DNA of 64,000 bases from Alphaproteobacteria bacterium (GCA_965218865.1 CBDCME010000078.1:22570-86569); one strand, 5' to 3'; counted from the stretch's first letter, positions 1-64,000 are shown. Program-made: numbers and translations. The notes: a model not told the origin generated them from the letters alone.

Positions 1-170
1 GTCCCGGCCACGAGTGGTGGATGGCGGGGCTAGCCCGGATTCCGGAGGCTGCCGAGCAAGCGTCACGGGTACTGTTTTAGGCTTCAATCCCGAGCTGGGG
101 CGCGCTGGGCAGGGTTCTCGAAGGGGTCACGCAATGAGCGCCACAGGGTGACGGGCGGGGCGATAAGGGT

Positions 171-279
171 CTAGTGCATCGACCCAAACGGAGGCGACAG
201 CCGAAGTTTGGAAAGTTGATGCATCGACAAAGGCCTGGTGCACGGGGGCGTGAACGAAGTGAATGCGCCGGTGCACTAG
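171..279 (+). repeat. 109-bp MITE-like element, copy 1
   Basis: The same 109 nt recur at 2705-2813 (identical by eye) and inverted at 5894-6001. Termini are CTAGTGCAYCG...GGTGCACTAG, imperfect inverted repeats flanked by CTAG half-sites. Confidence 0.85.
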
Positions 280-1334
280 GCGCCGGGAGGGTCGGCGAAG
301 GCCGCGGCGCAGCGCTCGATGAACGCCGCCCGATCACCGCGGAGCGGAAAACGGCTGCGCAGATGGCGCCAGAACGGCCGAGACAGAACCCCGGCGCCGC
401 GACGGCGGCGGGCAAACAGCCAGGCGCGGCCGGCGGCACGGCGGCAGGCGTACTGCTGTATCTCGGGCCCCAGGTCGGGATGATCGCGCAAAAGATTGGC
501 GCAGGCCAGGGTCACCCGCCGCAATTGCCGGGCCTCGTTGGCGCTCAGGCTGGTGGCCACGAAACGGGGCAAATAGGCGGCTGGCGCGGCCACCTTGAGG
601 AAAGCTCCGAAGTGGGCGAGACGAAGCGTCAGGCTGTATTCCTGGCTGTGCCGGATACGTTCGTCGCATCCGCCCACGGCCCGGGCCGCGGCGCTCCGGA
701 CCAAGCATTGGCTCGGGTTGAAGAGCGAATTGCGCAGGGCGGCCAACAAGGGCGCGTTAAGGGTTTCGACCGGGGGATCGGGGTTGCGAGCCGCGAGATC
801 GATCTCGCTGGCGTCGCGATAGCGCACGACTTCGCCCCAGGCGAGACAGGCGTCACTCGCGTGCAGCGCCTCGAGCAGGCTTTCGGTGGCGTGCGCCGCC
901 AGCAAATCGTCGGCATCGACGAATTTGATGAAGGGTTGGGTGGCCCGGGCGATACCCTGGTTGGTGGCGTGGGCCGAACCGTGGTTGTCCTGGACGACGA
1001 TGACGGTGTTTTCCCAGCCGGCGGTGGCGTCGCGAACCAGGGCCAGGGAATCGTCGCTCGAGCCGTCGTCGATGAAGATGTAGGATTTGGCAAAGTCGCC
1101 GCGCTGGTCCCGGATCGCCGCCAGGACCCGGGGCAGGTAGGGCGCCTTGTTGAAAACAGGCACGACGAAGGTCACGCCGGGAAGCGTCCCCGTGGGCGTT
1201 GCCTGGGGCGATGCCTGGGACGATGCCGTGGGCGATGGGCTGCTCATGGTTGGCCCCCCCCTCCGAAATCGGCGCCGTGCAAGCCGCGGGGATGCCCCCC
1301 TGATCAGATCGATGACAAGATTTTGTTCTCGCAT
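276..1334 (-). CDS. family-2 (GT-A) glycosyltransferase
   Basis: 352-aa ORF with VTFVVPVFNKAPYLPRVLAAIRDQ...IFIDDGSSDDS and VDADD motifs. Its TAG stop (276-278) lies inside the terminal CTAG of the MITE copy. Confidence 0.85.
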   Translation of the reverse strand: MREQNLVIDLIRGASPRLARRRFRRGGPTMSSPSPTASSQASPQATPTGTLPGVTFVVPVFNKAPYLPRVLAAIRDQRGDFAKSYIFIDDGSSDDSLALVRDATAGWENTVIVVQDNHGSAHATNQGIARATQPFIKFVDADDLLAAHATESLLEALHASDACLAWGEVVRYRDASEIDLAARNPDPPVETLNAPLLAALRNSLFNPSQCLVRSAAARAVGGCDERIRHSQEYSLTLRLAHFGAFLKVAAPAAYLPRFVATSLSANEARQLRRVTLACANLLRDHPDLGPEIQQYACRRAAGRAWLFARRRRGAGVLSRPFWRHLRSRFPLRGDRAAFIERCAAAFADPPGA

Positions 1335-1424
1335 CGCGCGCGATCGCCTCCCAGCTCGGCGCTGGGCGCCGCGAGGCCGCAGCGTCGGACGGCCAGTTTC
1401 CCCGGAATCCGATGGGACGGGTCG

Positions 1425-2372
1425 TTATATTTTCGTTTGGACGCTTTTGATGACGTCTTTCGCGAATCGCTCGCTAAAGCCCGAAATAAACGCGAGCGCG
1501 GCAAAGAAATAGAGCGGCTGATGGATTTCCGCCGAAATCTTGAAGGGGAGAAGTTCGGATTTGATCGCGCATAGAACGAAAAGACCGAAGAAAAATCCGA
1601 CCGCCGGCTTGAACAATCCGGTGAAGAACAGCACGGCCCGATCGACCTCCCATTGTTCGGCGAAAATCCGGATACGAGTCATGATGCTGACGATACTTCC
1701 GGCCGCGCCGGCGCAGGCGACAATCACGAAATACACCACCGGTGTCCCGAAGAACGACACCTCCCATAATTTTTCTCCACCGATCGTGGCTCCTCCGCCC
1801 AAAGCCGAGAAGATAGCGATCAGCGACGGGATGATTATAAACAGGTGGCACAAAAGTCCGAGAACGACCGCGACGGGCGGACTGCGGAAAAATGCCGAGG
1901 ATTCACGGTATTTCCGCTCCAGACGGCCGATGACTTTTTTCGCCAGCTCCAGGTTGGGGTATTCGATCAAGAGAGACGACAGCGCGGCATCGAGATTTCG
2001 CAAATCGTGAATATTCCTTTTCTCCGCGACCGCCGGCAAAATATTCAAGACCCTGGCCAAGGTCTTCTGGGTCACGTTGTCGAAAGCGGAATGAAGTGAT
2101 TTGTCGGCTTGATCCGCGATTCGTGAAATAAGCGCGGAAATTTCGCTCTCGACATCCCTTTCGAGAACGGTGCGGCCACCGTTATCTTTCTCCGCCTTTT
2201 GGCCAGCGGTTTTTCGCGGCGGGCGAGCGAAGGCGTGAACGTCGGAGGAAGCCTTGGCGGCTCCCGGTTTCCCGCCGCCGTTCGATTTCGGGGATGCCGG
2301 CGCGACCGGCGTATCCTTGTCGCCAGTTTCGCCTGATCGTAGTTTTTGCACCATAACGGTTTCCGATCCCAC
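1425..2372 (-). CDS. hypothetical integral membrane protein
   Basis: 315-aa ORF. Charged soluble N-terminal half, then hydrophobic helices (VAVVLGLLCHLFIIIPSLIAIF, VVYFVIVACAGAAGSIVSI, FFFGLFVLCAI, LYFFAALAFISGF). No family recognised. Confidence 0.55.
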   Translation of the reverse strand: MGSETVMVQKLRSGETGDKDTPVAPASPKSNGGGKPGAAKASSDVHAFARPPRKTAGQKAEKDNGGRTVLERDVESEISALISRIADQADKSLHSAFDNVTQKTLARVLNILPAVAEKRNIHDLRNLDAALSSLLIEYPNLELAKKVIGRLERKYRESSAFFRSPPVAVVLGLLCHLFIIIPSLIAIFSALGGGATIGGEKLWEVSFFGTPVVYFVIVACAGAAGSIVSIMTRIRIFAEQWEVDRAVLFFTGLFKPAVGFFFGLFVLCAIKSELLPFKISAEIHQPLYFFAALAFISGFSERFAKDVIKSVQTKI

Positions 2373-2704
2373 CGATACGACAGATCCCGTCTCCGAGCCG
2401 ATCCCAATGGATCATATCTTCGCGAACTGGGATCCCGCCTCAAGGCGACGACTTTTTCGTACCGGATTTCTAATTTCGCGTCGCGTGCACTATTGCCATT
2501 CATGCCTTAGCAAAATTCATGAATTTTTTCAAACGAATTTGCGAGCCCAGCCGGAATCGTCCGGGTTGGCCCCCGTGTCGAACCGATTCCAATTGGCTCG
2601 GAACAAGTCGGGCCGAAACAGGCGGCCGTGTCAGCTCCGGACCCAACCGACCCGGCGGCGTGCCCCCCGATATGGTTTTGCGCCCCTGGAAATGGTAAGA
2701 GGCG

Positions 2705-2813
2705 CTAGTGCATCGACCCAAACGGAGGCGACAGCCGAAGTTTGGAAAGTTGATGCATCGACAAAGGCCTGGTGCACGGGGGCGTGAACGAAGTGAATGC
2801 GCCGGTGCACTAG
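2705..2813 (+). repeat. 109-bp MITE-like element, copy 2
   Basis: Identical by eye to 171-279. The long ORF 2708-4861 starts inside it, so the first 44 codons of that ORF are MITE-derived. Confidence 0.85.
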
Positions 2814-2839
2814 CGACGGCAGCGGCGGAAGGATTTCTC

Positions 2840-4861
2840 ATGGACAGCGCGGAGCGCGCCAACAAGGCGGCCCTGGGTCACTACCTGAGAAACGAAATCA
2901 CGCAGGCCCAAAAGATCTGCGAGCAAATTCTCGAGGGCAAGCCGAGCGACGCCAAGGCCTTGCACCTCATGGGCCTCATCGTCCATCGCTCGGGCCAACA
3001 CCAAGCCGCGGAACGGCTCTTGAAAAACGCCCTCGCCTCGGGACGCGACAGCCCGGAATTCTTTTGCGATCTGGCCAAGGTGTGTCTCGCCCTCGGACGG
3101 CGGGAGGAGTCGATCGCGAACCTCCGGCGGGCCGTGGCCGCCAATCCCAAGCTCGACGCGGTCCACGCCGAGATCGGCGAGCTCTGCCGGAGCGCCGGGC
3201 GCATCGAGGAAGGGGCCCAGGGTTACCTCAAGGCGCTGGTGCTCAAACCCGACAACGCCGCCTACCAGAAGGGCATGGCCAGCTGTCTGCGTGGCCGCGC
3301 CGTTGCGTCGACGGAACCCAGGTTTCTGCGCGCCATCGAATTGTGCTTCGAGCGCCCCGAGGTCGACAGGCAGCAGCTCATGGTCTCGGCGGTTTCGACC
3401 CTCAAGCGGTTCGAGGGCTTTCGCCAAGCCCTCGATTGGGCTTCCGATCACGAGCGCCTCAAAGCCGCCTACCGCGACGACGAGTTGCGCGACCTTATCG
3501 AAAGCAGCCTTTTTCACCGCCTCCTCGACCAGGCGGTTTTGGCGGACCCCGCTTTCGAGTACCTCACCACGGCGTTGCGCCGCGTCATCCTCGAGGACAT
3601 CTGCCGGGACGCCGGCAGGGTCAAGACGAACTGGCGCAAGGACGCGCGCTTTCTATGCGCCCTGGCCCATCAATGTTTCAACAACGAATACGCCTTTTTC
3701 GTCGACGACGCCGAGAACGCCAGGGTCACGGATCTGATCGCCACCGTGGGGCCCGAAATCGGGGCCTCGCCGCGGCCCGGCCACGAGCTGCAACGAAAGC
3801 TCGTGGTCTGCGCCATGTACCGCTCCCTCGACGGGATCGAGGCGAAGGAACAGTTGCGGGCGGTCAAGGCGAGCGTTTGGAGCCGGCCCTTCCGCGCCGT
3901 CGTCAAACGGCAGCTCGATGACCGGCGGCGCGAACAGGAAATCAAGGACAAGATACCTCCGGTCACCGAGGTCAGCGACAAGACTTCGCTTCTGGTCAAG
4001 TCACAATACGAAGAGAACCCTTATCCGCGCTGGCTGAACCTGTGGCGGGAAACCCCGGTCACGGTGCCCGATTTGCTGGCCATGGTGGGGACCGACATCG
4101 TCGATCCCCGCGACTGGCCGCGGCCGACCCCCCTACTGGTGGCTGGTTGCGGCACCGGCCACGAGGCCCTCACCGCCGCCGTGAACCTGAAGGACTGCGA
4201 GGTGTTCGCCGTCGATTTGAGCCTCAGCAGCCTGGGTTATGCCTGGCGCATGGCCGAGGAGCTCGAGATCGCGAACGTGAGCTTCCATTCGGGTGATATC
4301 CTCTCACTCGCCGCCCTGGACCGGCGGTTTTCCTTCATCGCTTGTTCCGGGGTTCTGCATCACATGGCGGAGCCGATGCGCGGCTGGCGGGTTCTGGTCG
4401 ACCTCCTCCAGCCGACGGGGTTGATGCTGATCGGCCTCTACAGCCAGCGGGCCCGTGACGTCATCGAAAGAGGCCGCGAATTCGTCAAGGAGGAAGGTTT
4501 CGAGCCGACCGAGGCGGACATCCGGCGCTGCCGCCGCGAGATCCTCGACCTGGGCCTGCAACATCCCCTCTCAAGGCTCACGCGGAGCCGCGATTTCTTC
4601 AGCATCAGCGCCTGCCGGGACATGATCCTCCATTATATGGAGCACCGCTTCACCCTGCCCGAGATCGAGGCCTGCCTGGCCGAATTGGGATTGCGGTTTC
4701 TGTCCTTCCGCTTCGACAACACCGCGGCGCTCGAAGCCTTCAAAAAGGAACACCCCGAGCCGGCGGACGTCACCGATCTGAGGGTTTGGGACCGTTACGA
4801 GGAGGCCCACCCCCAGACCTTCTTCGGAATGTACAATTTTTGGTGCCAAAACAGTTCCTGA
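2840..4861 (+). CDS. TPR-repeat protein fused to class I SAM-dependent methyltransferase
   Basis: First ATG outside the MITE (MDSAERANK...). N-terminal TPR-like repeats. C-terminal LVAGCGTGHEALTAAV / VFAVDLS / IACSGVLHHM methyltransferase motifs. Stop TGA (4859-4861) lies within the IS1595 left inverted repeat. Confidence 0.75.
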   Translation: MDSAERANKAALGHYLRNEITQAQKICEQILEGKPSDAKALHLMGLIVHRSGQHQAAERLLKNALASGRDSPEFFCDLAKVCLALGRREESIANLRRAVAANPKLDAVHAEIGELCRSAGRIEEGAQGYLKALVLKPDNAAYQKGMASCLRGRAVASTEPRFLRAIELCFERPEVDRQQLMVSAVSTLKRFEGFRQALDWASDHERLKAAYRDDELRDLIESSLFHRLLDQAVLADPAFEYLTTALRRVILEDICRDAGRVKTNWRKDARFLCALAHQCFNNEYAFFVDDAENARVTDLIATVGPEIGASPRPGHELQRKLVVCAMYRSLDGIEAKEQLRAVKASVWSRPFRAVVKRQLDDRRREQEIKDKIPPVTEVSDKTSLLVKSQYEENPYPRWLNLWRETPVTVPDLLAMVGTDIVDPRDWPRPTPLLVAGCGTGHEALTAAVNLKDCEVFAVDLSLSSLGYAWRMAEELEIANVSFHSGDILSLAALDRRFSFIACSGVLHHMAEPMRGWRVLVDLLQPTGLMLIGLYSQRARDVIERGREFVKEEGFEPTEADIRRCRREILDLGLQHPLSRLTRSRDFFSISACRDMILHYMEHRFTLPEIEACLAELGLRFLSFRFDNTAALEAFKKEHPEPADVTDLRVWDRYEEAHPQTFFGMYNFWCQNSS

Positions 4862-5876
4862 TTACGCATTTTCCTCCGAGGATTTGGTATGGTACAAAAA
4901 GTGAACATCCGGTGGTTTTTCAGGAGGTTTGCGATGTCGAGGAATGCGGTTCAGTTGGGGTTGAGTTTGGGGCGGTTTCGTGAACTTAGCGAGGAGAAAT
5001 GTCGGGCGGTGGTATTCGGCTGGCGCTGGCCGAAGGGTTTTGTTTGTCCCCGCTGTGCCGGTGATCGCTACAGCGAGCACAAGAGTCGGCGGCTGTATCA
5101 GTGCAGCGGCTGCCATTACCAGGTGTCGTTGACGGCGGGGACGATCTTTCATGCGACCCACCTGGCGCTGATCGTATGGTTCGAGGCCCTCTACCTGATC
5201 AGCCAGTCGAAGAAAGGGATTTCCAGCCTCGAATTGGGGCGCCGGCTCGGGGTCAGCTACAATACGGCGTGGAAGATGCATCACAAACTGATGCAGGTGA
5301 TGCTTGAACGCGAGGAAAACAAGCCGCTGGGCGGCGAGGGCAAGCGGATCTAGATCGACGACGCCTATCTGGGGGGCGCCCGGCGCGGCGGTAAGCGGGG
5401 CCGTGGCGCACCCGGCAAAACGCCTTTCGTGGCCGCCGTGGAAACCACCGCCGAGGGTCGGCCGCACCGGCTCAAGCTCACCCGGGTGAAGGGCTTCCGC
5501 AAGGCAGAGATCGAGAAAATGTCGCGCCGCGTCTTGACCCCGGGAAGCACCGTCGTCAGCGACGGCCTGAGCTGCTTCACCGCCGTCACCGCGGCTGGCT
5601 GCAGCCATTATCCCGCCGTTACCGGCAGCGGACCCCAGGCCGCCAAATGGGCCGCCTTCAAATGGGTCAATACGACCCTCGGTAACGTCAAGAACAGCCT
5701 CCGCGGGACCCCATCCGTCCCAAGCACGCACCGCGATACCTGGCCCAGTTCGAATACCGCTTCAATCGCCGCTACCGCCTGGACGAGATGATCCCCCGCC
5801 TCGCCTGGGCCGCCCTACGTACCCCGCCCATGCCCTACAACCTCCTCAAACTCGCGGAGCAAAGTGCGTAATCAGG
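4857..5876 (+). mobile_element. IS1595-family element (copy 1), degenerate
   Basis: Terminal inverted repeats CCTGATTACGCA (4857-4868) and TGCGTAATCAGG (5865-5876), about 18/20 matching over 20 nt. Encloses an ISXO2-like transposase gene. No matching 8-bp flanking duplication. Confidence 0.8.
4889..5871 (+). pseudogene. IS1595-family (ISXO2-like) transposase, disrupted
   Basis: Zn-ribbon CPRCAGDRY...CSGCHYQ, then WFEALYLISQSKKGISSLELGRRLGVSYNTAWKMHHKL. In-frame TAG at 5351-5353 (the homologous codon in copy 2 is GAG) and a frameshift near 5712 before the C-terminal ...RYLAQFEYRFNRRYRLDEMIPRL. Confidence 0.85.
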
Positions 5877-5893
5877 AAAAATTTAACTCGACG

Positions 5894-6001
5894 ACTAGTG
5901 CACCGGCGCATTCACTTCGTTCACGCCCCCGTGCACCAGCCCTTTGTCGATGCATCAACTTTCCAAACTTCGGCTGTCGCCTCCGTTTGGGTCGATGACT
6001 A
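5894..6001 (-). repeat. 109-bp MITE-like element, copy 3 (inverted, 108 bp)
   Basis: Reverse complement of copies 1 and 2 with one substitution and one 1-nt deletion. Confidence 0.85.
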
Positions 6002-6082
6002 GCGCGCGCCTCAATCGACGACCCCAACCAAACGATTCTCTTTTTTCCGAATGACGGCCCAGAAGATCGGATCAAGATCGGC

Positions 6083-7049
6083 TCAGGGTCCGATGGTGAA
6101 CACCATCGTCATGCCGGCGCCGATGTGGTCGTTGACGTGGCAGTGGAACATCCAGGTGCCCGGATTGTCCGGGATCAGGTCCAGGGTCTTGGTGGCCGCG
6201 GGGAGGACCTAGACGACGTCGACCCGGTTGCCGTTCTGGACCAGGGTGACGCCGTGCCAATGGGGCGTGTGAAGATCGACTTCGGTGCCCATGGCGATGA
6301 CGTACCAGCGGATCTTCTCGCCGAGGCGCATTGTGTGGCCGGCGTTGTTTCCCCACACCAGCCCGTTGATCCCGTGCATCAGGTTGCTCTCGACGAAGCC
6401 GTCGTCCTCGGGATCGACCGGGGCGGAGGTATATTTCTCGATGTTTGCGTCGAGGAAGAGGCTGGCGTTCTCGTCGAACACCTTGAACAGCGAGAAGAAC
6501 TCGCGGTCGATCCCCTTCGGCGAACCGTCCGCCTTGGCCTGGCCTTTCCTGGAGATGACGATCAAGCCGATCATCCCGGCGTTCTCGCTCGCCGGCCCGT
6601 CGACATGGGAGTGGTACTGCCAGACGATCGAACTCGGATCCCTGGGGCCGGGACCCGCCCGTTCCGGCACCTTCCAAAGGTAGGTGAATTCGCCGCCCCG
6701 AGGCGCGACCACGTCGTCGTCCTTGTCGGCGCCAAAGGTCCCGTCCGCGTACGGCGCCCCCTCCGCGTTCTTCTTGTAGAGAACCCCGTGCGGATGGATC
6801 GAGGCCCCAAACCGCGTGTTGTTGCGAAAGTGGACCACGATCGTGTCGCCCACGACCCCGCGGATCACCGGCCCCAGCAACCCCAGATGCTCCTCCTCCG
6901 CCCCCCGCGCCACCAGCGCCCCGAAATCCTCCGTATATCCCCGATAAATCGCCTTGATGTATTTCCGCCCAATCACCCCGTCCCCGTCCCCGACAAAGAC
7001 CTCCTCATCCTCGCTGAATGGTTTCCCCGAAATCAAATTATCCGGATAA
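6083..7049 (-). pseudogene. multicopper oxidase (ceruloplasmin-like cupredoxin repeats), MCO1
   Basis: Copper-ligand motifs HPHG, HSHVD and HTPHWHG. In-frame TAG at 6209-6211 is followed in frame by PGTWMFHCHVNDHIGAGM. The 5-prime end is separated by IS630a copy A; the frame continues at 8216-8262 (MEISENAGVGWPRWT). Confidence 0.8.
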
Positions 7050-8215
7050 TACCAACCGCCCTAGAGTTTGACTCGCGCAAAGGTTTACACGCTAGGTTTT
7101 GTATGATTCAAGGTTGTTGGCAACAAGGGAGTGTGTTCAATGCCAACGATTCCTTTGCGAAACGACTTTGATGCTGAAAGAGTCCGTGTTCTTGCGGCAC
7201 GGAGCGATGATGGGAACCAGGCGCGACGGCTTTTGTCGATGGCGGCCATCTACGATGGGATGGATCGAGCGTGCGCGGCGGGTATTGGCGGCATGGATCG
7301 GCAGACGTTGCGGGACTGGGTTCACCGGTTCGACGCGGGGGTCCGGCCGGTCTGATCGACCGCAAGCCGAACGGGGCGTTGCGTCGGTTGACGCCGTCGC
7401 AAATGGCGGCGCTTTCGCGGGCTATCGAGGCCGGTCCCGATCCCGAACGGGATGGGGTCGTGCGCTGGCGCTGCATCGATCTCAAGCAACTGATCCGAAC
7501 GCGCTTCGGCGTGGACTATCACGAGCGGAGCGTCGGCAAGCTGCTGGCCGCGCTCGGGTTCTCGCATATTTCCGCGCGCCCGCGCCACGTCGGCCAGGAT
7601 GCGCGGGCACAGGAGGAATTTAAAAAAAGTTTTCCCGAACACTTGGCGAAAATCGTAGCGGCACAGCCACCGGACACGCCCATCGAGGTTTGGTTTCAAG
7701 ATGAAATGCGTGTCGGCCAGAAGAACAGCCTGGTGCGCCAGTGGGCCCCAAAGGGATCGCGCCCGCGCCAGGTCAAGGACCTACGGACCTCTTCGGCGTA
7801 TCTCTTCGGCGCCATCTGCCCCGAGCGCGGTGAGGGCGCGGCGCTGGTCATGCCGCGCGCCAATACTGAAGCCATGGACCTGCATCTCGAGGAAATCAGC
7901 CGGGCCGTTGCCCCAAACGCCCATGCCGTCGTGCTGCTCGACCAAGCCGCATGGCACACCACTGCCAAACTCGGCATCCCGGAGAACATCTCCCTCGTGC
8001 CTTTGCCACCCAAGTCCCCGGAGCTCAATCCCGCCGAAAATGTCTGGCAATACCTCCGCCAGAACTGGCTCTCCAATCGTGTCTTCGACTCCTATGAAGC
8101 CATCGTCGAGGCCTCTTGCCAAGCCTGGAACAACCTGACCGACCAACCTTGGAAGATCATGTCCATCGGCCTCAGAGCGTGGGATCGCACAAGTCAATGT
8201 TAAGGGCGGTTGGTA
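7050..8215 (+). mobile_element. IS630-family element type a, copy A (1166 bp)
   Basis: TIRs TACCAACCGCCCTAGAG... and ...AAGGGCGGTTGGTA, flanked by TAA at 7047-7049 and 8216-8218. Confidence 0.9.
7140..8203 (+). pseudogene. IS630-family transposase (A7 fused form, frameshifted)
   Basis: A 1-nt deletion near 7336 (GCGGGGGTCC versus GCGGGAGGTCC in the other copies) breaks the frame. The A-run at 7622-7628 is A7, so the orfA and orfB frames are fused here. Confidence 0.85.
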
Positions 8216-8612
8216 TAAGTCCATCGCGGCCATCCTACACCCGCATTTTCAGAAATTTCCATCACCTCTCGGGAGCTAGACGGACCTACGGAGTCAGAGT
8301 CCGCTCTTTTTGCTTAGTTTTCCAGGGATTCCCGGCGCCATGTCGCACCCATGTCGCAAGGATTTGAGCGACAGTTTACGAGGGATCGTCCGGTGCAACG
8401 GAGCTACTCGCCCATTACGATATGCCTTTGTATCGGTGCCCGATGAGGAAGCTCTGACAAAGTCGATCGTACGGTTAGGAAACCGGACTGGCGCTCGTCA
8501 ACGGAATAAGTTGCAACCCGTGAGACCGTGTTTGCCCAATCAGCGTCGTGCTGATCAGTTGAGTTTGATATGCATACGGATCTTCGAGCAACGTCGCAGA
8601 CCAAAGACCAGA

Positions 8613-9353
8613 TTACCCGATGTTCGCCAACGCCGGGAACATATCGAGCATCCAGTACGAGAAGGCCGAGAGCTGCCCGGTTATCATGGCGATGCCCATC
8701 AGGATCACGACGGCACCCGCCGCTATCTGGAGAAACCGCCCGACGCGACCGATCGTCCTGAGTCGGGCCATGAGACCATCGGTGAACACCGCAGCGAGCA
8801 GAAAAGGCACGCCGAACCCAAGAGAGTAAACCGCGAGCAGAGCCACCCCGCTCGTAACCGTTGTCGACGCCGCGCTAACGGTGAGAATGGCGCCGAGGAT
8901 TGGCCCGATGCAGGGCGTCCAGCCGAAGGCAAAGGCGAGTCCGAAGACATAGGCAGAGAGCGGCCGACCGCCAGCCATCGCGGTGTGAAATCGAAACTCC
9001 CGCATGAGCCACATCGGACGCAACAAACCGATCAGGAACAAGCCGAAAAGAATGATGACCACCCCGCCGATGATATTGAGCTCGTAGCGGTAGCGTAGAA
9101 ACAGCTGGCCAAGCGCAGTAGCGCTTGCGCCTAACAAAACGAAGACAGTGGAGAAGCCGAGTATGAAGCAGACGCTCAAACCCATTGCCGGCAATCTAAG
9201 GGCCAGACCGTCGCCGCCCGATTCCTCGGTAATCGCGCGCCCCGCGACATATGAGACGTAGCCGGGGACCAGCGGGAGGACGCACGGCGAAAGAAACGAG
9301 ATGGCGCCAGCAGCGAACGCAGTCAGCAACCCAATGTTCGAGATTTCTAGCAT
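8613..9353 (-). CDS. ccdA: CcdA/DsbD-family thiol-disulfide electron-transfer membrane protein
   Basis: 246-aa polytopic ORF with FLSPCVLPLVPGYVSYV and GWTPCIGPILGAIL motifs. Confidence 0.8.
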   Translation of the reverse strand: MLEISNIGLLTAFAAGAISFLSPCVLPLVPGYVSYVAGRAITEESGGDGLALRLPAMGLSVCFILGFSTVFVLLGASATALGQLFLRYRYELNIIGGVVIILFGLFLIGLLRPMWLMREFRFHTAMAGGRPLSAYVFGLAFAFGWTPCIGPILGAILTVSAASTTVTSGVALLAVYSLGFGVPFLLAAVFTDGLMARLRTIGRVGRFLQIAAGAVVILMGIAMITGQLSAFSYWMLDMFPALANIG

Positions 9354-9390
9354 TGTTCTCTAAAGCGACGTCCTTGGCTTAGAATTTCCA

Positions 9391-10200
9391 TCATCGCTCG
9401 GCCCGCACCTGCCGGACGATCTCTTGCAACGTGCTCAAGTCCGTAGCGCCTCGCCGGATCTGCTCACCGACGACAAACCCTGGCGTTCCGTTGATCCGGA
9501 GCGCCTGCGCAAGTTCGAAATTGCGACTGAGAGCTGCCTGTATGGCCGGGTCTTCCATGTCCGTTCGCAGCCGATCCACGTCGAGACCAACCTTCGCTGC
9601 GATCCGCAGCACAGACCCCTCGTTGGCTGCGCCGTCGGCCTCCATGAGAGCTTCGTGGAAGTTCAAATACCTGCCTTGCCGGTGAGCTGCGAGAGCCGCC
9701 TTGGCGGCGAATTGGGAGTTCGGACCCAAGATGGGAAACTCCTTGTAGACGATGCGCAATTGCGGATCACTGGCTACCGCGTCGTTCACCACGGGTGCCA
9801 CCGTTCGGCAGTAGGGGCAGTTGTAATCGAAGAACTCGACGAGCGTGACGTCGCCGTCCGGGTTTCCGCCCACGGGGTTCGCCGAATCGTGGAAGACTTC
9901 ATCGGCGCGTGCCTTTAGAGCTGCCTCGGCGTCGCTCGCTTCGGCATCACGCGAGCGTGCCTGCAAGCGTTCCACCGCTTCGAAGATGATCTCCGGATTA
10001 TTCAGGATGTAGGCCTCCACGCGCTGCTCGAACTCATCCGGCGGCACGGGCGATGCGGCTTTCGGGGTCTCGTCGTCAACACGAGAGCCGGGTTCCATAA
10101 CAAACGAGATGCCGACTATCGTGACGATCAGCACCGGCACGACCAGCCATCTGATGAGCCGTCGAGAGAACATATGCTTTCTGGTTATGGTTGCTCTCAT
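9391..10200 (-). CDS. DsbA-family thioredoxin-fold oxidoreductase (ScsC/Com1-like), membrane anchored
   Basis: 269 aa with an N-terminal TM helix and CPYC active site ([10 protein letters not shown]). Overlaps the copA stop by 4 nt. Confidence 0.8.
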
Positions 10201-11745
10201 CCTGGGATCTTCACCGCGGACAGGCGCAGCGCATTGCTGACGACAGAAAGCGAACTTAGACTCATTGCCGCCGCCGCAATGATCGGGCTGAGCAGGATGC
10301 CGAAGAACGGGTAAAGGATCCCCGCCGCGACTGGGACGCCCAACATATTGTAAACAAAGGCGAGGAATAAATTTTGCTTTATGTTCCGCATCACCGCCTC
10401 GCTCAGGCGGCGCGCACGAAGAATTCGGGAGAGGTCACCCTTCAACAACGTCACGCCCGCACTTTCAATTGCTACGTCCGTGCCCGTGCCCATGGCGATA
10501 CCGACATCAGCCTCGGCGAGCGCCGGTGCGTCGTTGATCCCGTCGCCGACCATGGCAACAATACATCCATCCTGGCGCAGGCGGCGCACGACCTTGCCCT
10601 TGTCTTCGGGCAGGATCTCCGCCTCGACCTCTTCGATGCCAAGCTTTTCGGCGACAGCTCCGGCAGTTCGGCGATTGTCACCAGTGAGCATGACAATACG
10701 CACTCTTTCGCCGCGAAGCGCCTTGAGCACCTTCGGCGTCGTCTCCTTGATCGGATCAGCGATGGCGATAAGCCCAGCCACGGCGGCGTCAGCGACGACA
10801 AACACAACAGTCGCCCCTTCGCCGCCTAGCCTATCGGCCTCTGCCGCGAGAAATCCTCTGTCCACGCCGAGGCTCGCGAGCAGCGCGGCGTTGCCAATCG
10901 CCAGGACCTTGCCGCCAACGATGCCTTTGACGCCCTTTCCCGTCATCGTCTCGAAATCCTCGATATCGGGCAGAGATAGCTCCCGCTTCTTTGCTACCGC
11001 GACAATCGCCGCCGCCAAGGGGTGCTCGCTACTCCGCTCCAGGCTTGCGGCAAGGCACAGCAGCGCCTGCTCGTCCCAACCATCTGCCGTGACGACCGTC
11101 GTCACTCTTGGCTTGCCCTCCGTGAGCGTGCCGGTCTTGTCGACCACGAGGGTATCCACCTTGGCGAAGCGCTCCAGAGCCTCAGCATTCTTAATCAGCA
11201 CGCCGGCTTGCGCCCCGCGGCCGACGCCAACCATGATCGACATGGGTGTGGCCAAGCCGAGCGCGCAGGGACAGGCGATGATGAGGACAGATACGGCGGC
11301 GATGAGGGCGTAGCCCATCGCGGGCTCTGGACCCCAGAACGACCACACGATGAATGCCACGATCGCAACTGCGATCACGGCCGGGACGAACCAGCCGGCC
11401 ACGACATCGGCGAGCCGCTGAATTGGCGCGCGAGAGCGCTGCGCCTCGGCGACCAGCTGAACGATTTGCGCTAGCATGGTTTCGCGACCGACTTTCTCAG
11501 CTTGCATCACGAAGCTACCCGTCTGATTCAGGGTGGCCCCGATGACCGTGTCTCCTACGACCTTAACGACTGGCATTGACTCGCCCGTGACCATCGATTC
11601 ATCGACGGTACTTCGGCCTGCCAAAATCTCGCCATCGACCGGCACCTTTTCGCCTGGACGTACTCGCAGGCGGTCGACTGTCCGCACCTCGTCGAGCGAG
11701 ACTTCCTCATCCTCGTTGTCGTCTCTTAATCGCCGGGCCGTCTTA
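10197..11745 (-). pseudogene. copA: copper-translocating P1B-type ATPase, C-terminal part
   Basis: Contains TGES, CPC ([13 protein letters not shown]), DKTGTLT and GDGINDAP motifs. Upstream codons [20 protein letters not shown] run into IS630a copy B. Confidence 0.9.
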
Positions 11746-12907
11746 TACCAACCGCCCTAGAGTTTGACTCGCGCAAAGGTTTACACGCTAGGTTTTTGTG
11801 ATTCAAGGTTGTTGGCAACAAGGGAGTGTGTTCAATGCCAACGATTCCTTTGCGAAACGACTTTGATGCTGAAAGAGTCCGTGTTCTTGCGGCACGGAGC
11901 GATGATGGGAACCAGGCGCGCCGGCTTTTGTCGATGGCGGCCATCTACGATGGGATGGATCGAGCGTGCGCGGCGGGTATTGGCGGCATGGATCGGCAGA
12001 CGTTGCGGGACTGGGTTCACCGGTTCAACGCGGGAGGTCCGGCCGGTCTGATCGACCGCAAGCCGAACGGGGCGTTGCGTCGGTTGACGCCGTCGCAAAT
12101 GGCGGCGCTTTCGCGGGCTATCGAGGCCGGTCCCGATCCCGAACGGGATGGGGTCGTGCGCTGGCGCTGCATCGATCTCAAGCAACTGATCCGAACGCGC
12201 TTCGGCGTGGACTATCACGAGCGGAGCGTCGGCAAGCTGCTGGCCGCGCTCGGGTTCTCGCATATTTCCGCGCGCCCGCGCCACGTCGGCCAGGATGCGC
12301 GGGCACAGGAGGAATTTAAAAAAAGTTTTCCCGAACACTTGGCGAAAATCGTAGCGGCACAGCCACCGGACACGCCCATCGAGGTTTGGTTTCAAGATGA
12401 AATGCGCGTCGGCCAGAAGAACAGCCTGGTGCGCCAGTGGGCCCCAAAGGGATCGCGCCCGCGCCAGGTCAAGGACCTACGGACCTCTTCGGCGTATCTC
12501 TTCGGCGCCATCTGCCCCGAGCGCGGTGAGGGCGCGGCGCTGGTCATGCCGCGCGCCAATACTGAAGCCATGGACCTGCATCTCGAGGAAATCAGCCGGG
12601 CCGTTGCCCCAAACGCCCATGCCGTCGTGCTGCTCGACCAAGCCGCATGGCACACCACTGCCAAACTCGGCATCCCGGAGAACATCTCCCTCGTGCCTTT
12701 GCCACCCAAGTCCCCGGAGCTCAATCCCGCCGAAAATGTCTGGCAATACCTCCGCCAGAACTGGCTCTCCAATCGTGTCTTCGACTCCTATGAAGCCATC
12801 GTCGAGGCCTCTTGCCAAGCCTGGAACAACCTGACCGACCTTGGAAGATCATGTCCATCGGCCTCAGAGCGTGGGCTCGCACAAGGCAATGTTAAGGGCG
12901 GTTGGTA
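11746..12907 (+). mobile_element. IS630-family element type a, copy B (1162 bp)
   Basis: Same TIRs as copy A, flanked by TTA at 11743-11745 and 12908-12910. Splits copA. Confidence 0.9.
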
Positions 12908-12911
12908 TTAG
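11835..12911 (+). pseudogene. IS630-family transposase (A7 fused form, aberrant C-terminus)
   Basis: A-run 12318-12324 is A7, giving a single ORF (...EEFKKSFPEHL...). A 4-nt deletion near 12840 (one GACC/AACC unit) replaces the last ~20 aa, and the ORF reads past the TIR. Confidence 0.75.
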
Positions 12912-13698
12912 GCGCCAAGTCAAGGAGCGCTCGAATGGCGCCTCCCGTTCGCTCGCGCGCACGGAGTTCTAGGAGTTGGCCGAGCAGAACTAGAACCGTG
13001 ATGACCGCCGCCGCTTCGAAATAGACTGCGACTTCCCCACCGCTGCCACGGAATGCGTCAGGGAACATTTCTGGCGCAGCAGTCGCCACGAGACTGTAGA
13101 GATACGCTACGCCCACCCCGATCGCGATCAGCGTGAACATGTTGAGGTTGCGAGTGACCACCGACATCCAACCGCGTTCGAAAAATGACCACCCAGCCCA
13201 CAGTACGACGGGGGTGGCCAAGCCCAACTGGATCCAATTGGATAGACTGGGCGGCAGAAATTCTTGGATCGATAATCCAGGAATGTGCGCGCTCATCTCC
13301 AGGACCAACACCGGGATCGAAAGGACAAGCCCGACCCAGAATCGTCGCGTCATGTAGGTAAGTTCAGGGTTCGGTCCGGAATCCGGAGCAATGGTTTCCG
13401 GTTCGAGAGCCATACCGCATTTCGGGCATGGCCCCGGCCCCTCCTGACGGATATCGGCGTGCATCGGACACGTGTAGATATTGGCCACTATCTTTGTTTG
13501 CTCGTCAGATCGATCAGGTGGCTCAATATATCGATCAGGGTTCGCTTTGAATTGGTCGAGACAGTGGGTGCCACAGAAGAGGTAATCCACGCCGTGGTAG
13601 GTCTGCCGATGCGGTGTATTCGCGAGGTCGACAGCCAACCCGCAAACTAGATCGGTAAGGGAAAATTCGGCTGCGGTTGTCACGTTGGCGCGCGCCAT
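12908..13698 (-). pseudogene. copA: copper-translocating P1B-type ATPase, N-terminal part
   Basis: YHS/TRASH-like domain (YLFCGTHCLDQF) and a YTCPMH...CPKCGM metal-binding motif. Ends ...RALLDLAP at the IS junction and joins in frame to KTARR... at 11745. Confidence 0.9.
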
Positions 13699-13700
13699 CG

Positions 13701-13931
13701 TTAGAACAGGCTCCTTATCTTTTCCCAGACGCTGTTGTCGGCAGGCTTGCTCGGTGCATGAGCGTTGTTGATCAGCCCGTTCACGTAGAGGACCATGTTT
13801 ACGGAATCGAACCGGATACCGTGAAAGTTCGCAGCCCAGCGGGCATCGCGGTCAATCACGTGCGTGCCTGAGCGAAGGGCTGGTGCTAGCCGACCCGCCG
13901 ACCTAGCAACAGACGGCGTGCCAGCTAACAT
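13701..13931 (-). CDS. hypothetical small protein
   Basis: 76-aa ORF whose TAA sits 3 nt before the copA ATG and overlaps its AAGGAG ribosome-binding site. No recognisable motif; the start is uncertain. Confidence 0.3.
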   Translation of the reverse strand: MLAGTPSVARSAGRLAPALRSGTHVIDRDARWAANFHGIRFDSVNMVLYVNGLINNAHAPSKPADNSVWEKIRSLF

Positions 13932-13932
13932 C

Positions 13933-14241
13933 TCAGCTCTTCTCCTCGAGTGCCAAGGGTGCTTCTTTCTGCCACTGCTCGTTGGGCTTTTCTGAGCCGT
14001 GGTTGCCCATCATCCGTTGCATCATCTGGTTGCAGTTCTCCATCATCGTGTTCATCTGCCCCATCATGTTCATCATCCCCGTCATATTGCCGCCCCCCAT
14101 CATCCCGCCCTGGCCCATCATGCCGCGCCCCATCATCAAGCCGCCCGATCCCTCAGAATCGTGGGCGAAGAGCGTGGGCGCGGCCGCCAGGCCTGCAACT
14201 AGCGTGGAAGTGACAGCAAGGGTTGTCATTGATTTACGCAT
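13933..14241 (-). CDS. secreted methionine-rich protein (putative periplasmic Cu(I) binder)
   Basis: Signal peptide MRKSMTTLAVTSTLVAGLAAAPTLFA, then MMGRGMMGQGGMMGGGNMTGMMNMMGQMNTMMENCNQMMQRMMGNHG. Confidence 0.7.
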   Translation of the reverse strand: MRKSMTTLAVTSTLVAGLAAAPTLFAHDSEGSGGLMMGRGMMGQGGMMGGGNMTGMMNMMGQMNTMMENCNQMMQRMMGNHGSEKPNEQWQKEAPLALEEKS

Positions 14242-14674
14242 CGGTCGTACTCTTTTGGTTGAGAGGTTGAGGTTCCGGAATGGTAGAAGGACCAGTGGCG
14301 GCGGTCGGGAATTGGCCGGCGCCAGGTGTCGCCGAAATTTCTAGCGGGGCCGCCTGAACGGTGTGTGTTGGGTCGCCAGTCTCTGTTTCCGCCGGTTCTC
14401 GGGCGCTCGTTTCCGTCGAGCACGATTTTCTACTCCCCCGGTTCATGCAGCAGAGACCGAACACGCACATGGCGACACAGGGCAATGCGCTGATGAGGAT
14501 CGGCGCGATACCGGCAGCGACCAGCCAACTCCAGTTGAGCGCGAGGCCGGCCGCGAGCGCGGCGCCCGCGAAGATGAGCAGGCCCCGACGGCCGCCGAGG
14601 TAGTACCGCGCCACATGGAGAATATCCTGCGTTAAAGATGTCTTGGGCGTTTCAGCGGCTTGAGGTGAGGTCAT
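14234..14674 (-). CDS. small membrane protein with LPCVAMC motif
   Basis: 146 aa with two TM helices (LLIFAGAALAAGLAL, IAPILISALPCVAMCVFGLCCM). Paralogous motif in 20643-20864. Confidence 0.6.
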   Translation of the reverse strand: MTSPQAAETPKTSLTQDILHVARYYLGGRRGLLIFAGAALAAGLALNWSWLVAAGIAPILISALPCVAMCVFGLCCMNRGSRKSCSTETSAREPAETETGDPTHTVQAAPLEISATPGAGQFPTAATGPSTIPEPQPLNQKSTTDA

Positions 14675-15387
14675 GACGATGTTCCTTCGTTGGTTGCAGA
14701 AGACGTGGTGACTCCAGTGTTCACAAGATCAATGTCATCCGGTCGGAAAATTCCGGCCGGCTCTATCGCAACGGCACGATTGTTGGCCGCGCGGCTTCCC
14801 CGCCTACTGGTGGCGTTGGACCACAAGGCGCCGGATGTCTGGGACAGGTGTCGCCGGAGGAACGCGACCATCTTCGGCGTATCCCATTCGGCCGGACCGA
14901 CGAGACGACCAATCTCGCGACCTTCTCGGTCGATCAGAAGGGTGGTCGGTAACCCGACTGTGCTCAATTGCAACGCTGCCTTGCCACTGCTGTCGACGTA
15001 CCTGGTTAGATGCACGACGCCGACCTCGGAATAGAACTTCGTGACCACATCGACCCCGGCACGGTCGATCGAGAGCGCCACCACTTCGAAGTCGGTTCCG
15101 CCGAGTTTGGATTGCAACCGGTCGAGCGTCGGCATTTCGCGCCGGCAGGGGCCGCACCACGTGGCCCAAATGTTGAGCAGCACGACTTTGCCCCGAAAGT
15201 CTGCGAGCGATCGCACCTTCCCATCGCCATCCTGGAATTCGATCTCCGGAACAGCCTTGGGCGCATCATGCAACGCGAATTTCTGTAGCGGCTCCTGCGC
15301 CACCGCGAGGGCGGCTGCCGTGCCGAGCCCTAGCCCTGCTACGGCACTAGCAAAACGTCGGATGACAACAGCGGTGAGCGATTTCAT
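14671..15387 (-). CDS. TlpA/ResA-family periplasmic thioredoxin
   Basis: Start taken at MKSLTAVV (signal peptide). WATWCGPC active site and redoxin fold. Confidence 0.8.
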   Translation of the reverse strand: MKSLTAVVIRRFASAVAGLGLGTAAALAVAQEPLQKFALHDAPKAVPEIEFQDGDGKVRSLADFRGKVVLLNIWATWCGPCRREMPTLDRLQSKLGGTDFEVVALSIDRAGVDVVTKFYSEVGVVHLTRYVDSSGKAALQLSTVGLPTTLLIDREGREIGRLVGPAEWDTPKMVAFLRRHLSQTSGALWSNATSRRGSRAANNRAVAIEPAGIFRPDDIDLVNTGVTTSSATNEGTSS

Positions 15388-15964
15388 TGCCGACGCAACC
15401 TTTCGATCATTGGCAGAATCGTCGTCTGCAAGTCTTCGGGCGTGATCGGTCCGATGTGCTTGTAGGCTATGTGCCCATCCTTGCTGATGACATAGGTTTC
15501 TGGTACGCCGTAGACACCCCATTCGATGCCGACTCGACCGTCGATGTCCGCGCCCGTTCGGGCATAGGGATCGCCGAGCCTGTCGAGCCATTCTGCGGCG
15601 TCCTTTGGCCGGTCTTTGTAGTTAAGGCCGTGAAGTGGAACGACACCGTTTGCCCGCATTTGCATCAACAGCGGGTGCTCGTAGCGGCAAGCGGTGCACC
15701 ACGAGGCGAACACATTAACAAGCGACACTTCACCGTTTAGGTCGGTTGTCGAGAGGCCGAGCGTCCGGCCCTGAACCGGTGGCAGAGCAAACTCGGGAAC
15801 CGCCTTGTCGATCAGCGCGGAAGGAATTTCCTGCGGGTTGCGCGTGAGACCCAGCCGAGCGCGACCGCCAGTCCAAGGAATAGAACCACTGGTAACAGGA
15901 AGACAGCTCGCAACCCGACACTCGATCTTTTTGTTGGCGCGGAAGCGGTTGAGGATTCAGTCAT
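15384..15964 (-). pseudogene. CcmG/DsbE-like thiol:disulfide oxidoreductase, frameshifted
   Basis: N-terminal anchor MTESS...LGLAVALGW is in one frame and ...LTRNPQEIPSALIDKAVPEFALPPVQG...FASWCTAC...GVYGVPETY in another. The shift maps to a short G/C run near 15850. Confidence 0.7.
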
Positions 15965-15978
15965 CGTCGTCTCCCCGC

Positions 15979-17405
15979 TCATGTCACGCGAATCACGCCC
16001 ATCATCCCGCCGGCCAGGTGCTCGAGGATGTGGCAGTGGAACATCCAGTCGCCCGGATTGTCGGCCACAAAGCCGATCTCGACCCGCTCGCGCGGGTTCA
16101 TCAGGACGGTGTCTTACCATTCCTGATGCCGGGTCGGCTCGCCGTTCCGGCTGACGACCCGAAACGAGTGGCCGTGCAAGTGAATGGGGTGATGCCACGC
16201 CGTATCGTTATGCATCGCGAGCACGTAGGAGCGGCTGCGGGTCAAGGTCACGAGCGGGTCCATCACGTGCCCCGTCGCCGCGACGCCATTAATCGCCCAG
16301 GCCATGCCGTTATGCTTCATCTCGCGCATGTCGATCCGCCGGCCGCCCATTGTCGCCATCATCAATCCGCCCATCATGCCGCCGCCGAAAGCGACCTCGT
16401 GCCGTTCGGCCGCAACAAGGTCAGGCTCAGGCATGGTGTTGGATGCGAGCGCAACCGGAGTCTCGAGCAGTCGCTCACGCAGCGGATCGGGATCGTAGAC
16501 GAGATCGAGCAGGCGGTATTCGAGACCTTTGTAGAAGGTGTCCACCACGGGGAAGCGCTCGCGTGGCTTTCCGATCATGTCAAGGACTAGGTCCACGCGC
16601 ATCGCGGGACCGAGTATGACCCCGTCATCCAAAGCATCGTGCGGCTCGACAGGCTGGCCGTCGTAGGCGATCACGGTTGGCCGGTGTCCTCGGAACCTGA
16701 ATGCGAAGATCCGGGCGTTCGCGGCATTGATGAGGCGCAATCGGACCCGCTCGCCGCTGCGAACAGCGAACGTCTCTGGGATTCGCCCGTTTACGGTGAC
16801 TGTGTAACCGACGTGGCCGCTGTGGCTCACGTCGTGCATGTTGCCGAAGTCGTCGCTAATCGAGGCGTCCTTCAAGAGGCGCCAGTCGTCGTCGACCCAG
16901 GTGATGTCCCGGTCGACCCGGATCGGTGCGTGCTCTTCCACGATCAATGGACCGTAAAGGCCGCGACCGACTTGTTCGAAGCTGCGCTGATGGGGGTGGT
17001 ACCAGTAGGTGGCCGCATCCGGCGCGGTGAACTCGTAAACGAATGTCTCGCCCGGCGCGATTGGTCTTTGCGTCAGATGCGGCACACCATCCATCGCGTT
17101 CGGGACGCGCAGGCCGGGCCAGTGCACCGTCGTCTCCTCTGCGATCCCGTTTTCGACGGTCACTCGCAAACGCTCACCTTGACGCGCGCGTATCTCGGGA
17201 CCGGGGACGGTTGCATTGTAGGACCAGACAGCAGTGCCCGGATGCGAGCCGCCGACAAGATGGGCACGCCCTCGACGCGCGGCAATGTAATACTCGCGTA
17301 CAGCCGATGCCCAGAGCCGACTGAATAGGCCATCGTTACCGCCAGCGCGCCACCACCTAGAAGCAAGTGCCGGCGCGAGACCTGGAATCCGCGATCGATA
17401 AGCAT
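15979..17405 (-). pseudogene. multicopper oxidase (CopA/PcoA-like), MCO2
   Basis: TAT-type leader MLIDRGFQVSRRHLLLGGGA is in a different frame from the mature domain, with the shift near 17300. HWPG and HPH motifs present. In-frame TAA at 16114-16116 (..RHQEW*DTVLM..) is followed in frame by DWMFHCHILEHLAGGMMG. Confidence 0.8.
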
Positions 17406-17550
17406 CGTATTGGCCCTCAACGATCCCATCGGAAGACGGGACCTGGCGACGGTGAGCCGTCGACCAAAATCCGCTAGCGCCTGCGCTGACGTTCAGTTCG
17501 CAGTGGCGCAACGAAACGCGCGTCAGTCCCTTAAAGGAACCGCCGCCGCG

Positions 17551-17892
17551 TCAGCCCAGATCGTGAGGTTTAGGAGGGTATGGGTCGGGTGAAAACACTT
17601 GTCCGTACGTCGACCGGTAATCTTGCATGGGCAAGTTTGGCGTCTCCGCGGGTATCACGGCAAACGCCAGAGCAAGTAACGCCTATGCGGGCATCGTGCA
17701 GACTAGCAGGCAGGTGCCGCTATCGCTGTCGCTGTCACTCCCGCCACCGCAGTCGTCACACCCGGCCATATCGGACATGATGGCCGTCGCGTCCACCGTG
17801 CAATTGGCTTGGACGTCGGACATACTCGTGCCAAGGGCCAGTAAGAACCCAAGAACCAAGACAATCATCTGTCGAGAAGAACAGAGCTTCAT
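17551..17892 (-). pseudogene. secreted Cys-rich small protein (paralog of 24417-24767) with in-frame TAG
   Basis: MKLCSSRQMIVLVLGFLLALGTSMSDVQA...GCDDCGG...CLLVCTMPA, then TAG at 17683-17685. The frame continues ALLALAFAVIPAE...SPDPYPPKPHDLG. Confidence 0.6.
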
Positions 17893-18023
17893 AACACTAA
17901 TAATATGACAGCTAAGCCACTCAGTGACAAGCGGTTTGAGAAGCGTGGGAGGTTTTGGTACCAGAAGAAATGCCATCTGAAATGCATTGGAAGCGCCTTG
18001 CGAGAAAAAGGATGATAAACGGC

Positions 18024-18395
18024 CTATTCGGCCTCGATCACGATGGTTGTCTCCATGCCTTCGTGACTACTGCAATTGAGTCGGTACTCTCCCGGTTCCA
18101 TCGTCAAAGGTATTACGAACATCGCTGACGTTCCGGCTTCGATTTCCTTATCGATAAAGCGGTGGTCGGGCTCCTCGATGTTTGCAACATGCGCGTGCTC
18201 GTCGGTGTTGCGGAAAATGATGCGGTCGCCTGGGCGGGCGCGAATGGCCCCAGGCGGCAAACGATCATCCTTCAGGATGACGTTGATTGTGCGTGGCGCT
18301 CCCGCCGTGGCATTGACCGCGATTCCGGCTACGCCGGCCGCGAAAACACCGGCGGCTAATGCAACAGAAACTAGCAAATCTCTATCGAATCGCAT
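18024..18395 (-). CDS. cupredoxin-fold (plastocyanin/azurin-like) copper protein
   Basis: Start taken at MRFDRDLLVSVALAAG. C-terminal ligand pattern H...C..H...M (EHAHV ... NCSSHEGME). Confidence 0.7.
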   Translation of the reverse strand: MRFDRDLLVSVALAAGVFAAGVAGIAVNATAGAPRTINVILKDDRLPPGAIRARPGDRIIFRNTDEHAHVANIEEPDHRFIDKEIEAGTSAMFVIPLTMEPGEYRLNCSSHEGMETTIVIEAE

Positions 18396-18471
18396 CGGCT
18401 TCCTCCTGGTACGTCGAAATAACATTCCGCAACAAAGCCGCCCATGCATGTAGGCCGCAATTCATCGCGGC

Positions 18472-19068
18472 TCAATTGCCGTGTTTCATCTCTCCTTCGT
18501 GTTTCATTTCGCCGCCGTGCTTCATCTTGCCGTGGCCCATGCCACCCTTCTTGACCGGTACCGCCACCGTGGCCGAACCCGCGTGTTCGAAACGCACGGT
18601 CACCGGGATGGTTTCACCTTCCATCAGCATGTGGTCCAACTTCATCAGCATGATGTGCGTTCCGCCGGGCGCGAGCGTCACCGATGTTCCCGGCGGCACG
18701 TCGACGCCGTCCACTGGCCGCATGCGCATCACCCCGTCCTTGTGCCCAATTTCGTGGATTGCGGCCTTGCCGGCGGCCACGCTTTCTACGGCCACGATAC
18801 GGTCGGCCTTCTTCCCCTTGTTGGTGACGGTGAGATACGCGGCGGACGGCCGGTTTTCGATGTTCGAAGCGCGCGCCCAAGCGGATTCGATCATGAGCTC
18901 GCCCACCATGGCGCTACCGGGCGCCATTTCGTGCCTTGCCGATTCGGGCCTGTGTTCATAGCCATCGGCGCAACCCGCCGAAAACAGCACAGCGAGACAG
19001 CCGGCAGCGAGATGCGCACTTTGGGCGCGGGCCCAGCAGTTTCCTTCGTACTTTCGCTGAGACATCAA
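18472..19068 (-). CDS. PCu(A)C (DUF461) copper chaperone lipoprotein with His/Met-rich tail
   Basis: Lipobox LFSAGC. ...AAIHEIGHKDGVMRMRPV...GGTHIMLMKL...PVTVRFEHAG. Tail GGMGHGKMKHGGEMKHEGEMKHGN. Confidence 0.8.
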   Translation of the reverse strand: MMSQRKYEGNCWARAQSAHLAAGCLAVLFSAGCADGYEHRPESARHEMAPGSAMVGELMIESAWARASNIENRPSAAYLTVTNKGKKADRIVAVESVAAGKAAIHEIGHKDGVMRMRPVDGVDVPPGTSVTLAPGGTHIMLMKLDHMLMEGETIPVTVRFEHAGSATVAVPVKKGGMGHGKMKHGGEMKHEGEMKHGN

Positions 19069-19208
19069 TCTTCTCCAATCATCGTTGGGTCGTTCGCACC
19101 GCGAACGCGGTCAAAAAGACTTCCACCAACAAAAAAGCCGACTGCCGGCCCTCGCGCCTCAAGGCTTGATCCGACGGCGGCCAAGGTGGTTCGGCGCTGC
19201 AAAGCGCG

Positions 19209-19724
19209 TTAGGAATCATTCCGATAATCACGAAATTGCAAAATTTCGTCAGGGGTCGCGCCGTTTCGATCCGTTCGCACCTCGCCCTCCAGGAACACCG
19301 GCCCCAATTCGAATTGGTCGCCGCTGCGTTGAACCGTGAAATCCGTAGGCACGAATATGACCTTGGACGTGTGGACGTCGCGGCCCCATATCTTTGGCAG
19401 TTCCGCTACTGTCATCAGGGCTTCGCGGGTTGCCTCGGGGGACGCTATCGCGTTCATGTCCGATACCGTCGCCACGATGTTCTTCGGATTGCCCCGGCGC
19501 GCCCAGTAGACGACGCCCGATTTCTTGTGGCGCGCCAAGCGGAAAATGAAATCACCCTTGGCAAAACGGTTGAGATTCCTGCCGTCCACGAGGCCGAAGA
19601 TCTCCAACTCGCCGAGCTCTGAAATGATCTGGGCGGGCGGGGCCAGCGGCTCCGCCATTCCCGGGAGAGACCATATCGTTGAGATCAAGAGGGCCGTGGA
19701 TACGGAGAAAAAGAACCGTTTCAT
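19209..19724 (-). CDS. hypothetical secreted protein
   Basis: Start taken at MKRFFFSVSTALLISTIWSLPGMA (signal peptide). No family recognised. Lies between the SCO1 and PCuAC genes. Confidence 0.55.
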   Translation of the reverse strand: MKRFFFSVSTALLISTIWSLPGMAEPLAPPAQIISELGELEIFGLVDGRNLNRFAKGDFIFRLARHKKSGVVYWARRGNPKNIVATVSDMNAIASPEATREALMTVAELPKIWGRDVHTSKVIFVPTDFTVQRSGDQFELGPVFLEGEVRTDRNGATPDEILQFRDYRNDS

Positions 19725-19768
19725 GGGCTGGCCTCGAACGCCTTCTTGCTGGCGCTTAAAAATTTGCC

Positions 19769-20359
19769 TCAAGACGCTGCGCCGTGCAAAAATTTGCGCA
19801 GCTGGGCGGTCAAGGTTTCCGGGTTGCCGCTGTCTAACAGAACGGTCTCGAAAACGCCGTCCGGCCGCACCAGGTACATGAATGACATATGCTCCATGAG
19901 GTACCCGTCAGGCGCTTCGTCGTCCTCCACTTTCGCGAAATAGGCACCGAAGGAAGTGGCCGCGTCCTTGATCTCCTCGGGTGTCCCGGTCAACCCGATG
20001 ATGCTGGGATGGAAGGCGGCAACGAATTTCGCCATGACTTCCGGCGTGTCGCGCTCGGGATCGACGGTGATGAAGAGGGGCTGCACCATTTGTGCATCGT
20101 CACCCAAGCCTTCCATCATATGGCCCATGGTCATGAGCGACGCCGGACAAATATCCGGGCAAAACGTAAATCCGAAAAATACCAGTACCCATTTCCCCTG
20201 GAAATCCTCGTTGGTAACCCGCTGGCCAGTGTGGTCGGTCAAGGTGAACTTTCCCCCCAACGAGGAATCGGCAGCATCGCCACCGCGCGGGCCACCTGGG
20301 CCAAATAAACATAGCGCCAAGACGGTGACGCCGAGTAAGGGATAGCAAAATCGCCGCAT
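19769..20359 (-). CDS. SCO1/SenC-family copper chaperone
   Basis: 196 aa with a signal or anchor and the CxxxC motif FGFTFCPDICP in a thioredoxin fold. Confidence 0.85.
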   Translation of the reverse strand: MRRFCYPLLGVTVLALCLFGPGGPRGGDAADSSLGGKFTLTDHTGQRVTNEDFQGKWVLVFFGFTFCPDICPASLMTMGHMMEGLGDDAQMVQPLFITVDPERDTPEVMAKFVAAFHPSIIGLTGTPEEIKDAATSFGAYFAKVEDDEAPDGYLMEHMSFMYLVRPDGVFETVLLDSGNPETLTAQLRKFLHGAAS

Positions 20360-20642
20360 TATTTAGCTCCTTTCCTCACGAGTTGCCCCGCCTACCATCC
20401 GATGAGATTTCGCTTCCGCGGAATTCCAGCTCCTGGCGGCGGTCGAAATTGATCTAGAGAGTCTCCCGTTTTGCTTCACCCATCGGGTATGCCATGATCG
20501 AGGCCTCCAATACCGACGCAATGTATTGATTCTTTTACCGGAATCGGCGCCGAAAGTGGGTGAAATTGTGATCTGTCCGGGAAGTCCGAGGTGAGATGGA
20601 GGCTTTGCCCGGCCGTTGTGTTTGGCAACATGCGGCACGGGA

Positions 20643-20864
20643 TCACCTGTGGGGCCAAAAGGTCATCATGACGGCGCACATCGCGACGCAGGGCAACATC
20701 TTCAACATCACCGGCAAGAGTTCCGTGCCCAAAAGCGAGCGGCCAAGATCGACTCCCACGCCGGCCCCCGCGCCGGCCAACACGAGCCAAGCCGATGGTC
20801 GCTTCAGCCAAGCCAATACGGCTTGAGGCATCGCGGTTGATGCGTGGGCTTGTCGTCCTCTCAT
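20643..20864 (-). CDS. small membrane protein with LPCVAMC motif (paralog of 14234-14674)
   Basis: ...WLVLAGAGAGVGVDL...LLPVMLKMLPCVAMCAVMM. The start is uncertain (an alternative M gives MPQAVLAWL). Confidence 0.45.
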   Translation of the reverse strand: MRGRQAHASTAMPQAVLAWLKRPSAWLVLAGAGAGVGVDLGRSLLGTELLPVMLKMLPCVAMCAVMMTFWPHR

Positions 20865-20957
20865 CGCTCGTCTCCTCGACGCACAACGCGCGTACTCCGA
20901 AATTCATCTTCACAAGTGACAGGTTTACCCGCCAACCCGCTCTTCCCGGGGCATCTT

Positions 20958-21360
20958 TCATTCGACCACGTAGACCTTGGGGTCGCCCTCGGAGATTTCG
21001 AAGATCGTGAAAGGCGCGTTCTTGCTTCCCATCATGCCGGGCGAGCCTTGCGGCATGCCGGGCAGCGAAATTCCTCTGATGTCTGGCCGTTCGCCGAGGA
21101 GGCGATTGAGCGTATTTACCGGCACGTGTCCTTCAATGGTGTAGCCCTCGACCAGTGTTGTATGACAGCCTTCCAACAACTTTGGTACGCCATGCTGTTG
21201 TTTGATCAAGGGCATGTCGTGTGTCGACTCCACCGTAACCTCAAAACTGTTGGCGCGCAGGTAATCGGCGTAACCCTCGCAACAGCCACATTGGGGGGTC
21301 TTGTAAAGAACCGCCTCCGTGCTCTCGCCGGCGTGGGCGGCGCTCCCAAAGGCTAAGTAA
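20958..21360 (-). pseudogene. DUF411 (CopG-type) periplasmic metal-binding protein, split by IS630a copy C
   Basis: ...AVLYKTPQCGCCEGYADYLRANSFEVTVESTHDM...GCHTTLVEGYTIEGHVP...PGMPQGSPGM. The signal-peptide codons MRARLAIALI lie at 22529-22560 and join in frame when the IS plus one TAA are removed. Confidence 0.85.
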
Positions 21361-22528
21361 TACCAACCGCCCCAGAGTTTGACTCACGCAAAGGTTTACA
21401 CGCTAGGTTTTGTGTGATTCAAGGTTGTTGGCGACAAGGGAGTGTGTTCAATGCCAACGATTCCTTTGCGAAACGACTTTGATGCTGAAAGAGTCCGTGT
21501 TCTTGCGGCACGGAGCGATGATGGGAACCAGGCGCGACGGCTTTTGTCGATGGCGGCCATCTACGATGGGATGGATCGAGCGTGCGCGGCGGGTATTGGC
21601 GGCATGGATCGGCAGACGTTGCGGGACTGGGTTCACCGGTTCAACGCGGGAGGTCCGGCCGGTCTGATCGACCGCAAGCCGAACGGGGCGTTGCGTCGGT
21701 TGACGCCGTCGCAAATGGCGGCGCTTTCGCGGGCTATCGAGGCCGGTCCCGATCCCGAACGGGATGGGGTCGTGCGCTGGCGCTGCATCGATCTCAAGCA
21801 ACTGATCCGAACGCGCTTCGGCGTGGACTATCACGAGCGGAGCGTCGGCAAGCTGCTGGCCGCGCTCGGGTTCTCGCATATTTCCGCGCGCCCGCGCCAC
21901 GTCGGCCAGGATGCGCGGGCACAGGAGGAATTTAAAAAAAAGTTTTCCCGAACACTTGGCGAAAATCGTAGCGGCACAGCCACCGGACACGCCCATCGAG
22001 GTTTGGTTTCAAGATGAAATGCGCGTCGGCCAGAAGAACAGCCTGGTGCGCCAGTGGGCCCCAAAGGGATCGCGCCCGCGCCAGGTCAAGGACCTACGGA
22101 CCTCTTCGGCGTATCTCTTCGGCGCCATCTGCCCCGAGCGCGGTGAGGGCGCGGCGCTGGTCATGCCGCGCGCCAATACTGAAGCCATGGACCTGCATCT
22201 CGAGGAAATCAGCCGGGCCGTTGCCCCAAACGCCCATGCCGTCGTGCTGCTCGACCAAGCCGCATGGCACACCACTGCCAAACTCGGCATCCCGGAGAAC
22301 ATCTCCCTCGTGCCTTTGCCACCCAAGTCCCCGGAGCTCAATCCCGCCGAAAATGTCTGGCAATACCTCCGCCAGAACTGGCTCTCCAATCGTGTCTTCG
22401 ACTCCTATGAAGCCATCGTCGAGGCCTCTTGCCAAGCCTGGAACAACCTGACCGACCGACCTTGGAAGATCATGTCCATCGGCCTCAGAGCGTGGGCTCG
22501 CACAAGTCAATGTTAAGGGCGGTTGGTA
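21361..22528 (+). mobile_element. IS630-family element type a, copy C (1168 bp)
   Basis: Same TIRs with one mismatch in the left one, flanked by TAA at 21358-21360 and 22529-22531. Confidence 0.9.
21451..22516 (+). CDS. IS630-family transposase, two-frame arrangement (orfA 21451-22017; orfB frame to 22516)
   Basis: HTH / winged-helix N-terminus and DDE_3 domain (...VWFQDEMRVGQKN...LLDQAAWH...LPPKSPELNPAENVW...). With A8 at 21934-21941, orfB lies in the +1 frame. Confidence 0.85.
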
Positions 22529-22808
22529 TAAATCAGTGCAATTGCCAATCGTGCTCGCATCTCCTAATCTCCTCGGTGAACAAATGTTACAGTCACGACG
22601 GGGTTTCCATCCCGCTCCCGAAATAGAAATTTCGTTGAGATCAATTCTGCACTCTACGATCTCCGCAGCGTGCCACAAAGACACCGTCGGGTCGGAAACC
22701 TGGTGGGCAGCGCTATGCCCTCAGAATCTGCGATGCGGGGTGAATTTCGAATGCTAGGCCGACCGCAGAAAGGGCGGGCCTTGCATCAACCGATGACGAA
22801 GGGCCTAG

Positions 22809-24400
22809 CCCGGATTATGCGTGAGGGGGTGGCGAGTATAGCTTAAACGATTGAAACGGCGTAGAATATTGGTGTCCAATCAAATTCACGTCGCGATCGT
22901 AAGGACACCCGCCATGATTGATTCTACGCTTCCCCTTCCGGGTTTGTCACCTGTTTCCGGCAAGGCCGTCGAGGTCCGCTTCGACGGCGGTCGGCTGTCG
23001 TCGGACGGTGGTTTGTTACCCTTTGCCGAGGTCGAAACGAAGCTTGGGGTCGCCGACCGTTTGGCTGTTTGCCTGAATGATCCGCGCGCGCCCGAACGTA
23101 TCGAGTATTCGCTTGCCGAGATGATCCGCTTTCGCCTCTTGGCGATCCTGGCCGGCTACGACGCCGACAGCCTGCGCCACGATCCGGTATTCAAGATCGC
23201 CCTCGACCGCTTGCCCGAAACCGACAAGGCGCTGTGTTCGCAGCCCAGCATTTCACGGCTGGAGAACTTGCCCTCGAAGGCGGCGCTTTATCGGATGGGC
23301 GCCGCCATGATCGATCTTTACTGCGATTCCTTCCGCCAGGTGCCCGATCGCATCGTGCTCGACATCGACGACACCTTCGATGCCGTCCATGGTGGCCAGC
23401 AATTGCGCCTGTTCAACGCCCACTACGACGAATACGGCTTCCAGCCCATCCACGTCTTCGATGTTTCCGGGCGCTTGGTCACCTCGGTGCTGCGTCCGGC
23501 CAAGCGGCCCAGCGGCAAGGAAATCCTGACCTTGGTGAAGCGGCTGATCGGCCGCATCCGGGAGAGATGGCCCCGGGTCACCATTTTGCTCCGTGGCGAC
23601 GGCCACTATGCCTGTCCCGAGGTCATGGATTGGTGCGACGCCAACGGCGTCGATTATCTCATCGGCCTGCCCGGCACCACCACCCTCAACCAACATACCG
23701 AAGGCCTGGTGGCCAAGACGCATAAGCGTTTCACCGAGATCAGCGCCGCCGATCCCGATCTCCCGGCCAGCTTCAAGCTGCGGCGCTTCAAGGAGTTCCG
23801 CGGCGGCGCAAAGTCCTGGAAACGCGCCCGCCGTATCATCGCCCGCGTCGAGGCCGGCTCTCAAGGAACCGACGTCCGTTACGTCGTCACCAACCTGAGC
23901 CGCGGCAAGCCGCGTCGGCTTTACGAAAAACTCTACTGCGCCCGCGGTCAGGCGGAAAACTTCATCAAGGCCCACAAAGCCCACCTCGCCTCGGATCGCA
24001 CCTCCTGCACGACCGCCACCGCCAACCAGTTCCGTCTCTTCCTCCACGGCGCCGCTTACTGGGTCTTGTGGCGCTTCCGGCAGAGCGCCCCCAAACGTTC
24101 CCCCCTGGCGCACGGCCCAGTTCGACACCATCCGCCTGCGCCTGCTCAAACTCGCCGCCCGGGTCGTCGAGAAGACGCGCAAGATCGTCATCCATTTGCC
24201 CACTTGCTGTCCCGATCAACAAATCTTCCGCCTCCTCGCCGAACGGAACCAGCACCTCCTGATTTGACATCTCGGGCAGCGTGCCCAGCCTTTCCGCCCT
24301 TCGTCCCCAACCGCAAACCCCACTCGCCAAGACCGGCTCCCGCCGGCCCGGCAAGGCGCGTCCAAATACCCCTATGCCGCGAGATTCACGAATATTCTGG
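22809..24400 (+). mobile_element. IS1380-family element (boundaries approximate)
   Basis: Imperfect terminal repeats CCCGGATTATGCGTGA (22809-) and TCACGAATATTCTGG (-24400) enclose an IS1380-type transposase gene. Confidence 0.6.
22914..24267 (+). pseudogene. IS1380-family transposase, frameshifted near the C-terminus
   Basis: MIDSTLPLPGLSPVSGKAVEVRFDGGRLSSDGGLL...CSQPSISRLEN... The frame breaks in the C6 run at 24100-24105. The true tail ...PWRTAQFDTIRLRLLKLAARVVEKTRKIVIHLPTCCP... is in another frame and ends at 24267. Confidence 0.8.
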
Positions 24401-24416
24401 AGCAACCCCGCCGCCG

Positions 24417-24767
24417 TCATGAATAATGGCGGCTAGAAGGATGTGGATCGGGATGGAGTGCCCGGTTGCGCAGGGCGGACCTAGCGATGGGGAATGTTTG
24501 TCCATGCGCGGTGGCTACGAAGAGAAGCCGATACGGAATCACTCCGAATGCGGTGCTCATGCACATGAGCGGGCAAATGCTTGCTTTGCCGTTGCCAGCA
24601 TCATTGTCGCAAGCATTACAGCCACCCGGCCCCGATGCGTTCATGCCAGCGCAAGCGGCCATGTTCATGCCCGCGTCGCTGGCCTGTGCTCCGGAAAGAC
24701 TTGTCCCCAGACAGAAAACGACGGCCAGGACAAGCGCCAGCATTTGACGAGAAAATTGCGGGTTCAT
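24417..24767 (-). CDS. secreted Cys-rich small protein (paralog of 17551-17892)
   Basis: MNPQFSRQMLALVLAVVFCLGTSLSGAQA...GGCNACDND...ICPLMCMSTAFGVIPY...HPDPHP. Shares the SRQM-LVL-LGTS leader, GCxxC, CxLxC, VIP and PDP(Y/H)P motifs with its paralog. Confidence 0.6.
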   Translation of the reverse strand: MNPQFSRQMLALVLAVVFCLGTSLSGAQASDAGMNMAACAGMNASGPGGCNACDNDAGNGKASICPLMCMSTAFGVIPYRLLFVATAHGQTFPIARSALRNRALHPDPHPSSRHYS

Positions 24768-24821
24768 GATGCATTCAATATGACAGGGCCGACGGGGGGC
24801 GGCAAGGTTTTCCGAATTCGG

Positions 24822-26228
24822 TGTCGATAACACGTGATATGGCCGGTCAATGTAACAAATGATCTGTCCGGCATTAGAACTCCTCCAGAAAGTGGAGGAG
24901 CTGATGCGCCGGACAGAGCAGTTACAGGGGTTGAGATTGATGAAGTTCGATGAGGTTTACGGACGCACCTACAGGGGTGAGTTGAGCCAGCTGGAGGCAG
25001 CCGAGATCCTGGGCATGTCCGAGCGCACGTTCCGACGCTGGCGCGATCGCTTTGAGGCCGAGGGCGCGGAGGGTCTTTACGACCGCCGCCTGGGTCGGGT
25101 TTCCGCGCGCCGCGCCGGGGTCGACGAGGTGGTGGCACTGTTGGGTCTGTTCGATACCAGGTACCGGCATTTCACCGCCTGGCACTTCTGGGAGAAGCTG
25201 GTTGCAAAGCACGACGTCACGCGCAGTTACAACTGGGTGCGGCTGACGCTCCAGGCGCACGGCCGGATCGCGCCGGCGCCGCGGCGCGGCGTGCACCGCC
25301 GCAAGCGGCCGCGCCGGCCGATGGTCGGCATGATGTTGCACCAGGACGGCTCCACGCACCAATGGGTGCCGGGTCAGTACTGGGACCTGATCGTGACCAT
25401 GGACGATGCCACTTCGGAGATCTATTCCGCCTTCTTCGTCGCCGAGGAGGGCACCATGTCGAGCTTTGTGGCGCTGCTGGAGGTGGGGTCGGCCATGGGG
25501 CTGTTCTGCTCGCTTTATGCAGACCGGGCCTCGCACTATTGGCACACGCCGGAGGCCGGCGGCAAGGTCGACAAGGACAATCCAACCCAGGTCGGACGTG
25601 CCCTGCAGCAACTCGGTATTGAGCTGATCCCGGCCTATTCGCCGGAGGCCCGGGGCCGCTCGGAGCGCATGTTCGGCACCCTGCAGAAACGCCTGCCGCA
25701 GGAACTCGATCTCGCCGGCATCACCGATATGGCGGCCGCCAACCGGTTCCTGAAAGAGGACTTCCTGCCGGCCCACAATGCCCGCTTCGCCCGGCCGGCC
25801 GAGGACACAGCCTCCGCCTTCGTGCCGTTCGCCGGCAACCTGGCGGACATCCTCTGTGTGCAGGAGGACCGTGTGGTCGGCAATGACAACACGGTGCGCT
25901 ACAAGAACTTGAGCCTGCAGATCCCGGCAGGCCGCCATCGCCACCACTACGTCAAGGCCAAAGTGAGTGTGCACGAATATCCCGACGGCGACCTTGCCGT
26001 CTTCCATGGCCCGCGCTGCCTGGCCCGCTACAAGAAAGACGGCACGCCGATCGAAAGCAGCGAAAGGCGGGCCGCGTGATCCGCTTCGACACGACCGGCC
26101 GGCGCTCTGTGGATAAGTGGACAGCTCGGCTGCGCCGACCTGACCACTTCCCCACAGAGCCAACATCCACAACAGAAGCGGTCAAATCATATGGTACATA
26201 AACCGGTCAATTCAGTTTGTTATCGACA
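24822..26228 (+). mobile_element. IS element with rve-type transposase (ISNCY/IS1202-like), 1407 bp, 16-bp target duplication
   Basis: TIRs TGTCGATAACA... and ...TGTTATCGACA. Perfect direct repeat GGTTTTCCGAATTCGG at 24806-24821 and 26229-26244. Confidence 0.85.
24859..26079 (+). CDS. DDE (rve integrase-core) transposase
   Basis: 406-aa intact ORF. HTH (LSQLEAAEILGMSERTFRRWRDRF), then MMLHQDGSTHQW...TMDDATSEIY...YADRASHYW...IPAYSPEARGRSERMFGTLQ. Confidence 0.8.
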   Translation: MICPALELLQKVEELMRRTEQLQGLRLMKFDEVYGRTYRGELSQLEAAEILGMSERTFRRWRDRFEAEGAEGLYDRRLGRVSARRAGVDEVVALLGLFDTRYRHFTAWHFWEKLVAKHDVTRSYNWVRLTLQAHGRIAPAPRRGVHRRKRPRRPMVGMMLHQDGSTHQWVPGQYWDLIVTMDDATSEIYSAFFVAEEGTMSSFVALLEVGSAMGLFCSLYADRASHYWHTPEAGGKVDKDNPTQVGRALQQLGIELIPAYSPEARGRSERMFGTLQKRLPQELDLAGITDMAAANRFLKEDFLPAHNARFARPAEDTASAFVPFAGNLADILCVQEDRVVGNDNTVRYKNLSLQIPAGRHRHHYVKAKVSVHEYPDGDLAVFHGPRCLARYKKDGTPIESSERRAA

Positions 26229-26595
26229 GGTTTTCCGAATTCGGCGGGCACCGCATCACAATTGGCGCTATTTCTGTATGCGGCTGTTGCCGAAATCGGC
26301 AACCAGCACAATGCCGTCCGCAGCGATCGCCACCGCGATTGGGTAGCGAATGTACATCATGACTACAAGGCGGATCACCTCGGGCGAGCTGTTGAATTAT
26401 CGGAATGGATTGCGCATCGTTGGACGCTAACTGACGTCCCTATCCGTCTCAAGCAAATTTGCTCTGACAATGCCAGATCATGTGCTACGAAACCCGGACA
26501 TACCTCGTGCTTTCGATACCGAACGAAAATTTTGTTGACTTTCAGCCACCCGGAGGCGCAACCTATATAGACTGAGGGGTAGCGCCGAAATTGGC

Positions 26596-26961
26596 ATGCT
26601 CTGCGACCATACTTGTAACAGTAAACTCTTCGGATTTGGGCTTGGCATAGCCCTTTTGGTTGCTGCATTGGCTGGCAACCTGCCCTCAGTCGCCAACGCA
26701 CATGAATCGGAACACACGCCTGTAGTTGCTCAAGAACATGGCGTGGACATGGTAAAGTGGTGTGCTCATGGAGATGGTGCAGAGAACCCCTCCGCCGGCC
26801 ATGGGGCGCATTGTTTTGCGCCAGCTTTCGCTTCCTTCAATTCCGCCGATCAAGTTTCTTGGTTTGCAGTTGATCACACCCCCAGTTATCCCACCGAGGA
26901 AGCGTATCGCCACGGCCTAACGGTCGGCGCCGAACCTCCACCCCCACGCATAACGTCCTGA
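26596..26961 (+). CDS. secreted His/Cys protein (possibly DUF2946-like)
   Basis: Signal or anchor LFGFGLGIALLVAALAGNLPSVANA, then KWCAHGDG...GHGAHCF and a C-terminal PPPPR. The family call is tentative. Confidence 0.45.
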   Translation: MLCDHTCNSKLFGFGLGIALLVAALAGNLPSVANAHESEHTPVVAQEHGVDMVKWCAHGDGAENPSAGHGAHCFAPAFASFNSADQVSWFAVDHTPSYPTEEAYRHGLTVGAEPPPPRITS

Positions 26962-27147
26962 CTTAAGTTTGCTCTAACGCCGTTGGCGGCCCGGACTGTC
27001 GAACGTCCGAGCGCCCGGCTATCCGGCAAATAGTTAGCCTTTTCCAGGACGGAGAATTTCAATGTGCGAAACGATTGCCCCCCCTGGCGGTCGGGGGGCT
27101 GACGCCGTAGTCGTTAGATCAAAAGGCGGCTCGCTAAGCATCGTTTT

Positions 27148-27486
27148 TTGACAGCGATTCTCGCTGGCTGTGCCACCCCCGATTTCGTCGATCCCGGTAC
27201 CTCGGCAAACCATCCAGCCAACCCCGCGGCTATTGAATCACCGGCACTGGAGCCCTCGGTAACGCTGAGCATTCCCAGTGACGAGGACGACACGATCAGC
27301 GTGCCGGAGACTACCGAGCATTCGGGAGGCATGCACCACGGCGGTTCAATGCATCACAAGATGCACGAGCCGCAGAAAGGCGGCGAGGAGAAGCCGCCGA
27401 TGACGCATGAGCACCACGGCGGTCAACCCAAGGACGCTGACGAAAAGGCCAAGGGCCATCACCACGGTCACGGAATGGCGAAATGA
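27148..27486 (+). CDS. His/Met-rich putative lipoprotein
   Basis: LAGC lipobox. HSGGMHHGGSMHHKMHEPQKGG...MTHEHHGG...KGHHHGHGM. Start uncertain (TTG); a better signal peptide (KRRLAKHRF) lies upstream in frame but has no canonical start. Overlaps the next gene by ATGA. Confidence 0.55.
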   Translation: MTAILAGCATPDFVDPGTSANHPANPAAIESPALEPSVTLSIPSDEDDTISVPETTEHSGGMHHGGSMHHKMHEPQKGGEEKPPMTHEHHGGQPKDADEKAKGHHHGHGMAK

Positions 27487-28907
27487 CCCGCCGCCGTCAG
27501 TGCAAAGCTATGACAGCCGTGTTTGCCGCTCTTGCGGTAACGGGCTGCGCGAGCCTTTCACCCAACGCGGCGTTCGACGATGTCGCGGCCGTCGTGAACG
27601 AGCGCGGTGGACACCGTATCCACTGGAATCAAGGATCCGAGGAGGACGCGAGAGTCGAAGCGGTAGTCGCTGAGATGCTTTCGAAAGAGCTGACCGCCAA
27701 CTCGGCGGTGCAGATCGCCCTACTTAATAACCCAAGCCTACAAGCTATCTATGCGAGCCTGGGCGTTGCCCAAGCCGATCTCGTCCAAGCCGGCTTATTG
27801 CGGAATCCGATTTTCGAAACCGTGTTTCGCTTTCCCGAAAGCGGCGGTTCGGTGAGCTGGGATATTGGGATCGCGTTCGAGTTCCTGAGTCTGTTCACGC
27901 TTCCGTTGCGCATGAAAGTGGCCGAATCCGAGTTCGAGGCGGCTCGTATTCGCGTCGCTGCGGAGGTCCTCGATCACGCGGCACGGACCCAGATAGCGTT
28001 TTATGGGCTTCAAGCTGCGATGCAAAGCGTGGAGATGCTTCGGCAAGTGGCAGATTCGACCCAAGCCTCCCATCAACTCTCGAAGCGGCTGCATCACGCG
28101 GGAAACATTACGGACCTTGCACTCGTTCAAAGCCGGGGAATCGCGGAACAGGCGCGCATTGACCTGGCCGACGCCGAGGCGGCGGCTGTGGCAACGCGAG
28201 AGCAAATGAATGTCCTCATGGGGCTTTGGGGGCCGCGGACCGAATGGAAGGCGGTCGATCACCTGCCGACGTTGCCCGAAGAGGAGATTGATCTCGAAAG
28301 GGTCGAAAGCCGTGCCGTGGCGCGTAGCTTCGACCTGGCGCTCGCACGGGAGAATCTCGTGACGCTGGGGCGGCAATACGGCATAACCCAAGCCACCTTG
28401 ATCATCCCGGATTTTGAGGTTGGGGTTGAGGGGGAACGAGACGACCGGGTGTGGGAGACCGGCCCCGGAGTGGCGTTTGCCCTTCCCCTGTTCGATCAGG
28501 GTCAGGCTCGAAGAGCCGCCGTGCGGGCAGCCATTTCCGGCGCGCAGAATGAATATGAGGCACTGGCCGTGCGCGTACGCGCGCAAGCCCGCGCCGCTCA
28601 CTGCAATCTTCTCTCCTCGCGCCAGAAGGTCGGTTATTACGAAGAGGTTATCTTGCCGCTCCGGCAACGGATCGTGGCCGAGACCCTGCTGCAATATAAT
28701 GCCATGCAGCTCGGCACCTTTCAGCTCCTGTTCGCCAAGCAGCAACATATCGACGCTGGCAGCCGTTACATCCTTTCCCTTTACGACTACTGGGTCACCC
28801 GCTCGACGCTGGAGCAGATTCTCAGCGGACGCCTGCCGCCGGATGGCGCACGTGTCATGCCGGCACGGCTCACACCGGAAACCCAAACCCAAATAGGAGA
28901 TCACTAA
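27483..28907 (+). CDS. TolC/CusC-family outer-membrane efflux protein
   Basis: 474 aa with lipobox LAVTGC and OEP-type repeats (two alpha-helical/beta-barrel halves). Its stop overlaps the MCO3 ATG. Confidence 0.8.
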   Translation: MTRRRQCKAMTAVFAALAVTGCASLSPNAAFDDVAAVVNERGGHRIHWNQGSEEDARVEAVVAEMLSKELTANSAVQIALLNNPSLQAIYASLGVAQADLVQAGLLRNPIFETVFRFPESGGSVSWDIGIAFEFLSLFTLPLRMKVAESEFEAARIRVAAEVLDHAARTQIAFYGLQAAMQSVEMLRQVADSTQASHQLSKRLHHAGNITDLALVQSRGIAEQARIDLADAEAAAVATREQMNVLMGLWGPRTEWKAVDHLPTLPEEEIDLERVESRAVARSFDLALARENLVTLGRQYGITQATLIIPDFEVGVEGERDDRVWETGPGVAFALPLFDQGQARRAAVRAAISGAQNEYEALAVRVRAQARAAHCNLLSSRQKVGYYEEVILPLRQRIVAETLLQYNAMQLGTFQLLFAKQQHIDAGSRYILSLYDYWVTRSTLEQILSGRLPPDGARVMPARLTPETQTQIGDH

Positions 28908-30172
28908 TGGTTACGCGACGCGAAGCCCTCATCGGGACGGGCGCGGCCCTTGGCGGACTCGCCCTGAGCGCCACGAACGCCGGCGCCCAAAGCCCCACGG
29001 CGTGGTCCTCGGAGGCGCCCTCGGCCCCCGGCGAGCCAGGCAAGGACTACACCCCTGTGGTAACGCCGAATGGCAGAACGCTGCCATTCCGCATCATCGA
29101 TGGCGTGAAGGTTTTTCACCTCGTCGCCGAGGAAGTGCGCCATGAATTCGCGCCTGGCCTGAAGGCCCATTGTTGGAGTTACAACGGTGGCGTGCACGGC
29201 CCCACCATCGAGGTGGTGGAAGGCGACCACGTGCGTATCTATGTGACCAACAGATTACCCGCGCCGACCACGGTGCACTGGCACGGCGTGATTCTACCCG
29301 CCGGGATGGACGGGGTTAGTGGATTGACGCAGCCGCCGATCCCACTCGGCGAGACCTTCCGCTACAAATTCACGCTGCGCCAGAACGGTACATTCATGTA
29401 TCACTCGCACCACGACTCTATGACCCAGGATGGGTTGGGCTTAACGGGGATCTTGATCATCCATCCCCGACGTCCGACCGGCCCCAAGGTCGACCGTGAC
29501 TTCGCCATCATGCTTCACGAATGGCGAATCGATGCCGGAACGGCGCGGCCCAACACCAACGAAATGAGCGATTTCAATGTGCTGACCATGAACGGGAGGG
29601 TATTCCCGGCGACGGAACCTCTGGTTGTTCGCTTGGGCCAGCGCGTCCGCATCCGCTTTGCCAATCTTTCGGCCATGGATCACCATCCGATCCACTTACA
29701 CGGCTATGAATTCCTGGAGACCGCCGTGGACGGGTATCGCATCCCGGAAGCACGGCAGGTTCGTAAGGTCACGAGCTTGGTCGGGGTGGGCCAAACGCGC
29801 GATATCGAGTTCGTCGCGGAATATCCCGGTGACTGGATTTTTCATTGCCATATGACCCATCACATGATGAACCAGATGGGTCACGACTTCCCCAATATGG
29901 TCGGCGTTTCCCCAGGAGACCTGGAACGGAAAATCGCGAGTCTGCTCCCCGGATACATGACGATGGGCCAGACCGGCATTGGCGACATGATGGACATGGC
30001 GATGCCCGCATCGCCATGCTCAAGACCAAGGGGCCCTTCGGCGCCAAGGTCATGCTCGGCGGCATGGCCAATGTTCTGAAGGTCAGGCCGAACATCAGAA
30101 ACTACGAGGACCCGGGCTGGTACCGGTATCCGCCCGTCACCGTGGCAAGCCGGGCGTCCTCTGACGATCTAA
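28907..30172 (+). pseudogene. multicopper oxidase with TAT leader (CopA-like), MCO3
   Basis: MVTRREALIGTGAALGGLAL, HWHG, HSHHD, HPIHLHG and HCHMTHHMMNQMGH motifs. A frameshift near 30005-30015 moves ...IAMLKTKGPFGAKVMLGGMANVLKVR...DPGWY to another frame. The last codons are cut by IS630a copy D. Confidence 0.8.
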
Positions 30173-31340
30173 TACCAACCGCCCTTAACATTGCCTTGTG
30201 CGAGCCCACGCTCTGAGGCCGATGGACATGATCTTCCAAGGTTGGTCGGTCAGGTTGTTCCAGGCTTGGCAAGAGGCCTCGACGATGGCTTCATAGGAGT
30301 CGAAGACACGATTGGAGAGCCAGTTCTGGCGGAGGTATTGCCAGACATTTTCGGCGGGATTGATCTCCGGGGACTTGGGTGGCAAAGGCACGAGGGAGAT
30401 GTTCTCCGGGATGCCGAGTTTGGCAGTGGTGTGCCATGCGGCTTGGTCGAGCAGCACGACGGCATGGGCGTTTGGGGCAACGGCCCGGCTGATTTCCTCG
30501 AGATGCAGGTCCATGGCTTCAGTATTGGCGCGCGGCATGACCAGCGCCGCGCCCTCACCGCGCTCGGGGCAGATGGCGCCGAAGAGATACGCCGAAGAGG
30601 TCCGTAGGTCCTTGACCTGGCGCGGGCGCGATCCCTTTGGGGCCCACTGGCGCACCAGGCTGTTCTTCTGGCCGACGCGCATTTCATCTTGAAACCAAAC
30701 CTCGATGGGCGTGTCCGGTGGCTGTGCCGCTACGATTTTCGCCAAGTGTTCGGGAAAACTTTTTTTTAAATTCCTCCTGTGCCCGCGCATCCTGGCCGAC
30801 GTGGCGCGGGCGCGCGGAAATATGCGAGAACCCGAGCGCGGCCAGCAGCTTGCCGACGCTCCGCTCGTGATAGTCCACGCCGAAGCGCGTTCGGATCAGT
30901 TGCTTGAGATCGATGCAGCGCCAGCGCACGACCCCATCCCGTTCGGGATCGGGACCGGCCTCGATAGCCCGCGAAAGCGCCGCCATTTGCGACGGCGTCA
31001 ACCGACGCAACGCCCCGTTCGGCTTGCGGTCGATCAGACCGGCCGGACCTCCCGCGTTGAACCGGTGAACCCAGTCCCGCAACGTCTGCCGATCCATGCC
31101 GCCAATACGCGCCGCGCACGCTCGATCCATCCCATCGTAGATGGCCGCCATCGACAAAAGCCGTCGCGCCTGGTTCCCATCATCGCTCCGTGCCGCAAGA
31201 ACACGGACTCTTTCAGCATCAAAGTCGTTTCACAAAGGAATCGTTGGCATTGAACACACTCCCTTGTTGCCAACAACCTTGAATCACACAAAACCTAGCG
31301 TGTAAACCTTTGCGCGAGTCAAACTCTAGGGCGGTTGGTA
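30173..31340 (-). mobile_element. IS630-family element type a, copy D (1168 bp)
   Basis: Same TIRs, flanked by TAA at 30170-30172 and 31341-31343. Confidence 0.9.
30185..31250 (-). pseudogene. IS630-family transposase with nonsense codon 7
   Basis: Codon 7 is TGA (31230-31232), where the other copies have CGA. The run at 30760-30767 is T8 on the + strand (A8 form). Confidence 0.8.
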
Positions 31341-31384
31341 TAAGCCGTGACGGCATCAAGACTTGATCGATTGGAGACGAAACG

Positions 31385-32302
31385 ATGAATACGACGACGA
31401 GAATTGCGGCGATGACCGTGGTCATCGCGATCAGCTACGGGGCTGGCGCGTGGGCGCACACGATCCAAAAAGGCGACATCCAGATCATCCATCCCTGGGT
31501 CGAGCCATCCGAAAGTTACAGCACCCGCACCCATCCGACTATTTCGAACGAAGAGGACGATCCGATCACGTTGGTTGGCGCTGAAACATCGATAGCGGAA
31601 CAAGTGCTGATCATTCGAGAGGGGTTGGTTCTCGAGAGACTCGTTATCGCCGGTGAGGACGTCGTGAGCTTCGGGGAAGACGGTCTCTATATTACCCTTG
31701 TCGGACTAAAGGAGCCGTTGGAGGACGGCGCTCACTTCCCCGTCACTTTTCATTTCGACGGCGAGAGCCTCGAATTTCACATGGTAGTGGGCGAAAGCAC
31801 CATGATGCCTGGCATGGAAATGGCCGAAGCACCGGGCGATGACACTGGCGGTATGCACGAGATGCACGGTGGCGGGGGTTTGGAAGACGAGGGCGGTCTT
31901 CATGGCCACGGCGACAAACACGGCGATGATTCAGACGGCGGACATTCGGACCACCACGGCCTTGGCGACGAGCATGGTGCGTTGCATGACTCTGAAGAAT
32001 CGGATGAGCACGCGGCCGCGCATGACGCCAACACCCTGAAAGAAACGATTCTTACAATCACCCACGCACCGATCGAGGCCATCGGCTGGCCTGAAATGAC
32101 CACGGATTTCAGCCTAGTCGATGAGGCGAACGTCGCGGACGTCAATGTGGGTGACAGGGTTTACTTCGTACTGGTAGCGGATTCCGACGGCATCTATGCC
32201 GTCAAGTTGATTGGCCAAGTTGATCGCGGCGTTCCGCCTACCAGCAATTCGGAATTGTTGGGAGAGGGCGTCGTAGAGACGATCGCGGGCAGAAAATTAT
32301 GA
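31385..32302 (+). CDS. secreted fusion protein: PCuAC-like domain + His/Met/Asp-rich linker + CusF-like domain
   Basis: Signal peptide. N-terminal ...GLYITLVGLKEPLEDGAHFPVTFHF. Linker MMPGMEMAEAPGDDTGGMHEMHGGG...HGHGDKHGDDSDGGHSDHHG. C-terminal ITHAPIEAIGWPEMTTDFSLVD...GDRVYFVL (CusF-type WPxMT motif). Confidence 0.65.
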   Translation: MNTTTRIAAMTVVIAISYGAGAWAHTIQKGDIQIIHPWVEPSESYSTRTHPTISNEEDDPITLVGAETSIAEQVLIIREGLVLERLVIAGEDVVSFGEDGLYITLVGLKEPLEDGAHFPVTFHFDGESLEFHMVVGESTMMPGMEMAEAPGDDTGGMHEMHGGGGLEDEGGLHGHGDKHGDDSDGGHSDHHGLGDEHGALHDSEESDEHAAAHDANTLKETILTITHAPIEAIGWPEMTTDFSLVDEANVADVNVGDRVYFVLVADSDGIYAVKLIGQVDRGVPPTSNSELLGEGVVETIAGRKL

Positions 32303-32633
32303 CCGACCACGTGGTCAGGCAGGAGCCTGGTGTTCGCGACGACGCGGCCAATTCGATGATTGATCTGGTTTCGGTCTTCGTCAATGCTCTGCGCCTTCGG
32401 CGTCTAAAACTTCCTGATTACCCACTTGCTCCGCGAGATTGAGGAGGTTGTAGGGCATGGGCGGGGTACGCAAGGCGGCCCAGGCGAGGCGAGGGATCAT
32501 TTCGTCGAGACGGTAGCGGCGATTGAAACGGTATACGAATTGGGCTAGGTATCTCGGTGTGTGCTTGGGACGGATGGCGTGATAGGTCCCGCGGAGGCTG
32601 TTCTTGACGTTTCCGAGGGTCGTGTTGGCCCAT

Positions 32634-33975
32634 GTGTGGACGGCTCCTTTTTGGCAAGACCAAAAGCGGCGTTGATGCAAACTGGTCGGGTGCGGCCATG
32701 TGTGTGGCCTGTTGATGCGGCGCGTACGGCCGCTGGCCTTAATGCGATCCGCGGATCGAGTCCCATTCACTTGAGTGCGTTCGAAGACGCATGGGTCATC
32801 GCGGGTTTTCTCGACCTCAGGGTCGACCGGTTTTTGCATTACGTCACCTTCACTCCGCCAAACTCGTGATCTCGTTGTCGTCGGCGCCTTACGCGGCCAC
32901 GGCACTCGGTCGTTGGTAAGTTCCGCCATGCTGTAAGAGCGCCCAAGCGATGCGCGCGGTCTTATTGGCGAGGGCGACGGCGACGACCTTTGGTGGCTTG
33001 CGGGCGATGAGGTCGGCAAGCCAAGGTGGGTTGCCGCGCTGCTTGGCATGGCGGATGATCGCCATGGCCCCCGAGAAGAGCAGCCAGCGCAGATAGTGAT
33101 CCCCCTGTTTGGAAATGCGCCCCAGCCGTTCCTTGCCCCCGGTCGAGGACTGCTTGGGAACCAACCCGATCCAGGCGGCCAGTTCACGGCCCGACTTGAA
33201 CACAGATGGATCAGTGATCGTGGCGGTCAAGGCGCTCGCCGTGATGGGCCCAATGCCGGGAATAGTTTCCAGGCGCCGACTGACCTCGTTCGCACGGTGC
33301 CAAGTATTTATGCGCTGCTCGGCGACGACGATTTCGCGCTCCAGCGATCTCAGCTGCCCAGCCAGACCTTTCAGACAGACCCGGGCCAGTGACGCTTATC
33401 CTTTCGATCGGCGATCACCGCGAGAAGTTTCTTGAGGTTCGGCAGCCCGACCACGACACCGAACTCAGCCATATGCGCTCGCATGGCGTTGACCAACATG
33501 GTTCTCTGGCGGACCAGCAACTCGCGGGTCCGATGTAGCATGAGAACACTCTGCTGCTCTTTGCTTTTCACGCTAACAAAACGCATCGACGGCCGGGTCA
33601 CCGCCTCACAGATCGCGTCCGCGTCGGCCGCGTCATTCTTGTTCCGTCGCCTTGACGTAGCGGGCCGACATCAGACGAACCTCATGGCCCAAGGCTCCGA
33701 TCTCGCGGGCCCAATGATGCGCTGTGGCGCAGGCCTCGACCCCGACCAAACAGGGCCGCAGTTTCCTGAAGAATGGAAGAACCTGGCTGCGTTTGAGCTG
33801 CCGGCGGATCACTGTCGCGCCCGAGGCATCGACACCGTGGACCTGAAAAACGTTCTTCGCGAGATCAAGACCAATCGTGGTAACTTCTTGCATAGGACGG
33901 CTCCTCGTTAGCGGTTGAAGACGACACCGCACTTTGGCACATCGCGATGCCGGTGGCAGGAGCCGTCCACCGCAT
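32634..33975 (-). mobile_element. IS110-family element (IS1111-like layout), ~1342 bp
   Basis: Interrupts the IS1595 transposase reading frame between ...AAFK and WANTTLG. Subterminal inverted repeats GGAGCCGTCCAC / GTGGACGGCTCC. 82-bp 5-prime and 255-bp 3-prime non-coding ends. Confidence 0.8.
32889..33893 (-). pseudogene. IS110-family transposase, two frameshifts
   Basis: MQEVTTIGLDLAKNVFQVHGVD...VGVEACATAHHWAR, then KNDAADADAICEAVTRPSMRF in another frame (shift near 33650). A second shift lies near 33385, before ...ETIPGIGPITASAL...ISKQGDHYLRWLL. Confidence 0.8.
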
Positions 33976-34504
33976 CATTTGAAGGCGGCCCATTTGGTGG
34001 CGGCCTCGGGTCCGCTGCCGGTAACGGCGGGAAAATGGCTGCAGCCGGCCGCGGTGACGGCGGTGAAGCAGCTCAGGCCGTCGCTCACGACGATGCTTCC
34101 TGGCCGCATGGCGCGGCGCGACATTTTCTCGATCTCCGCCTTGCGAAAGCCTTTCACGCGCTTGAGCTTGAGCCGGTGGGGCCGGCCCTCGGCCGTGGTT
34201 TCCACGGCGGACACGAAGGGCGTCTTGCCGGGCGCGCCACGGCCCCGCCTCGCGCAGTGACGGGCGCCCCCCAGATAGGCGTCGTCGATCTCGATCCGCT
34301 TGCCCTCGCCGCCGCCCAGCGGCTTGTCTCCCTCGCGCTCCAGCATCACCTGCATCAGCTTGTGATGCATCTTCCACGCCGTATTGTAGCTGACCCCAAG
34401 CCGGCGCCCCAATTCGAGGCTGGAAATCCCTGTCTTCGACTGGCTGATCAGGTAGATGGCCTCGAACCACCATGTCGCTGGCTCGAGGCCGGTCACGGGC
34501 GTTA

Positions 34505-35618
34505 CTAATATCCCAAAATAATACCTGACATATTGATCGGACTGTGCTATACATGGTGCATGGAAGCGCGTGACTTTCGTGGCATTGGTCGGGCGGCGCA
34601 GGAGGAACTCCGGCGTCGGGCGATCGTGCTTGTCGAGCAGGGTGGATCGAGCCGGGCCGAGGCGGCCAGGGTTGTTGGCGTGCAGCGGCAGACGGTCAAC
34701 ATCTGGCTCAAGCGGTATCGCGAACGGGGCGAGGACGGCCTCCTGGATGGTCGTCGGGTTTCCGGACGCAAGGGCAAGGGGGCGCTGACCACCGAGGAGG
34801 GCCGGCAAGTCCGCCGCTGGATCGCCGACAAGACGCCCGATCAGCTCAAACTGCCGTTTGCATTGTGGACGTCCCGTGCGGTGCGCGAGTTGATCGAGCG
34901 CCGGTTGGGCAAGCGCCTTGGCCTGTCGACCGTCCAGCTCTACCTGAAGCGCTGGGGCATGACCCCGCAAAAGCCGCTGGCGCGCGCCAAACAACGCTCG
35001 CCCGCCGCCGTGGCCGCCTGGTTGGAGCGCGACTACCCGGCGATCGCCGGGCGCGCCAAGCGAGAGAGAGCCGTCGTCTACTGGGGCGACGAGACCGGCA
35101 TCTCCAACCAAGACCAGATCGGCCGCAGTTATGCCCCAAGAGGCCAGACGCCGGTGGTTGGCCGGACCGCCAAGAAGATCTCCAAGAGCATGATTTCGGC
35201 CGTCTCCAACCGCGCCCTGATGCGCTTCATGCTGTATGATGGGGCGCTTAACGTCGATCGCTTCATCATCTTCCTGCGGCGGCTGATCAAGGACGCAAAG
35301 CAGAAGGTGTTCCTGATCATAGATAACCTGAAGGTGCACCACGCCAAGTGGGTCAAGGCCTGGACTCTGAGCCATCGCCACGAGATCGAGCTGTTCTACC
35401 TCCCGGCCCCCGAGTGCAACCCGGACGAATACTTGAACAACGATGTCAAGCAGAAGTTGCGCCAAAAGCCGCAGCCCGGCACCAAGGACGAACTGGACAA
35501 GAATACCCGCGCCGTCTTGCGCGCAATTCAGCGTTCATCGGATCGAGTGCGCGGTTACTTCCGCCCCCACCCCGTCAAATACGCCGCCTGATCGTCAGGT
35601 ATCATATTAGGATATTAG
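34505..35618 (+). mobile_element. IS630-family element type b, copy 1 (1114 bp)
   Basis: TIRs CTAATATCCCAAAATAATACCTGAC and GTCAGGTATCATATTAGGATATTAG, flanked by TA at 34503-34504 and 35619-35620. Confidence 0.85.
34533..35591 (+). CDS. IS630-family transposase (single ORF)
   Basis: 352 aa with HTH and DDE_3 domains (...VVYWGDETGISNQD...IIDNLKVHHAK...YLPAPECNPDEYLNNDVK). Differs by one residue (R/C) from the copy at 53425-54483. Confidence 0.9.
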   Translation: MIGLCYTWCMEARDFRGIGRAAQEELRRRAIVLVEQGGSSRAEAARVVGVQRQTVNIWLKRYRERGEDGLLDGRRVSGRKGKGALTTEEGRQVRRWIADKTPDQLKLPFALWTSRAVRELIERRLGKRLGLSTVQLYLKRWGMTPQKPLARAKQRSPAAVAAWLERDYPAIAGRAKRERAVVYWGDETGISNQDQIGRSYAPRGQTPVVGRTAKKISKSMISAVSNRALMRFMLYDGALNVDRFIIFLRRLIKDAKQKVFLIIDNLKVHHAKWVKAWTLSHRHEIELFYLPAPECNPDEYLNNDVKQKLRQKPQPGTKDELDKNTRAVLRAIQRSSDRVRGYFRPHPVKYAA

Positions 35619-35793
35619 TAACTTTTTCAATGTGTTAGGTGAGGAAGCATTTCGGCATCGCGGTTGGTTGCCCCGGTGATGGCTAACTCCCCGCAGTTAC
35701 GGACGAGGAATTTCACGGTACGGTAGATGTCCTTGTTGCTCACAGCCGAGCATACCCGAAAGTTGGTGACGGAGTTTTCAGGAGGAACAGGGA

Positions 35794-36750
35794 TCAGCCG
35801 TCGGGGACGATCAGGGTTCCGGATTCGCCATTCAAGGCCCGGCCGATGTTGGGCGGGCTCGTGATCAGACCCTGTTTGCCGCCGTTTTCGAGGAAAGCGA
35901 TCAGGGCCTGGACCTTCGGTCCCATGCTACCCGCGGCGAAATGGCCTTCAGCCGTGTAGCGTTTCGCCTCGCTCACGCTGATCCGCTCGAGCCAGCGCTC
36001 ATTCGGCTGATTGAAGTTGATCGCCACCCGTTCGACTCCGGTCGACAACATGAACATCTCGGCCCCCACCTCCTGGGCCAGGAGACCGGAGGCGAAATCC
36101 TTGTCGATCACGGCCTCGACGCCTTGCAGATCGCCGTTATCATCGACGATCACCGGAATGCCACCGCCGCCGCAGGCGATGACCACGTAACCGGCCCGCG
36201 CCAGCAGAGAGATTTCCTCGACCTCGACGATCGCGCGCGGGAACGGTGAAGCGACTACGCGCCGCCAACCCCGACCGGCGTCCTCGCGAATCCGCCAGCC
36301 GTGCTTGCGGGCCCGCTCACGCGCGGTCGCCTCGTCCATGTGCGAACCAATGGGCTTGGTCGGATCGCGGAAGGCGGGATCGTCGCGATCGACCACCACC
36401 TGGGTGACCACGGCGATGGCGCGGCGCCCGATACCGCCGCGGCGGAAGGCGTTGTGAAGGGCACGTTGAAACATGTAGCCGATGGCACCTTGGGTATCGG
36501 CGCCGGCGTAGTCCATCGGCACCGGGGCGATCTCGTGGATCGACAATTCCGAGCGCCGGAGGATGAAGCCGACCTGGGGCCCATTGCCGTGAGTGAGGAT
36601 GACGTTCCAGCCGGCGGCGACCATCTCGGCGACGTACTCGGACGAGGTCGCCGCGGCCTGGTATTGGTCGGGGATCGATTCGTGGTTTTCGTCGACGATG
36701 AGCGAATTGCCCCCGACGGCGATGATCGCGATCCGCCCGGCGGCCGTCAT
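35794..36750 (-). CDS. arcC: carbamate kinase
   Basis: 318 aa: IAVGGNSL...THGNGPQVG...MDYAGADTQGAIGY...ACGGGGIPV...IDKDFASGLLA... Confidence 0.9.
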   Translation of the reverse strand: MTAAGRIAIIAVGGNSLIVDENHESIPDQYQAAATSSEYVAEMVAAGWNVILTHGNGPQVGFILRRSELSIHEIAPVPMDYAGADTQGAIGYMFQRALHNAFRRGGIGRRAIAVVTQVVVDRDDPAFRDPTKPIGSHMDEATARERARKHGWRIREDAGRGWRRVVASPFPRAIVEVEEISLLARAGYVVIACGGGGIPVIVDDNGDLQGVEAVIDKDFASGLLAQEVGAEMFMLSTGVERVAINFNQPNERWLERISVSEAKRYTAEGHFAAGSMGPKVQALIAFLENGGKQGLITSPPNIGRALNGESGTLIVPDG

Positions 36751-36757
36751 CGCGCGC

Positions 36758-38171
36758 TCAGGCCTCGGAGCCGAGGGCCGCGGCCAGGGCCGAGACGGCC
36801 TGGGTAAAACACGCCAGCGGGGCCCGGGTGATGCCAGCGCCGACCTGGCCGATCCCGGCCTCCCGGTGCGCGATACCGGTGTTGATGATCGGTTGGATTC
36901 CGGTATCGACGACCTTGCGCACGTCGATGGCCGTCGGTGTGCCGGCGAAGCCCAGCGCTGGCAAGGTCAAGGCGGGATTGGGTCCCTGGGTGATGCACAC
37001 CATCTCGCGCGTATTGGCGATCGCGTCGGCAGGGGTGCCGCCGACGAACTGGACGATCGCCGGGGCCGCCGCCATGGCGAAGCCCCCGACGCCGGCGGTC
37101 TCGGAAATGGCGCTATCGCCGAGGTCCGGAGCACAATCGGCGGCGGCGTATCCAGGAAAGAGAAGCCCCTTGATCACCGGCGCCCGAGCCGTGAACCACG
37201 TATCCCCGGTGCCACTGACGCGAATGCCGAATTCCACGCCGTTGCGCGTCATCGCCGTCACCAGACTGCTGTTCGCGACGCCGTGGGCGGCGTCTAGCAT
37301 GGCCTTGCAAGCGGCCATCGAAAGATTGAGAAAGAAGTGGTCGTTGGCAGCGATGAATTCGACCACCTCGGCGACGCTTTCCCGGGGCAGATCGGCGCGG
37401 AGCAGCGCCGGCAACGAGCGTTTCAACAACAGCGAGGAAGCCGCTGCGTTGCGGTTGTGAACCTCGTCACCCATGTGCAGCGCCTGGGCCAGCAGGGGCT
37501 TGATTTCCAGGCCGCCCAGCCCGGCGACGGCGCGGCCCAGGGCGGGTCCCAGGGTCGCCCCCATCCAACCCAGCCTGGCGATGACCTCGGCCCCATGGGC
37601 CCCAAACCGCAAGGCCTTGCCGAGGCCCTCGTTGAGGTTGCTGTAGGCGCGATTGCCGTGCGCCTGGTCCACGACCGACCACACCGGCATGGAGGGACTG
37701 ATGACGCCCGCCATGGGGCCGACAGCGCCGTGGTGATTGCAGGGTTCGAAGGCGATTTCGCCCCCCGCCGCCAGACGGCACGCGCCTTCGGCGTCGGCGG
37801 CCCAGCCCTCGTGGATGGCGGCGCCGATGATCGCCCCCCGCATAGGGCCGCACATGGCCTCCCAGGCGATCGGCGGACCGGCGTGAAAGATCGTGCGCTC
37901 CCCCATGCCCGGTAAAGCCTCGCGCGCAACTTCGACGCCTTCGAGCACCGGCCTGGCGGCCAGCAAACGCGCGAAGGCCTCAGCGTTCGCTGCCTCGATC
38001 GCGGGATGATTGACCAGGCGAGCCAATTTCATGCCCGACGCCCGGATCAGCGCCCCCAGGTGGACGCCAGTCAAGGCCGAGGACCTCGGCGCCGGCGGAC
38101 CGTGCCGCCTCGGCGAAGGCGGGTACACCGACGTTGATGATCCGCAATTTTTCCTCGAACAACGTGAGCAT
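36758..38171 (-). pseudogene. DUF1116 (YlbE-like) protein, apparent frameshift
   Basis: N-terminal MLTLFEEKLRIINVGVPAFAEAARSAGAEVLGLDWRPPGGADPG is in one frame. The remainder (...IFHAGPPIAWEAMCGPMRGAIIGAAIHEGWA...) is in another, with the shift near 38045-38055. Confidence 0.7.
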
Positions 38172-38200
38172 CGCGCCTTCCCCCGTTTCGAAAACGGCCC

Positions 38201-39714
38201 TCAGGCCGCCGCGAGGCGCAACGCCCGGGCGTTGCTGGGGGCCAACAAGACCCCGGCTCCTGCCGGGCGAGACCCTGGGGATCGTCCTCGGTGCCGCAAA
38301 CCGAAGCCACGAAGACGGGGCGGGTGCCCCCGTCCACCGCCCGGGCTGCGACGATGGAAAGAGCTGTAACGATTTCGGCCGCCGGATCGGAATGTGCCCC
38401 GTGTCCCAACACGACGTCGAACAGGATCACCGCCACTTCCCCGTCAGCGGCCTCCTGCAGAAGGCGTTCGTTACGCAGGCGGTGGTCGATCATGGGATGG
38501 GGCCGACCCTGGGTGAAGGCGTCGGCCCCGAAATCGACGACCGTGTGACCCCGGCTTCGCCAGATATTGGTGAGGCGGAATCGGTCGTCGAGGGGCGTCG
38601 GCGAATACACCGGTCCCAGGGCCTCGCTCAACATGTGGAGAGCCTCGAAACCGAAGGTCCCCCCGCCGAAGAGGCCGTGAACGTAGCGCTGGCCCGGCGC
38701 CAAGCACCCGGCGGCCGTGGAAATCTCCTCCGTCGCGGGACCTTCCGCGCTCGGCGGCGGCCTGTCTTCGGAGAGGGCGACAGCCGCCGCGGCCGCGTCC
38801 TCAAGGGTGCGGGCAGCGGTAACGCCCTCACGGACCAGGCTTTCGCCGGTGGCACCGATGAAATTCACCACCACGGGCTTGCCGGCCAGGGCGCCCTCCT
38901 CGATGACCTTCGCCGCCACCTCGGCCGCCGGTGGTTTGGAGATCAGGATGATGACGCGGGTGGCGGCGTCGGCCGCCAACGCAGCCAAGCCCTGCAACAT
39001 GGTGATGCCGCCGACGCGAGCATGAAGATCGCGACCGCCGGTTCCGATCGCCTGGGAAATCCCTTGGCCCCATCGGTCGACGAGACAAGTGACTTGCTGG
39101 AGTCCAGTTCCCGAGGCGGCGACCACCCCGATCTCGCCGCGTCGCACCCGGTTGGCGAAACCCAAGGGAATTCCGTTGATGATGGCGCTGTCGCAGTCCG
39201 GTCCCATGACCAGGAGATCGCGCTCACGGGCGTAGCGTTTGAGCATGATTTCGTCGTCGAGACCGACGTTGTCGCTGAACAGCATCGCGTTGAGTCCGAG
39301 GCGCACGGCCTTCAGCGCCTCGGCGGCGGCGTAGGTCCCGGGAGTCGAAATCACGGCCAAGTTCGCCGCCGCCAACTCCACTAGGCCCGATTCGATGCTG
39401 TGGGGCGCCGGGCTTCCCGAGACGGCGTCACCAGTCTTTTCGATGGGTTGCTGTTTCAAGGCACTTTCGGCCTCGTCCATCGCCGCCTCGAGGGCATCGC
39501 CCTGGCCTTGAACGACGACGACGAGGGAATTCGGCTCGGCCCCGACGTCACCGTCGAGGAGACCGGCGTCGCGGAGAAGCTCGAGGTTGCCCTCGGTGGC
39601 CATGATGGCCGAGGCTTCGCTGACGCCGGGCCGTTCGGCGAGGCGAGCCGAGAGCCGCATCAGAGATACCGAACCCCAGTAGCGATCGCGAAACAACCTA
39701 TGCCGCGTTTCCAT
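38201..39714 (-). pseudogene. fdrA: FdrA (succinyl-CoA-synthetase-alpha-like) protein, apparent frameshift near the 3-prime end
   Basis: METRHRLFRDRYWGSVSLMRLS... The CoA-ligase-like core is intact. At the C4/G4 run 38251-38254 the frame shifts; the expected tail ...VLLAPSNARALRLAAA-stop (38201) is in another frame. Confidence 0.75.
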
Positions 39715-39804
39715 CGATTCCCTACGCCAACCGTGCAACCGCCCCCCCGGCGAAGCGCAGCCCCGAGAGCGATGCCAAATCCGCCACGATCCCTCCTTAC
39801 CGCG

Positions 39805-40716
39805 TCACTCGCGCGAGAAATGGCGACCGATGCTGGCCGGCATCCGCGACGAACGGCCGAAGCCCGACAAGACCAGCAGTGAAACGAGATACGGCGTCAT
39901 CTGCACGATGTAGGAGCTGACCGGAAGCCCGTAGCCTTGGACCCGGAGTTGGAGCGCTTCGGCAGCGCCGAAGAGCAGACATGTCGCGATGACGCCGACA
40001 GGCGACCAGCGCGCGGCAATGACGGCGGCCAACGCGATGTAACCGCGCCCAGCGGTCATGTTGTCGGTAAACGAGCCGACCTGTTGAAGAGTCAGAACCG
40101 CGCCGCCCAGGCCGGCGATCATACCGCAAGCGATCACGGACGCAAACCGCACTCGAATGGGGTTTGCGCCCATTGCGTATGCGGCCTCTGGGTTCTCGCC
40201 GACCGACCGCAGGGTCAGCCCGGCCTGAGTACGGGTCAGCAATAGATAAATCGGGATCGTGAGAAGGAACGCAAAATAGGTGAGCGGTGGCTGATTGAAA
40301 AGCAGCGCGCCGATGATCGGCGTCTCGTCCAGGATCGGGATGGCGATCGGTTCTACGATCTCGACCCGGATCGCGCCCGAACCCGCGATCGCGCGCAGCA
40401 TGAAGCTGGTCAACCCGAGCGCTAGAATGTTTGAAGCGAGCGCCACCACGATATGATCCGCGCGAAAGACGATCGTCGCCGTTGCGATTACAACGCCGAG
40501 AGCGGCGCCGGCGAGTGCGGCGCCCGCCAGACCGAGCAATGCACTGTCGGTTCCGAAAGCGGCAAAAAGGCCGCCGGCCGCGCCGACGAGCATCATGCCC
40601 TCCAGACCGACCGCAAACACGCCGGCACGCTCCGATATGATCCCGCCGAGCGCCGCCAATAGCAGCGGCGTGGCGATGCGGATCGAAGCAGCGACGAATT
40701 CTATGGCGAGATCCAC
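39805..40716 (-). CDS. ABC transporter permease (BMP/sugar-type, BPD_transp_2)
   Basis: 303-aa polytopic ORF adjacent to a second permease and a duplicated ATPase. Confidence 0.8.
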   Translation of the reverse strand: MDLAIEFVAASIRIATPLLLAALGGIISERAGVFAVGLEGMMLVGAAGGLFAAFGTDSALLGLAGAALAGAALGVVIATATIVFRADHIVVALASNILALGLTSFMLRAIAGSGAIRVEIVEPIAIPILDETPIIGALLFNQPPLTYFAFLLTIPIYLLLTRTQAGLTLRSVGENPEAAYAMGANPIRVRFASVIACGMIAGLGGAVLTLQQVGSFTDNMTAGRGYIALAAVIAARWSPVGVIATCLLFGAAEALQLRVQGYGLPVSSYIVQMTPYLVSLLVLSGFGRSSRMPASIGRHFSRE

Positions 40717-40719
40717 GGA

Positions 40720-41823
40720 CTAATTCTCCTGTCGCCGCCGCGCCTGTTCGATCCCCATGGCCGACAGCACAAACAGAATTGTCAGACCTTGGATGACGAA
40801 GACGAGGGCAGAGTTCACGCCGGTCTCACGCTGCATCGACAACGCGCCCGCCTCGAGAAATCCGAAAAACAGGCTGGCCGGGATCGCGGCTAGAGGGCTC
40901 GTCCCCGCCAAAAGCGCGATCGCTAGCGCCTTGAAGCCGAAACCGGTCGAGAAACCCTCGATCAGCCTATAGTGGAACCCAAGCACCTCCAACGCGCCCG
41001 CAAGACCTGCGAGGCCGCCGGCTAGCAGCATAACCATCAAGACCGTGTGCTCGGGGGAGACCCCCGAATAGGTCGCCGCGGGGCGGCTTGCGCCGAGTAA
41101 CCGAATGCGAAACCCGAAGATGGTGCGGTTCAACACGAACTGTGCGGCCACGGCAGCCGCGACCGCGACAATGAAACCGACATGCACGCCACCGGGACGC
41201 AACGCTGGTAGCCACGCCTCGCGGGGAAAAAGCGGTGACTGAGGAAAGCCGGCGCCCGTTTCGCCCAGCGTGCCATGTAGGGCTTCGGCCACGATCAGAA
41301 TGGCGACGAAGTTCGACAACAGAGTAACCAGAATCTCATGAATCCGTCGCTTTAAATGGATCGCTGCAGCGAGCCCCGACCAGAGGGCACCGACGGCCGC
41401 GCCAACGGCCATGGCGAGAAGGATGAGCAAACCGCTCGGCGCCCCCGCGCCGATCGTCAATACCACCCAGGTTGCACCGAGGCCGCCAAGCGCGATCTGC
41501 CCTTCAGCGCCAAGGTTGATGATTTTTCCACGAAAGCAAAGAGCGATACCAACGGCGGTGAGCAAGTAGGGCGTCGTCTTGTTGAGACCCACCTCAATGT
41601 CATAGCTTGAGCCGAACGCGCCGCGCACCAGCGCCGCTGTTGCCGCGAAGGGATCGTCGCCAGTCGCCGCGATTAAAATCCCTGCGACCATCAATGCGGC
41701 CGCGACAGCCAAGACCGGGCGCAAATACGCCATTACGCGACCGATCTCGTGCCGCGTCGGTCGCCGCATCCGACCCCGCATCGTCTTTCCCATCGCCTTA
41801 AGAATGCCTGTGAACATTCGCAT
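40720..41823 (-). CDS. ABC transporter permease
   Basis: Polytopic ORF. The start is uncertain (several Met between 41823 and 41772) and overlaps or abuts the ATPase stop. Confidence 0.75.
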   Translation of the reverse strand: MRMFTGILKAMGKTMRGRMRRPTRHEIGRVMAYLRPVLAVAAALMVAGILIAATGDDPFAATAALVRGAFGSSYDIEVGLNKTTPYLLTAVGIALCFRGKIINLGAEGQIALGGLGATWVVLTIGAGAPSGLLILLAMAVGAAVGALWSGLAAAIHLKRRIHEILVTLLSNFVAILIVAEALHGTLGETGAGFPQSPLFPREAWLPALRPGGVHVGFIVAVAAAVAAQFVLNRTIFGFRIRLLGASRPAATYSGVSPEHTVLMVMLLAGGLAGLAGALEVLGFHYRLIEGFSTGFGFKALAIALLAGTSPLAAIPASLFFGFLEAGALSMQRETGVNSALVFVIQGLTILFVLSAMGIEQARRRQEN

Positions 41824-43378
41824 CCACCCCCTGAACAGAGATCGATGATTCGCCCGTGCGGTCGCCCGCCATGAGGCGCCCAAGGCGACTGGCGTCTAGA
41901 TGACCGCGCGGCGCATCTGAGACTAGGCAACCCGCGAACAAGACCCCGACGCGATCGCCCAAGGCAAGCACCTCCTCTAGTTCCGAAGAAATAAACACGA
42001 CGCCAGCGCCGGCGGCCCGAAGTTCGAGCAGCTGGTCCATAACGAACCGCGCCGCGCCCGGGTCGAGACCCCAAGTCGGCTGATGCGCAACGAGCACCCG
42101 GGGCTTACGACCAAGCTCCCGCCCAAGAACGATTTTCTGTTGGTTTCCGCCGGAAAGCTCATCGGCGCGCGCGTCGGGACCTGAGGTGCGGATGCGAAAT
42201 CCGGCGATCCGATCCTTCGCCGTGTGCTGGATTTGGCTGTGCCGCACCACACCAAAACGTGAGTACGGGGATCGGTCGACGTCGCGCATAACAAGGTTTT
42301 CCGCAACCGTCATCTCCTGTACGAGGCCCATTCGTGAGCGATCGGCGGGAACGTATGCGACACCCGCCTGGACGCGGCGCGCCACGGACCAACGCGTGAT
42401 ATCAGTCTGACATAGTAACACCCTTCCCCCAGTCACCGGCAAAAGCCCCGCAAGCGCGTGCGCCAGCTCTTTCTGCCCATTGCCGTCGACTCCCGCGATC
42501 GCTAGGATTTCGCCTTCCCGAAGCGCGAAGGTGATATCAGAGACGCCGCGCCGACCGGAACCCTCCTCCACACTCAACCCGTCGACGATTAATAGATCTC
42601 GGCCAGGTCTCCCGGCGGACGTCGCCTCGGGAATCGCCGTGGCGATATCGTCGCCGACAATCATGCGCCCCAATTCGTCGCGGTTGGTGCCGGCGGTCGA
42701 GACCGCAGCGGCGACAGCACCGGCGCGCAGCACGACGACCCGGTCGCACAACTCCAGCACCTCGCCGAGCTTATGAGAGATAAAGATGATCGATTTGCCG
42801 TCTTCGCGGATCCGTCGCAAGGTGTGCATCAAGGCGTCGACCTCGGGCGGGCTGAGGTTGGACGTGGGCTCATCCAGGACCAGCAGCTCTGCGCCGCGCA
42901 GGAGCGCTTTGACGATTTCAACCCGCTGGCGTCCGCCGAGGGACAAATCGCTGACTTGCGCATCCGGGTTTAGTTCGAGACCGTAATGCGCGCTCATTTC
43001 GCGGATACGGCCGGCAATCTCCGCGCGCCGCAACACCTGACCACCGGCTCCATTTGCCTCGTGCCACCGCAGCATGACGTTTTCAACCACGCTCATCGCC
43101 TCGATCAGCATGAAGTGCTGGTGGATCATGCCAACGCCGGCGGACATGACCTCGCGGGGCGATCGGCCTGTCAGATCACGCCCACGATAAATCACCTCGC
43201 CGGCGTCCGGTGCCAGGAGCCCGAACAATATCTTCATGAGCGTGCTCTTGCCCGAGCCGTTTTCGCCGAGAAGGCCGAGGATCGAGCCGCCCTCGACGCA
43301 AAGATCAATACGGCGGTTGGCGTGGACGCGGCCGAAGCGTTTATCGATCCCTCTCATGTCCAACAACGCTTCGGCCAT
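41798..43378 (-). CDS. ABC transporter ATP-binding protein (two fused ABC domains)
   Basis: Start taken at MAEALLDMRGIDKRF. Walker A GENGSGKST, signature LSLGGRQRVEI, Walker B LLVLDEPT, and a second LSGGNQQK. Confidence 0.85.
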   Translation of the reverse strand: MAEALLDMRGIDKRFGRVHANRRIDLCVEGGSILGLLGENGSGKSTLMKILFGLLAPDAGEVIYRGRDLTGRSPREVMSAGVGMIHQHFMLIEAMSVVENVMLRWHEANGAGGQVLRRAEIAGRIREMSAHYGLELNPDAQVSDLSLGGRQRVEIVKALLRGAELLVLDEPTSNLSPPEVDALMHTLRRIREDGKSIIFISHKLGEVLELCDRVVVLRAGAVAAAVSTAGTNRDELGRMIVGDDIATAIPEATSAGRPGRDLLIVDGLSVEEGSGRRGVSDITFALREGEILAIAGVDGNGQKELAHALAGLLPVTGGRVLLCQTDITRWSVARRVQAGVAYVPADRSRMGLVQEMTVAENLVMRDVDRSPYSRFGVVRHSQIQHTAKDRIAGFRIRTSGPDARADELSGGNQQKIVLGRELGRKPRVLVAHQPTWGLDPGAARFVMDQLLELRAAGAGVVFISSELEEVLALGDRVGVLFAGCLVSDAPRGHLDASRLGRLMAGDRTGESSISVQGVDANVHRHS

Positions 43379-43413
43379 CGATCGCCCCTTTCGCGGTCCG
43401 CCGTCAAGCCATT

Positions 43414-44454
43414 TCAAGTACCCGAGCGGGCGTCCTCTCTGGTCGGCGTCACGGTCAACCTGCCGTTCGTGAACTGCTCGATGACTGCCTCGACATCGGC
43501 CAGAATGTCTTTCGGGATCTCGGGATTGAACGCGACGTTCTCGGTGTAGCCGAAGGTGGCGCCGGTCACGGGCGCAGTGTCGAAGCCGAACTTCTTGAAA
43601 TCGCCGAATAGCTCGCCGGTTTTTGCTTCGGACGCCGCGGCCTCGTACACGGAGGCCCAATCGTCGACGGTATTGGTCAGGACGTACTTCGGCGCCAACG
43701 CCGTGTGGCCGAAAGACCTTCCCACCGCATAGACGCCCTTTTCCTTCGCCGCCTGAACGAGCCCGGCGTGGCCCGCATTCAGCATGCCGGTGATGATGTC
43801 GGCGCCATTGGCGATAATCGACAGCGCCGCTTCCTTCGCAGCGGCCGCGTCCTCCATATTGGCAAGGTAAATCACCTCAATCTGGGCGTCCGGGTTGGTC
43901 GCGAGCACACCCAAACGGAGCCCGCCGACAAAGTCGACAATCGTCGGCAGCCCTTCAAGGCCGGCGACCAAGCCGACTTTGCCCGATTTGCTCAATTTCG
44001 CCGCGAGCACGCCGAGGGCGTACGAAAAATGCGCCCGATTGATCTCGACGGAGCGCATGTTCGGCGGCACGCCCTTCGCCCCCGATCCAACGATAAATTG
44101 GACGTCGGAAAACTCGGGTGCGACGCGTTCGGCCGCGGAGACGAAGCGTCCGGAATGGCCGATCACGATGTCGAATCCGCGTCGCGCATAGTCCCGCATG
44201 GCCGCAACATGGTCGGCCGACTGGACATTTTCAGAGTACGCGACCTTGTATCCAAGGCCTTCTATCTTTTTCAAACCGGCGTAACCGGAGGCGTTCCAGC
44301 TTTGGTCGTTGATGCTCCCCGGAAGGAGCATCGCGGCCTCGTCCGCCCACACACTTGGGGTGGCCGCAATGCCGATAACGGCGGCAAGAGCGAACCCGAC
44401 TCGCAGACGACGGCCAACCGTTCTACAAATTCGCTTAATCATGGTGTTGATCAT
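43414..44454 (-). CDS. BMP-family ABC substrate-binding protein
   Basis: Start taken at MINTMIKR... with signal peptide AAVIGIAATPSVWA. ...INDQSWNASGYAGLKK...VIGHSG... is typical of the PnrA/Med family. Confidence 0.8.
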   Translation of the reverse strand: MINTMIKRICRTVGRRLRVGFALAAVIGIAATPSVWADEAAMLLPGSINDQSWNASGYAGLKKIEGLGYKVAYSENVQSADHVAAMRDYARRGFDIVIGHSGRFVSAAERVAPEFSDVQFIVGSGAKGVPPNMRSVEINRAHFSYALGVLAAKLSKSGKVGLVAGLEGLPTIVDFVGGLRLGVLATNPDAQIEVIYLANMEDAAAAKEAALSIIANGADIITGMLNAGHAGLVQAAKEKGVYAVGRSFGHTALAPKYVLTNTVDDWASVYEAAASEAKTGELFGDFKKFGFDTAPVTGATFGYTENVAFNPEIPKDILADVEAVIEQFTNGRLTVTPTREDARSGT

Positions 44455-44752
44455 TTGAGAGATCTCCAATTTGAGTGGATAAATGATCCACGGTTTCGCG
44501 TATTCATTAATTTCGGGCGATCGGAAACCCAGTTCGATGTCAGAAGATTCATGCATAAACCCCATCATCCCCGGAAAGAAGTCTTGGCCCCGGCGGAATA
44601 TCTTCCGAATCGACGTTGCTTTCTGCTTGATCCCGGGTGATCGGATGAACTTTGTTCATGCAACCTCCCAATAAACATGCCACCGAGATCGTGACGACCA
44701 AGAACATCCTCATACCGGGCCTCTCTCCCTCATTCCATGGCTAGAGCACGGT

Positions 44753-45101
44753 TCAAAACTTAATTCGAGCGCCAAAATGCATGGCAAATATATCCCTGAA
44801 GTCGCGATCATCTTCGTCGTACCTGTGATACCGCCCTCCGATATATCCCTCGGTCGCGATCTTGTCGATATTCTGAACAAGGAATAGCCCAAACGAGTTA
44901 CTGTCGGAGCCGTCCTCGGTGAAATTCTTGCCGTCGTAATAGGCAATGGCAGTCGCGGTTTTTCCGAACATCTGTTTTAAGGGTTTGGATCTTCTTTTGC
45001 ATTTGCAGCATTTCGCGTTCTAACTTGTTGATCATCGCCTGCGTTTCAGCGGCGGTTTGCGCTTTCGCAGTTGACCCAAACGCAGTGAGTGCGACAACCA
45101 A
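44753..45101 (-). pseudogene. porin remnant (tentative)
   Basis: A signal-peptide-like / coiled-coil N-terminal piece and a C-terminal piece ending ...HFGARIKF (terminal Phe typical of beta-barrels) lie in different frames. Far too short for a porin. Confidence 0.3.
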
Positions 45102-45288
45102 GACCGTAGTTCAGAGCAAATGGTAATAAGAAATTCTACTACACGAGTCGATTCGGAATGCCATGACGACCCCCTTTGTTTGTGCCCCCATCTTCTCGGC
45201 CCCCCCAAGATTCAAATCTTCTCGGCCCCCCAACGATTCAAATTACGTGTTGAGAATTCTGCGCCTCTTTTTAAGACCACCGGGCGGC

Positions 45289-46413
45289 TCATCGTTCCAG
45301 GCTCGCGATGATCGAGATTGGGCCACCACCATCCGGGCCCTGGTGTTCGGCGCCACCTGAAACGTAGATCGCCGTGCGCCCAATCGCAGCGGAAACCACG
45401 CCACCAACCAGCGCCCGGCCATGACGCGTCGCGTGAATATCGCTATCGTCCCACATCGTATGGCGCAGGCCCCGGATACGCCCATCGCGCGACGGCTCGG
45501 CCTTGACAAGAACTGCGAGAATGCGTTCAGCGTCCGTCGCGTTGAGTTGTTCGCCCGGCTCGAACCCGAGTTCGCGCAGAATTTTGCGGATCGCGGCAAT
45601 GTCTATGGGATCTTTCATCACGCCGTGTGCGATTACCGTGCCGCCGCTCCACGCGGAACTGTTTCCGAAGACGATGATTTCGTTGCGCATCATTTCGATA
45701 CCGGCAGACGCGCTGGCCCGTCCTGACCAGAGCGCGATATCGCGGCACACGACATCGTCCGACAAATCATCCGCGTCGATCTCGCCGAGAGCCAACGCCA
45801 CGCCGAGCGACGAAGCACCGCGCGAATAGCCCATCGACTGGTAGGTATCGTCGGTGACCACATCCCCACCGCGACCACGCGCCTCGGCGACCCGCTCCAT
45901 GGTCAAGAGCGGACACTTGATCTGGACCCAATGAACGTCGCTCGGGTCGGTGATTTCCGCGTCGTCCATTGCTTGGCGGACGGCCCGCGCAGTCTCCTGC
46001 ACTTGCGCCATGCGACCGAGCTCCTCGGGTGCGAGATTCGGCGTGAACGTGCTGCAGACCGCCAGCCGCTTCGGCGCCTCGGTCGCAACCGACATTGGTG
46101 CGTTCTCGGCTTGTCGAATGGCGACAACGAGAAAATGAGGCGATAATGCCCCCTCGGTGCCGCCGGACATCACCATCGCGATGCGATCCTCGACCGCCGC
46201 AGGCGTGACGCCCATCCTCGCGGCCAGCTTGATTTTCAGCATGTCGGACGCGTAGCCGCGCGTGAAATCGTTGACGCAGCCGTTTCCTTCGGTCTTACCG
46301 AGGATCGCTACAATCTCATCCACCGCAACCATGCCCTGCTCGATCAGTTGATCGACACCTGATGTGTCTCCGGGATGCTTCATGGGCGCACAAGCCACGA
46401 TACATTGACGCAT
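45289..46413 (-). CDS. ring-opening amidohydrolase of the cyanuric acid hydrolase / barbiturase family
   Basis: 374 aa: ...HPGDTSGVDQLIEQGMVAVDEIVAILGKTEGNGCVNDFTRGYA...MVMSGGTEGALSPH... Matches the AtzD/TrzD/barbiturase N-terminal signature as I recall it. Confidence 0.8.
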   Translation of the reverse strand: MRQCIVACAPMKHPGDTSGVDQLIEQGMVAVDEIVAILGKTEGNGCVNDFTRGYASDMLKIKLAARMGVTPAAVEDRIAMVMSGGTEGALSPHFLVVAIRQAENAPMSVATEAPKRLAVCSTFTPNLAPEELGRMAQVQETARAVRQAMDDAEITDPSDVHWVQIKCPLLTMERVAEARGRGGDVVTDDTYQSMGYSRGASSLGVALALGEIDADDLSDDVVCRDIALWSGRASASAGIEMMRNEIIVFGNSSAWSGGTVIAHGVMKDPIDIAAIRKILRELGFEPGEQLNATDAERILAVLVKAEPSRDGRIRGLRHTMWDDSDIHATRHGRALVGGVVSAAIGRTAIYVSGGAEHQGPDGGGPISIIASLER

Positions 46414-46537
46414 GTTCGGCCTCTCGGATTTGGTTTTGGTAGGCGCGCTCGGCTTACACCCAAGTTCGCACCATCAATGTCTTATATTTGAAACGGGCGT
46501 GAGGTCTTTGAAAAGCACCAATTTTCGTCCATACTGA

Positions 46538-46550
46538 TCTAATTATTAGA
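46538..46550. promoter_or_regulatory. 13-bp perfect palindrome TCTAATTATTAGA (T-N11-A) in the divergent promoter region
   Basis: Lies 20 bp upstream of the LysR-family gene, between it and the amidohydrolase gene. Fits the generic LTTR T-N11-A box. Confidence 0.3.
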
Positions 46551-46570
46551 GCGAATAAGGTGAAGGCGGC

Positions 46571-47479
46571 ATGAAGCCTCTCCTTCCAGGTCAAGCGCGG
46601 GCCTTCCAGTACGTCGAACAGATAGCGCGGCATGGCTCGATCCGACGCGCGGCCGACGTGCTTGGCGTGGCGTCGTCGGCCGTCAACCGGATGGTCCGTG
46701 AATATGAGACGGTGCTCGGCATCGCACTTTTCGAGAGATTGCCGCGTGGCGTGCGTCTCACCTCAGCCGGGGAACTCCTCATCGACCACATTCGGCGTAC
46801 ATCGCGGGATTTCGAGAAGGTTCGCAGGCAGATCGAAAATATACAAGGCTTGGAACGAGGGCACGTCACGATTGCGACGATTGAGGCCACCGCCTCAACG
46901 CTTCTCGCCGCACAGATCGCGCGGTTTCATCAGGCGCATCAAATGGTGACGTTCCATGTTCAGGTTCTCGGCTCGCCAGGTGTTGTCAACGCCGTGCTGG
47001 CGGATCGCTGCGAACTGGGTCTGGCGCTTAATCCACCCAAAACGCAACGGTTTCGGACGCTCGCGAGCGTCCACTATGTTTTACACGCTTTCGTTGTGTC
47101 CAGTCATCCTCTGGCGTCCCGCCAAAGGATTCAGCTGAGCGATTGCTTAGGCTTTCCCGTTGCGCTGGGCGATCACTCTCTTGGCGGCCGACGCCTCTTG
47201 GACGAAGCTCTCGCAGAAGCCGAGATAACACTGTCAAACTTCCTAACGACAAATTCAGTAGAACTGATGCAATCCGTGGTGGAACGCACAGATGGCATAT
47301 GTTTTCAGGTGATGGCACTGGGCGGCACCTGGACCAACAAGTCATTGAAAGCGATTCCTGTTTTTGATCGGAAGCTCCCGGAAGTCGAGCTCGCACTGGG
47401 CGCGAATCATCTTCGATCGCTTTCCATCGCCGCCAGCGCCTTCGCCAACGATCTCTGCTCCACGCTTGGTAAACAGTAG
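46571..47479 (+). CDS. LysR-family transcriptional regulator
   Basis: 302 aa with N-terminal HTH (FQYVEQIARHGSIRRAADVLGVASSAVNRMVREYE) and a LysR substrate-binding domain. Divergent from the catabolic cluster. Confidence 0.85.
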   Translation: MKPLLPGQARAFQYVEQIARHGSIRRAADVLGVASSAVNRMVREYETVLGIALFERLPRGVRLTSAGELLIDHIRRTSRDFEKVRRQIENIQGLERGHVTIATIEATASTLLAAQIARFHQAHQMVTFHVQVLGSPGVVNAVLADRCELGLALNPPKTQRFRTLASVHYVLHAFVVSSHPLASRQRIQLSDCLGFPVALGDHSLGGRRLLDEALAEAEITLSNFLTTNSVELMQSVVERTDGICFQVMALGGTWTNKSLKAIPVFDRKLPEVELALGANHLRSLSIAASAFANDLCSTLGKQ

Positions 47480-47811
47480 GAGAAGGAATAGCGCTGGCAT
47501 TCTCAAGTTAACGTGACCTGTTCATAGTCAGTTGACGCAATCCCCATTTAATGCGGGTAGCCTCGCCATCCATATTGGAGATGCCGGGCAACGTCGGAGA
47601 TAATGTTTGCTCCAAAGTGCGGATCAACCAAAGCTGGGTGAGTTCCGATCCCATCTCGCCAAGGATAAAATCGTCGACCGGCACGTCCGCGACGTTCTTC
47701 GGGTTTTTCTTGTCCCGCTTGATCTCCTCCCTGATCTCCCTCTTAAACGACCTTCGTGCCGTGGCAAATTGCTTGACAATATCGTTTGCATCCGCGCGTG
47801 CGATTGGCAGA

Positions 47812-48004
47812 ACCCTCGGCGACGAACCGGCTGCGTGATGCCGCCCTGACGGGGTTCAGGCTTCGAAAATGCCGAGATCAAAGAGGTTGCCGGAATGAAC
47901 TTGGTCCATGACGTTCATGGTAAGGTCGGGCCGGTTCCGTCAATGTTCACGCCGTTCACGCTCCGGCGGGTTCGACGCCCAAAATTGCCCCTGCGTCAGG
48001 TACG
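47812..48004 (+). repeat. 193-bp direct repeat, left copy
   Basis: Matches 60092-60284 with 4 mismatches by eye. Confidence 0.9.
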
Positions 48005-48084
48005 GCTAGCGGTTAACTTGACAGTGCCAGGGGCGGCGCCGCGAGGCGCGCCCCTATCCCAATTTCTGGGTGGAACGCCGACAT

Positions 48085-48237
48085 TCAGCGGGGTGATTTA
48101 GCCATCCATTCCGCCAATTTCGACCACCTTCGAGTCTCGACCTTCCCTTTGACGGCCATCCCGACAGCCTTCTTTTGGCCGACCAAGACAACCAGCTTCC
48201 TGGCCCTGGTGATGCCGGTATACCCAGCCCATGGTCT
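48085..48237 (-). pseudogene. C-terminal fragment of a RecD2/TraA-like SF1 helicase
   Basis: Translates to YTGITRARKLVVLVGQKKAVGMAVKGKVETRRWSKLAEWMAKSPR-stop. No upstream homology. Confidence 0.5.
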
Positions 48238-48573
48238 CCCCTTAATATGAGGCGGGTTTTGTCAATGTGGTTTTTTATTGGACTGCATCACGGGGGGTGG
48301 ATGGTGGTGGAGGGCGGTGAGGATGCGGGTCGATCCAAGGCTGAGCCCCGCGTGCCGAATGCGCGATCGCGCATAACCTTATATCCGGTCGCACCGCTCG
48401 GGGTGCGGAACCAAAATCCCTCGTGCACGGGCGAGGACGCCGGGGCTCCAAGGGGATGGGACCTTTCTGTGAAAGCGGCGTCTTGCAGCCACGGGGAGAC
48501 ACGGTCACACATCCACCTTGGATTTCTCGGGCTCGTCGCGGTTGCGCCGGCCCTGGTTTTTGGTTTTTTTCCG

Positions 48574-49410
48574 TCAAACCTTGAGGACGGCGCCGGTGGG
48601 GACCAACCCGGTCTCCAGATAGCGCCACAGCGCCACCAGGAGCTTGTGCGCCAAGGCAACAATCATGATCCGCTTGAGGCGGCCCTTGGCGCCGCCCACG
48701 CGCTCGCGGAACCATTGGCTGAGCGCGCTGTCGGGTTGGTAGCGCAGCCATAGCCAAGCAAGCTCGATCATCGTCGTGCGCGCCCGCCGGTTGCCAGCCT
48801 TGGAGATGCCCTGGTCGCGGGTCACGGCGCCGCTGTTGTACGGGCTCGACGTCAACCCGACATAACTGCCGAGCTGGCGCCGGTTGCCGTAAGTCCGATA
48901 GAACACCTCGCTGGCCAGGACGCTGGCGATCTCGGGCCCGATGCTTCTGAGCCGGACCAGAAGCTGCATCTTGTCCCGGCCCTCGGAGACCGTCGTTGGC
49001 TCGAACAGCGCGTTGCGCTCGACCTCGCCGATCATGATTTGCACCAGGGCGAGGCGCTCGAGCTGGCGGCGAATCTCGGCATCGAGCCTGGGCGCCAGCA
49101 CGCGCCCGTCACCGGTTCGCAGCTCCGCCAGGCGGGCGACGGCGTCGGCGCGCCGCGGCTGGAAACCGTAGATCCCCTGGCCTGCCAGCAGCGCCTTGAT
49201 GCGGTTGACGTGACGGGTACGCTCCTTGACCAGCTCTTGGCGCTCGCGGTGCAGGCGTTTGAAGTCCTCCTCGGCGAACGACGGCACCCGCACCACCGCG
49301 AACACGTGACGCTCGCCGCGCGCGTACGCCATCAGCCCGCGCAGCATACCCTCGGCGTCGATGCAGTCGCTCTTGGCGCGGCGCGCCCGGCGGTCGACCA
49401 GCAGGCTCTG
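48574..49410 (-). pseudogene. IS110-family transposase, 5-prime truncated
   Basis: ...LLVDRRARRAKSDCIDAEGML...RSIGPEIASVLASEVFY...ISKAGNRRARTTMIELAW... The N-terminal catalytic domain is missing. The first ~48 codons of the listed ORF are antisense to an IS5 fragment. Confidence 0.75.
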
Positions 49411-49413
49411 TGA

Positions 49414-49587
49414 ACGCTTCACGTCAAAGGCCGCGACGGCGACAAGATCAACGCCATCCTCGCCGGCGCCGGCTACAACTACCGCCTTGTCCTCAAATGG
49501 CTGAGGCGTTTGTTTGTCCAAATCCTGGCCGCGCTCCTCAGCGACATCTCGCACCCCACCGCAAACCCAATCGCCGCTTCAGCTTGA
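49414..49587 (+). pseudogene. IS5-family transposase C-terminal fragment
   Basis: Translates to ...VKGRDGDKINAILAGAGYNYRLVLKWLRRLFVQILAALL..., followed by a probable IS end ...GGGTTCTTCACGGACGACTAC and TTA. Confidence 0.55.
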
Positions 49588-49616
49588 AATCAGGGTTCTT
49601 CACGGACGACTACTTA

Positions 49617-50784
49617 TACCAACCGCCCTTAACATTGACTTGTGCGAGCCCACGCTCTGAGGCCGATGGACATGATCTTCCAAGGTTGGTCGGTCAGGTT
49701 GTTCCAGGCTTGGCAAGAGGCCTCGACGATGGCTTCATAGGAGTCGAAGACACGATTGGAGAGCCAGTTCTGGCGGAGGTATTGCCAGACATTTTCGGCG
49801 GGATTGAGCTCCGGGGACTTGGGTGGCAAAGGCACGAGGGAGATGTTCTCCGGGATGCCGAGTTTGGCAGTGGTGTGCCATGCGGCTTGGTCGAGCAGCA
49901 CGACGGCATGGGCGTTTGGGGCAACGGCCCGGCTGATTTCCTCGAGATGCAGGTCCATGGCTTCAGTATTGGCGCGCGGCATGACCAGCGCCGCGCCCTC
50001 ACCGCGCTCGGGGCAGATGGCGCCGAAGAGATACGCCGAAGAGGTCCGTAGGTCCTTGACCTGGCGCGGGCGCGATCCCTTTGGGGCCCACTGGCGCACC
50101 AGGCTGTTCTTCTGGCCGACGCGCATTTCATCTTGAAACCAAACCTCGATGGGCGTGTCCGGTGGCTGTGCCGCTACGATTTTCGCCAAGTGTTCGGGAA
50201 AACTTTTTTTTAAATTCCTCCTGTGCCCGCGCATCCTGGCCGACGTGGCGCGGGCGCGCGGAAATATGCGAGAACCCGAGCGCGGCCAGCAGCTTGCCGA
50301 CGCTCCGCTCGTGATAGTCCACGCCGAAGCGCGTTCGGATCAGTTGCTTGAGATCGATGCAGCGCCAGCGCACGACCCCATCCCGTTCGGGATCGGGACC
50401 GGCCTCGATAGCCCGCGAAAGCGCCGCCATTTGCGACGGCGTCAACCGACGCAACGCCCCGTTCGGCTTGCGGTCGATCAGACCGGCCGGACCTCCCGCG
50501 TTGAACCGGTGAACCCAGTCCCGCAACGTCTGCCGATCCATGCCGCCAATACCCGCCGCGCACGCTCGATCCATCCCATCGTAGATGGCCGCCATCGACA
50601 AAAGCCGTCGCGCCTGGTTCCCATCATCGCTCCGTGCCGCAAGAACACGGACTCTTTCAGCATCAAAGTCGTTTCGCAAAGGAATCGTTGGCATTGAACA
50701 CACTCCCTTGTTGCCAACAACCTTGAATCACACAAAACCTAGCGTGTAAACCTTTGCGCGAGTCAAACTCTAGGGCGATTGGTA
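49617..50784 (-). mobile_element. IS630-family element type a, copy E (1168 bp)
   Basis: Same TIRs (one mismatch, GGGCGATTGGTA). The flanks are TTA (49614-49616) and TAA (50785-50787), which is not a direct repeat. Confidence 0.9.
49629..50694 (-). CDS. IS630-family transposase, two-frame arrangement
   Basis: orfA is identical to copy C and orfB is intact. The run at 50204-50211 is T8 on the + strand (A8 form). Confidence 0.85.
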
Positions 50785-51150
50785 TAAATAGGGTATCGGG
50801 CCCGCGCCACCAACGCAGTGAGAGCCGAAAACACGTTGGCGACGCAGGCTATCGGTGGGTATGGAATGTCGCTTCTTGGCTAGACTCGGCCGTAGGGGGC
50901 CGCGTTTGGTCACGGCCGCTTTTGTCCTAAGCAGCCGTTCGAGCCGCGTACGCCCGCTTAAAACCGGGAGGCGGAACAAGGTCGTCTCGTCTCCTCGTCG
51001 CGAACTCACCGTCGGCTCCCCGTCGCGACAGATGTAAAGCGACTGATCTCCCGCTCCGCAGCGGAAGTCCCTGTCGAATCGATTCGTAGCCAGGGCCACG
51101 GAGCGGCGTTAGATTCTCACCAGAGTCAGTTGCCTTGGTCTGGGTGGAAC

Positions 51151-52050
51151 ATGCGAGTCTTCACGGCCGTCGTGGCCACGATCGCCTTTCTCGCGGCGTT
51201 ACCATTTGGTGCGCAGAAGGTTGGTGACCGGGTCGCGCTGGTGACGCGTTCCGTCGGCATCCCCGGGCACCCCGAGCCGGGAGACAACGCGGTCAGCCTG
51301 AGGATCCCCGGCGAGGCCGTCGTCGAGGTGACGGGCCGCGACCGCGCGACCGGCTGGCTCGAGGTGACGGATGACGCGGGGAACTCCGCCTGGATTACGC
51401 GTAGGTACATCGCGTCCGTCGTCGGTGCCTCCGAGATCCCGCCGGGGCTGTGCTACCGCGTCGGCACCTGGAACCTGGAGCACTTCAAGTTCCGAAAGAC
51501 GAGCGGCTTCCCTGAGAACCGGTCCTCCGGCGGGCCAACCTACCTGCCGCGTACGCCGGACGAGGTCTCCGAGATAGCGGACGCCATCAGGACTCGCCTG
51601 GACATCAAGCTGCTCGTCCTGAACGAGATCAACGGGACCGAGTCGGGGAACCAGGCCAGGTCCGAGGAGCTGGATGCCCTCGTCGCGGACCTCGGCTCAA
51701 GTTTCCGGTACGACGTCGCCAGCTCCGGTGGGGCACAGCGAAACGCGTTCGTCTACGACACGCGGTTTGTCCAGCGGAACGGCGTCACGGAGATTGAGAT
51801 TCCGAGAAAGAAGGTCCAGGGGAAGGACATCTTCGCCCGTGACCCGCTCGTCGGGCACTTCGCGTTCAGGTATCGGGGCGAGCCGCAAAACGACCTGCTG
51901 GTCGTGGGACTGCACCTCGCGTCGGGCCAGCGCAAAACCAGGAACCACGACGAGGCGATGGGCAGCGCTACCGCAGCGAATGGCGGATCGACCCTATCCG
52001 ATTCAATGGTTTGTGATGACGGCGGTTTTCGCCAAGTGCGCTTGAATTGA
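51151..52050 (+). CDS. secreted SH3-like + endonuclease/exonuclease/phosphatase (EEP) domain protein, probably C-terminally truncated
   Basis: Signal peptide MRVFTAVVATIAFLAALPFGAQ. SH3b-like segment (GWLEVTDDAGNSAWITRRY). EEP motifs GTWNLEHF, LLVLNEI and VVGLHLAS. The expected distal GDFN/DH motifs were not seen. Confidence 0.55.
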   Translation: MRVFTAVVATIAFLAALPFGAQKVGDRVALVTRSVGIPGHPEPGDNAVSLRIPGEAVVEVTGRDRATGWLEVTDDAGNSAWITRRYIASVVGASEIPPGLCYRVGTWNLEHFKFRKTSGFPENRSSGGPTYLPRTPDEVSEIADAIRTRLDIKLLVLNEINGTESGNQARSEELDALVADLGSSFRYDVASSGGAQRNAFVYDTRFVQRNGVTEIEIPRKKVQGKDIFARDPLVGHFAFRYRGEPQNDLLVVGLHLASGQRKTRNHDEAMGSATAANGGSTLSDSMVCDDGGFRQVRLN

Positions 52051-52105
52051 GCTGAACTTGAGGCCTCTGTCTTACAGAAGGATCCCAAGAAGAATCCCTC
52101 AAAAT

Positions 52106-52414
52106 TCAATCCAGCGCCTCCCGCGCCTTCCTCAAATAATCCGGATGATGATGCCCATACAGCTCCGTTGTCCGCTCATGATTGTGGCCTAAAAAGCCAC
52201 CAATCTCCCATAGCGGAACACCCCGCTGCGCCATCCACGTCCCAGCGGTATGACGCAACGTGTGCGGGGTCACATCTTTCAGTCCCGCACGCCTACGCGC
52301 CGTCACGAACGACCGTTTGATGTCGCCAACCCGTTGACCATCGCGGTGCAACACGTACCCCATCGGACTGCCGCGCTCATGCGCTTTGAGCAGAAACCAC
52401 TTAAGTCGACGCGG
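52106..52414 (-). pseudogene. tyrosine recombinase (phage integrase) C-terminal fragment
   Basis: ...GLKDVTPHTLRHTAGTWMAQRGVPLWEIGGFLGHNHERTTELYGHHHP (HxLRH ... GH ... Y catalytic tail), fused in frame to the truncated ATPase ORF upstream. Confidence 0.75.
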
Positions 52415-53397
52415 TTGCCTGAGGCACGTCTCCATGATCGTCTCGACTCCCTCGGCGTGTTCTTTCTTATGAGAAAGAATGTGATGTCCTTCCTCGATCA
52501 CAAGGGCGTGCTTGAACGTTTCCCGCTTGCCCTCGTTCTTGCAATATTCGTAAAGCCACAGAATCACAGCCTCGGTGAAGAACACCTTGTCTGAGTCGGA
52601 AAGCGTATCCAGTTCCATCACGACAAATTTATCGAGCAGCCCGGTATCTAAACCTGTATCCGCGTTCACGACGGGGCCAAGCCCGTGGCGGAAACACAAA
52701 CTTTCCAAAACCCGGACGGCGGACGCTTTCCACAACATCATCCTTCCCACGAGATGTTTTTTCGTGATGTAGTCACGCACAGCAAAGAAGGTCGGGGTGT
52801 CGCGGAACGAACCGTCGAAGAATCCACAGTGCTCGTATACCTGGTCGATCGCTTCGCGCAAAAGATACTCAACACCTTCGCCGACGAAGTACGCATGTTT
52901 TAGAACATCGACGAGTTTCATCAACCACTGGCCTGGAGCGGTCCCCGGGGGTGGAATCAGGGGATTGAAACGCATCGGCACAACGTCGGTTCCTACCGTG
53001 AACACGGCCATGGTTTTGAATTCCGGCAACTGACGGAGGTCCCGGTAATTTCGTTTCCAATCAAAAACGACAAACGGTTTGTTGTGTCGTCGGAGCTCGC
53101 GCAGGGTTTGGAACATGAGATTCGTTTTTCCGGTTCCGGTCATCCCCGTGATCAGGACATGCTTGATCCATTCCTCCTCACGTAAACCGAAACGGCAGTA
53201 TCGATTTCCCGGGGGATAGATCACGGTTCCAAGTCGGTAAATTCCTTCACAAACGGAAGGCGGCGGTGGATCGAGAAAAATCCGTTTGCGATAATCCTTG
53301 CGAATTTTCTGAAACGCCAACACGTCGATCAGATCGGAAGCGAGGTCACGTTCTTCGCCTTCGCCGGAAAGATAATAGAGCCAACTACGCCAGGCTA
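52415..53397 (-). pseudogene. P-loop NTPase (HerA/FtsK-like, DUF87-type), split by IS630b copy 2 and 3-prime truncated
   Basis: Walker A ITGMTGTGKTN and Walker B ALVIEEGHH. The first 20 codons MTNRDTEENLRKLVPIDPKL are at 54512-54571 and join in frame across the IS once one TA is removed. The ORF runs directly into the integrase tail. Confidence 0.6.
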
Positions 53398-54511
53398 TTA
53401 ATATCCTAATATGATACCTGACGATCAGGCGGCGTATTTGACGGGGTGGGGCCGGAAGTAACCGCGCACTCGATCCGATGAACGCTGAATTGCGCACAAG
53501 ACGGCGCGGGTATTCTTGTCCAGTTCGTCCTTGGTGCCGGGCTGCGGCTTTTGGCGCAACTTCTGCTTGACATCGTTGTTCAAGTATTCGTCCGGGTTGC
53601 ACTCGGGGGCCGGGAGGTAGAACAGCTCGATCTCGTGGCGATGGCTCAGAGTCCAGGCCTTGACCCACTTGGCGTGGTGCACCTTCAGGTTATCTATGAT
53701 CAGGAACACCTTCTGCTTTGCGTCCTTGATCAGCCGCCGCAGGAAGATGATGAAGCGATCGACGTTAAGCGCCCCATCATACAGCATGAAGCGCATCAGG
53801 GCGCGGTTGGAGACGGCCGAAATCATGCTCTTGGAGATCTTCTTGGCGGTCCGGCCAACCACCGGCGTCTGGCCTCTTGGGGCATAACTGCGGCCGATCT
53901 GGTCTTGGTTGGAGATGCCGGTCTCGTCGCCCCAGTAGACGACGGCTCTCTCTCGCTTGGCGCGCCCGGCGATCGCCGGGTAGTCGCGCTCCAACCAGGC
54001 GGCCACGGCGGCGGGCGAGCGTTGTTTGGCGCGCGCCAGCGGCTTTTGCGGGGTCATGCCCCAGCGCTTCAGGTAGAGCTGGACGGTCGACAGGCCAAGG
54101 CGCTTGCCCAACCGGCGCTCGATCAACTCGCGCACCGCACGGGACGTCCACAATGCAAACGGCAGTTTGAGCTGATCGGGCGTCTTGTCGGCGATCCAGC
54201 GGCGGACTTGCCGGCCCTCCTCGGTGGTCAGCGCCCCCTTGCCCTTGCGTCCGGAAACCCGACGACCATCCAGGAGGCCGTCCTCGCCCCGTTCGCGATA
54301 CCGCTTGAGCCAGATGTTGACCGTCTGCCGCTGCACGCCAACAACCCTGGCCGCCTCGGCCCGGCTCGATCCACCCTGCTCGACAAGCACGATCGCCCGA
54401 CGCCGGAGTTCCTCCTGCGCCGCCCGACCAATGCCACGAAAGTCACGCGCTTCCATGCACCATGTATAGCACAGTCCGATCAATATGTCAGGTATTATTT
54501 TGTGATATTAG
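53398..54511 (-). mobile_element. IS630-family element type b, copy 2
   Basis: Same TIRs as 34505-35618 (one mismatch each), flanked by TA at 53396-53397 and 54512-54513. Confidence 0.85.
53425..54483 (-). CDS. IS630-family transposase (single ORF)
   Basis: 352 aa, one substitution relative to 34533-35591. Confidence 0.9.
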   Translation of the reverse strand: MIGLCYTWCMEARDFRGIGRAAQEELRRRAIVLVEQGGSSRAEAARVVGVQRQTVNIWLKRYRERGEDGLLDGRRVSGRKGKGALTTEEGRQVRRWIADKTPDQLKLPFALWTSRAVRELIERRLGKRLGLSTVQLYLKRWGMTPQKPLARAKQRSPAAVAAWLERDYPAIAGRAKRERAVVYWGDETGISNQDQIGRSYAPRGQTPVVGRTAKKISKSMISAVSNRALMRFMLYDGALNVDRFIIFLRRLIKDAKQKVFLIIDNLKVHHAKWVKAWTLSHRHEIELFYLPAPECNPDEYLNNDVKQKLRQKPQPGTKDELDKNTRAVLCAIQRSSDRVRGYFRPHPVKYAA

Positions 54512-54640
54512 TAACTTCGGGTCGATGGGAACGAGTTTCCTCAAATTTTCTTCGGTGTCGCGATTGGTCATATGGATTTGGCACAATGACGAAGATCGGA
54601 TCGCTGTCCGGTTCCATCATGTCCTGTGTCCCGTGAAAAG

Positions 54641-55327
54641 CTACGCAACGTCCCTCAGCCGTGACTCCGCGACAGCGATGAACTCCTTCTTCAGTTCAAT
54701 GCCGATGTACTTTCTTCCAAGCAACTTTGCAGCCACGGCCGTGCTGCCTGATCCGAGGAACGGGTCCAAAATGACATCGCCCTCGTTTGTTGAGTTTCGA
54801 ATCAGAATCTTCAGCAGATCGATCGGCTTTTCGTGCGGGTGTCGTTTTTTATAAATCCGCTTTACGGAAATGACGTTGCCGACGTTCGTAAGGTGGAACG
54901 AATTCGGCAGACCTTTTGAAAAAAGAACGATGTATTCCGACTGGGGACGGTATCCGCGCCCGGTGCCAAAATGAACTTTATCCCAGCAAATCACGTTGAC
55001 GAGCTTAAAGCTCGCGAGCTCGATGCAATCTATCATGTTCCGCAGCTGCATCCAGTCGGTGAAGCAATAGAAATGGCCGCCGATCCTGCAAAGCCGATAA
55101 AGCTCGCAACAGATGGGCTTCATGACAATTCGGAATGCCCGTTCGCTGAGATCGTCGTAATGGATCAGATTCTCTGTCTGACGAAATCGACTCCCCCGGC
55201 TTTTGTTTCGCAGACCCGAGTAAGGCGGATCGGTGATGATGCAGTCCATCGAGTTGTCTCGAAACTGGCGTAGGATCCCAAGACAATCGCCGTGGTAAAT
55301 CTTATTCCCGCTCCCCATGGCGATCAC
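54641..55327 (-). CDS. DNA methyltransferase, beta-class (probably N6-adenine)
   Basis: 228 aa. Motif IV ITDPPYSG lies near the N-terminus and motif I VILDPFLGSGSTAVAA near the C-terminus. HPHEKPIDLL also present. Confidence 0.8.
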   Translation of the reverse strand: MIAMGSGNKIYHGDCLGILRQFRDNSMDCIITDPPYSGLRNKSRGSRFRQTENLIHYDDLSERAFRIVMKPICCELYRLCRIGGHFYCFTDWMQLRNMIDCIELASFKLVNVICWDKVHFGTGRGYRPQSEYIVLFSKGLPNSFHLTNVGNVISVKRIYKKRHPHEKPIDLLKILIRNSTNEGDVILDPFLGSGSTAVAAKLLGRKYIGIELKKEFIAVAESRLRDVA

Positions 55328-55622
55328 GCTTTTTTAGCAAACGTCGCTGCAACCCGAGGATTTCCTTGAAGCACGAAATCTCCTCGATCAGCTGGCACCG
55401 TTTGTTGTCTTTAAGCCTTACCAGCAGCTTCGCTGATTCCGCCTCAAGCCTCCTCAATTCCCGGGCGCGCAAACGCTCGCGTTTTCGAATGAGGTAGGAG
55501 ATGGTTTCGCGCAACTCGACGTCGGTTGCCTGAATCAATCGGAAAAATTCGGCGGCTATTTCCTTATTTTGAGATTCGTGTTGTTCCAAAAAATCCTCAA
55601 AGTGTTCCTCTCTTTCTTTCAC
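55302..55622 (-). CDS. hypothetical coiled-coil protein
   Basis: 106-aa highly charged ORF (Glu/Arg/Lys-rich heptad-like sequence). Overlaps the methyltransferase start by 26 nt. Confidence 0.45.
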   Translation of the reverse strand: MKEREEHFEDFLEQHESQNKEIAAEFFRLIQATDVELRETISYLIRKRERLRARELRRLEAESAKLLVRLKDNKRCQLIEEISCFKEILGLQRRLLKKRDRHGERE

Positions 55623-55690
55623 ATCCTCTCAAAAACTCGTTGCCAAATTTAAGGTTTGTAGTGCACGTAGGATGTGATCATATCGAATAT

Positions 55691-56723
55691 AAGGCTTATC
55701 CCGTTGGCTCCGGTGAGATCAACATTTTGTAGGTTGCGGGTTGGATTTGGGTGGCGATGCCGAGCAGGGATCGGAAAGCGGCGGGACGTGTTCGGCGTCG
55801 GTTGAAGCGGAAGACGAACTCCTCGAGGTAGGACTGCAGGTGTTTCGTTCGCAATCCGTGGTAGACACCCAGCGCCCAGGTTTTCAGGTTGGAAAAGATG
55901 CGGTGAACCCAAGGCAAAACAAGATGAGCCGCCATTGGGCCGATGACATGGGGGTCATGGTTGACACCGGAAGAATTGGTGTAGCCGGACCAGCCGTCGG
56001 TTTTGGCGGTGCTGTCGGGGGCGAGGTTGACGACCATGAATGCTAGCAGGCTCGTGGCGGAGAAATCGTCAATGCTGGCAAGGCGGATGCGACCCGGCCT
56101 CTCATCGACGACCTCGACAGCGCCGGCGATGAGCAGCTTGCCCATGTGGCTACGGCCACAGCCGCCAGCGGGGGGATCATTCTTGGTCCGATGGTGGATC
56201 GTGGTTTCGTCGATTTTCACCAGGTCGGACAAGGGGGAGCGTTTGGGATCGACCATGGCGCGGCGTAACTTGGCACACAGCAGCCACGCCGTCTTATACG
56301 AACCGAGACCCAGTTGTCGCCAAAGCTGGAAAGCGGAAATCCCGTTCGAATGGGTTGCCATCAGGTAATCGGCCCAAAACCAGATTGTCAGCCCAAGCTT
56401 GCTCCCGTGCATGACGGTCCCCGCCTTGACGGAGGTTTGCCGGGCGCAGTGGTGACACTCATACGTCCAGGGCTTGGATTCCAGGCGCCAGGCCCGCCCA
56501 TGACCGCATGCCGGACAGCAAAACCCATCCGGCCAGCGCACATCAGCGAGATAGACGGCGCAGGCCGTCTCGTCTGGGAAACGCCGCTGAAAAGCAATGA
56601 GCGAGCGCGGAAAATCGGACATGGTGGCACCTTCGAGGCTGAATGTTCTTTGTTTGTTCCTGCCATGCCCCGCGCCTCATGTCATCAACATATGGTGTCC
56701 CCGGAACCATCGGGATAATCCTT
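55691..56723 (-). mobile_element. IS1595-family element (copy 3), intact, 1033 bp
   Basis: TIRs AAGGCTTATCCCG... and ...CGGGATAATCCTT. Perfect 8-bp target duplication TCGAATAT at 55683-55690 and 56724-56731. Confidence 0.85.
55696..56622 (-). CDS. IS1595-family (ISXO2-like) transposase
   Basis: 308-aa intact ORF: Zn-ribbon CPACGHGR...CHHCARQ, then ...FQLWRQLGLGSYKTAWLLCAKLRRAM...YLEEFVFRFNRR. Confidence 0.85.
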   Translation of the reverse strand: MSDFPRSLIAFQRRFPDETACAVYLADVRWPDGFCCPACGHGRAWRLESKPWTYECHHCARQTSVKAGTVMHGSKLGLTIWFWADYLMATHSNGISAFQLWRQLGLGSYKTAWLLCAKLRRAMVDPKRSPLSDLVKIDETTIHHRTKNDPPAGGCGRSHMGKLLIAGAVEVVDERPGRIRLASIDDFSATSLLAFMVVNLAPDSTAKTDGWSGYTNSSGVNHDPHVIGPMAAHLVLPWVHRIFSNLKTWALGVYHGLRTKHLQSYLEEFVFRFNRRRTRPAAFRSLLGIATQIQPATYKMLISPEPTG

Positions 56724-56912
56724 TCGAATATATCTTTTTCTTTCGGCTCAGATCAAAGCAGAACTTGGCAATGAAAAGCTTTTATTGAAACGATATCGCC
56801 GCGTCGCTATCATAAAGATCTAATTTTTTCGTTCTAGAAGCGACTTTATTTATTAACACATGTCCGAATTCGAGCAAAAACTTTTTATATCGCTAAAATA
56901 ATCGCTCACGAT

Positions 56913-57518
56913 ATGATCCATAAATTCCTTTATTGGTGCGGCCTGTACGAGAAACTGAAACATCGTGCGCTGTGCCTCGATGTCGAGACGACCGGCATAA
57001 ACGGGCAAATCTGCGTCATTGGCCTTTACCGCTCGAGGGACTGGCCGATGGAGCATGAGAGCTACGTGCTGGGGCGCAATTTGTCCGAGCCCGCATTGCA
57101 AACCGCGTTTCACGGATGCGCGATGCTTATCACCTTCAATGGACGATTTTTCGATGTGCCCCGGCTCAGGCGGGAATTTTCAACAGCGATTCCGCCCAAA
57201 ATGCCAATCATCGACCTCTACCTCTTTGCCAAAGAGCTGAATATGAAGGCCGGTTTAAAAGTGTTGGAGGCAATATTCCGGATCGAACGAGCTGATAGCC
57301 GATTGCAGCGACGAGGCATAGCCGTGAAACTGTGGCGGCGCTACGAAAGTTACGGTGATCTCACCGCGCTTGACCGGCTGCTCGCCTACAATCGGGAAGA
57401 TACGATCAACCTTTATCCCCTGGCGGAGGAATTGGTTTCGCTTGCGAGGATAGCCGCAGGCAATTCACATCCAACACCGATCATCACGCAGGGTTGGAAC
57501 GGAGTGAATCCGCCTTGA
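56913..57518 (+). CDS. RNase H-fold 3-prime-5-prime exonuclease-like protein (YprB-type)
   Basis: 201 aa with DEDD-like motifs LDVETTG, FNGRFFDVPRL and YNREDTINL. Confidence 0.6.
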   Translation: MIHKFLYWCGLYEKLKHRALCLDVETTGINGQICVIGLYRSRDWPMEHESYVLGRNLSEPALQTAFHGCAMLITFNGRFFDVPRLRREFSTAIPPKMPIIDLYLFAKELNMKAGLKVLEAIFRIERADSRLQRRGIAVKLWRRYESYGDLTALDRLLAYNREDTINLYPLAEELVSLARIAAGNSHPTPIITQGWNGVNPP

Positions 57519-57697
57519 TTTGCACCCGCGAATGACCAATGGAATGACACAATGGCGGTCGTTCTTCAAAATGCTTGACGCCTCATCGCGACGATCACCG
57601 GCACGGTGGAGTCGGCTATGAGAGTGATATTAACAGGTGCCCACCGTCAGGCCCACGCCTCGGGTCGCATCGGGACGACAACGCAGGCGGGCGGCCG

Positions 57698-58309
57698 CTA
57701 GCGGATCGAATCGGGAAACGTCTCGGTCAGCTCTTCCAGACGGCCTTTGGCATCCCGAAGTATGGACTCGCCGTCGCCGACAAGGAGGGTGTCGAAGTCG
57801 AGGTCCAAGAGCGTGCGCACGCTGCTCCGCAGGCGAGCCGGGTTATCCATTACGCGTTCCGGCAAAAGCCCGCACCGGCCCGGCGGGTTGCCGATGATCG
57901 CGTCGCCGACGATCAAGATCCCGCGGTCGCGCCAAAACAATGTCACCTCCCCTGGTGACTTTCCCGCCGCACCGATGACCTCCAACGGCCCAATCTGGTC
58001 TCCGACGGTCAAGTAGTCGTCGATATCCGTATCCTGGCTTCGGGCACGATCCGCATCGTCGGCGTGGATGGCCGTTTGCGCACCCGTTCGCGCCCGTACC
58101 CGGTTGGCCGCTCGCGAATGATTGCGGTTGGTCAGAAGAATCCGGGTGACGCCTTCGCGGACGATGGTTTCGAGGTCACCCTCAGTCGGCTCGACAGGAT
58201 CAACACAGATGTTGCCGCCGGGATCGCGAATAATATGGCCGTTGAAGTCATATCCGTGAGGTTCCGAAAACCACGACCACGTCAGGATACCGTTGACAAT
58301 CTCCCGCAT
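57698..58309 (-). CDS. metallo-beta-lactamase-fold hydrolase
   Basis: 203 aa with an MBL-like pattern (...ILLTNRNHSRA...IHADD...LFWRDRGILIVGDA...). Confidence 0.6.
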   Translation of the reverse strand: MREIVNGILTWSWFSEPHGYDFNGHIIRDPGGNICVDPVEPTEGDLETIVREGVTRILLTNRNHSRAANRVRARTGAQTAIHADDADRARSQDTDIDDYLTVGDQIGPLEVIGAAGKSPGEVTLFWRDRGILIVGDAIIGNPPGRCGLLPERVMDNPARLRSSVRTLLDLDFDTLLVGDGESILRDAKGRLEELTETFPDSIR

Positions 58310-58499
58310 GCCTCGCTCCGTTGCTCATCTTCAGCCAGGAGAACGCTACCACGTTCCAGACAGTGGCAGAAGGCTTCGCTCGTGGACGACAAACGTACTA
58401 TCATCATTTCCGGCACCCGAACCCGGAATGAGCCAGGGCCGTTGAAATGGCTGGAAAGCACGAAACCGTCTTTGCGGCGACGGCTAACGGGGGCAGGCC

Positions 58500-59198
58500 A
58501 TGAACAAGCGCGTCTCAGCGATTCGCCATGTGCATTTCGAGGACCTCGGCCTGCTCGCTTCTATACTAGAGGCGCGAGGTTTTGAGATCCTCTATCAAGA
58601 CGCATGGGCCGCTGACTTTCAAAGCGGGGCCGACGCCGATCTGCTCGTTATTCTTGGTGGTCCGATCAGCGTCAACGACATCGTCAACTATCCGCTTCTC
58701 AAAAAAGAGATCGCCCTGGCGTCGAGAAGAATTGCGAAAGACCAGCCGACCCTCGGCTTATGTCTTGGCGCACAGATCATGACGAAGGCCATCGGAGGAA
58801 CCGTAGGCCCGGGCCCCGAGAAGGAGATTGGCTGGATGCCGCTGCAACTGACTACGGCAGGAGCAATCTCGCCGCTTGCACAGTTGCAGAACGTTCGTGT
58901 GCTGCATTGGCATGGAGAAGTTTGTAATCTACCACAAGGTATCCCTTCTCTCGCCAGCACGGCCGCCTGTCGGAACCAAGCGTTTAGCATCGGCGAAAAG
59001 TGCCTAGCACTCCAGTTTCATGCAGAGGTCGGAACAGACGGAATCGAGCCTTGGCTCATCGGCCATACGCTTGAAATCGAGTCCACCAAGGGGGTGACGG
59101 TCAGTCAGCTTCGTACGGATACCGCGCGGTTTGGATCGGCGCTCGGAAAAGCCGGAACGCGTTTCTTTCAAGCTTGGCTCGACGGCATCGGCCTGTAA
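58500..59198 (+). CDS. class I glutamine amidotransferase-like protein
   Basis: 232 aa with nucleophile elbow LGLCLGAQIM and a distal HWHGE / FHAE pattern. Confidence 0.7.
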   Translation: MNKRVSAIRHVHFEDLGLLASILEARGFEILYQDAWAADFQSGADADLLVILGGPISVNDIVNYPLLKKEIALASRRIAKDQPTLGLCLGAQIMTKAIGGTVGPGPEKEIGWMPLQLTTAGAISPLAQLQNVRVLHWHGEVCNLPQGIPSLASTAACRNQAFSIGEKCLALQFHAEVGTDGIEPWLIGHTLEIESTKGVTVSQLRTDTARFGSALGKAGTRFFQAWLDGIGL

Positions 59199-59252
59199 TA
59201 ACGGACTTATCGGTTTTGGAACTCGCAAGCAGTCGCCGTGGCAGTCCGAGGA

Positions 59253-59681
59253 TCACTTTCTCCGTTTTCGCTTCGGCCCGCGCTTTTTGCCAAGCCCAAT
59301 CTTCTTGGCCAATGCACTGCGAACAGCAGCGTAGTTGGGAGCCACCATCGGGTAATCTTCAGATAACCCCCACCGCTCGCGATATTCCGCCGTTGTCATG
59401 CCAAAAGCCGTCCGCAGGTGCCGTTTCAGCATTTTGAGTTTCTTTCCATCCTCCAGACAAATGAGATAGTCGGACGTGATCGACTTTTTGATCGGCACGG
59501 CCGGTGCAGGCCGTTCTTCGGTTTCTCGTTCCGATCCCAATCTTGCCAACGCGGTGTACACATCGGAAATAAGCTTCGGCATGTCGGAAACGGTCACAGC
59601 GTTAATGACGACGTGTGCACTGACGATCTGAGTGACCAGCGACAACACGTTCGGAGACCTCGGCTCGTTTGTCATGAGCAT
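59253..59681 (-). CDS. MucR/Ros-family zinc-finger transcriptional regulator
   Basis: 142 aa: ...ITSDYLICLEDGKKLKMLKRHLRTAFGMTTAEYRERWGLSEDYPMVAPNYA... Confidence 0.85.
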   Translation of the reverse strand: MLMTNEPRSPNVLSLVTQIVSAHVVINAVTVSDMPKLISDVYTALARLGSERETEERPAPAVPIKKSITSDYLICLEDGKKLKMLKRHLRTAFGMTTAEYRERWGLSEDYPMVAPNYAAVRSALAKKIGLGKKRGPKRKRRK

Positions 59682-59715
59682 CCCCCTGTTTGGTTTTGAA
59701 CAACGCGCCCCTAAT

Positions 59716-60000
59716 TTAACACCCAGCCGCCGCCCTGAGGTTGCTTGCCGGCTTGAACTTCAGGCTCTTGGACGCCTTGATCTTGATCGCATCACCCGTC
59801 CGGGGATTGCGTCCCATGCGCGCCTTTCGTTTGATAATCGAAAACGTGCCAAGCGTCCCGATCATATAAGACCCCTCTTTCTTCGAAGCCTTCAGACCAG
59901 CCTCGATTTCCCCGAAGACCAGTTCGACAACGCCCTTGGCTTCGGCCTTGCTGAGACTCCCCTTCTTCGCCACTCGATCGATAAAGGCTGTCTTGCTCAT
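59716..60000 (-). CDS. HU/IHF-family DNA-binding protein
   Basis: 94 aa: MSKTAFIDRVAKK...GTFSIIKRKARMGRNPRTGDAIKIKASKSLKFKP. Confidence 0.85.
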   Translation of the reverse strand: MSKTAFIDRVAKKGSLSKAEAKGVVELVFGEIEAGLKASKKEGSYMIGTLGTFSIIKRKARMGRNPRTGDAIKIKASKSLKFKPASNLRAAAGC

Positions 60001-60091
60001 GATAATCCCCCTTCATCCAAAGTGCGCCTATGCCCCTGTTACATCGATTCGCACGGCAAGGTAAGCTTCATTTGTCCATAAGAGCACAATG

Positions 60092-60284
60092 ACCCTCGGC
60101 GACGAACCGGCTGCGTGATGCCGCCCTGACGGGGTTCAGGCTTCGAAAATGCCGAGATCAAAGAGGTTGCCGGAATGAACTTGGTCCATGACGTTCATGG
60201 TAAGGTCGGGCCGGTTCCGGCAATGTTCACGCCGTTCACGCTCCGGCGGGCTCGACGCCCAAAATCACCCCTGCGTCAGGTACG
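60092..60284 (+). repeat. 193-bp direct repeat, right copy
   Basis: Matches 47812-48004 with 4 mismatches. Ends 124 bp from the 3-prime end of tRNA-Arg. Confidence 0.9.
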
Positions 60285-60407
60285 CTGACCCAAATGTTCT
60301 GGATAGGTTCTAGTTTTCAGGCTTCAAAGCTGATTCATTCTGCGGACATTCAGCGGACAAACGCCATTTTTCGGCCTTCTCGAAATCCTCTAAGTCATTG
60401 AAATCAT

Positions 60408-60484
<77 letters not shown>

Positions 60485-60597
60485 GCCGGGTCAGGCTAAC
60501 GCATCGATGCTGGAGAGGTAAAGCTTCCGGCCGGCGTTTCGGCGATCCTGGCACCGTTCGTCGGGTAGGGTTGGGGATCCACGGTGGGGGCGGGGCG

Positions 60598-60711
60598 TTA
60601 TGAAATCGTCCAAAGAACGAAAATTCCGAACAGCCAGATCGACGCCGAGGCGGTGATGGCGCCGAAGGTCGGAAATTGAAGGCCGAAGACCGATAATTGC
60701 ATCGTGTTCAT
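60598..60711 (-). CDS. candidate 37-aa hydrophobic peptide
   Basis: MNTMQLSVFGLQFPTFGAITASASIWLFGIFVLWTIS, preceded by AAGGGGA 6 nt upstream of the ATG. Confidence 0.3.
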   Translation of the reverse strand: MNTMQLSVFGLQFPTFGAITASASIWLFGIFVLWTIS

Positions 60712-60845
60712 GGTTATTCCCCTTGAGTGACGGTTGGCGGTTTTGTCTCCTGTTGTCGGTTCAATGCCGTTCAACGAGGCGTATTATCGGGAACTCACTC
60801 GGGTTCCGGCAATGTCTCGGCTGATGTTGAAAAAGTGAGGTAGGC

Positions 60846-62289
60846 GTCATTCGCCTGGAACCGTTAGGCTCTGGGTGTTGAATCCATCAAGGAGAACGAC
60901 GCCATGACCAAGCCTACACGGAACAGCCGCCTTTCGAAACTGTTGGAGATCCCGCTTCCGCTGTTGCCGCCGGCCTTGCCGGAGGCTTTTGATGATCTGC
61001 GCATGAGCGTGGATCGCTTTTGCCTGTTGGCCGGGGTGGAGACCCTGGGCGAGATGCTGGACGAGGATAGCGAGGTGCTCTGCGGAGCGCGCCACGCCCG
61101 CACGGCCGAGCGGCAGGGCCATCGCTGGGGGACAACCCAGAGCGAGATTGCCTATCACGGGGGCAAGGTGAAGCTGACGCGCCCGCGGGTGCGCGATCTT
61201 GCGGGCAAGGAGATGAGCTTGCCGAGCTGGGAGTTGCTCTCGGACCCGGCGCTTTTGCAGTCCTGGGCGATGAACATCATGCTGCTTACGGTTTCGACCC
61301 GCAAGTACGCGCGCGCCGTGCGCCTGCCCGGCGAGGCCAGCGGCGACTTGCCGGCACGCGCGGGCGATGCGACCTCGAAGTCCGCGGTCTCGCGGCGCTT
61401 CGTGGCCATGACGCGCAAGAAGCTGAAGGCCTTCCTGGCCAGCGACCTTTCGGATCTCGATCTCCTGGTCATCCAGATCGACGGGCTGCACGTCGGCGAT
61501 CACGTGTTGCTGGCAGCTATTGGCATCGACGGCGCGGGCGAGAAGCATGTTCTAGGCCTGGCCGAAGGTGCCACGGAGAATGCCGCCACGGTGCAGGCGC
61601 TGCTCGACAACCTGACCGCCCGCGGCCTCGACCCGGAAGTGCCCCGGCTCTTCATCGTCGACGGCGCCAAGGCGCTCTCCAAGGCGATCAAGCGGACCTT
61701 CGGGCCGGTGGCCGCCCTCCAGCGCTGCCAGGTCCACAAGGGCCGCAACATCATCGAGCGCCTCGACGAAAGCCTTCATGCCGGCGTCAAGAAGGCGCTC
61801 AGGCAAGCCTGGGACCAAGACGATGCCGAGAAAGCCGAACGCCTCATGAAGAACCTGGCGCGCCGCCTGGAGACCGAGGCCCCCGGCGTTTCGGCTTCCA
61901 TCCTGGAGGGCCTGGATGAGATCCTCACCGTGATCCGCTTGGGCCTGCCGCCCAAGCTCAGGCGCTCCTTGGCCTGCACCAACGCCATCGAGAATGCCTT
62001 GGGAACGGTCAGGATGGTGCAGCACAATGTCAAGCGCTGGCGCAACGCCGAGATGGCCTTGCGATGGACCGCCGCCGGCCTCCTGGAAGCCCAAAAGACC
62101 TCCGTCGCCTCAAGGCCTACCGGCAACTCCCCATCCTCAGAGCTGCCCTCGAGGATCACGTGAAAAAGGCAAAAGCGAAAAGCGCCATTGAAACCATCAA
62201 AGAGGCCGCCTAGCCTCGAAGCCCAACCATGCCTGCCTCGCCTTTTTCAACAGAGCATGGGACATCGCCCGGGTTCTGACGGCGATCAC
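60846..62289 (+). mobile_element. IS256-family element (boundaries approximate)
   Basis: Imperfect terminal repeats GTCATTCGCCTGGAACCG... and ...CGGGTTCTGACGGCGATCAC around a mutator-type transposase gene. No clear target duplication. Confidence 0.55.
60904..62213 (+). pseudogene. IS256-family (mutator-type) transposase, late frameshift
   Basis: ...LVIQIDGLHVGDHVLLAAIGIDGAGEKHVLGL...FIVDGAKALSKAIKRTF...QRCQVHKGRNI... The frame breaks near 62100. The expected tail FRRLKAYRQLPILRAALEDHVKKAKAKSAIETIKEAA-stop is in another frame. Confidence 0.8.
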
Positions 62290-62800
62290 GAGGTTGAAGA
62301 TTTTTCCGTGCTTCCATTCAACGACGCCCGATACCGAAACTTCAGGATCCTGCAGTTGCCACAAAATCCCGGTGAATCGGGCTAATCGCGCGGCCAATGG
62401 GAAGCCAACAACCGACCCCCGCCGGCCCCTCACGTTGCCGCCGTCCGGCAAGGTGCCGGAGGGATCGGATTCCGTCCTGGAAAGAGACGAAAATAGCGGA
62501 AATCCCACCCGAGTGTGATCTCGGTCACAATCGGGTCGGAGGAAATAGACTAACCTTGCGGGGCAATTGCCAAAATGGTAAATCGTCAGCCATAATTATA
62601 AGGCGTTGCGGGTTGGGAGAAGGGCGTCCCCTTCCGCCGATATTTTCGGCGTGGTTCGATATGACTCGATTCATCGCGGGTTGGGGATCGCGTCACATAG
62701 TGTATAAATGTCGACGTGAATGATGCAGCGCCTGCCCGCCGGCTTTTTTGGCAAACCGGCGAACGCTCGTTTCCGCCAGCCAGTTGAATGAGGTTGTACG

Positions 62801-64000
62801 ATGGCCAAGAACGCGATTAATCGTCCATTTATTATTTTGTTCCTCTTGGGTGCGATGTTCGCCTGGGTTTCGGGTGCCTGGGCGATGGAATTCGGATCCG
62901 TTGACGGAGGAGGGTTTCCCCAGCGCCTCGAAATGCGCGGTGTGTCATCAGCACATCTACGATGAGTGGAGTTCGTCGAACCACGCCTACGCGTCGGTTT
63001 CGCCGATGTTCCACAAATTCGAGCAAAAGATCAGCGACCTGACCCAAGGCACCATCGGGACGTTCTGCGTCCGTTGCCACCAGTCGGTGGGGACCACTCT
63101 CGGGGAAGCGCGAGAGCAGCCGCTATGGGAACGTTCGCGGGTATCGAGCGAGGGCGTGACCTGCATCACCTGCCACCGGGTCGCAGCGACCTACAACAAA
63201 CCGAACGGTGAACGCAAGATCATCCCGGGCGATATTCATCAGCCGATATATGGTCCGCTCGGGGGCGAGGGCGTCAAGGAGGTCGTCGACAACAAGGGGT
63301 TTTACAAGGTGGCCCCGAGCCCGGAAGATCGGGGGGCGAAGATTCATGCTAGCGGTGTCCTCCAAAGTCAGATAACGGATCCTCGTTTTGCTATGGCTGT
63401 CACCAGGTGGCGGTGAACATCGGGATCAAGCTCGAAGTGGTCGTGGATCAATACCGGGGCTCGCCGGCTATCGGGGAGGGCATCAGCTGCCAGGACTGTC
63501 ACATGGGCAAGGTGCCCGGGCGCCCCGATGGCTACGCCACCGCGGCGGTGGCGGTGATCAACAATGTGGAGATCGATCCCGGGACGAAGCACGGCAACCA
63601 TGCCTTCTACGGACCCGGTTATCCAAATCGCCCACCCCGGCATATTCCCGCATAATCCGGATGCCGAGGCCTGGACGATGCAAGAATGGCTCCAGTTCGA
63701 TTACCGTGCCGGTTGGGGAACCGAGGAATTCGAGGAAGCGCTGGACGAATCCGGCGAGGATTACGATTTCCCCGAGGTCTGGGCCGACAGCTTCGACCGC
63801 GAGGACGCGCGCGCGGTCATCGAGGTCAATTTGGAGAGGCTCGAGGAAAAACGGGAGTCGCGCGAGGCCGTGATGAACAACGGTTCGCGCCTCGACGGAC
63901 CCTTCTTCAATGATAAGCCGGGTGTCGGCGAGAGCTTGAGCGTCACCTACACGGTGACCAACACTAAGAACGGCCACAACTACCCCTCGGGTTCCCTGGG
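62801..64000 (+). pseudogene. multihaem c-type cytochrome, at least 3 frameshifts, 3-prime partial
   Basis: Signal peptide MAKNAINRPFIILFLLGAMFAWVSGAWA. Five CxxCH motifs (CAVCH, CVRCH, CITCH, CYGCH, CQDCH) are spread over four reading-frame segments, with shifts near 62885, 63375 and 63625. Runs off the window end. Confidence 0.7.

Follow-up and report, generated by a model that had tools for sequence, protein, structure and literature searches.

The question raised by this locus is whether a ring-opening amidohydrolase of the AtzD family, a BMP-type ABC importer and an AllF-AllG-carbamate kinase module, encoded side by side, could serve a single catabolic route, and on which compound such a route would act. 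The window, meaning the whole 64-kb stretch of alphaproteobacterial DNA that was analyzed, contains all nine genes that an earlier note on this DNA had listed, at the same positions and on the same strands. These genes, together with the intergenic regions and mobile elements around them, are as follows.

46571-47479, plus strand: LysR-family regulator gene, divergent from atzD (PF00126 and PF03466)
46414-46570, no strand: lysR/atzD divergent intergenic region of 157 bp, presumed promoter and operator (from ORF coordinates)
45289-46413, minus strand: atzD, predicted cyanuric acid amidohydrolase (ring-opening), intact (NF052395, PF09663)
44455-45288, no strand: spacer of 834 bp between atzD and the importer genes, lower GC, small ORFs only (from reading the sequence)
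43414-44454, minus strand: BMP/PnrA-family substrate-binding protein of the ABC importer (PF02608, 149 bits)
41798-43378, minus strand: ABC importer ATPase with two ABC domains (PF00005 twice; limits as called on the source contig)
40720-41817, minus strand: ABC importer permease 1 (PF02653; gene call)
39805-40716, minus strand: ABC importer permease 2 (PF02653; gene call)
38201-39714, minus strand: allF (fdrA-like), disrupted by a 16-nt deletion between 38258 and 38257 (NF004760)
36758-38171, minus strand: allG (DUF1116/YlbE-like), with a +1 frameshift (PF06545, 317 bits)
35794-36750, minus strand: allK-like catabolic carbamate kinase gene, intact (TIGR00746, NF009007)
34501-35620, no strand: IS630-family element immediately downstream of allK (DDE_3 and HTH domains in the transposase)
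53396-54515, no strand: second copy of this IS630-family element, inverted (repeat comparison)
48574-49554, minus strand: IS110-family transposase gene on the lysR side of the cluster (PF01548 and PF02371)
49605-50787: a different IS630-family element of 1.17 kb, one of five copies in the window, on the lysR side

The AllF-AllG-carbamate kinase module is appended to the AtzD/importer operon in the same transcriptional direction, with gaps of ~90 bp (last permease to allF), 29 bp (allF to allG) and 7 bp (allG to allK) on one strand, an operon-like layout. Because unrelated genomes repeat the same gene set, this gene order is far beyond chance. The regulator has a CynR-like best NCBIfam match, below the cut-off, and the LysR-AtzD pair is present on each of four contigs with an identical AtzD. 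The spacer between atzD and the importer genes matched no Rfam family and is shared with locus L003; GC content is ~0.565-0.57 in 2-kb composition windows over 44001-48000. With moderate confidence, the window can be read as a LysR-controlled operon for cyanuric acid uptake through the BMP-type importer and for ring opening by AtzD.

The assignment of AtzD draws on curated models and on the active site. The protein scores 535.7 bits against the NF052395 'cyanuric acid amidohydrolase' equivalog (cut-off 360), 481.5 bits against TIGR02714 (cut-off 153) and 481 bits against PF09663. All nine active-site residues are retained on alignment, comprising the Ser-Lys dyads K40/S83, K166/S236 and K304/S352 and the arginines R52, R198 and R333, so the catalytic serines and lysines on which the earlier note had made its reading depend are in place. 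In the A. caulinodans enzyme, the corresponding dyads are K40/S79, K156/S226 and K285/S333, and R52, R188 and R314 bind the substrate (PMC4051656). By score and active-site residues, the window AtzD is a predicted cyanuric acid hydrolase. The earlier note had left the choice between an s-triazine and a pyrimidine; a barbiturate/pyrimidine substrate is not favored, since solved cyanuric acid hydrolases match at 368-416 bits and barbiturase (5HWE) at 277. The product of both AtzD and TrtA is 1-carboxybiuret (PMC7948467). The window AtzD falls in a subclade different from that of other AllFG-linked AtzDs (51-53% identity), and its closest relatives are encoded either in atzDGEF surroundings of the classical kind or together with an importer but no allFG.

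The importer (39805-44454, minus strand) is complete and forms one operon of a PF02608 binding protein, a double ABC ATPase and two PF02653 permeases. Characterized BMP/PnrA-type importers carry nucleosides. Judging from the gene neighborhood, the putative substrate here may be cyanuric acid, biuret or triuret: the binding protein is 52% identical to one encoded beside three atzD paralogues in L092, and the four-gene set adjoins AtzD in L008 and L092 and BiuH/TrtA in Nitrospira.

The module itself is recognizable and damaged. AllF matches NF004760 at 435.8 bits (cut-off 433) over profile positions 10-467 only, is 60% identical to the AllF of L010 over residues 1-484, and bears CoA-binding and CoA-ligase domains (PF02629, PF00549). 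The single frameshifts previously noticed in allF and allG are real in the assembly, as DNA alignments and frame analysis confirm. In allF, 16 nt are missing between bases 38258 and 38257 (a clean gap in the DNA alignment to L025, L050 and L067), in a stretch that is continuous, with a constant 16-residue spacing, in ~70 of the 76 homologues listed; the deletion throws the conserved C-terminal 'AGVLLAPSNARALRLAAA' out of frame. In allG, one extra A in the run 38027-38029 causes a +1 frameshift that detaches the first ~47 residues present in homologues of 468-473 aa (70-75% identical), and a core of 424 aa starting at the ATG at 38032 is intact. The carbamate kinase is full length (318 aa, the same as its homologues) and exceeds the cut-offs of TIGR00746 (361.2 vs 358.25) and NF009007 (382.1 vs 266). 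As the earlier note had stated, AllH (DUF2877) is not found in the window: neither tblastn (E<=10) nor an HMM for AllH, which detects this subunit in 51 of 80 related loci, gave a match in the 64 kb. The known downstream partners of AtzD, likewise reported as missing, were not detected in the 64-kb window by tblastn at E<=10 (BiuH/TrtA isochorismatase, AtzE/AtzF amidase, AtzG, AtzH), and tblastn found none of the allantoin genes allB, allC, allE and allD there. Because of the deletion in allF, the frameshift in allG and the lack of allH, the window copy of the module is probably non-functional; with allF and allG disrupted, the pathway is probably not operative in this organism.

The surroundings of the cluster offer a context for this damage. 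The two IS630-family copies listed above form an inverted pair, 99.6% identical over 1120 bp, that brackets 35621-53395 and so the whole cluster; several other IS families are present as well. Within this IS-bracketed island, the module has the appearance of a recent inactivation, and the AtzD-importer/allFG junction could be of recent origin, the region being full of IS elements. It might then be an accident of IS rearrangement that left allF and allG dead, with LysR, AtzD and the BMP importer as the working unit and the ring-opened product passing, as biuret or allophanate, to hydrolases encoded elsewhere on the 3.14-Mb contig. The two lesions, the absence of allH from the window and the IS elements would fit such an origin, as would the nearest AtzD relatives, which have the same importer type and no allFG (L008, L092). 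However, the operon-like spacing from permease to allK argues against it, as do a Casimicrobiaceae locus of nearly the same gene content with intact genes and the independent AtzD-allFG linkages described below, and we regard this origin as unlikely. Such an origin bears on what the cluster does today in a single genome and does not conflict with the explanation preferred here for the cluster type, a shared route.

The neighborhoods of related modules were surveyed in a census of the 80 AllG relatives nearest to that of the window (66-73% identity) in GTDB species-representative genomes, with flanks of +/-10 kb; about 35 of these loci are from Nitrospira, so they are not all phylogenetically independent. 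BiuH, TrtA-like and AtzF genes are frequent neighbors of this clade, and 42 of the 43 loci with full flanks contain at least one of AtzD, a TrtA-like protein, BiuH, AtzF or a stand-alone allophanate-hydrolase C-domain. A carbamate kinase gene lies next to the module in 71/80 loci, whereas AllH is absent within 10 kb in about 29 of the 80. None of the 80 loci has AllA, AllB, AllC or AllE within 10 kb, in a search with E. coli as positive control, and a single AllD-like match was found in all. The window module belongs to a widespread AllFG(H)K clade set in cyanuric acid/triuret/biuret clusters, not in allantoin clusters.

Conservation of the AtzD-allFG adjacency, which the earlier note had left to be checked, was found in seven census loci and on 47 enterobacterial plasmids. 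The census cases are from Eremiobacterota, Alpha- and Betaproteobacteria and Rokubacteria, spanning at least four phylum- or class-level groups. Their architectures differ. In Baltobacteraceae (L034), the order is F-G-H-AtzD, accompanied by SnoaL-like, GatC-like and amidase genes and urea carboxylase; in Hyphomicrobiaceae (L056), a membrane-protein gene followed by atzD diverges from H-F-G-K and a Bmp importer. The Casimicrobiaceae locus (L068) has a Bmp importer, AtzD and intact F-G-K without AllH, AtzD lies beside allFG in a Rokubacteria locus (L081), and three loci (L069, L080, L084) combine a variant AtzD with F-G that lack an adjacent carbamate kinase. Such independent linkages make a random coming together of these partners unlikely. 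The damage in the window is not general, since intact orthologous clusters that include AllH occur in L056, L034, L081 and the enterobacterial cassette L095.

Two previously undescribed cassettes of cultured enterobacteria carry the same association, hospital plasmids being among the carriers. The first (L095), intact and bracketed by IS26, occurs on 47 plasmids in nine genera in the order MEM411-AtzD-NCS2-AllH-F-G-K-LysR (e.g. C. freundii pE51_002) and has spread as one unit. It encodes AtzD, AllHFGK, permeases and LysR only, with no hydrolase downstream of AtzD. The second (L096), also intact, is present in 1556 of 5426 complete E. coli genomes (29%) in the order TrtA-like-AllH-F-G-K-AH_C-CodB-LysR, and is found on ColV plasmids and as ExPEC 'GR29' (PMC12928451). 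Its TrtA-like enzyme, an isochorismatase, holds the place of AtzD in L095, and the remaining proteins are orthologous (identities of 65% for AllF, 79% for AllG, 71% for AllK and 66% for LysR); this swap therefore indicates a shared product, 1-carboxybiuret, rather than oxalurate. The atrazine plasmid pTC1 carries a truncated allG and a carbamate kinase gene between atzB and atzC, a remnant of the module on an s-triazine plasmid.

These contexts bear on the reading that AllF-AllG-AllK is simply the usual oxamic transcarbamylase, with oxalurate as its substrate, placed beside cyanurate, triuret and biuret genes through co-scavenging of purine or uric-acid breakdown products under common regulation. 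The link of FdrA, YlbE and carbamate kinase to oxalurate made in the earlier note is now established biochemistry: E. coli AllFGH catalyzes oxalurate + Pi <-> carbamoyl phosphate + oxamate and requires AllH (PMC11326118). In the abstract and Discussion of that paper, oxamate and carbamoyl phosphate are the only substrates named. For the family, oxalurate is the one substrate proven biochemically. The window AllG core shares 48% identity with E. coli AllG across 414 residues, uric acid oxidation gives triuret and cyanuric acid (PMC7948467), which makes co-scavenging conceivable, and allFGHK beside biuH/trtA in nitrifiers was published as separate 'oxalurate catabolism' (PMC12625717, 2025). Yet the oxalurate-making enzymes AllB, AllC and AllE are missing from every census locus, with the one AllD match as the exception; the IS26 cassette, with its restricted gene set, occurs in hosts of which at least some species, such as E. 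coli, already own chromosomal allFGHK; in Nitrospira, importer genes alternate with biuH and trtA within the gene string that includes allFGK; and AtzD is exchanged for a TrtA-like enzyme in orthologous cassettes. We therefore consider oxalurate a doubtful substrate in these clusters.

From gene context we infer instead, at roughly even confidence, that an AtzD/TrtA-linked carbamoyltransferase of the AllFG(H) type would phosphorolyze carboxybiuret, or allophanate/biuret, to carbamoyl phosphate, from which carbamate kinase would form ATP. AtzD would open cyanuric acid to 1-carboxybiuret, an established chemistry for its family. AllFG(H) would then move the terminal carbamoyl group of 1-carboxybiuret to phosphate, yielding carbamoyl phosphate and allophanate, or might act also, or instead, on the successors allophanate or biuret. 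Finally, carbamate kinase would convert carbamoyl phosphate and ADP to ATP and carbamate, which decays to NH3 and CO2. The second step is modeled on the analogous E. coli conversion of oxalurate and Pi to carbamoyl phosphate and oxamate; oxalurate resembles carboxybiuret, both being N-acylureas. No isochorismatase-family hydrolase was found in the window or in any other AtzD-linked AllFG locus, and no gene resembling AtzH/TrtB is recurrent across the 80 census loci. AtzF and/or BiuH are, however, encoded in many of the clusters, which thus combine the module with a full hydrolytic route. In comammox bacteria the clusters contain allFGHK and lack trtB, and those of ammonia-oxidizing bacteria contain trtB (PMC12625717), a complementary pattern that counts for the proposed pathway.

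A different chemistry for the AllFG-like proteins, such as an acyl-CoA- or ATP-dependent step or a decarboxylase/chaperone function for unstable carboxybiuret, with carbamate kinase serving another purpose, appears very improbable. The succinyl-CoA-synthetase-like fold of FdrA, the two CoA-related domains of AllF and the three loci whose F-G lack an adjacent kinase would agree with it, but the kinase adjoins the module in most census loci and in both enterobacterial cassettes, and carbamoyl transfer to or from phosphate is the sole activity ever shown for the family. The recurring pairing points rather to an undescribed ATP-yielding breakdown of cyanuric acid and triuret. If this holds, the AllFGK route would replace hydrolysis by AtzEG/AtzH/AtzF or TrtB/BiuH/AtzF, releasing nitrogen without urease and conserving energy. 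The earlier note was not aware of a description of such a route, and no paper proposing it from cyanuric acid or triuret was found; its overall interpretation is partly supported.

Among known systems, E. coli allFGHK (Kim & Kim 2022, 2024; PMC11326118, PMC9843812) resembles the window in AllF (39% identity), AllG (48%), carbamate kinase and the order F-G-(H)-K, and the proposed common logic would run from an N-carbamoyl compound and Pi through carbamoyl phosphate to ATP. Unlike it, the window has AtzD and a BMP importer, no allantoin genes, no AllH and damaged allF and allG, and its presumed substrate differs. The ~47-residue segment at the F/G junction belongs to AllG in the window clade and apparently to AllF in E. 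coli (a weak match). The atzDGEHF operon of Pseudomonas sp. ADP (PMC6219798) and its metagenomic counterpart L005, whose AtzD is 66% identical to that of the window, begin in the same way, with AtzD under LysR, but hydrolyze carboxybiuret via AtzEG, AtzH and AtzF without ATP gain, through genes that the window lacks.

The biuret route of Rhizobium leguminosarum and Herbaspirillum sp. BH-1 (AtzD or TrtA, then optionally TrtB, BiuH and AtzF; PMC7948467) shares with AllFGK-clade clusters the entry enzymes and the unstable intermediate 1-carboxybiuret, and differs from the AtzD-linked AllFG loci in its isochorismatase-family hydrolase. The biuH/trtA-allFGHK-bmpA-nupABC clusters of comammox Nitrospira and ammonia-oxidizing archaea (PMC12625717) have an AllG of the window clade (70-73% identity), the same importer type and carbamate kinase, but carry BiuH/TrtA in place of AtzD, the authors having found no atzD in nitrifier MAGs. 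The IS26 cassette combines AtzD, AllF, AllG, carbamate kinase and LysR as the window does, but is intact and includes AllH; in enterobacterial cassettes, NCS2 or CodB-like transporters and a membrane protein take the place of the BMP ABC system, and the AtzD and the AllG encoded there are 53-54% and 63% identical, respectively, to those of the window.

The window was drawn from a 3.14-Mb long-read metagenome contig (ENA ERZ25067264, ctg836580_37x_l) and has a GC content of approximately 60%. The genes considered here form a cluster on the minus strand, from which a LysR gene diverges:

45289-46413, minus strand: atzD, first in transcription order
39805-44454, minus strand: four genes of a BMP-type ABC importer, second, after atzD
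38201-39714, minus strand: allF (fdrA), third, after the importer
36758-38171, minus strand: allG (DUF1116), fourth, after allF
35794-36750, minus strand: carbamate kinase gene, last of the cluster
46571-47479, divergent from the cluster: LysR gene

An earlier note, made from the sequence alone, had proposed this gene set, and every coordinate in it proved exact. The product of atzD scores 536 bits against the NCBI curated equivalog model for cyanuric acid amidohydrolase (CAH; cut-off 360), and aligns with solved structures of cyanuric acid hydrolases at 368-416 bits and of barbiturase at 277 bits. All nine active-site residues defined in the Azorhizobium enzyme are kept on alignment, comprising the three Ser-Lys dyads that the note had singled out for checking and three Arg residues. 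The importer, kinase and LysR regulator genes look intact, and no riboswitch or other RNA was found in the atzD-importer spacer. BiuH/TrtA-type isochorismatases, the AtzE and AtzF amidases, AtzG and AtzH were not found in the 64-kb window, in agreement with the note's statement that the downstream partners of AtzD are missing from it.

The E. coli genes fdrA, ylbE, ylbF and ybcF have been named allF, allG, allH and allK since 2022-2024 (PMC11326118, PMC9843812), and the current Pfam name of DUF1116 is 'AllG'. AllFGH is an oxamic transcarbamylase, a three-subunit enzyme first defined in 2024 that interconverts oxalurate plus phosphate and carbamoyl phosphate plus oxamate (PMC11326118), while AllK is an ATP-forming catabolic carbamate kinase (PMC11326118, PMC9843812). 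Since these activities are known, the biochemical premise of the note, which tied FdrA, YlbE and carbamate kinase to oxalurate, is established. The known producers of 1-carboxybiuret are AtzD, acting on cyanuric acid, and TrtA, acting on triuret, and the compound decarboxylates spontaneously with a half-life of approximately 20 min (PMC7948467). Full-text searching found no literature in which AllFGH or carbamate kinase is connected with cyanuric acid, allophanate or carboxybiuret, and a single related report, a 2025 nitrifier study (PMC12625717); the cluster therefore brings known enzyme families together in a combination not previously described as a pathway.

The two frameshifts noticed earlier in fdrA and the DUF1116 gene could be mapped to defined lesions. 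In allF, 16 nt are missing between bases 38258 and 38257, visible as a single clean gap in a DNA alignment with three homologues; in approximately 70 of the 76 homologues listed, the reading frame continues across this stretch and the distance from 'CGT' to 'AGV' is the same 16 residues. The deletion puts the conserved C-terminal helix out of frame, leaving an Arg-rich tail in its place, and is not a typical consensus error. In allG, one extra A at 38027-38029 splits the first ~47 residues from the 424-residue core (intact homologues have 468-473 residues, and the closest relative, P0122, is 87% identical); this one-base insertion may be genuine or may be an error. AllH (DUF2877), which is required for activity in E. 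coli (PMC11326118), is absent from the whole 64-kb window, as the note had observed. The ~47-residue segment 'MLTLFEEKLRIINVG...DWRPPGGADP' (window 38025-38171) constitutes the AllG N-terminus in the window's AllG clade and aligns weakly (E = 0.06) with E. coli AllF residues 509-542 (L091, the E. coli locus, allF 3' end). AllF comprises 555 residues in E. coli versus 516-521 in the window's clade, and the segment seems to have moved between the AllF and AllG subunits.

The surroundings of the cluster are rich in insertion sequences, including two IS630-family elements:

34501-35620 and 53396-54515: inverted IS630-family pair, 99.6% identical, enclosing 35621-53395 (the whole cluster)
7047-8220, 11742-12911, 21358-22531, 30163-31344 and 49605-50787: second IS630-family element, 1.17 kb, five copies ~99% identical

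Further transposase genes belong to the IS110, IS1595, DDE_Tnp_1 and Mutator families. Because the inverted copies enclose the whole cluster, 35621-53395 may be a composite transposon. Near the margin of the IS-rich region is a tRNA gene (60411-60484, minus strand), where an island may have integrated. Interspersed with the IS copies are copper and redox-stress genes (8613-17511 and 27483-32302), encoding two multicopper oxidases, a CusF/PCuAC protein, an outer-membrane efflux protein and DsbD/ScsC-like proteins, together with a P-type ATPase ORF that terminates beside an IS copy; a copper-type P-type ATPase also occurs upstream of Nitrospira allHFGK clusters, which we regard as coincidence.

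The allFG module of this genome is probably dead, and its junction with atzD may be recent, as the nearest members of the window AtzD subclade occur in classical atzDGEF or importer-only contexts. These contexts were seen in spot checks of the two closest relatives; the nearest named ones (Ferrovibrio, Roseococcus, Siccirubricoccus, Roseomonas, Rhodospirillales) are 59-61% identical. A metagenome scan with AtzD returned three loci only, with allFG in none, and megablast of the 12-kb region against plasmids gave no match. On one metagenomic contig (L092:10001-18321), a BMP-type importer is surrounded by three AtzD paralogues (65%, 46% and 44% identity to the window AtzD), with AtzF, AllA-like and AllE-like genes close by and no allFG. 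Taken alone, the window is of modest significance, since the copy it holds is decaying within an island full of IS elements.

When one genome per GTDB species was scanned, at least 575 AllG relatives were obtained, the best 80 of which (66-73% identical to the window AllG, to which E. coli AllG is 48% identical) were taken with flanks of up to 10 kb per side. Annotation of these 80 loci relied on tblastn against a reference panel, for which the E. coli all region was the positive control, and on de novo ORF clustering (GC3-weighted calling) with Pfam and NCBIfam. The allantoin genes allA, allB, allC and allE occur in none of the 80, with one AllD-like match, while carbamate kinase adjoins in 71; among the 43 loci with complete flanks, 42 contain at least one cyanuric acid, triuret, biuret or allophanate gene. 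The recurrent architectures are:

Nitrospira: GntR-AllH-(methyltransferase)-AllF-AllG-AllK-Bmp-permease-permease-BiuH-ATPase-TrtA-like-(AtzF or stand-alone allophanate-hydrolase C-domain)
Alphaproteobacteria, Chloroflexota and others: (AtzF)-TrtA-like-528-aa membrane protein-AllH-AllF-AllG-AllK
Burkholderiales: GntR-xanthine/uracil-type permease-AtzF, divergent from AllF-AllG-AllK

The first Nitrospira isochorismatase is BiuH (NF050097, 411 bits against a cut-off of 370; 405 bits with the R. leguminosarum BiuH structure), whereas the second is TrtA-like (298 bits with the TrtA structure 6XIX versus 196 with BiuH), and the single isochorismatase preceding AllH-F-G-K elsewhere leans to TrtA (267 versus 245 bits). 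Mutual exclusion with TrtB/AtzH was tested by searching with a single sequence and by a Pfam census covering 137 small ORFs of the neighbourhoods, an approach of limited sensitivity, and no recurrent AtzH-like gene emerged; a SnoaL-like gene is present in the Baltobacteraceae locus L034.

Several further families recur in these neighbourhoods. A stand-alone allophanate-hydrolase C-terminal domain of ~130 aa (PF21986) is found in 16 of the 80 loci and in the E. coli cassette, after the TrtA-like or kinase gene of clusters that have no amidase domain (e.g. L018:18335-18733 in the census; L096:13247-13636 on a ColV plasmid). In 22 loci (e.g. census locus L052:5686-7272), the TrtA-like gene and AllH are separated by a polytopic membrane protein of ~528 aa, and another of 411-444 aa adjoins AtzD in L056, L068 and a plasmid cassette (L068:6841-8175; L095:5313-6548). 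Neither family has a significant Pfam match, and both probably represent transporters of triuret, biuret or cyanurate that have escaped recognition.

The pairing seen in the window is conserved in other genomes, as the note had required, seven of the 80 loci having AtzD no more than a few kb from allF-allG:

L034, Baltobacteraceae: F-G-H-AtzD
L056, Hyphomicrobiaceae: AtzD and the 444-aa membrane protein, divergent from H-F-G-K-Bmp importer
L068, Casimicrobiaceae: GntR-Bmp importer, AtzD, F-G-K; no AllH; intact genes
L081, Rokubacteria: AtzD near allF-allG
L069, L080 and L084, three betaproteobacterial loci: variant AtzD-family enzyme

All seven lack an isochorismatase. In the first four loci, AtzD passes the CAH equivalog and retains the nine residues, and these enzymes form one subclade (67-72% identical mutually, 51-53% to the window AtzD). 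L068 has nearly the same gene content as the window, but its genes are intact. The variant enzymes (L069:7167-8249, L080:7126-8235, L084:4915-6009) lie directly upstream of allF-allG, where carbamate kinase is not adjacent; they still exceed the CAH cut-off, yet R188N and R314K (Azorhizobium caulinodans numbering) replace two of the three substrate-binding Arg residues, and they may open a different ring. Their assignment as barbiturases feeding ureidomalonate to AllFG is possible but not supported.

A PLSDB protein search with the window AllG returned 175 plasmids, and related cassettes were delimited as follows:

Type A, L095, Citrobacter freundii pE51_002, NZ_CP042536:106345-116645: IS26-bracketed, 10.3 kb
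Type B, L096, pAPEC-O2-211A-ColV, NZ_CP030791:72560-80860: sister cassette of type A
Remnant, L097, Paenarthrobacter aurescens TC1 plasmid pTC1, CP000475:227243-228692: between atzB and atzC on an atrazine-catabolic plasmid

Type A encodes a membrane protein (35% identical to the AtzD-adjacent one of L056/L068), AtzD (581 bits with the CAH equivalog, all nine residues conserved), an NCS2 permease, AllH, AllF, AllG, carbamate kinase and LysR. At ≥80% of the 10.3 kb and ≥97% identity, 47 conjugative or mobilisable plasmids from nine genera carry the unit, many of them originating from patients, hospital showers and drains, and it is absent from 5426 complete E. coli genomes; as speculation only, chlorinated isocyanurate disinfectants, which release cyanuric acid, might select for it. 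Type B follows the order TrtA-like cysteine hydrolase-AllH-AllF-AllG-carbamate kinase-stand-alone AH_C domain-CodB-like permease-LysR, and occurs in 1556 of the 5426 genomes (29%), mostly on the chromosome (1502 chromosomal places), and on 81 PLSDB plasmids. It has been listed as ExPEC region 'GR29', with a guessed role in pyrimidine nitrogen acquisition (2026; PMC12928451). Triuret, reported in human urine and also arising by uric acid oxidation (PMC7948467), might be relevant to urinary and avian E. coli. The two types are orthologous (AllF 65%, AllG 79%, AllK 71%, LysR 66% identical) but differ in having AtzD in A and the TrtA-like enzyme in B. The pTC1 remnant comprises a truncated allG (57-63% identical to the window's AllG clade) and a carbamate kinase gene annotated as 'carbamoyl phosphate synthetase-like' ('CPS-like'). 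With intact orthologues in L068 and in plasmid cassettes that include AllH, intact examples abound, and the dead module and possibly recent junction of the window do not weaken the general association.

The exchange of AtzD for a TrtA-like enzyme in otherwise orthologous cassettes, the constant presence of carbamate kinase, the absence of oxalurate-forming enzymes and a mobile type A cassette carrying no other downstream enzyme indicate, as far as gene content can speak for chemistry, that AllFG(H) of the window's clade moves the carbamoyl group of carboxybiuret, or of its direct successor, onto phosphate. The note's proposal of phosphorolysis is partly supported: the gene pairing is strongly conserved, but the local copy is damaged. 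A 2025 study of nitrifiers noted the co-location, read allFGHK as a separate oxalurate pathway and reported trtB absent where allFGHK is present (PMC12625717). Such a pathway merely lying beside biuret genes is possible, and in the Burkholderiales subgroup (L025, L037, L049, L067 and similar loci) the flanks of the AtzF<->AllF-G-K clusters carry a TPP enzyme, a family III CoA-transferase, an acyl-CoA synthetase-like gene, TctC receptors and a xanthine/uracil-type permease, whose possible role in oxalate or oxamate handling would favour oxalurate there; the separate-pathway reading leaves unexplained, however, both the minimal AtzD cassette and the lack of any oxalurate source.

For transfer from the carboxybiuret series, three candidate reactions can be ranked, although gene content alone cannot decide among them. 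Cleavage of 1-carboxybiuret to carbamoyl phosphate and allophanate would come first: it is compatible with clusters that have AtzD alone or TrtA alone, it agrees with the report that trtB is missing alongside allFGHK, and it would supply allophanate to AtzF, whose gene is often present and tightly linked. Conversion of allophanate to carbamoyl phosphate and carbamate would fit clusters with a biuret-active hydrolase, and that of biuret to carbamoyl phosphate and urea would rank lowest. It is possible, if somewhat doubtful, that AllFG(H)-type enzymes are general N-acylurea phosphorylases which, with AtzD or TrtA, mineralise cyanuric acid or triuret through the first reaction and possibly then the second; such a pathway would gain as many as two ATP for each molecule degraded, with urease, biuret hydrolase and allophanate hydrolase all dispensable.

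If true, the phosphorolytic route would give a function to an accessory operon of 29% of complete E. coli genomes (~1550), explain the spread of an IS26-mobilised cassette on conjugative plasmids of clinical, hospital Enterobacterales, and unite the clusters of comammox Nitrospira and ammonia-oxidising archaea, now read as two unrelated pathways, into one. It is testable in ordinary strains, such as E. coli carriers of the operon and clinical Enterobacterales with the plasmids. 1-Carboxybiuret (H2N-CO-NH-CO-NH-COO-) and oxalurate (H2N-CO-NH-CO-COO-) are both anionic N-acylureas, and the substrate range of the AllFGH transcarbamylase family would be widened. 1-Carboxybiuret has two known fates, AtzEG-catalysed hydrolysis and loss of CO2 to give biuret, each of which is purely hydrolytic overall; phosphorolysis would be a third, energy-conserving route, adding a substrate-level ATP gain to the degradation of s-triazines, triuret and biuret and freeing nitrogen without urease.
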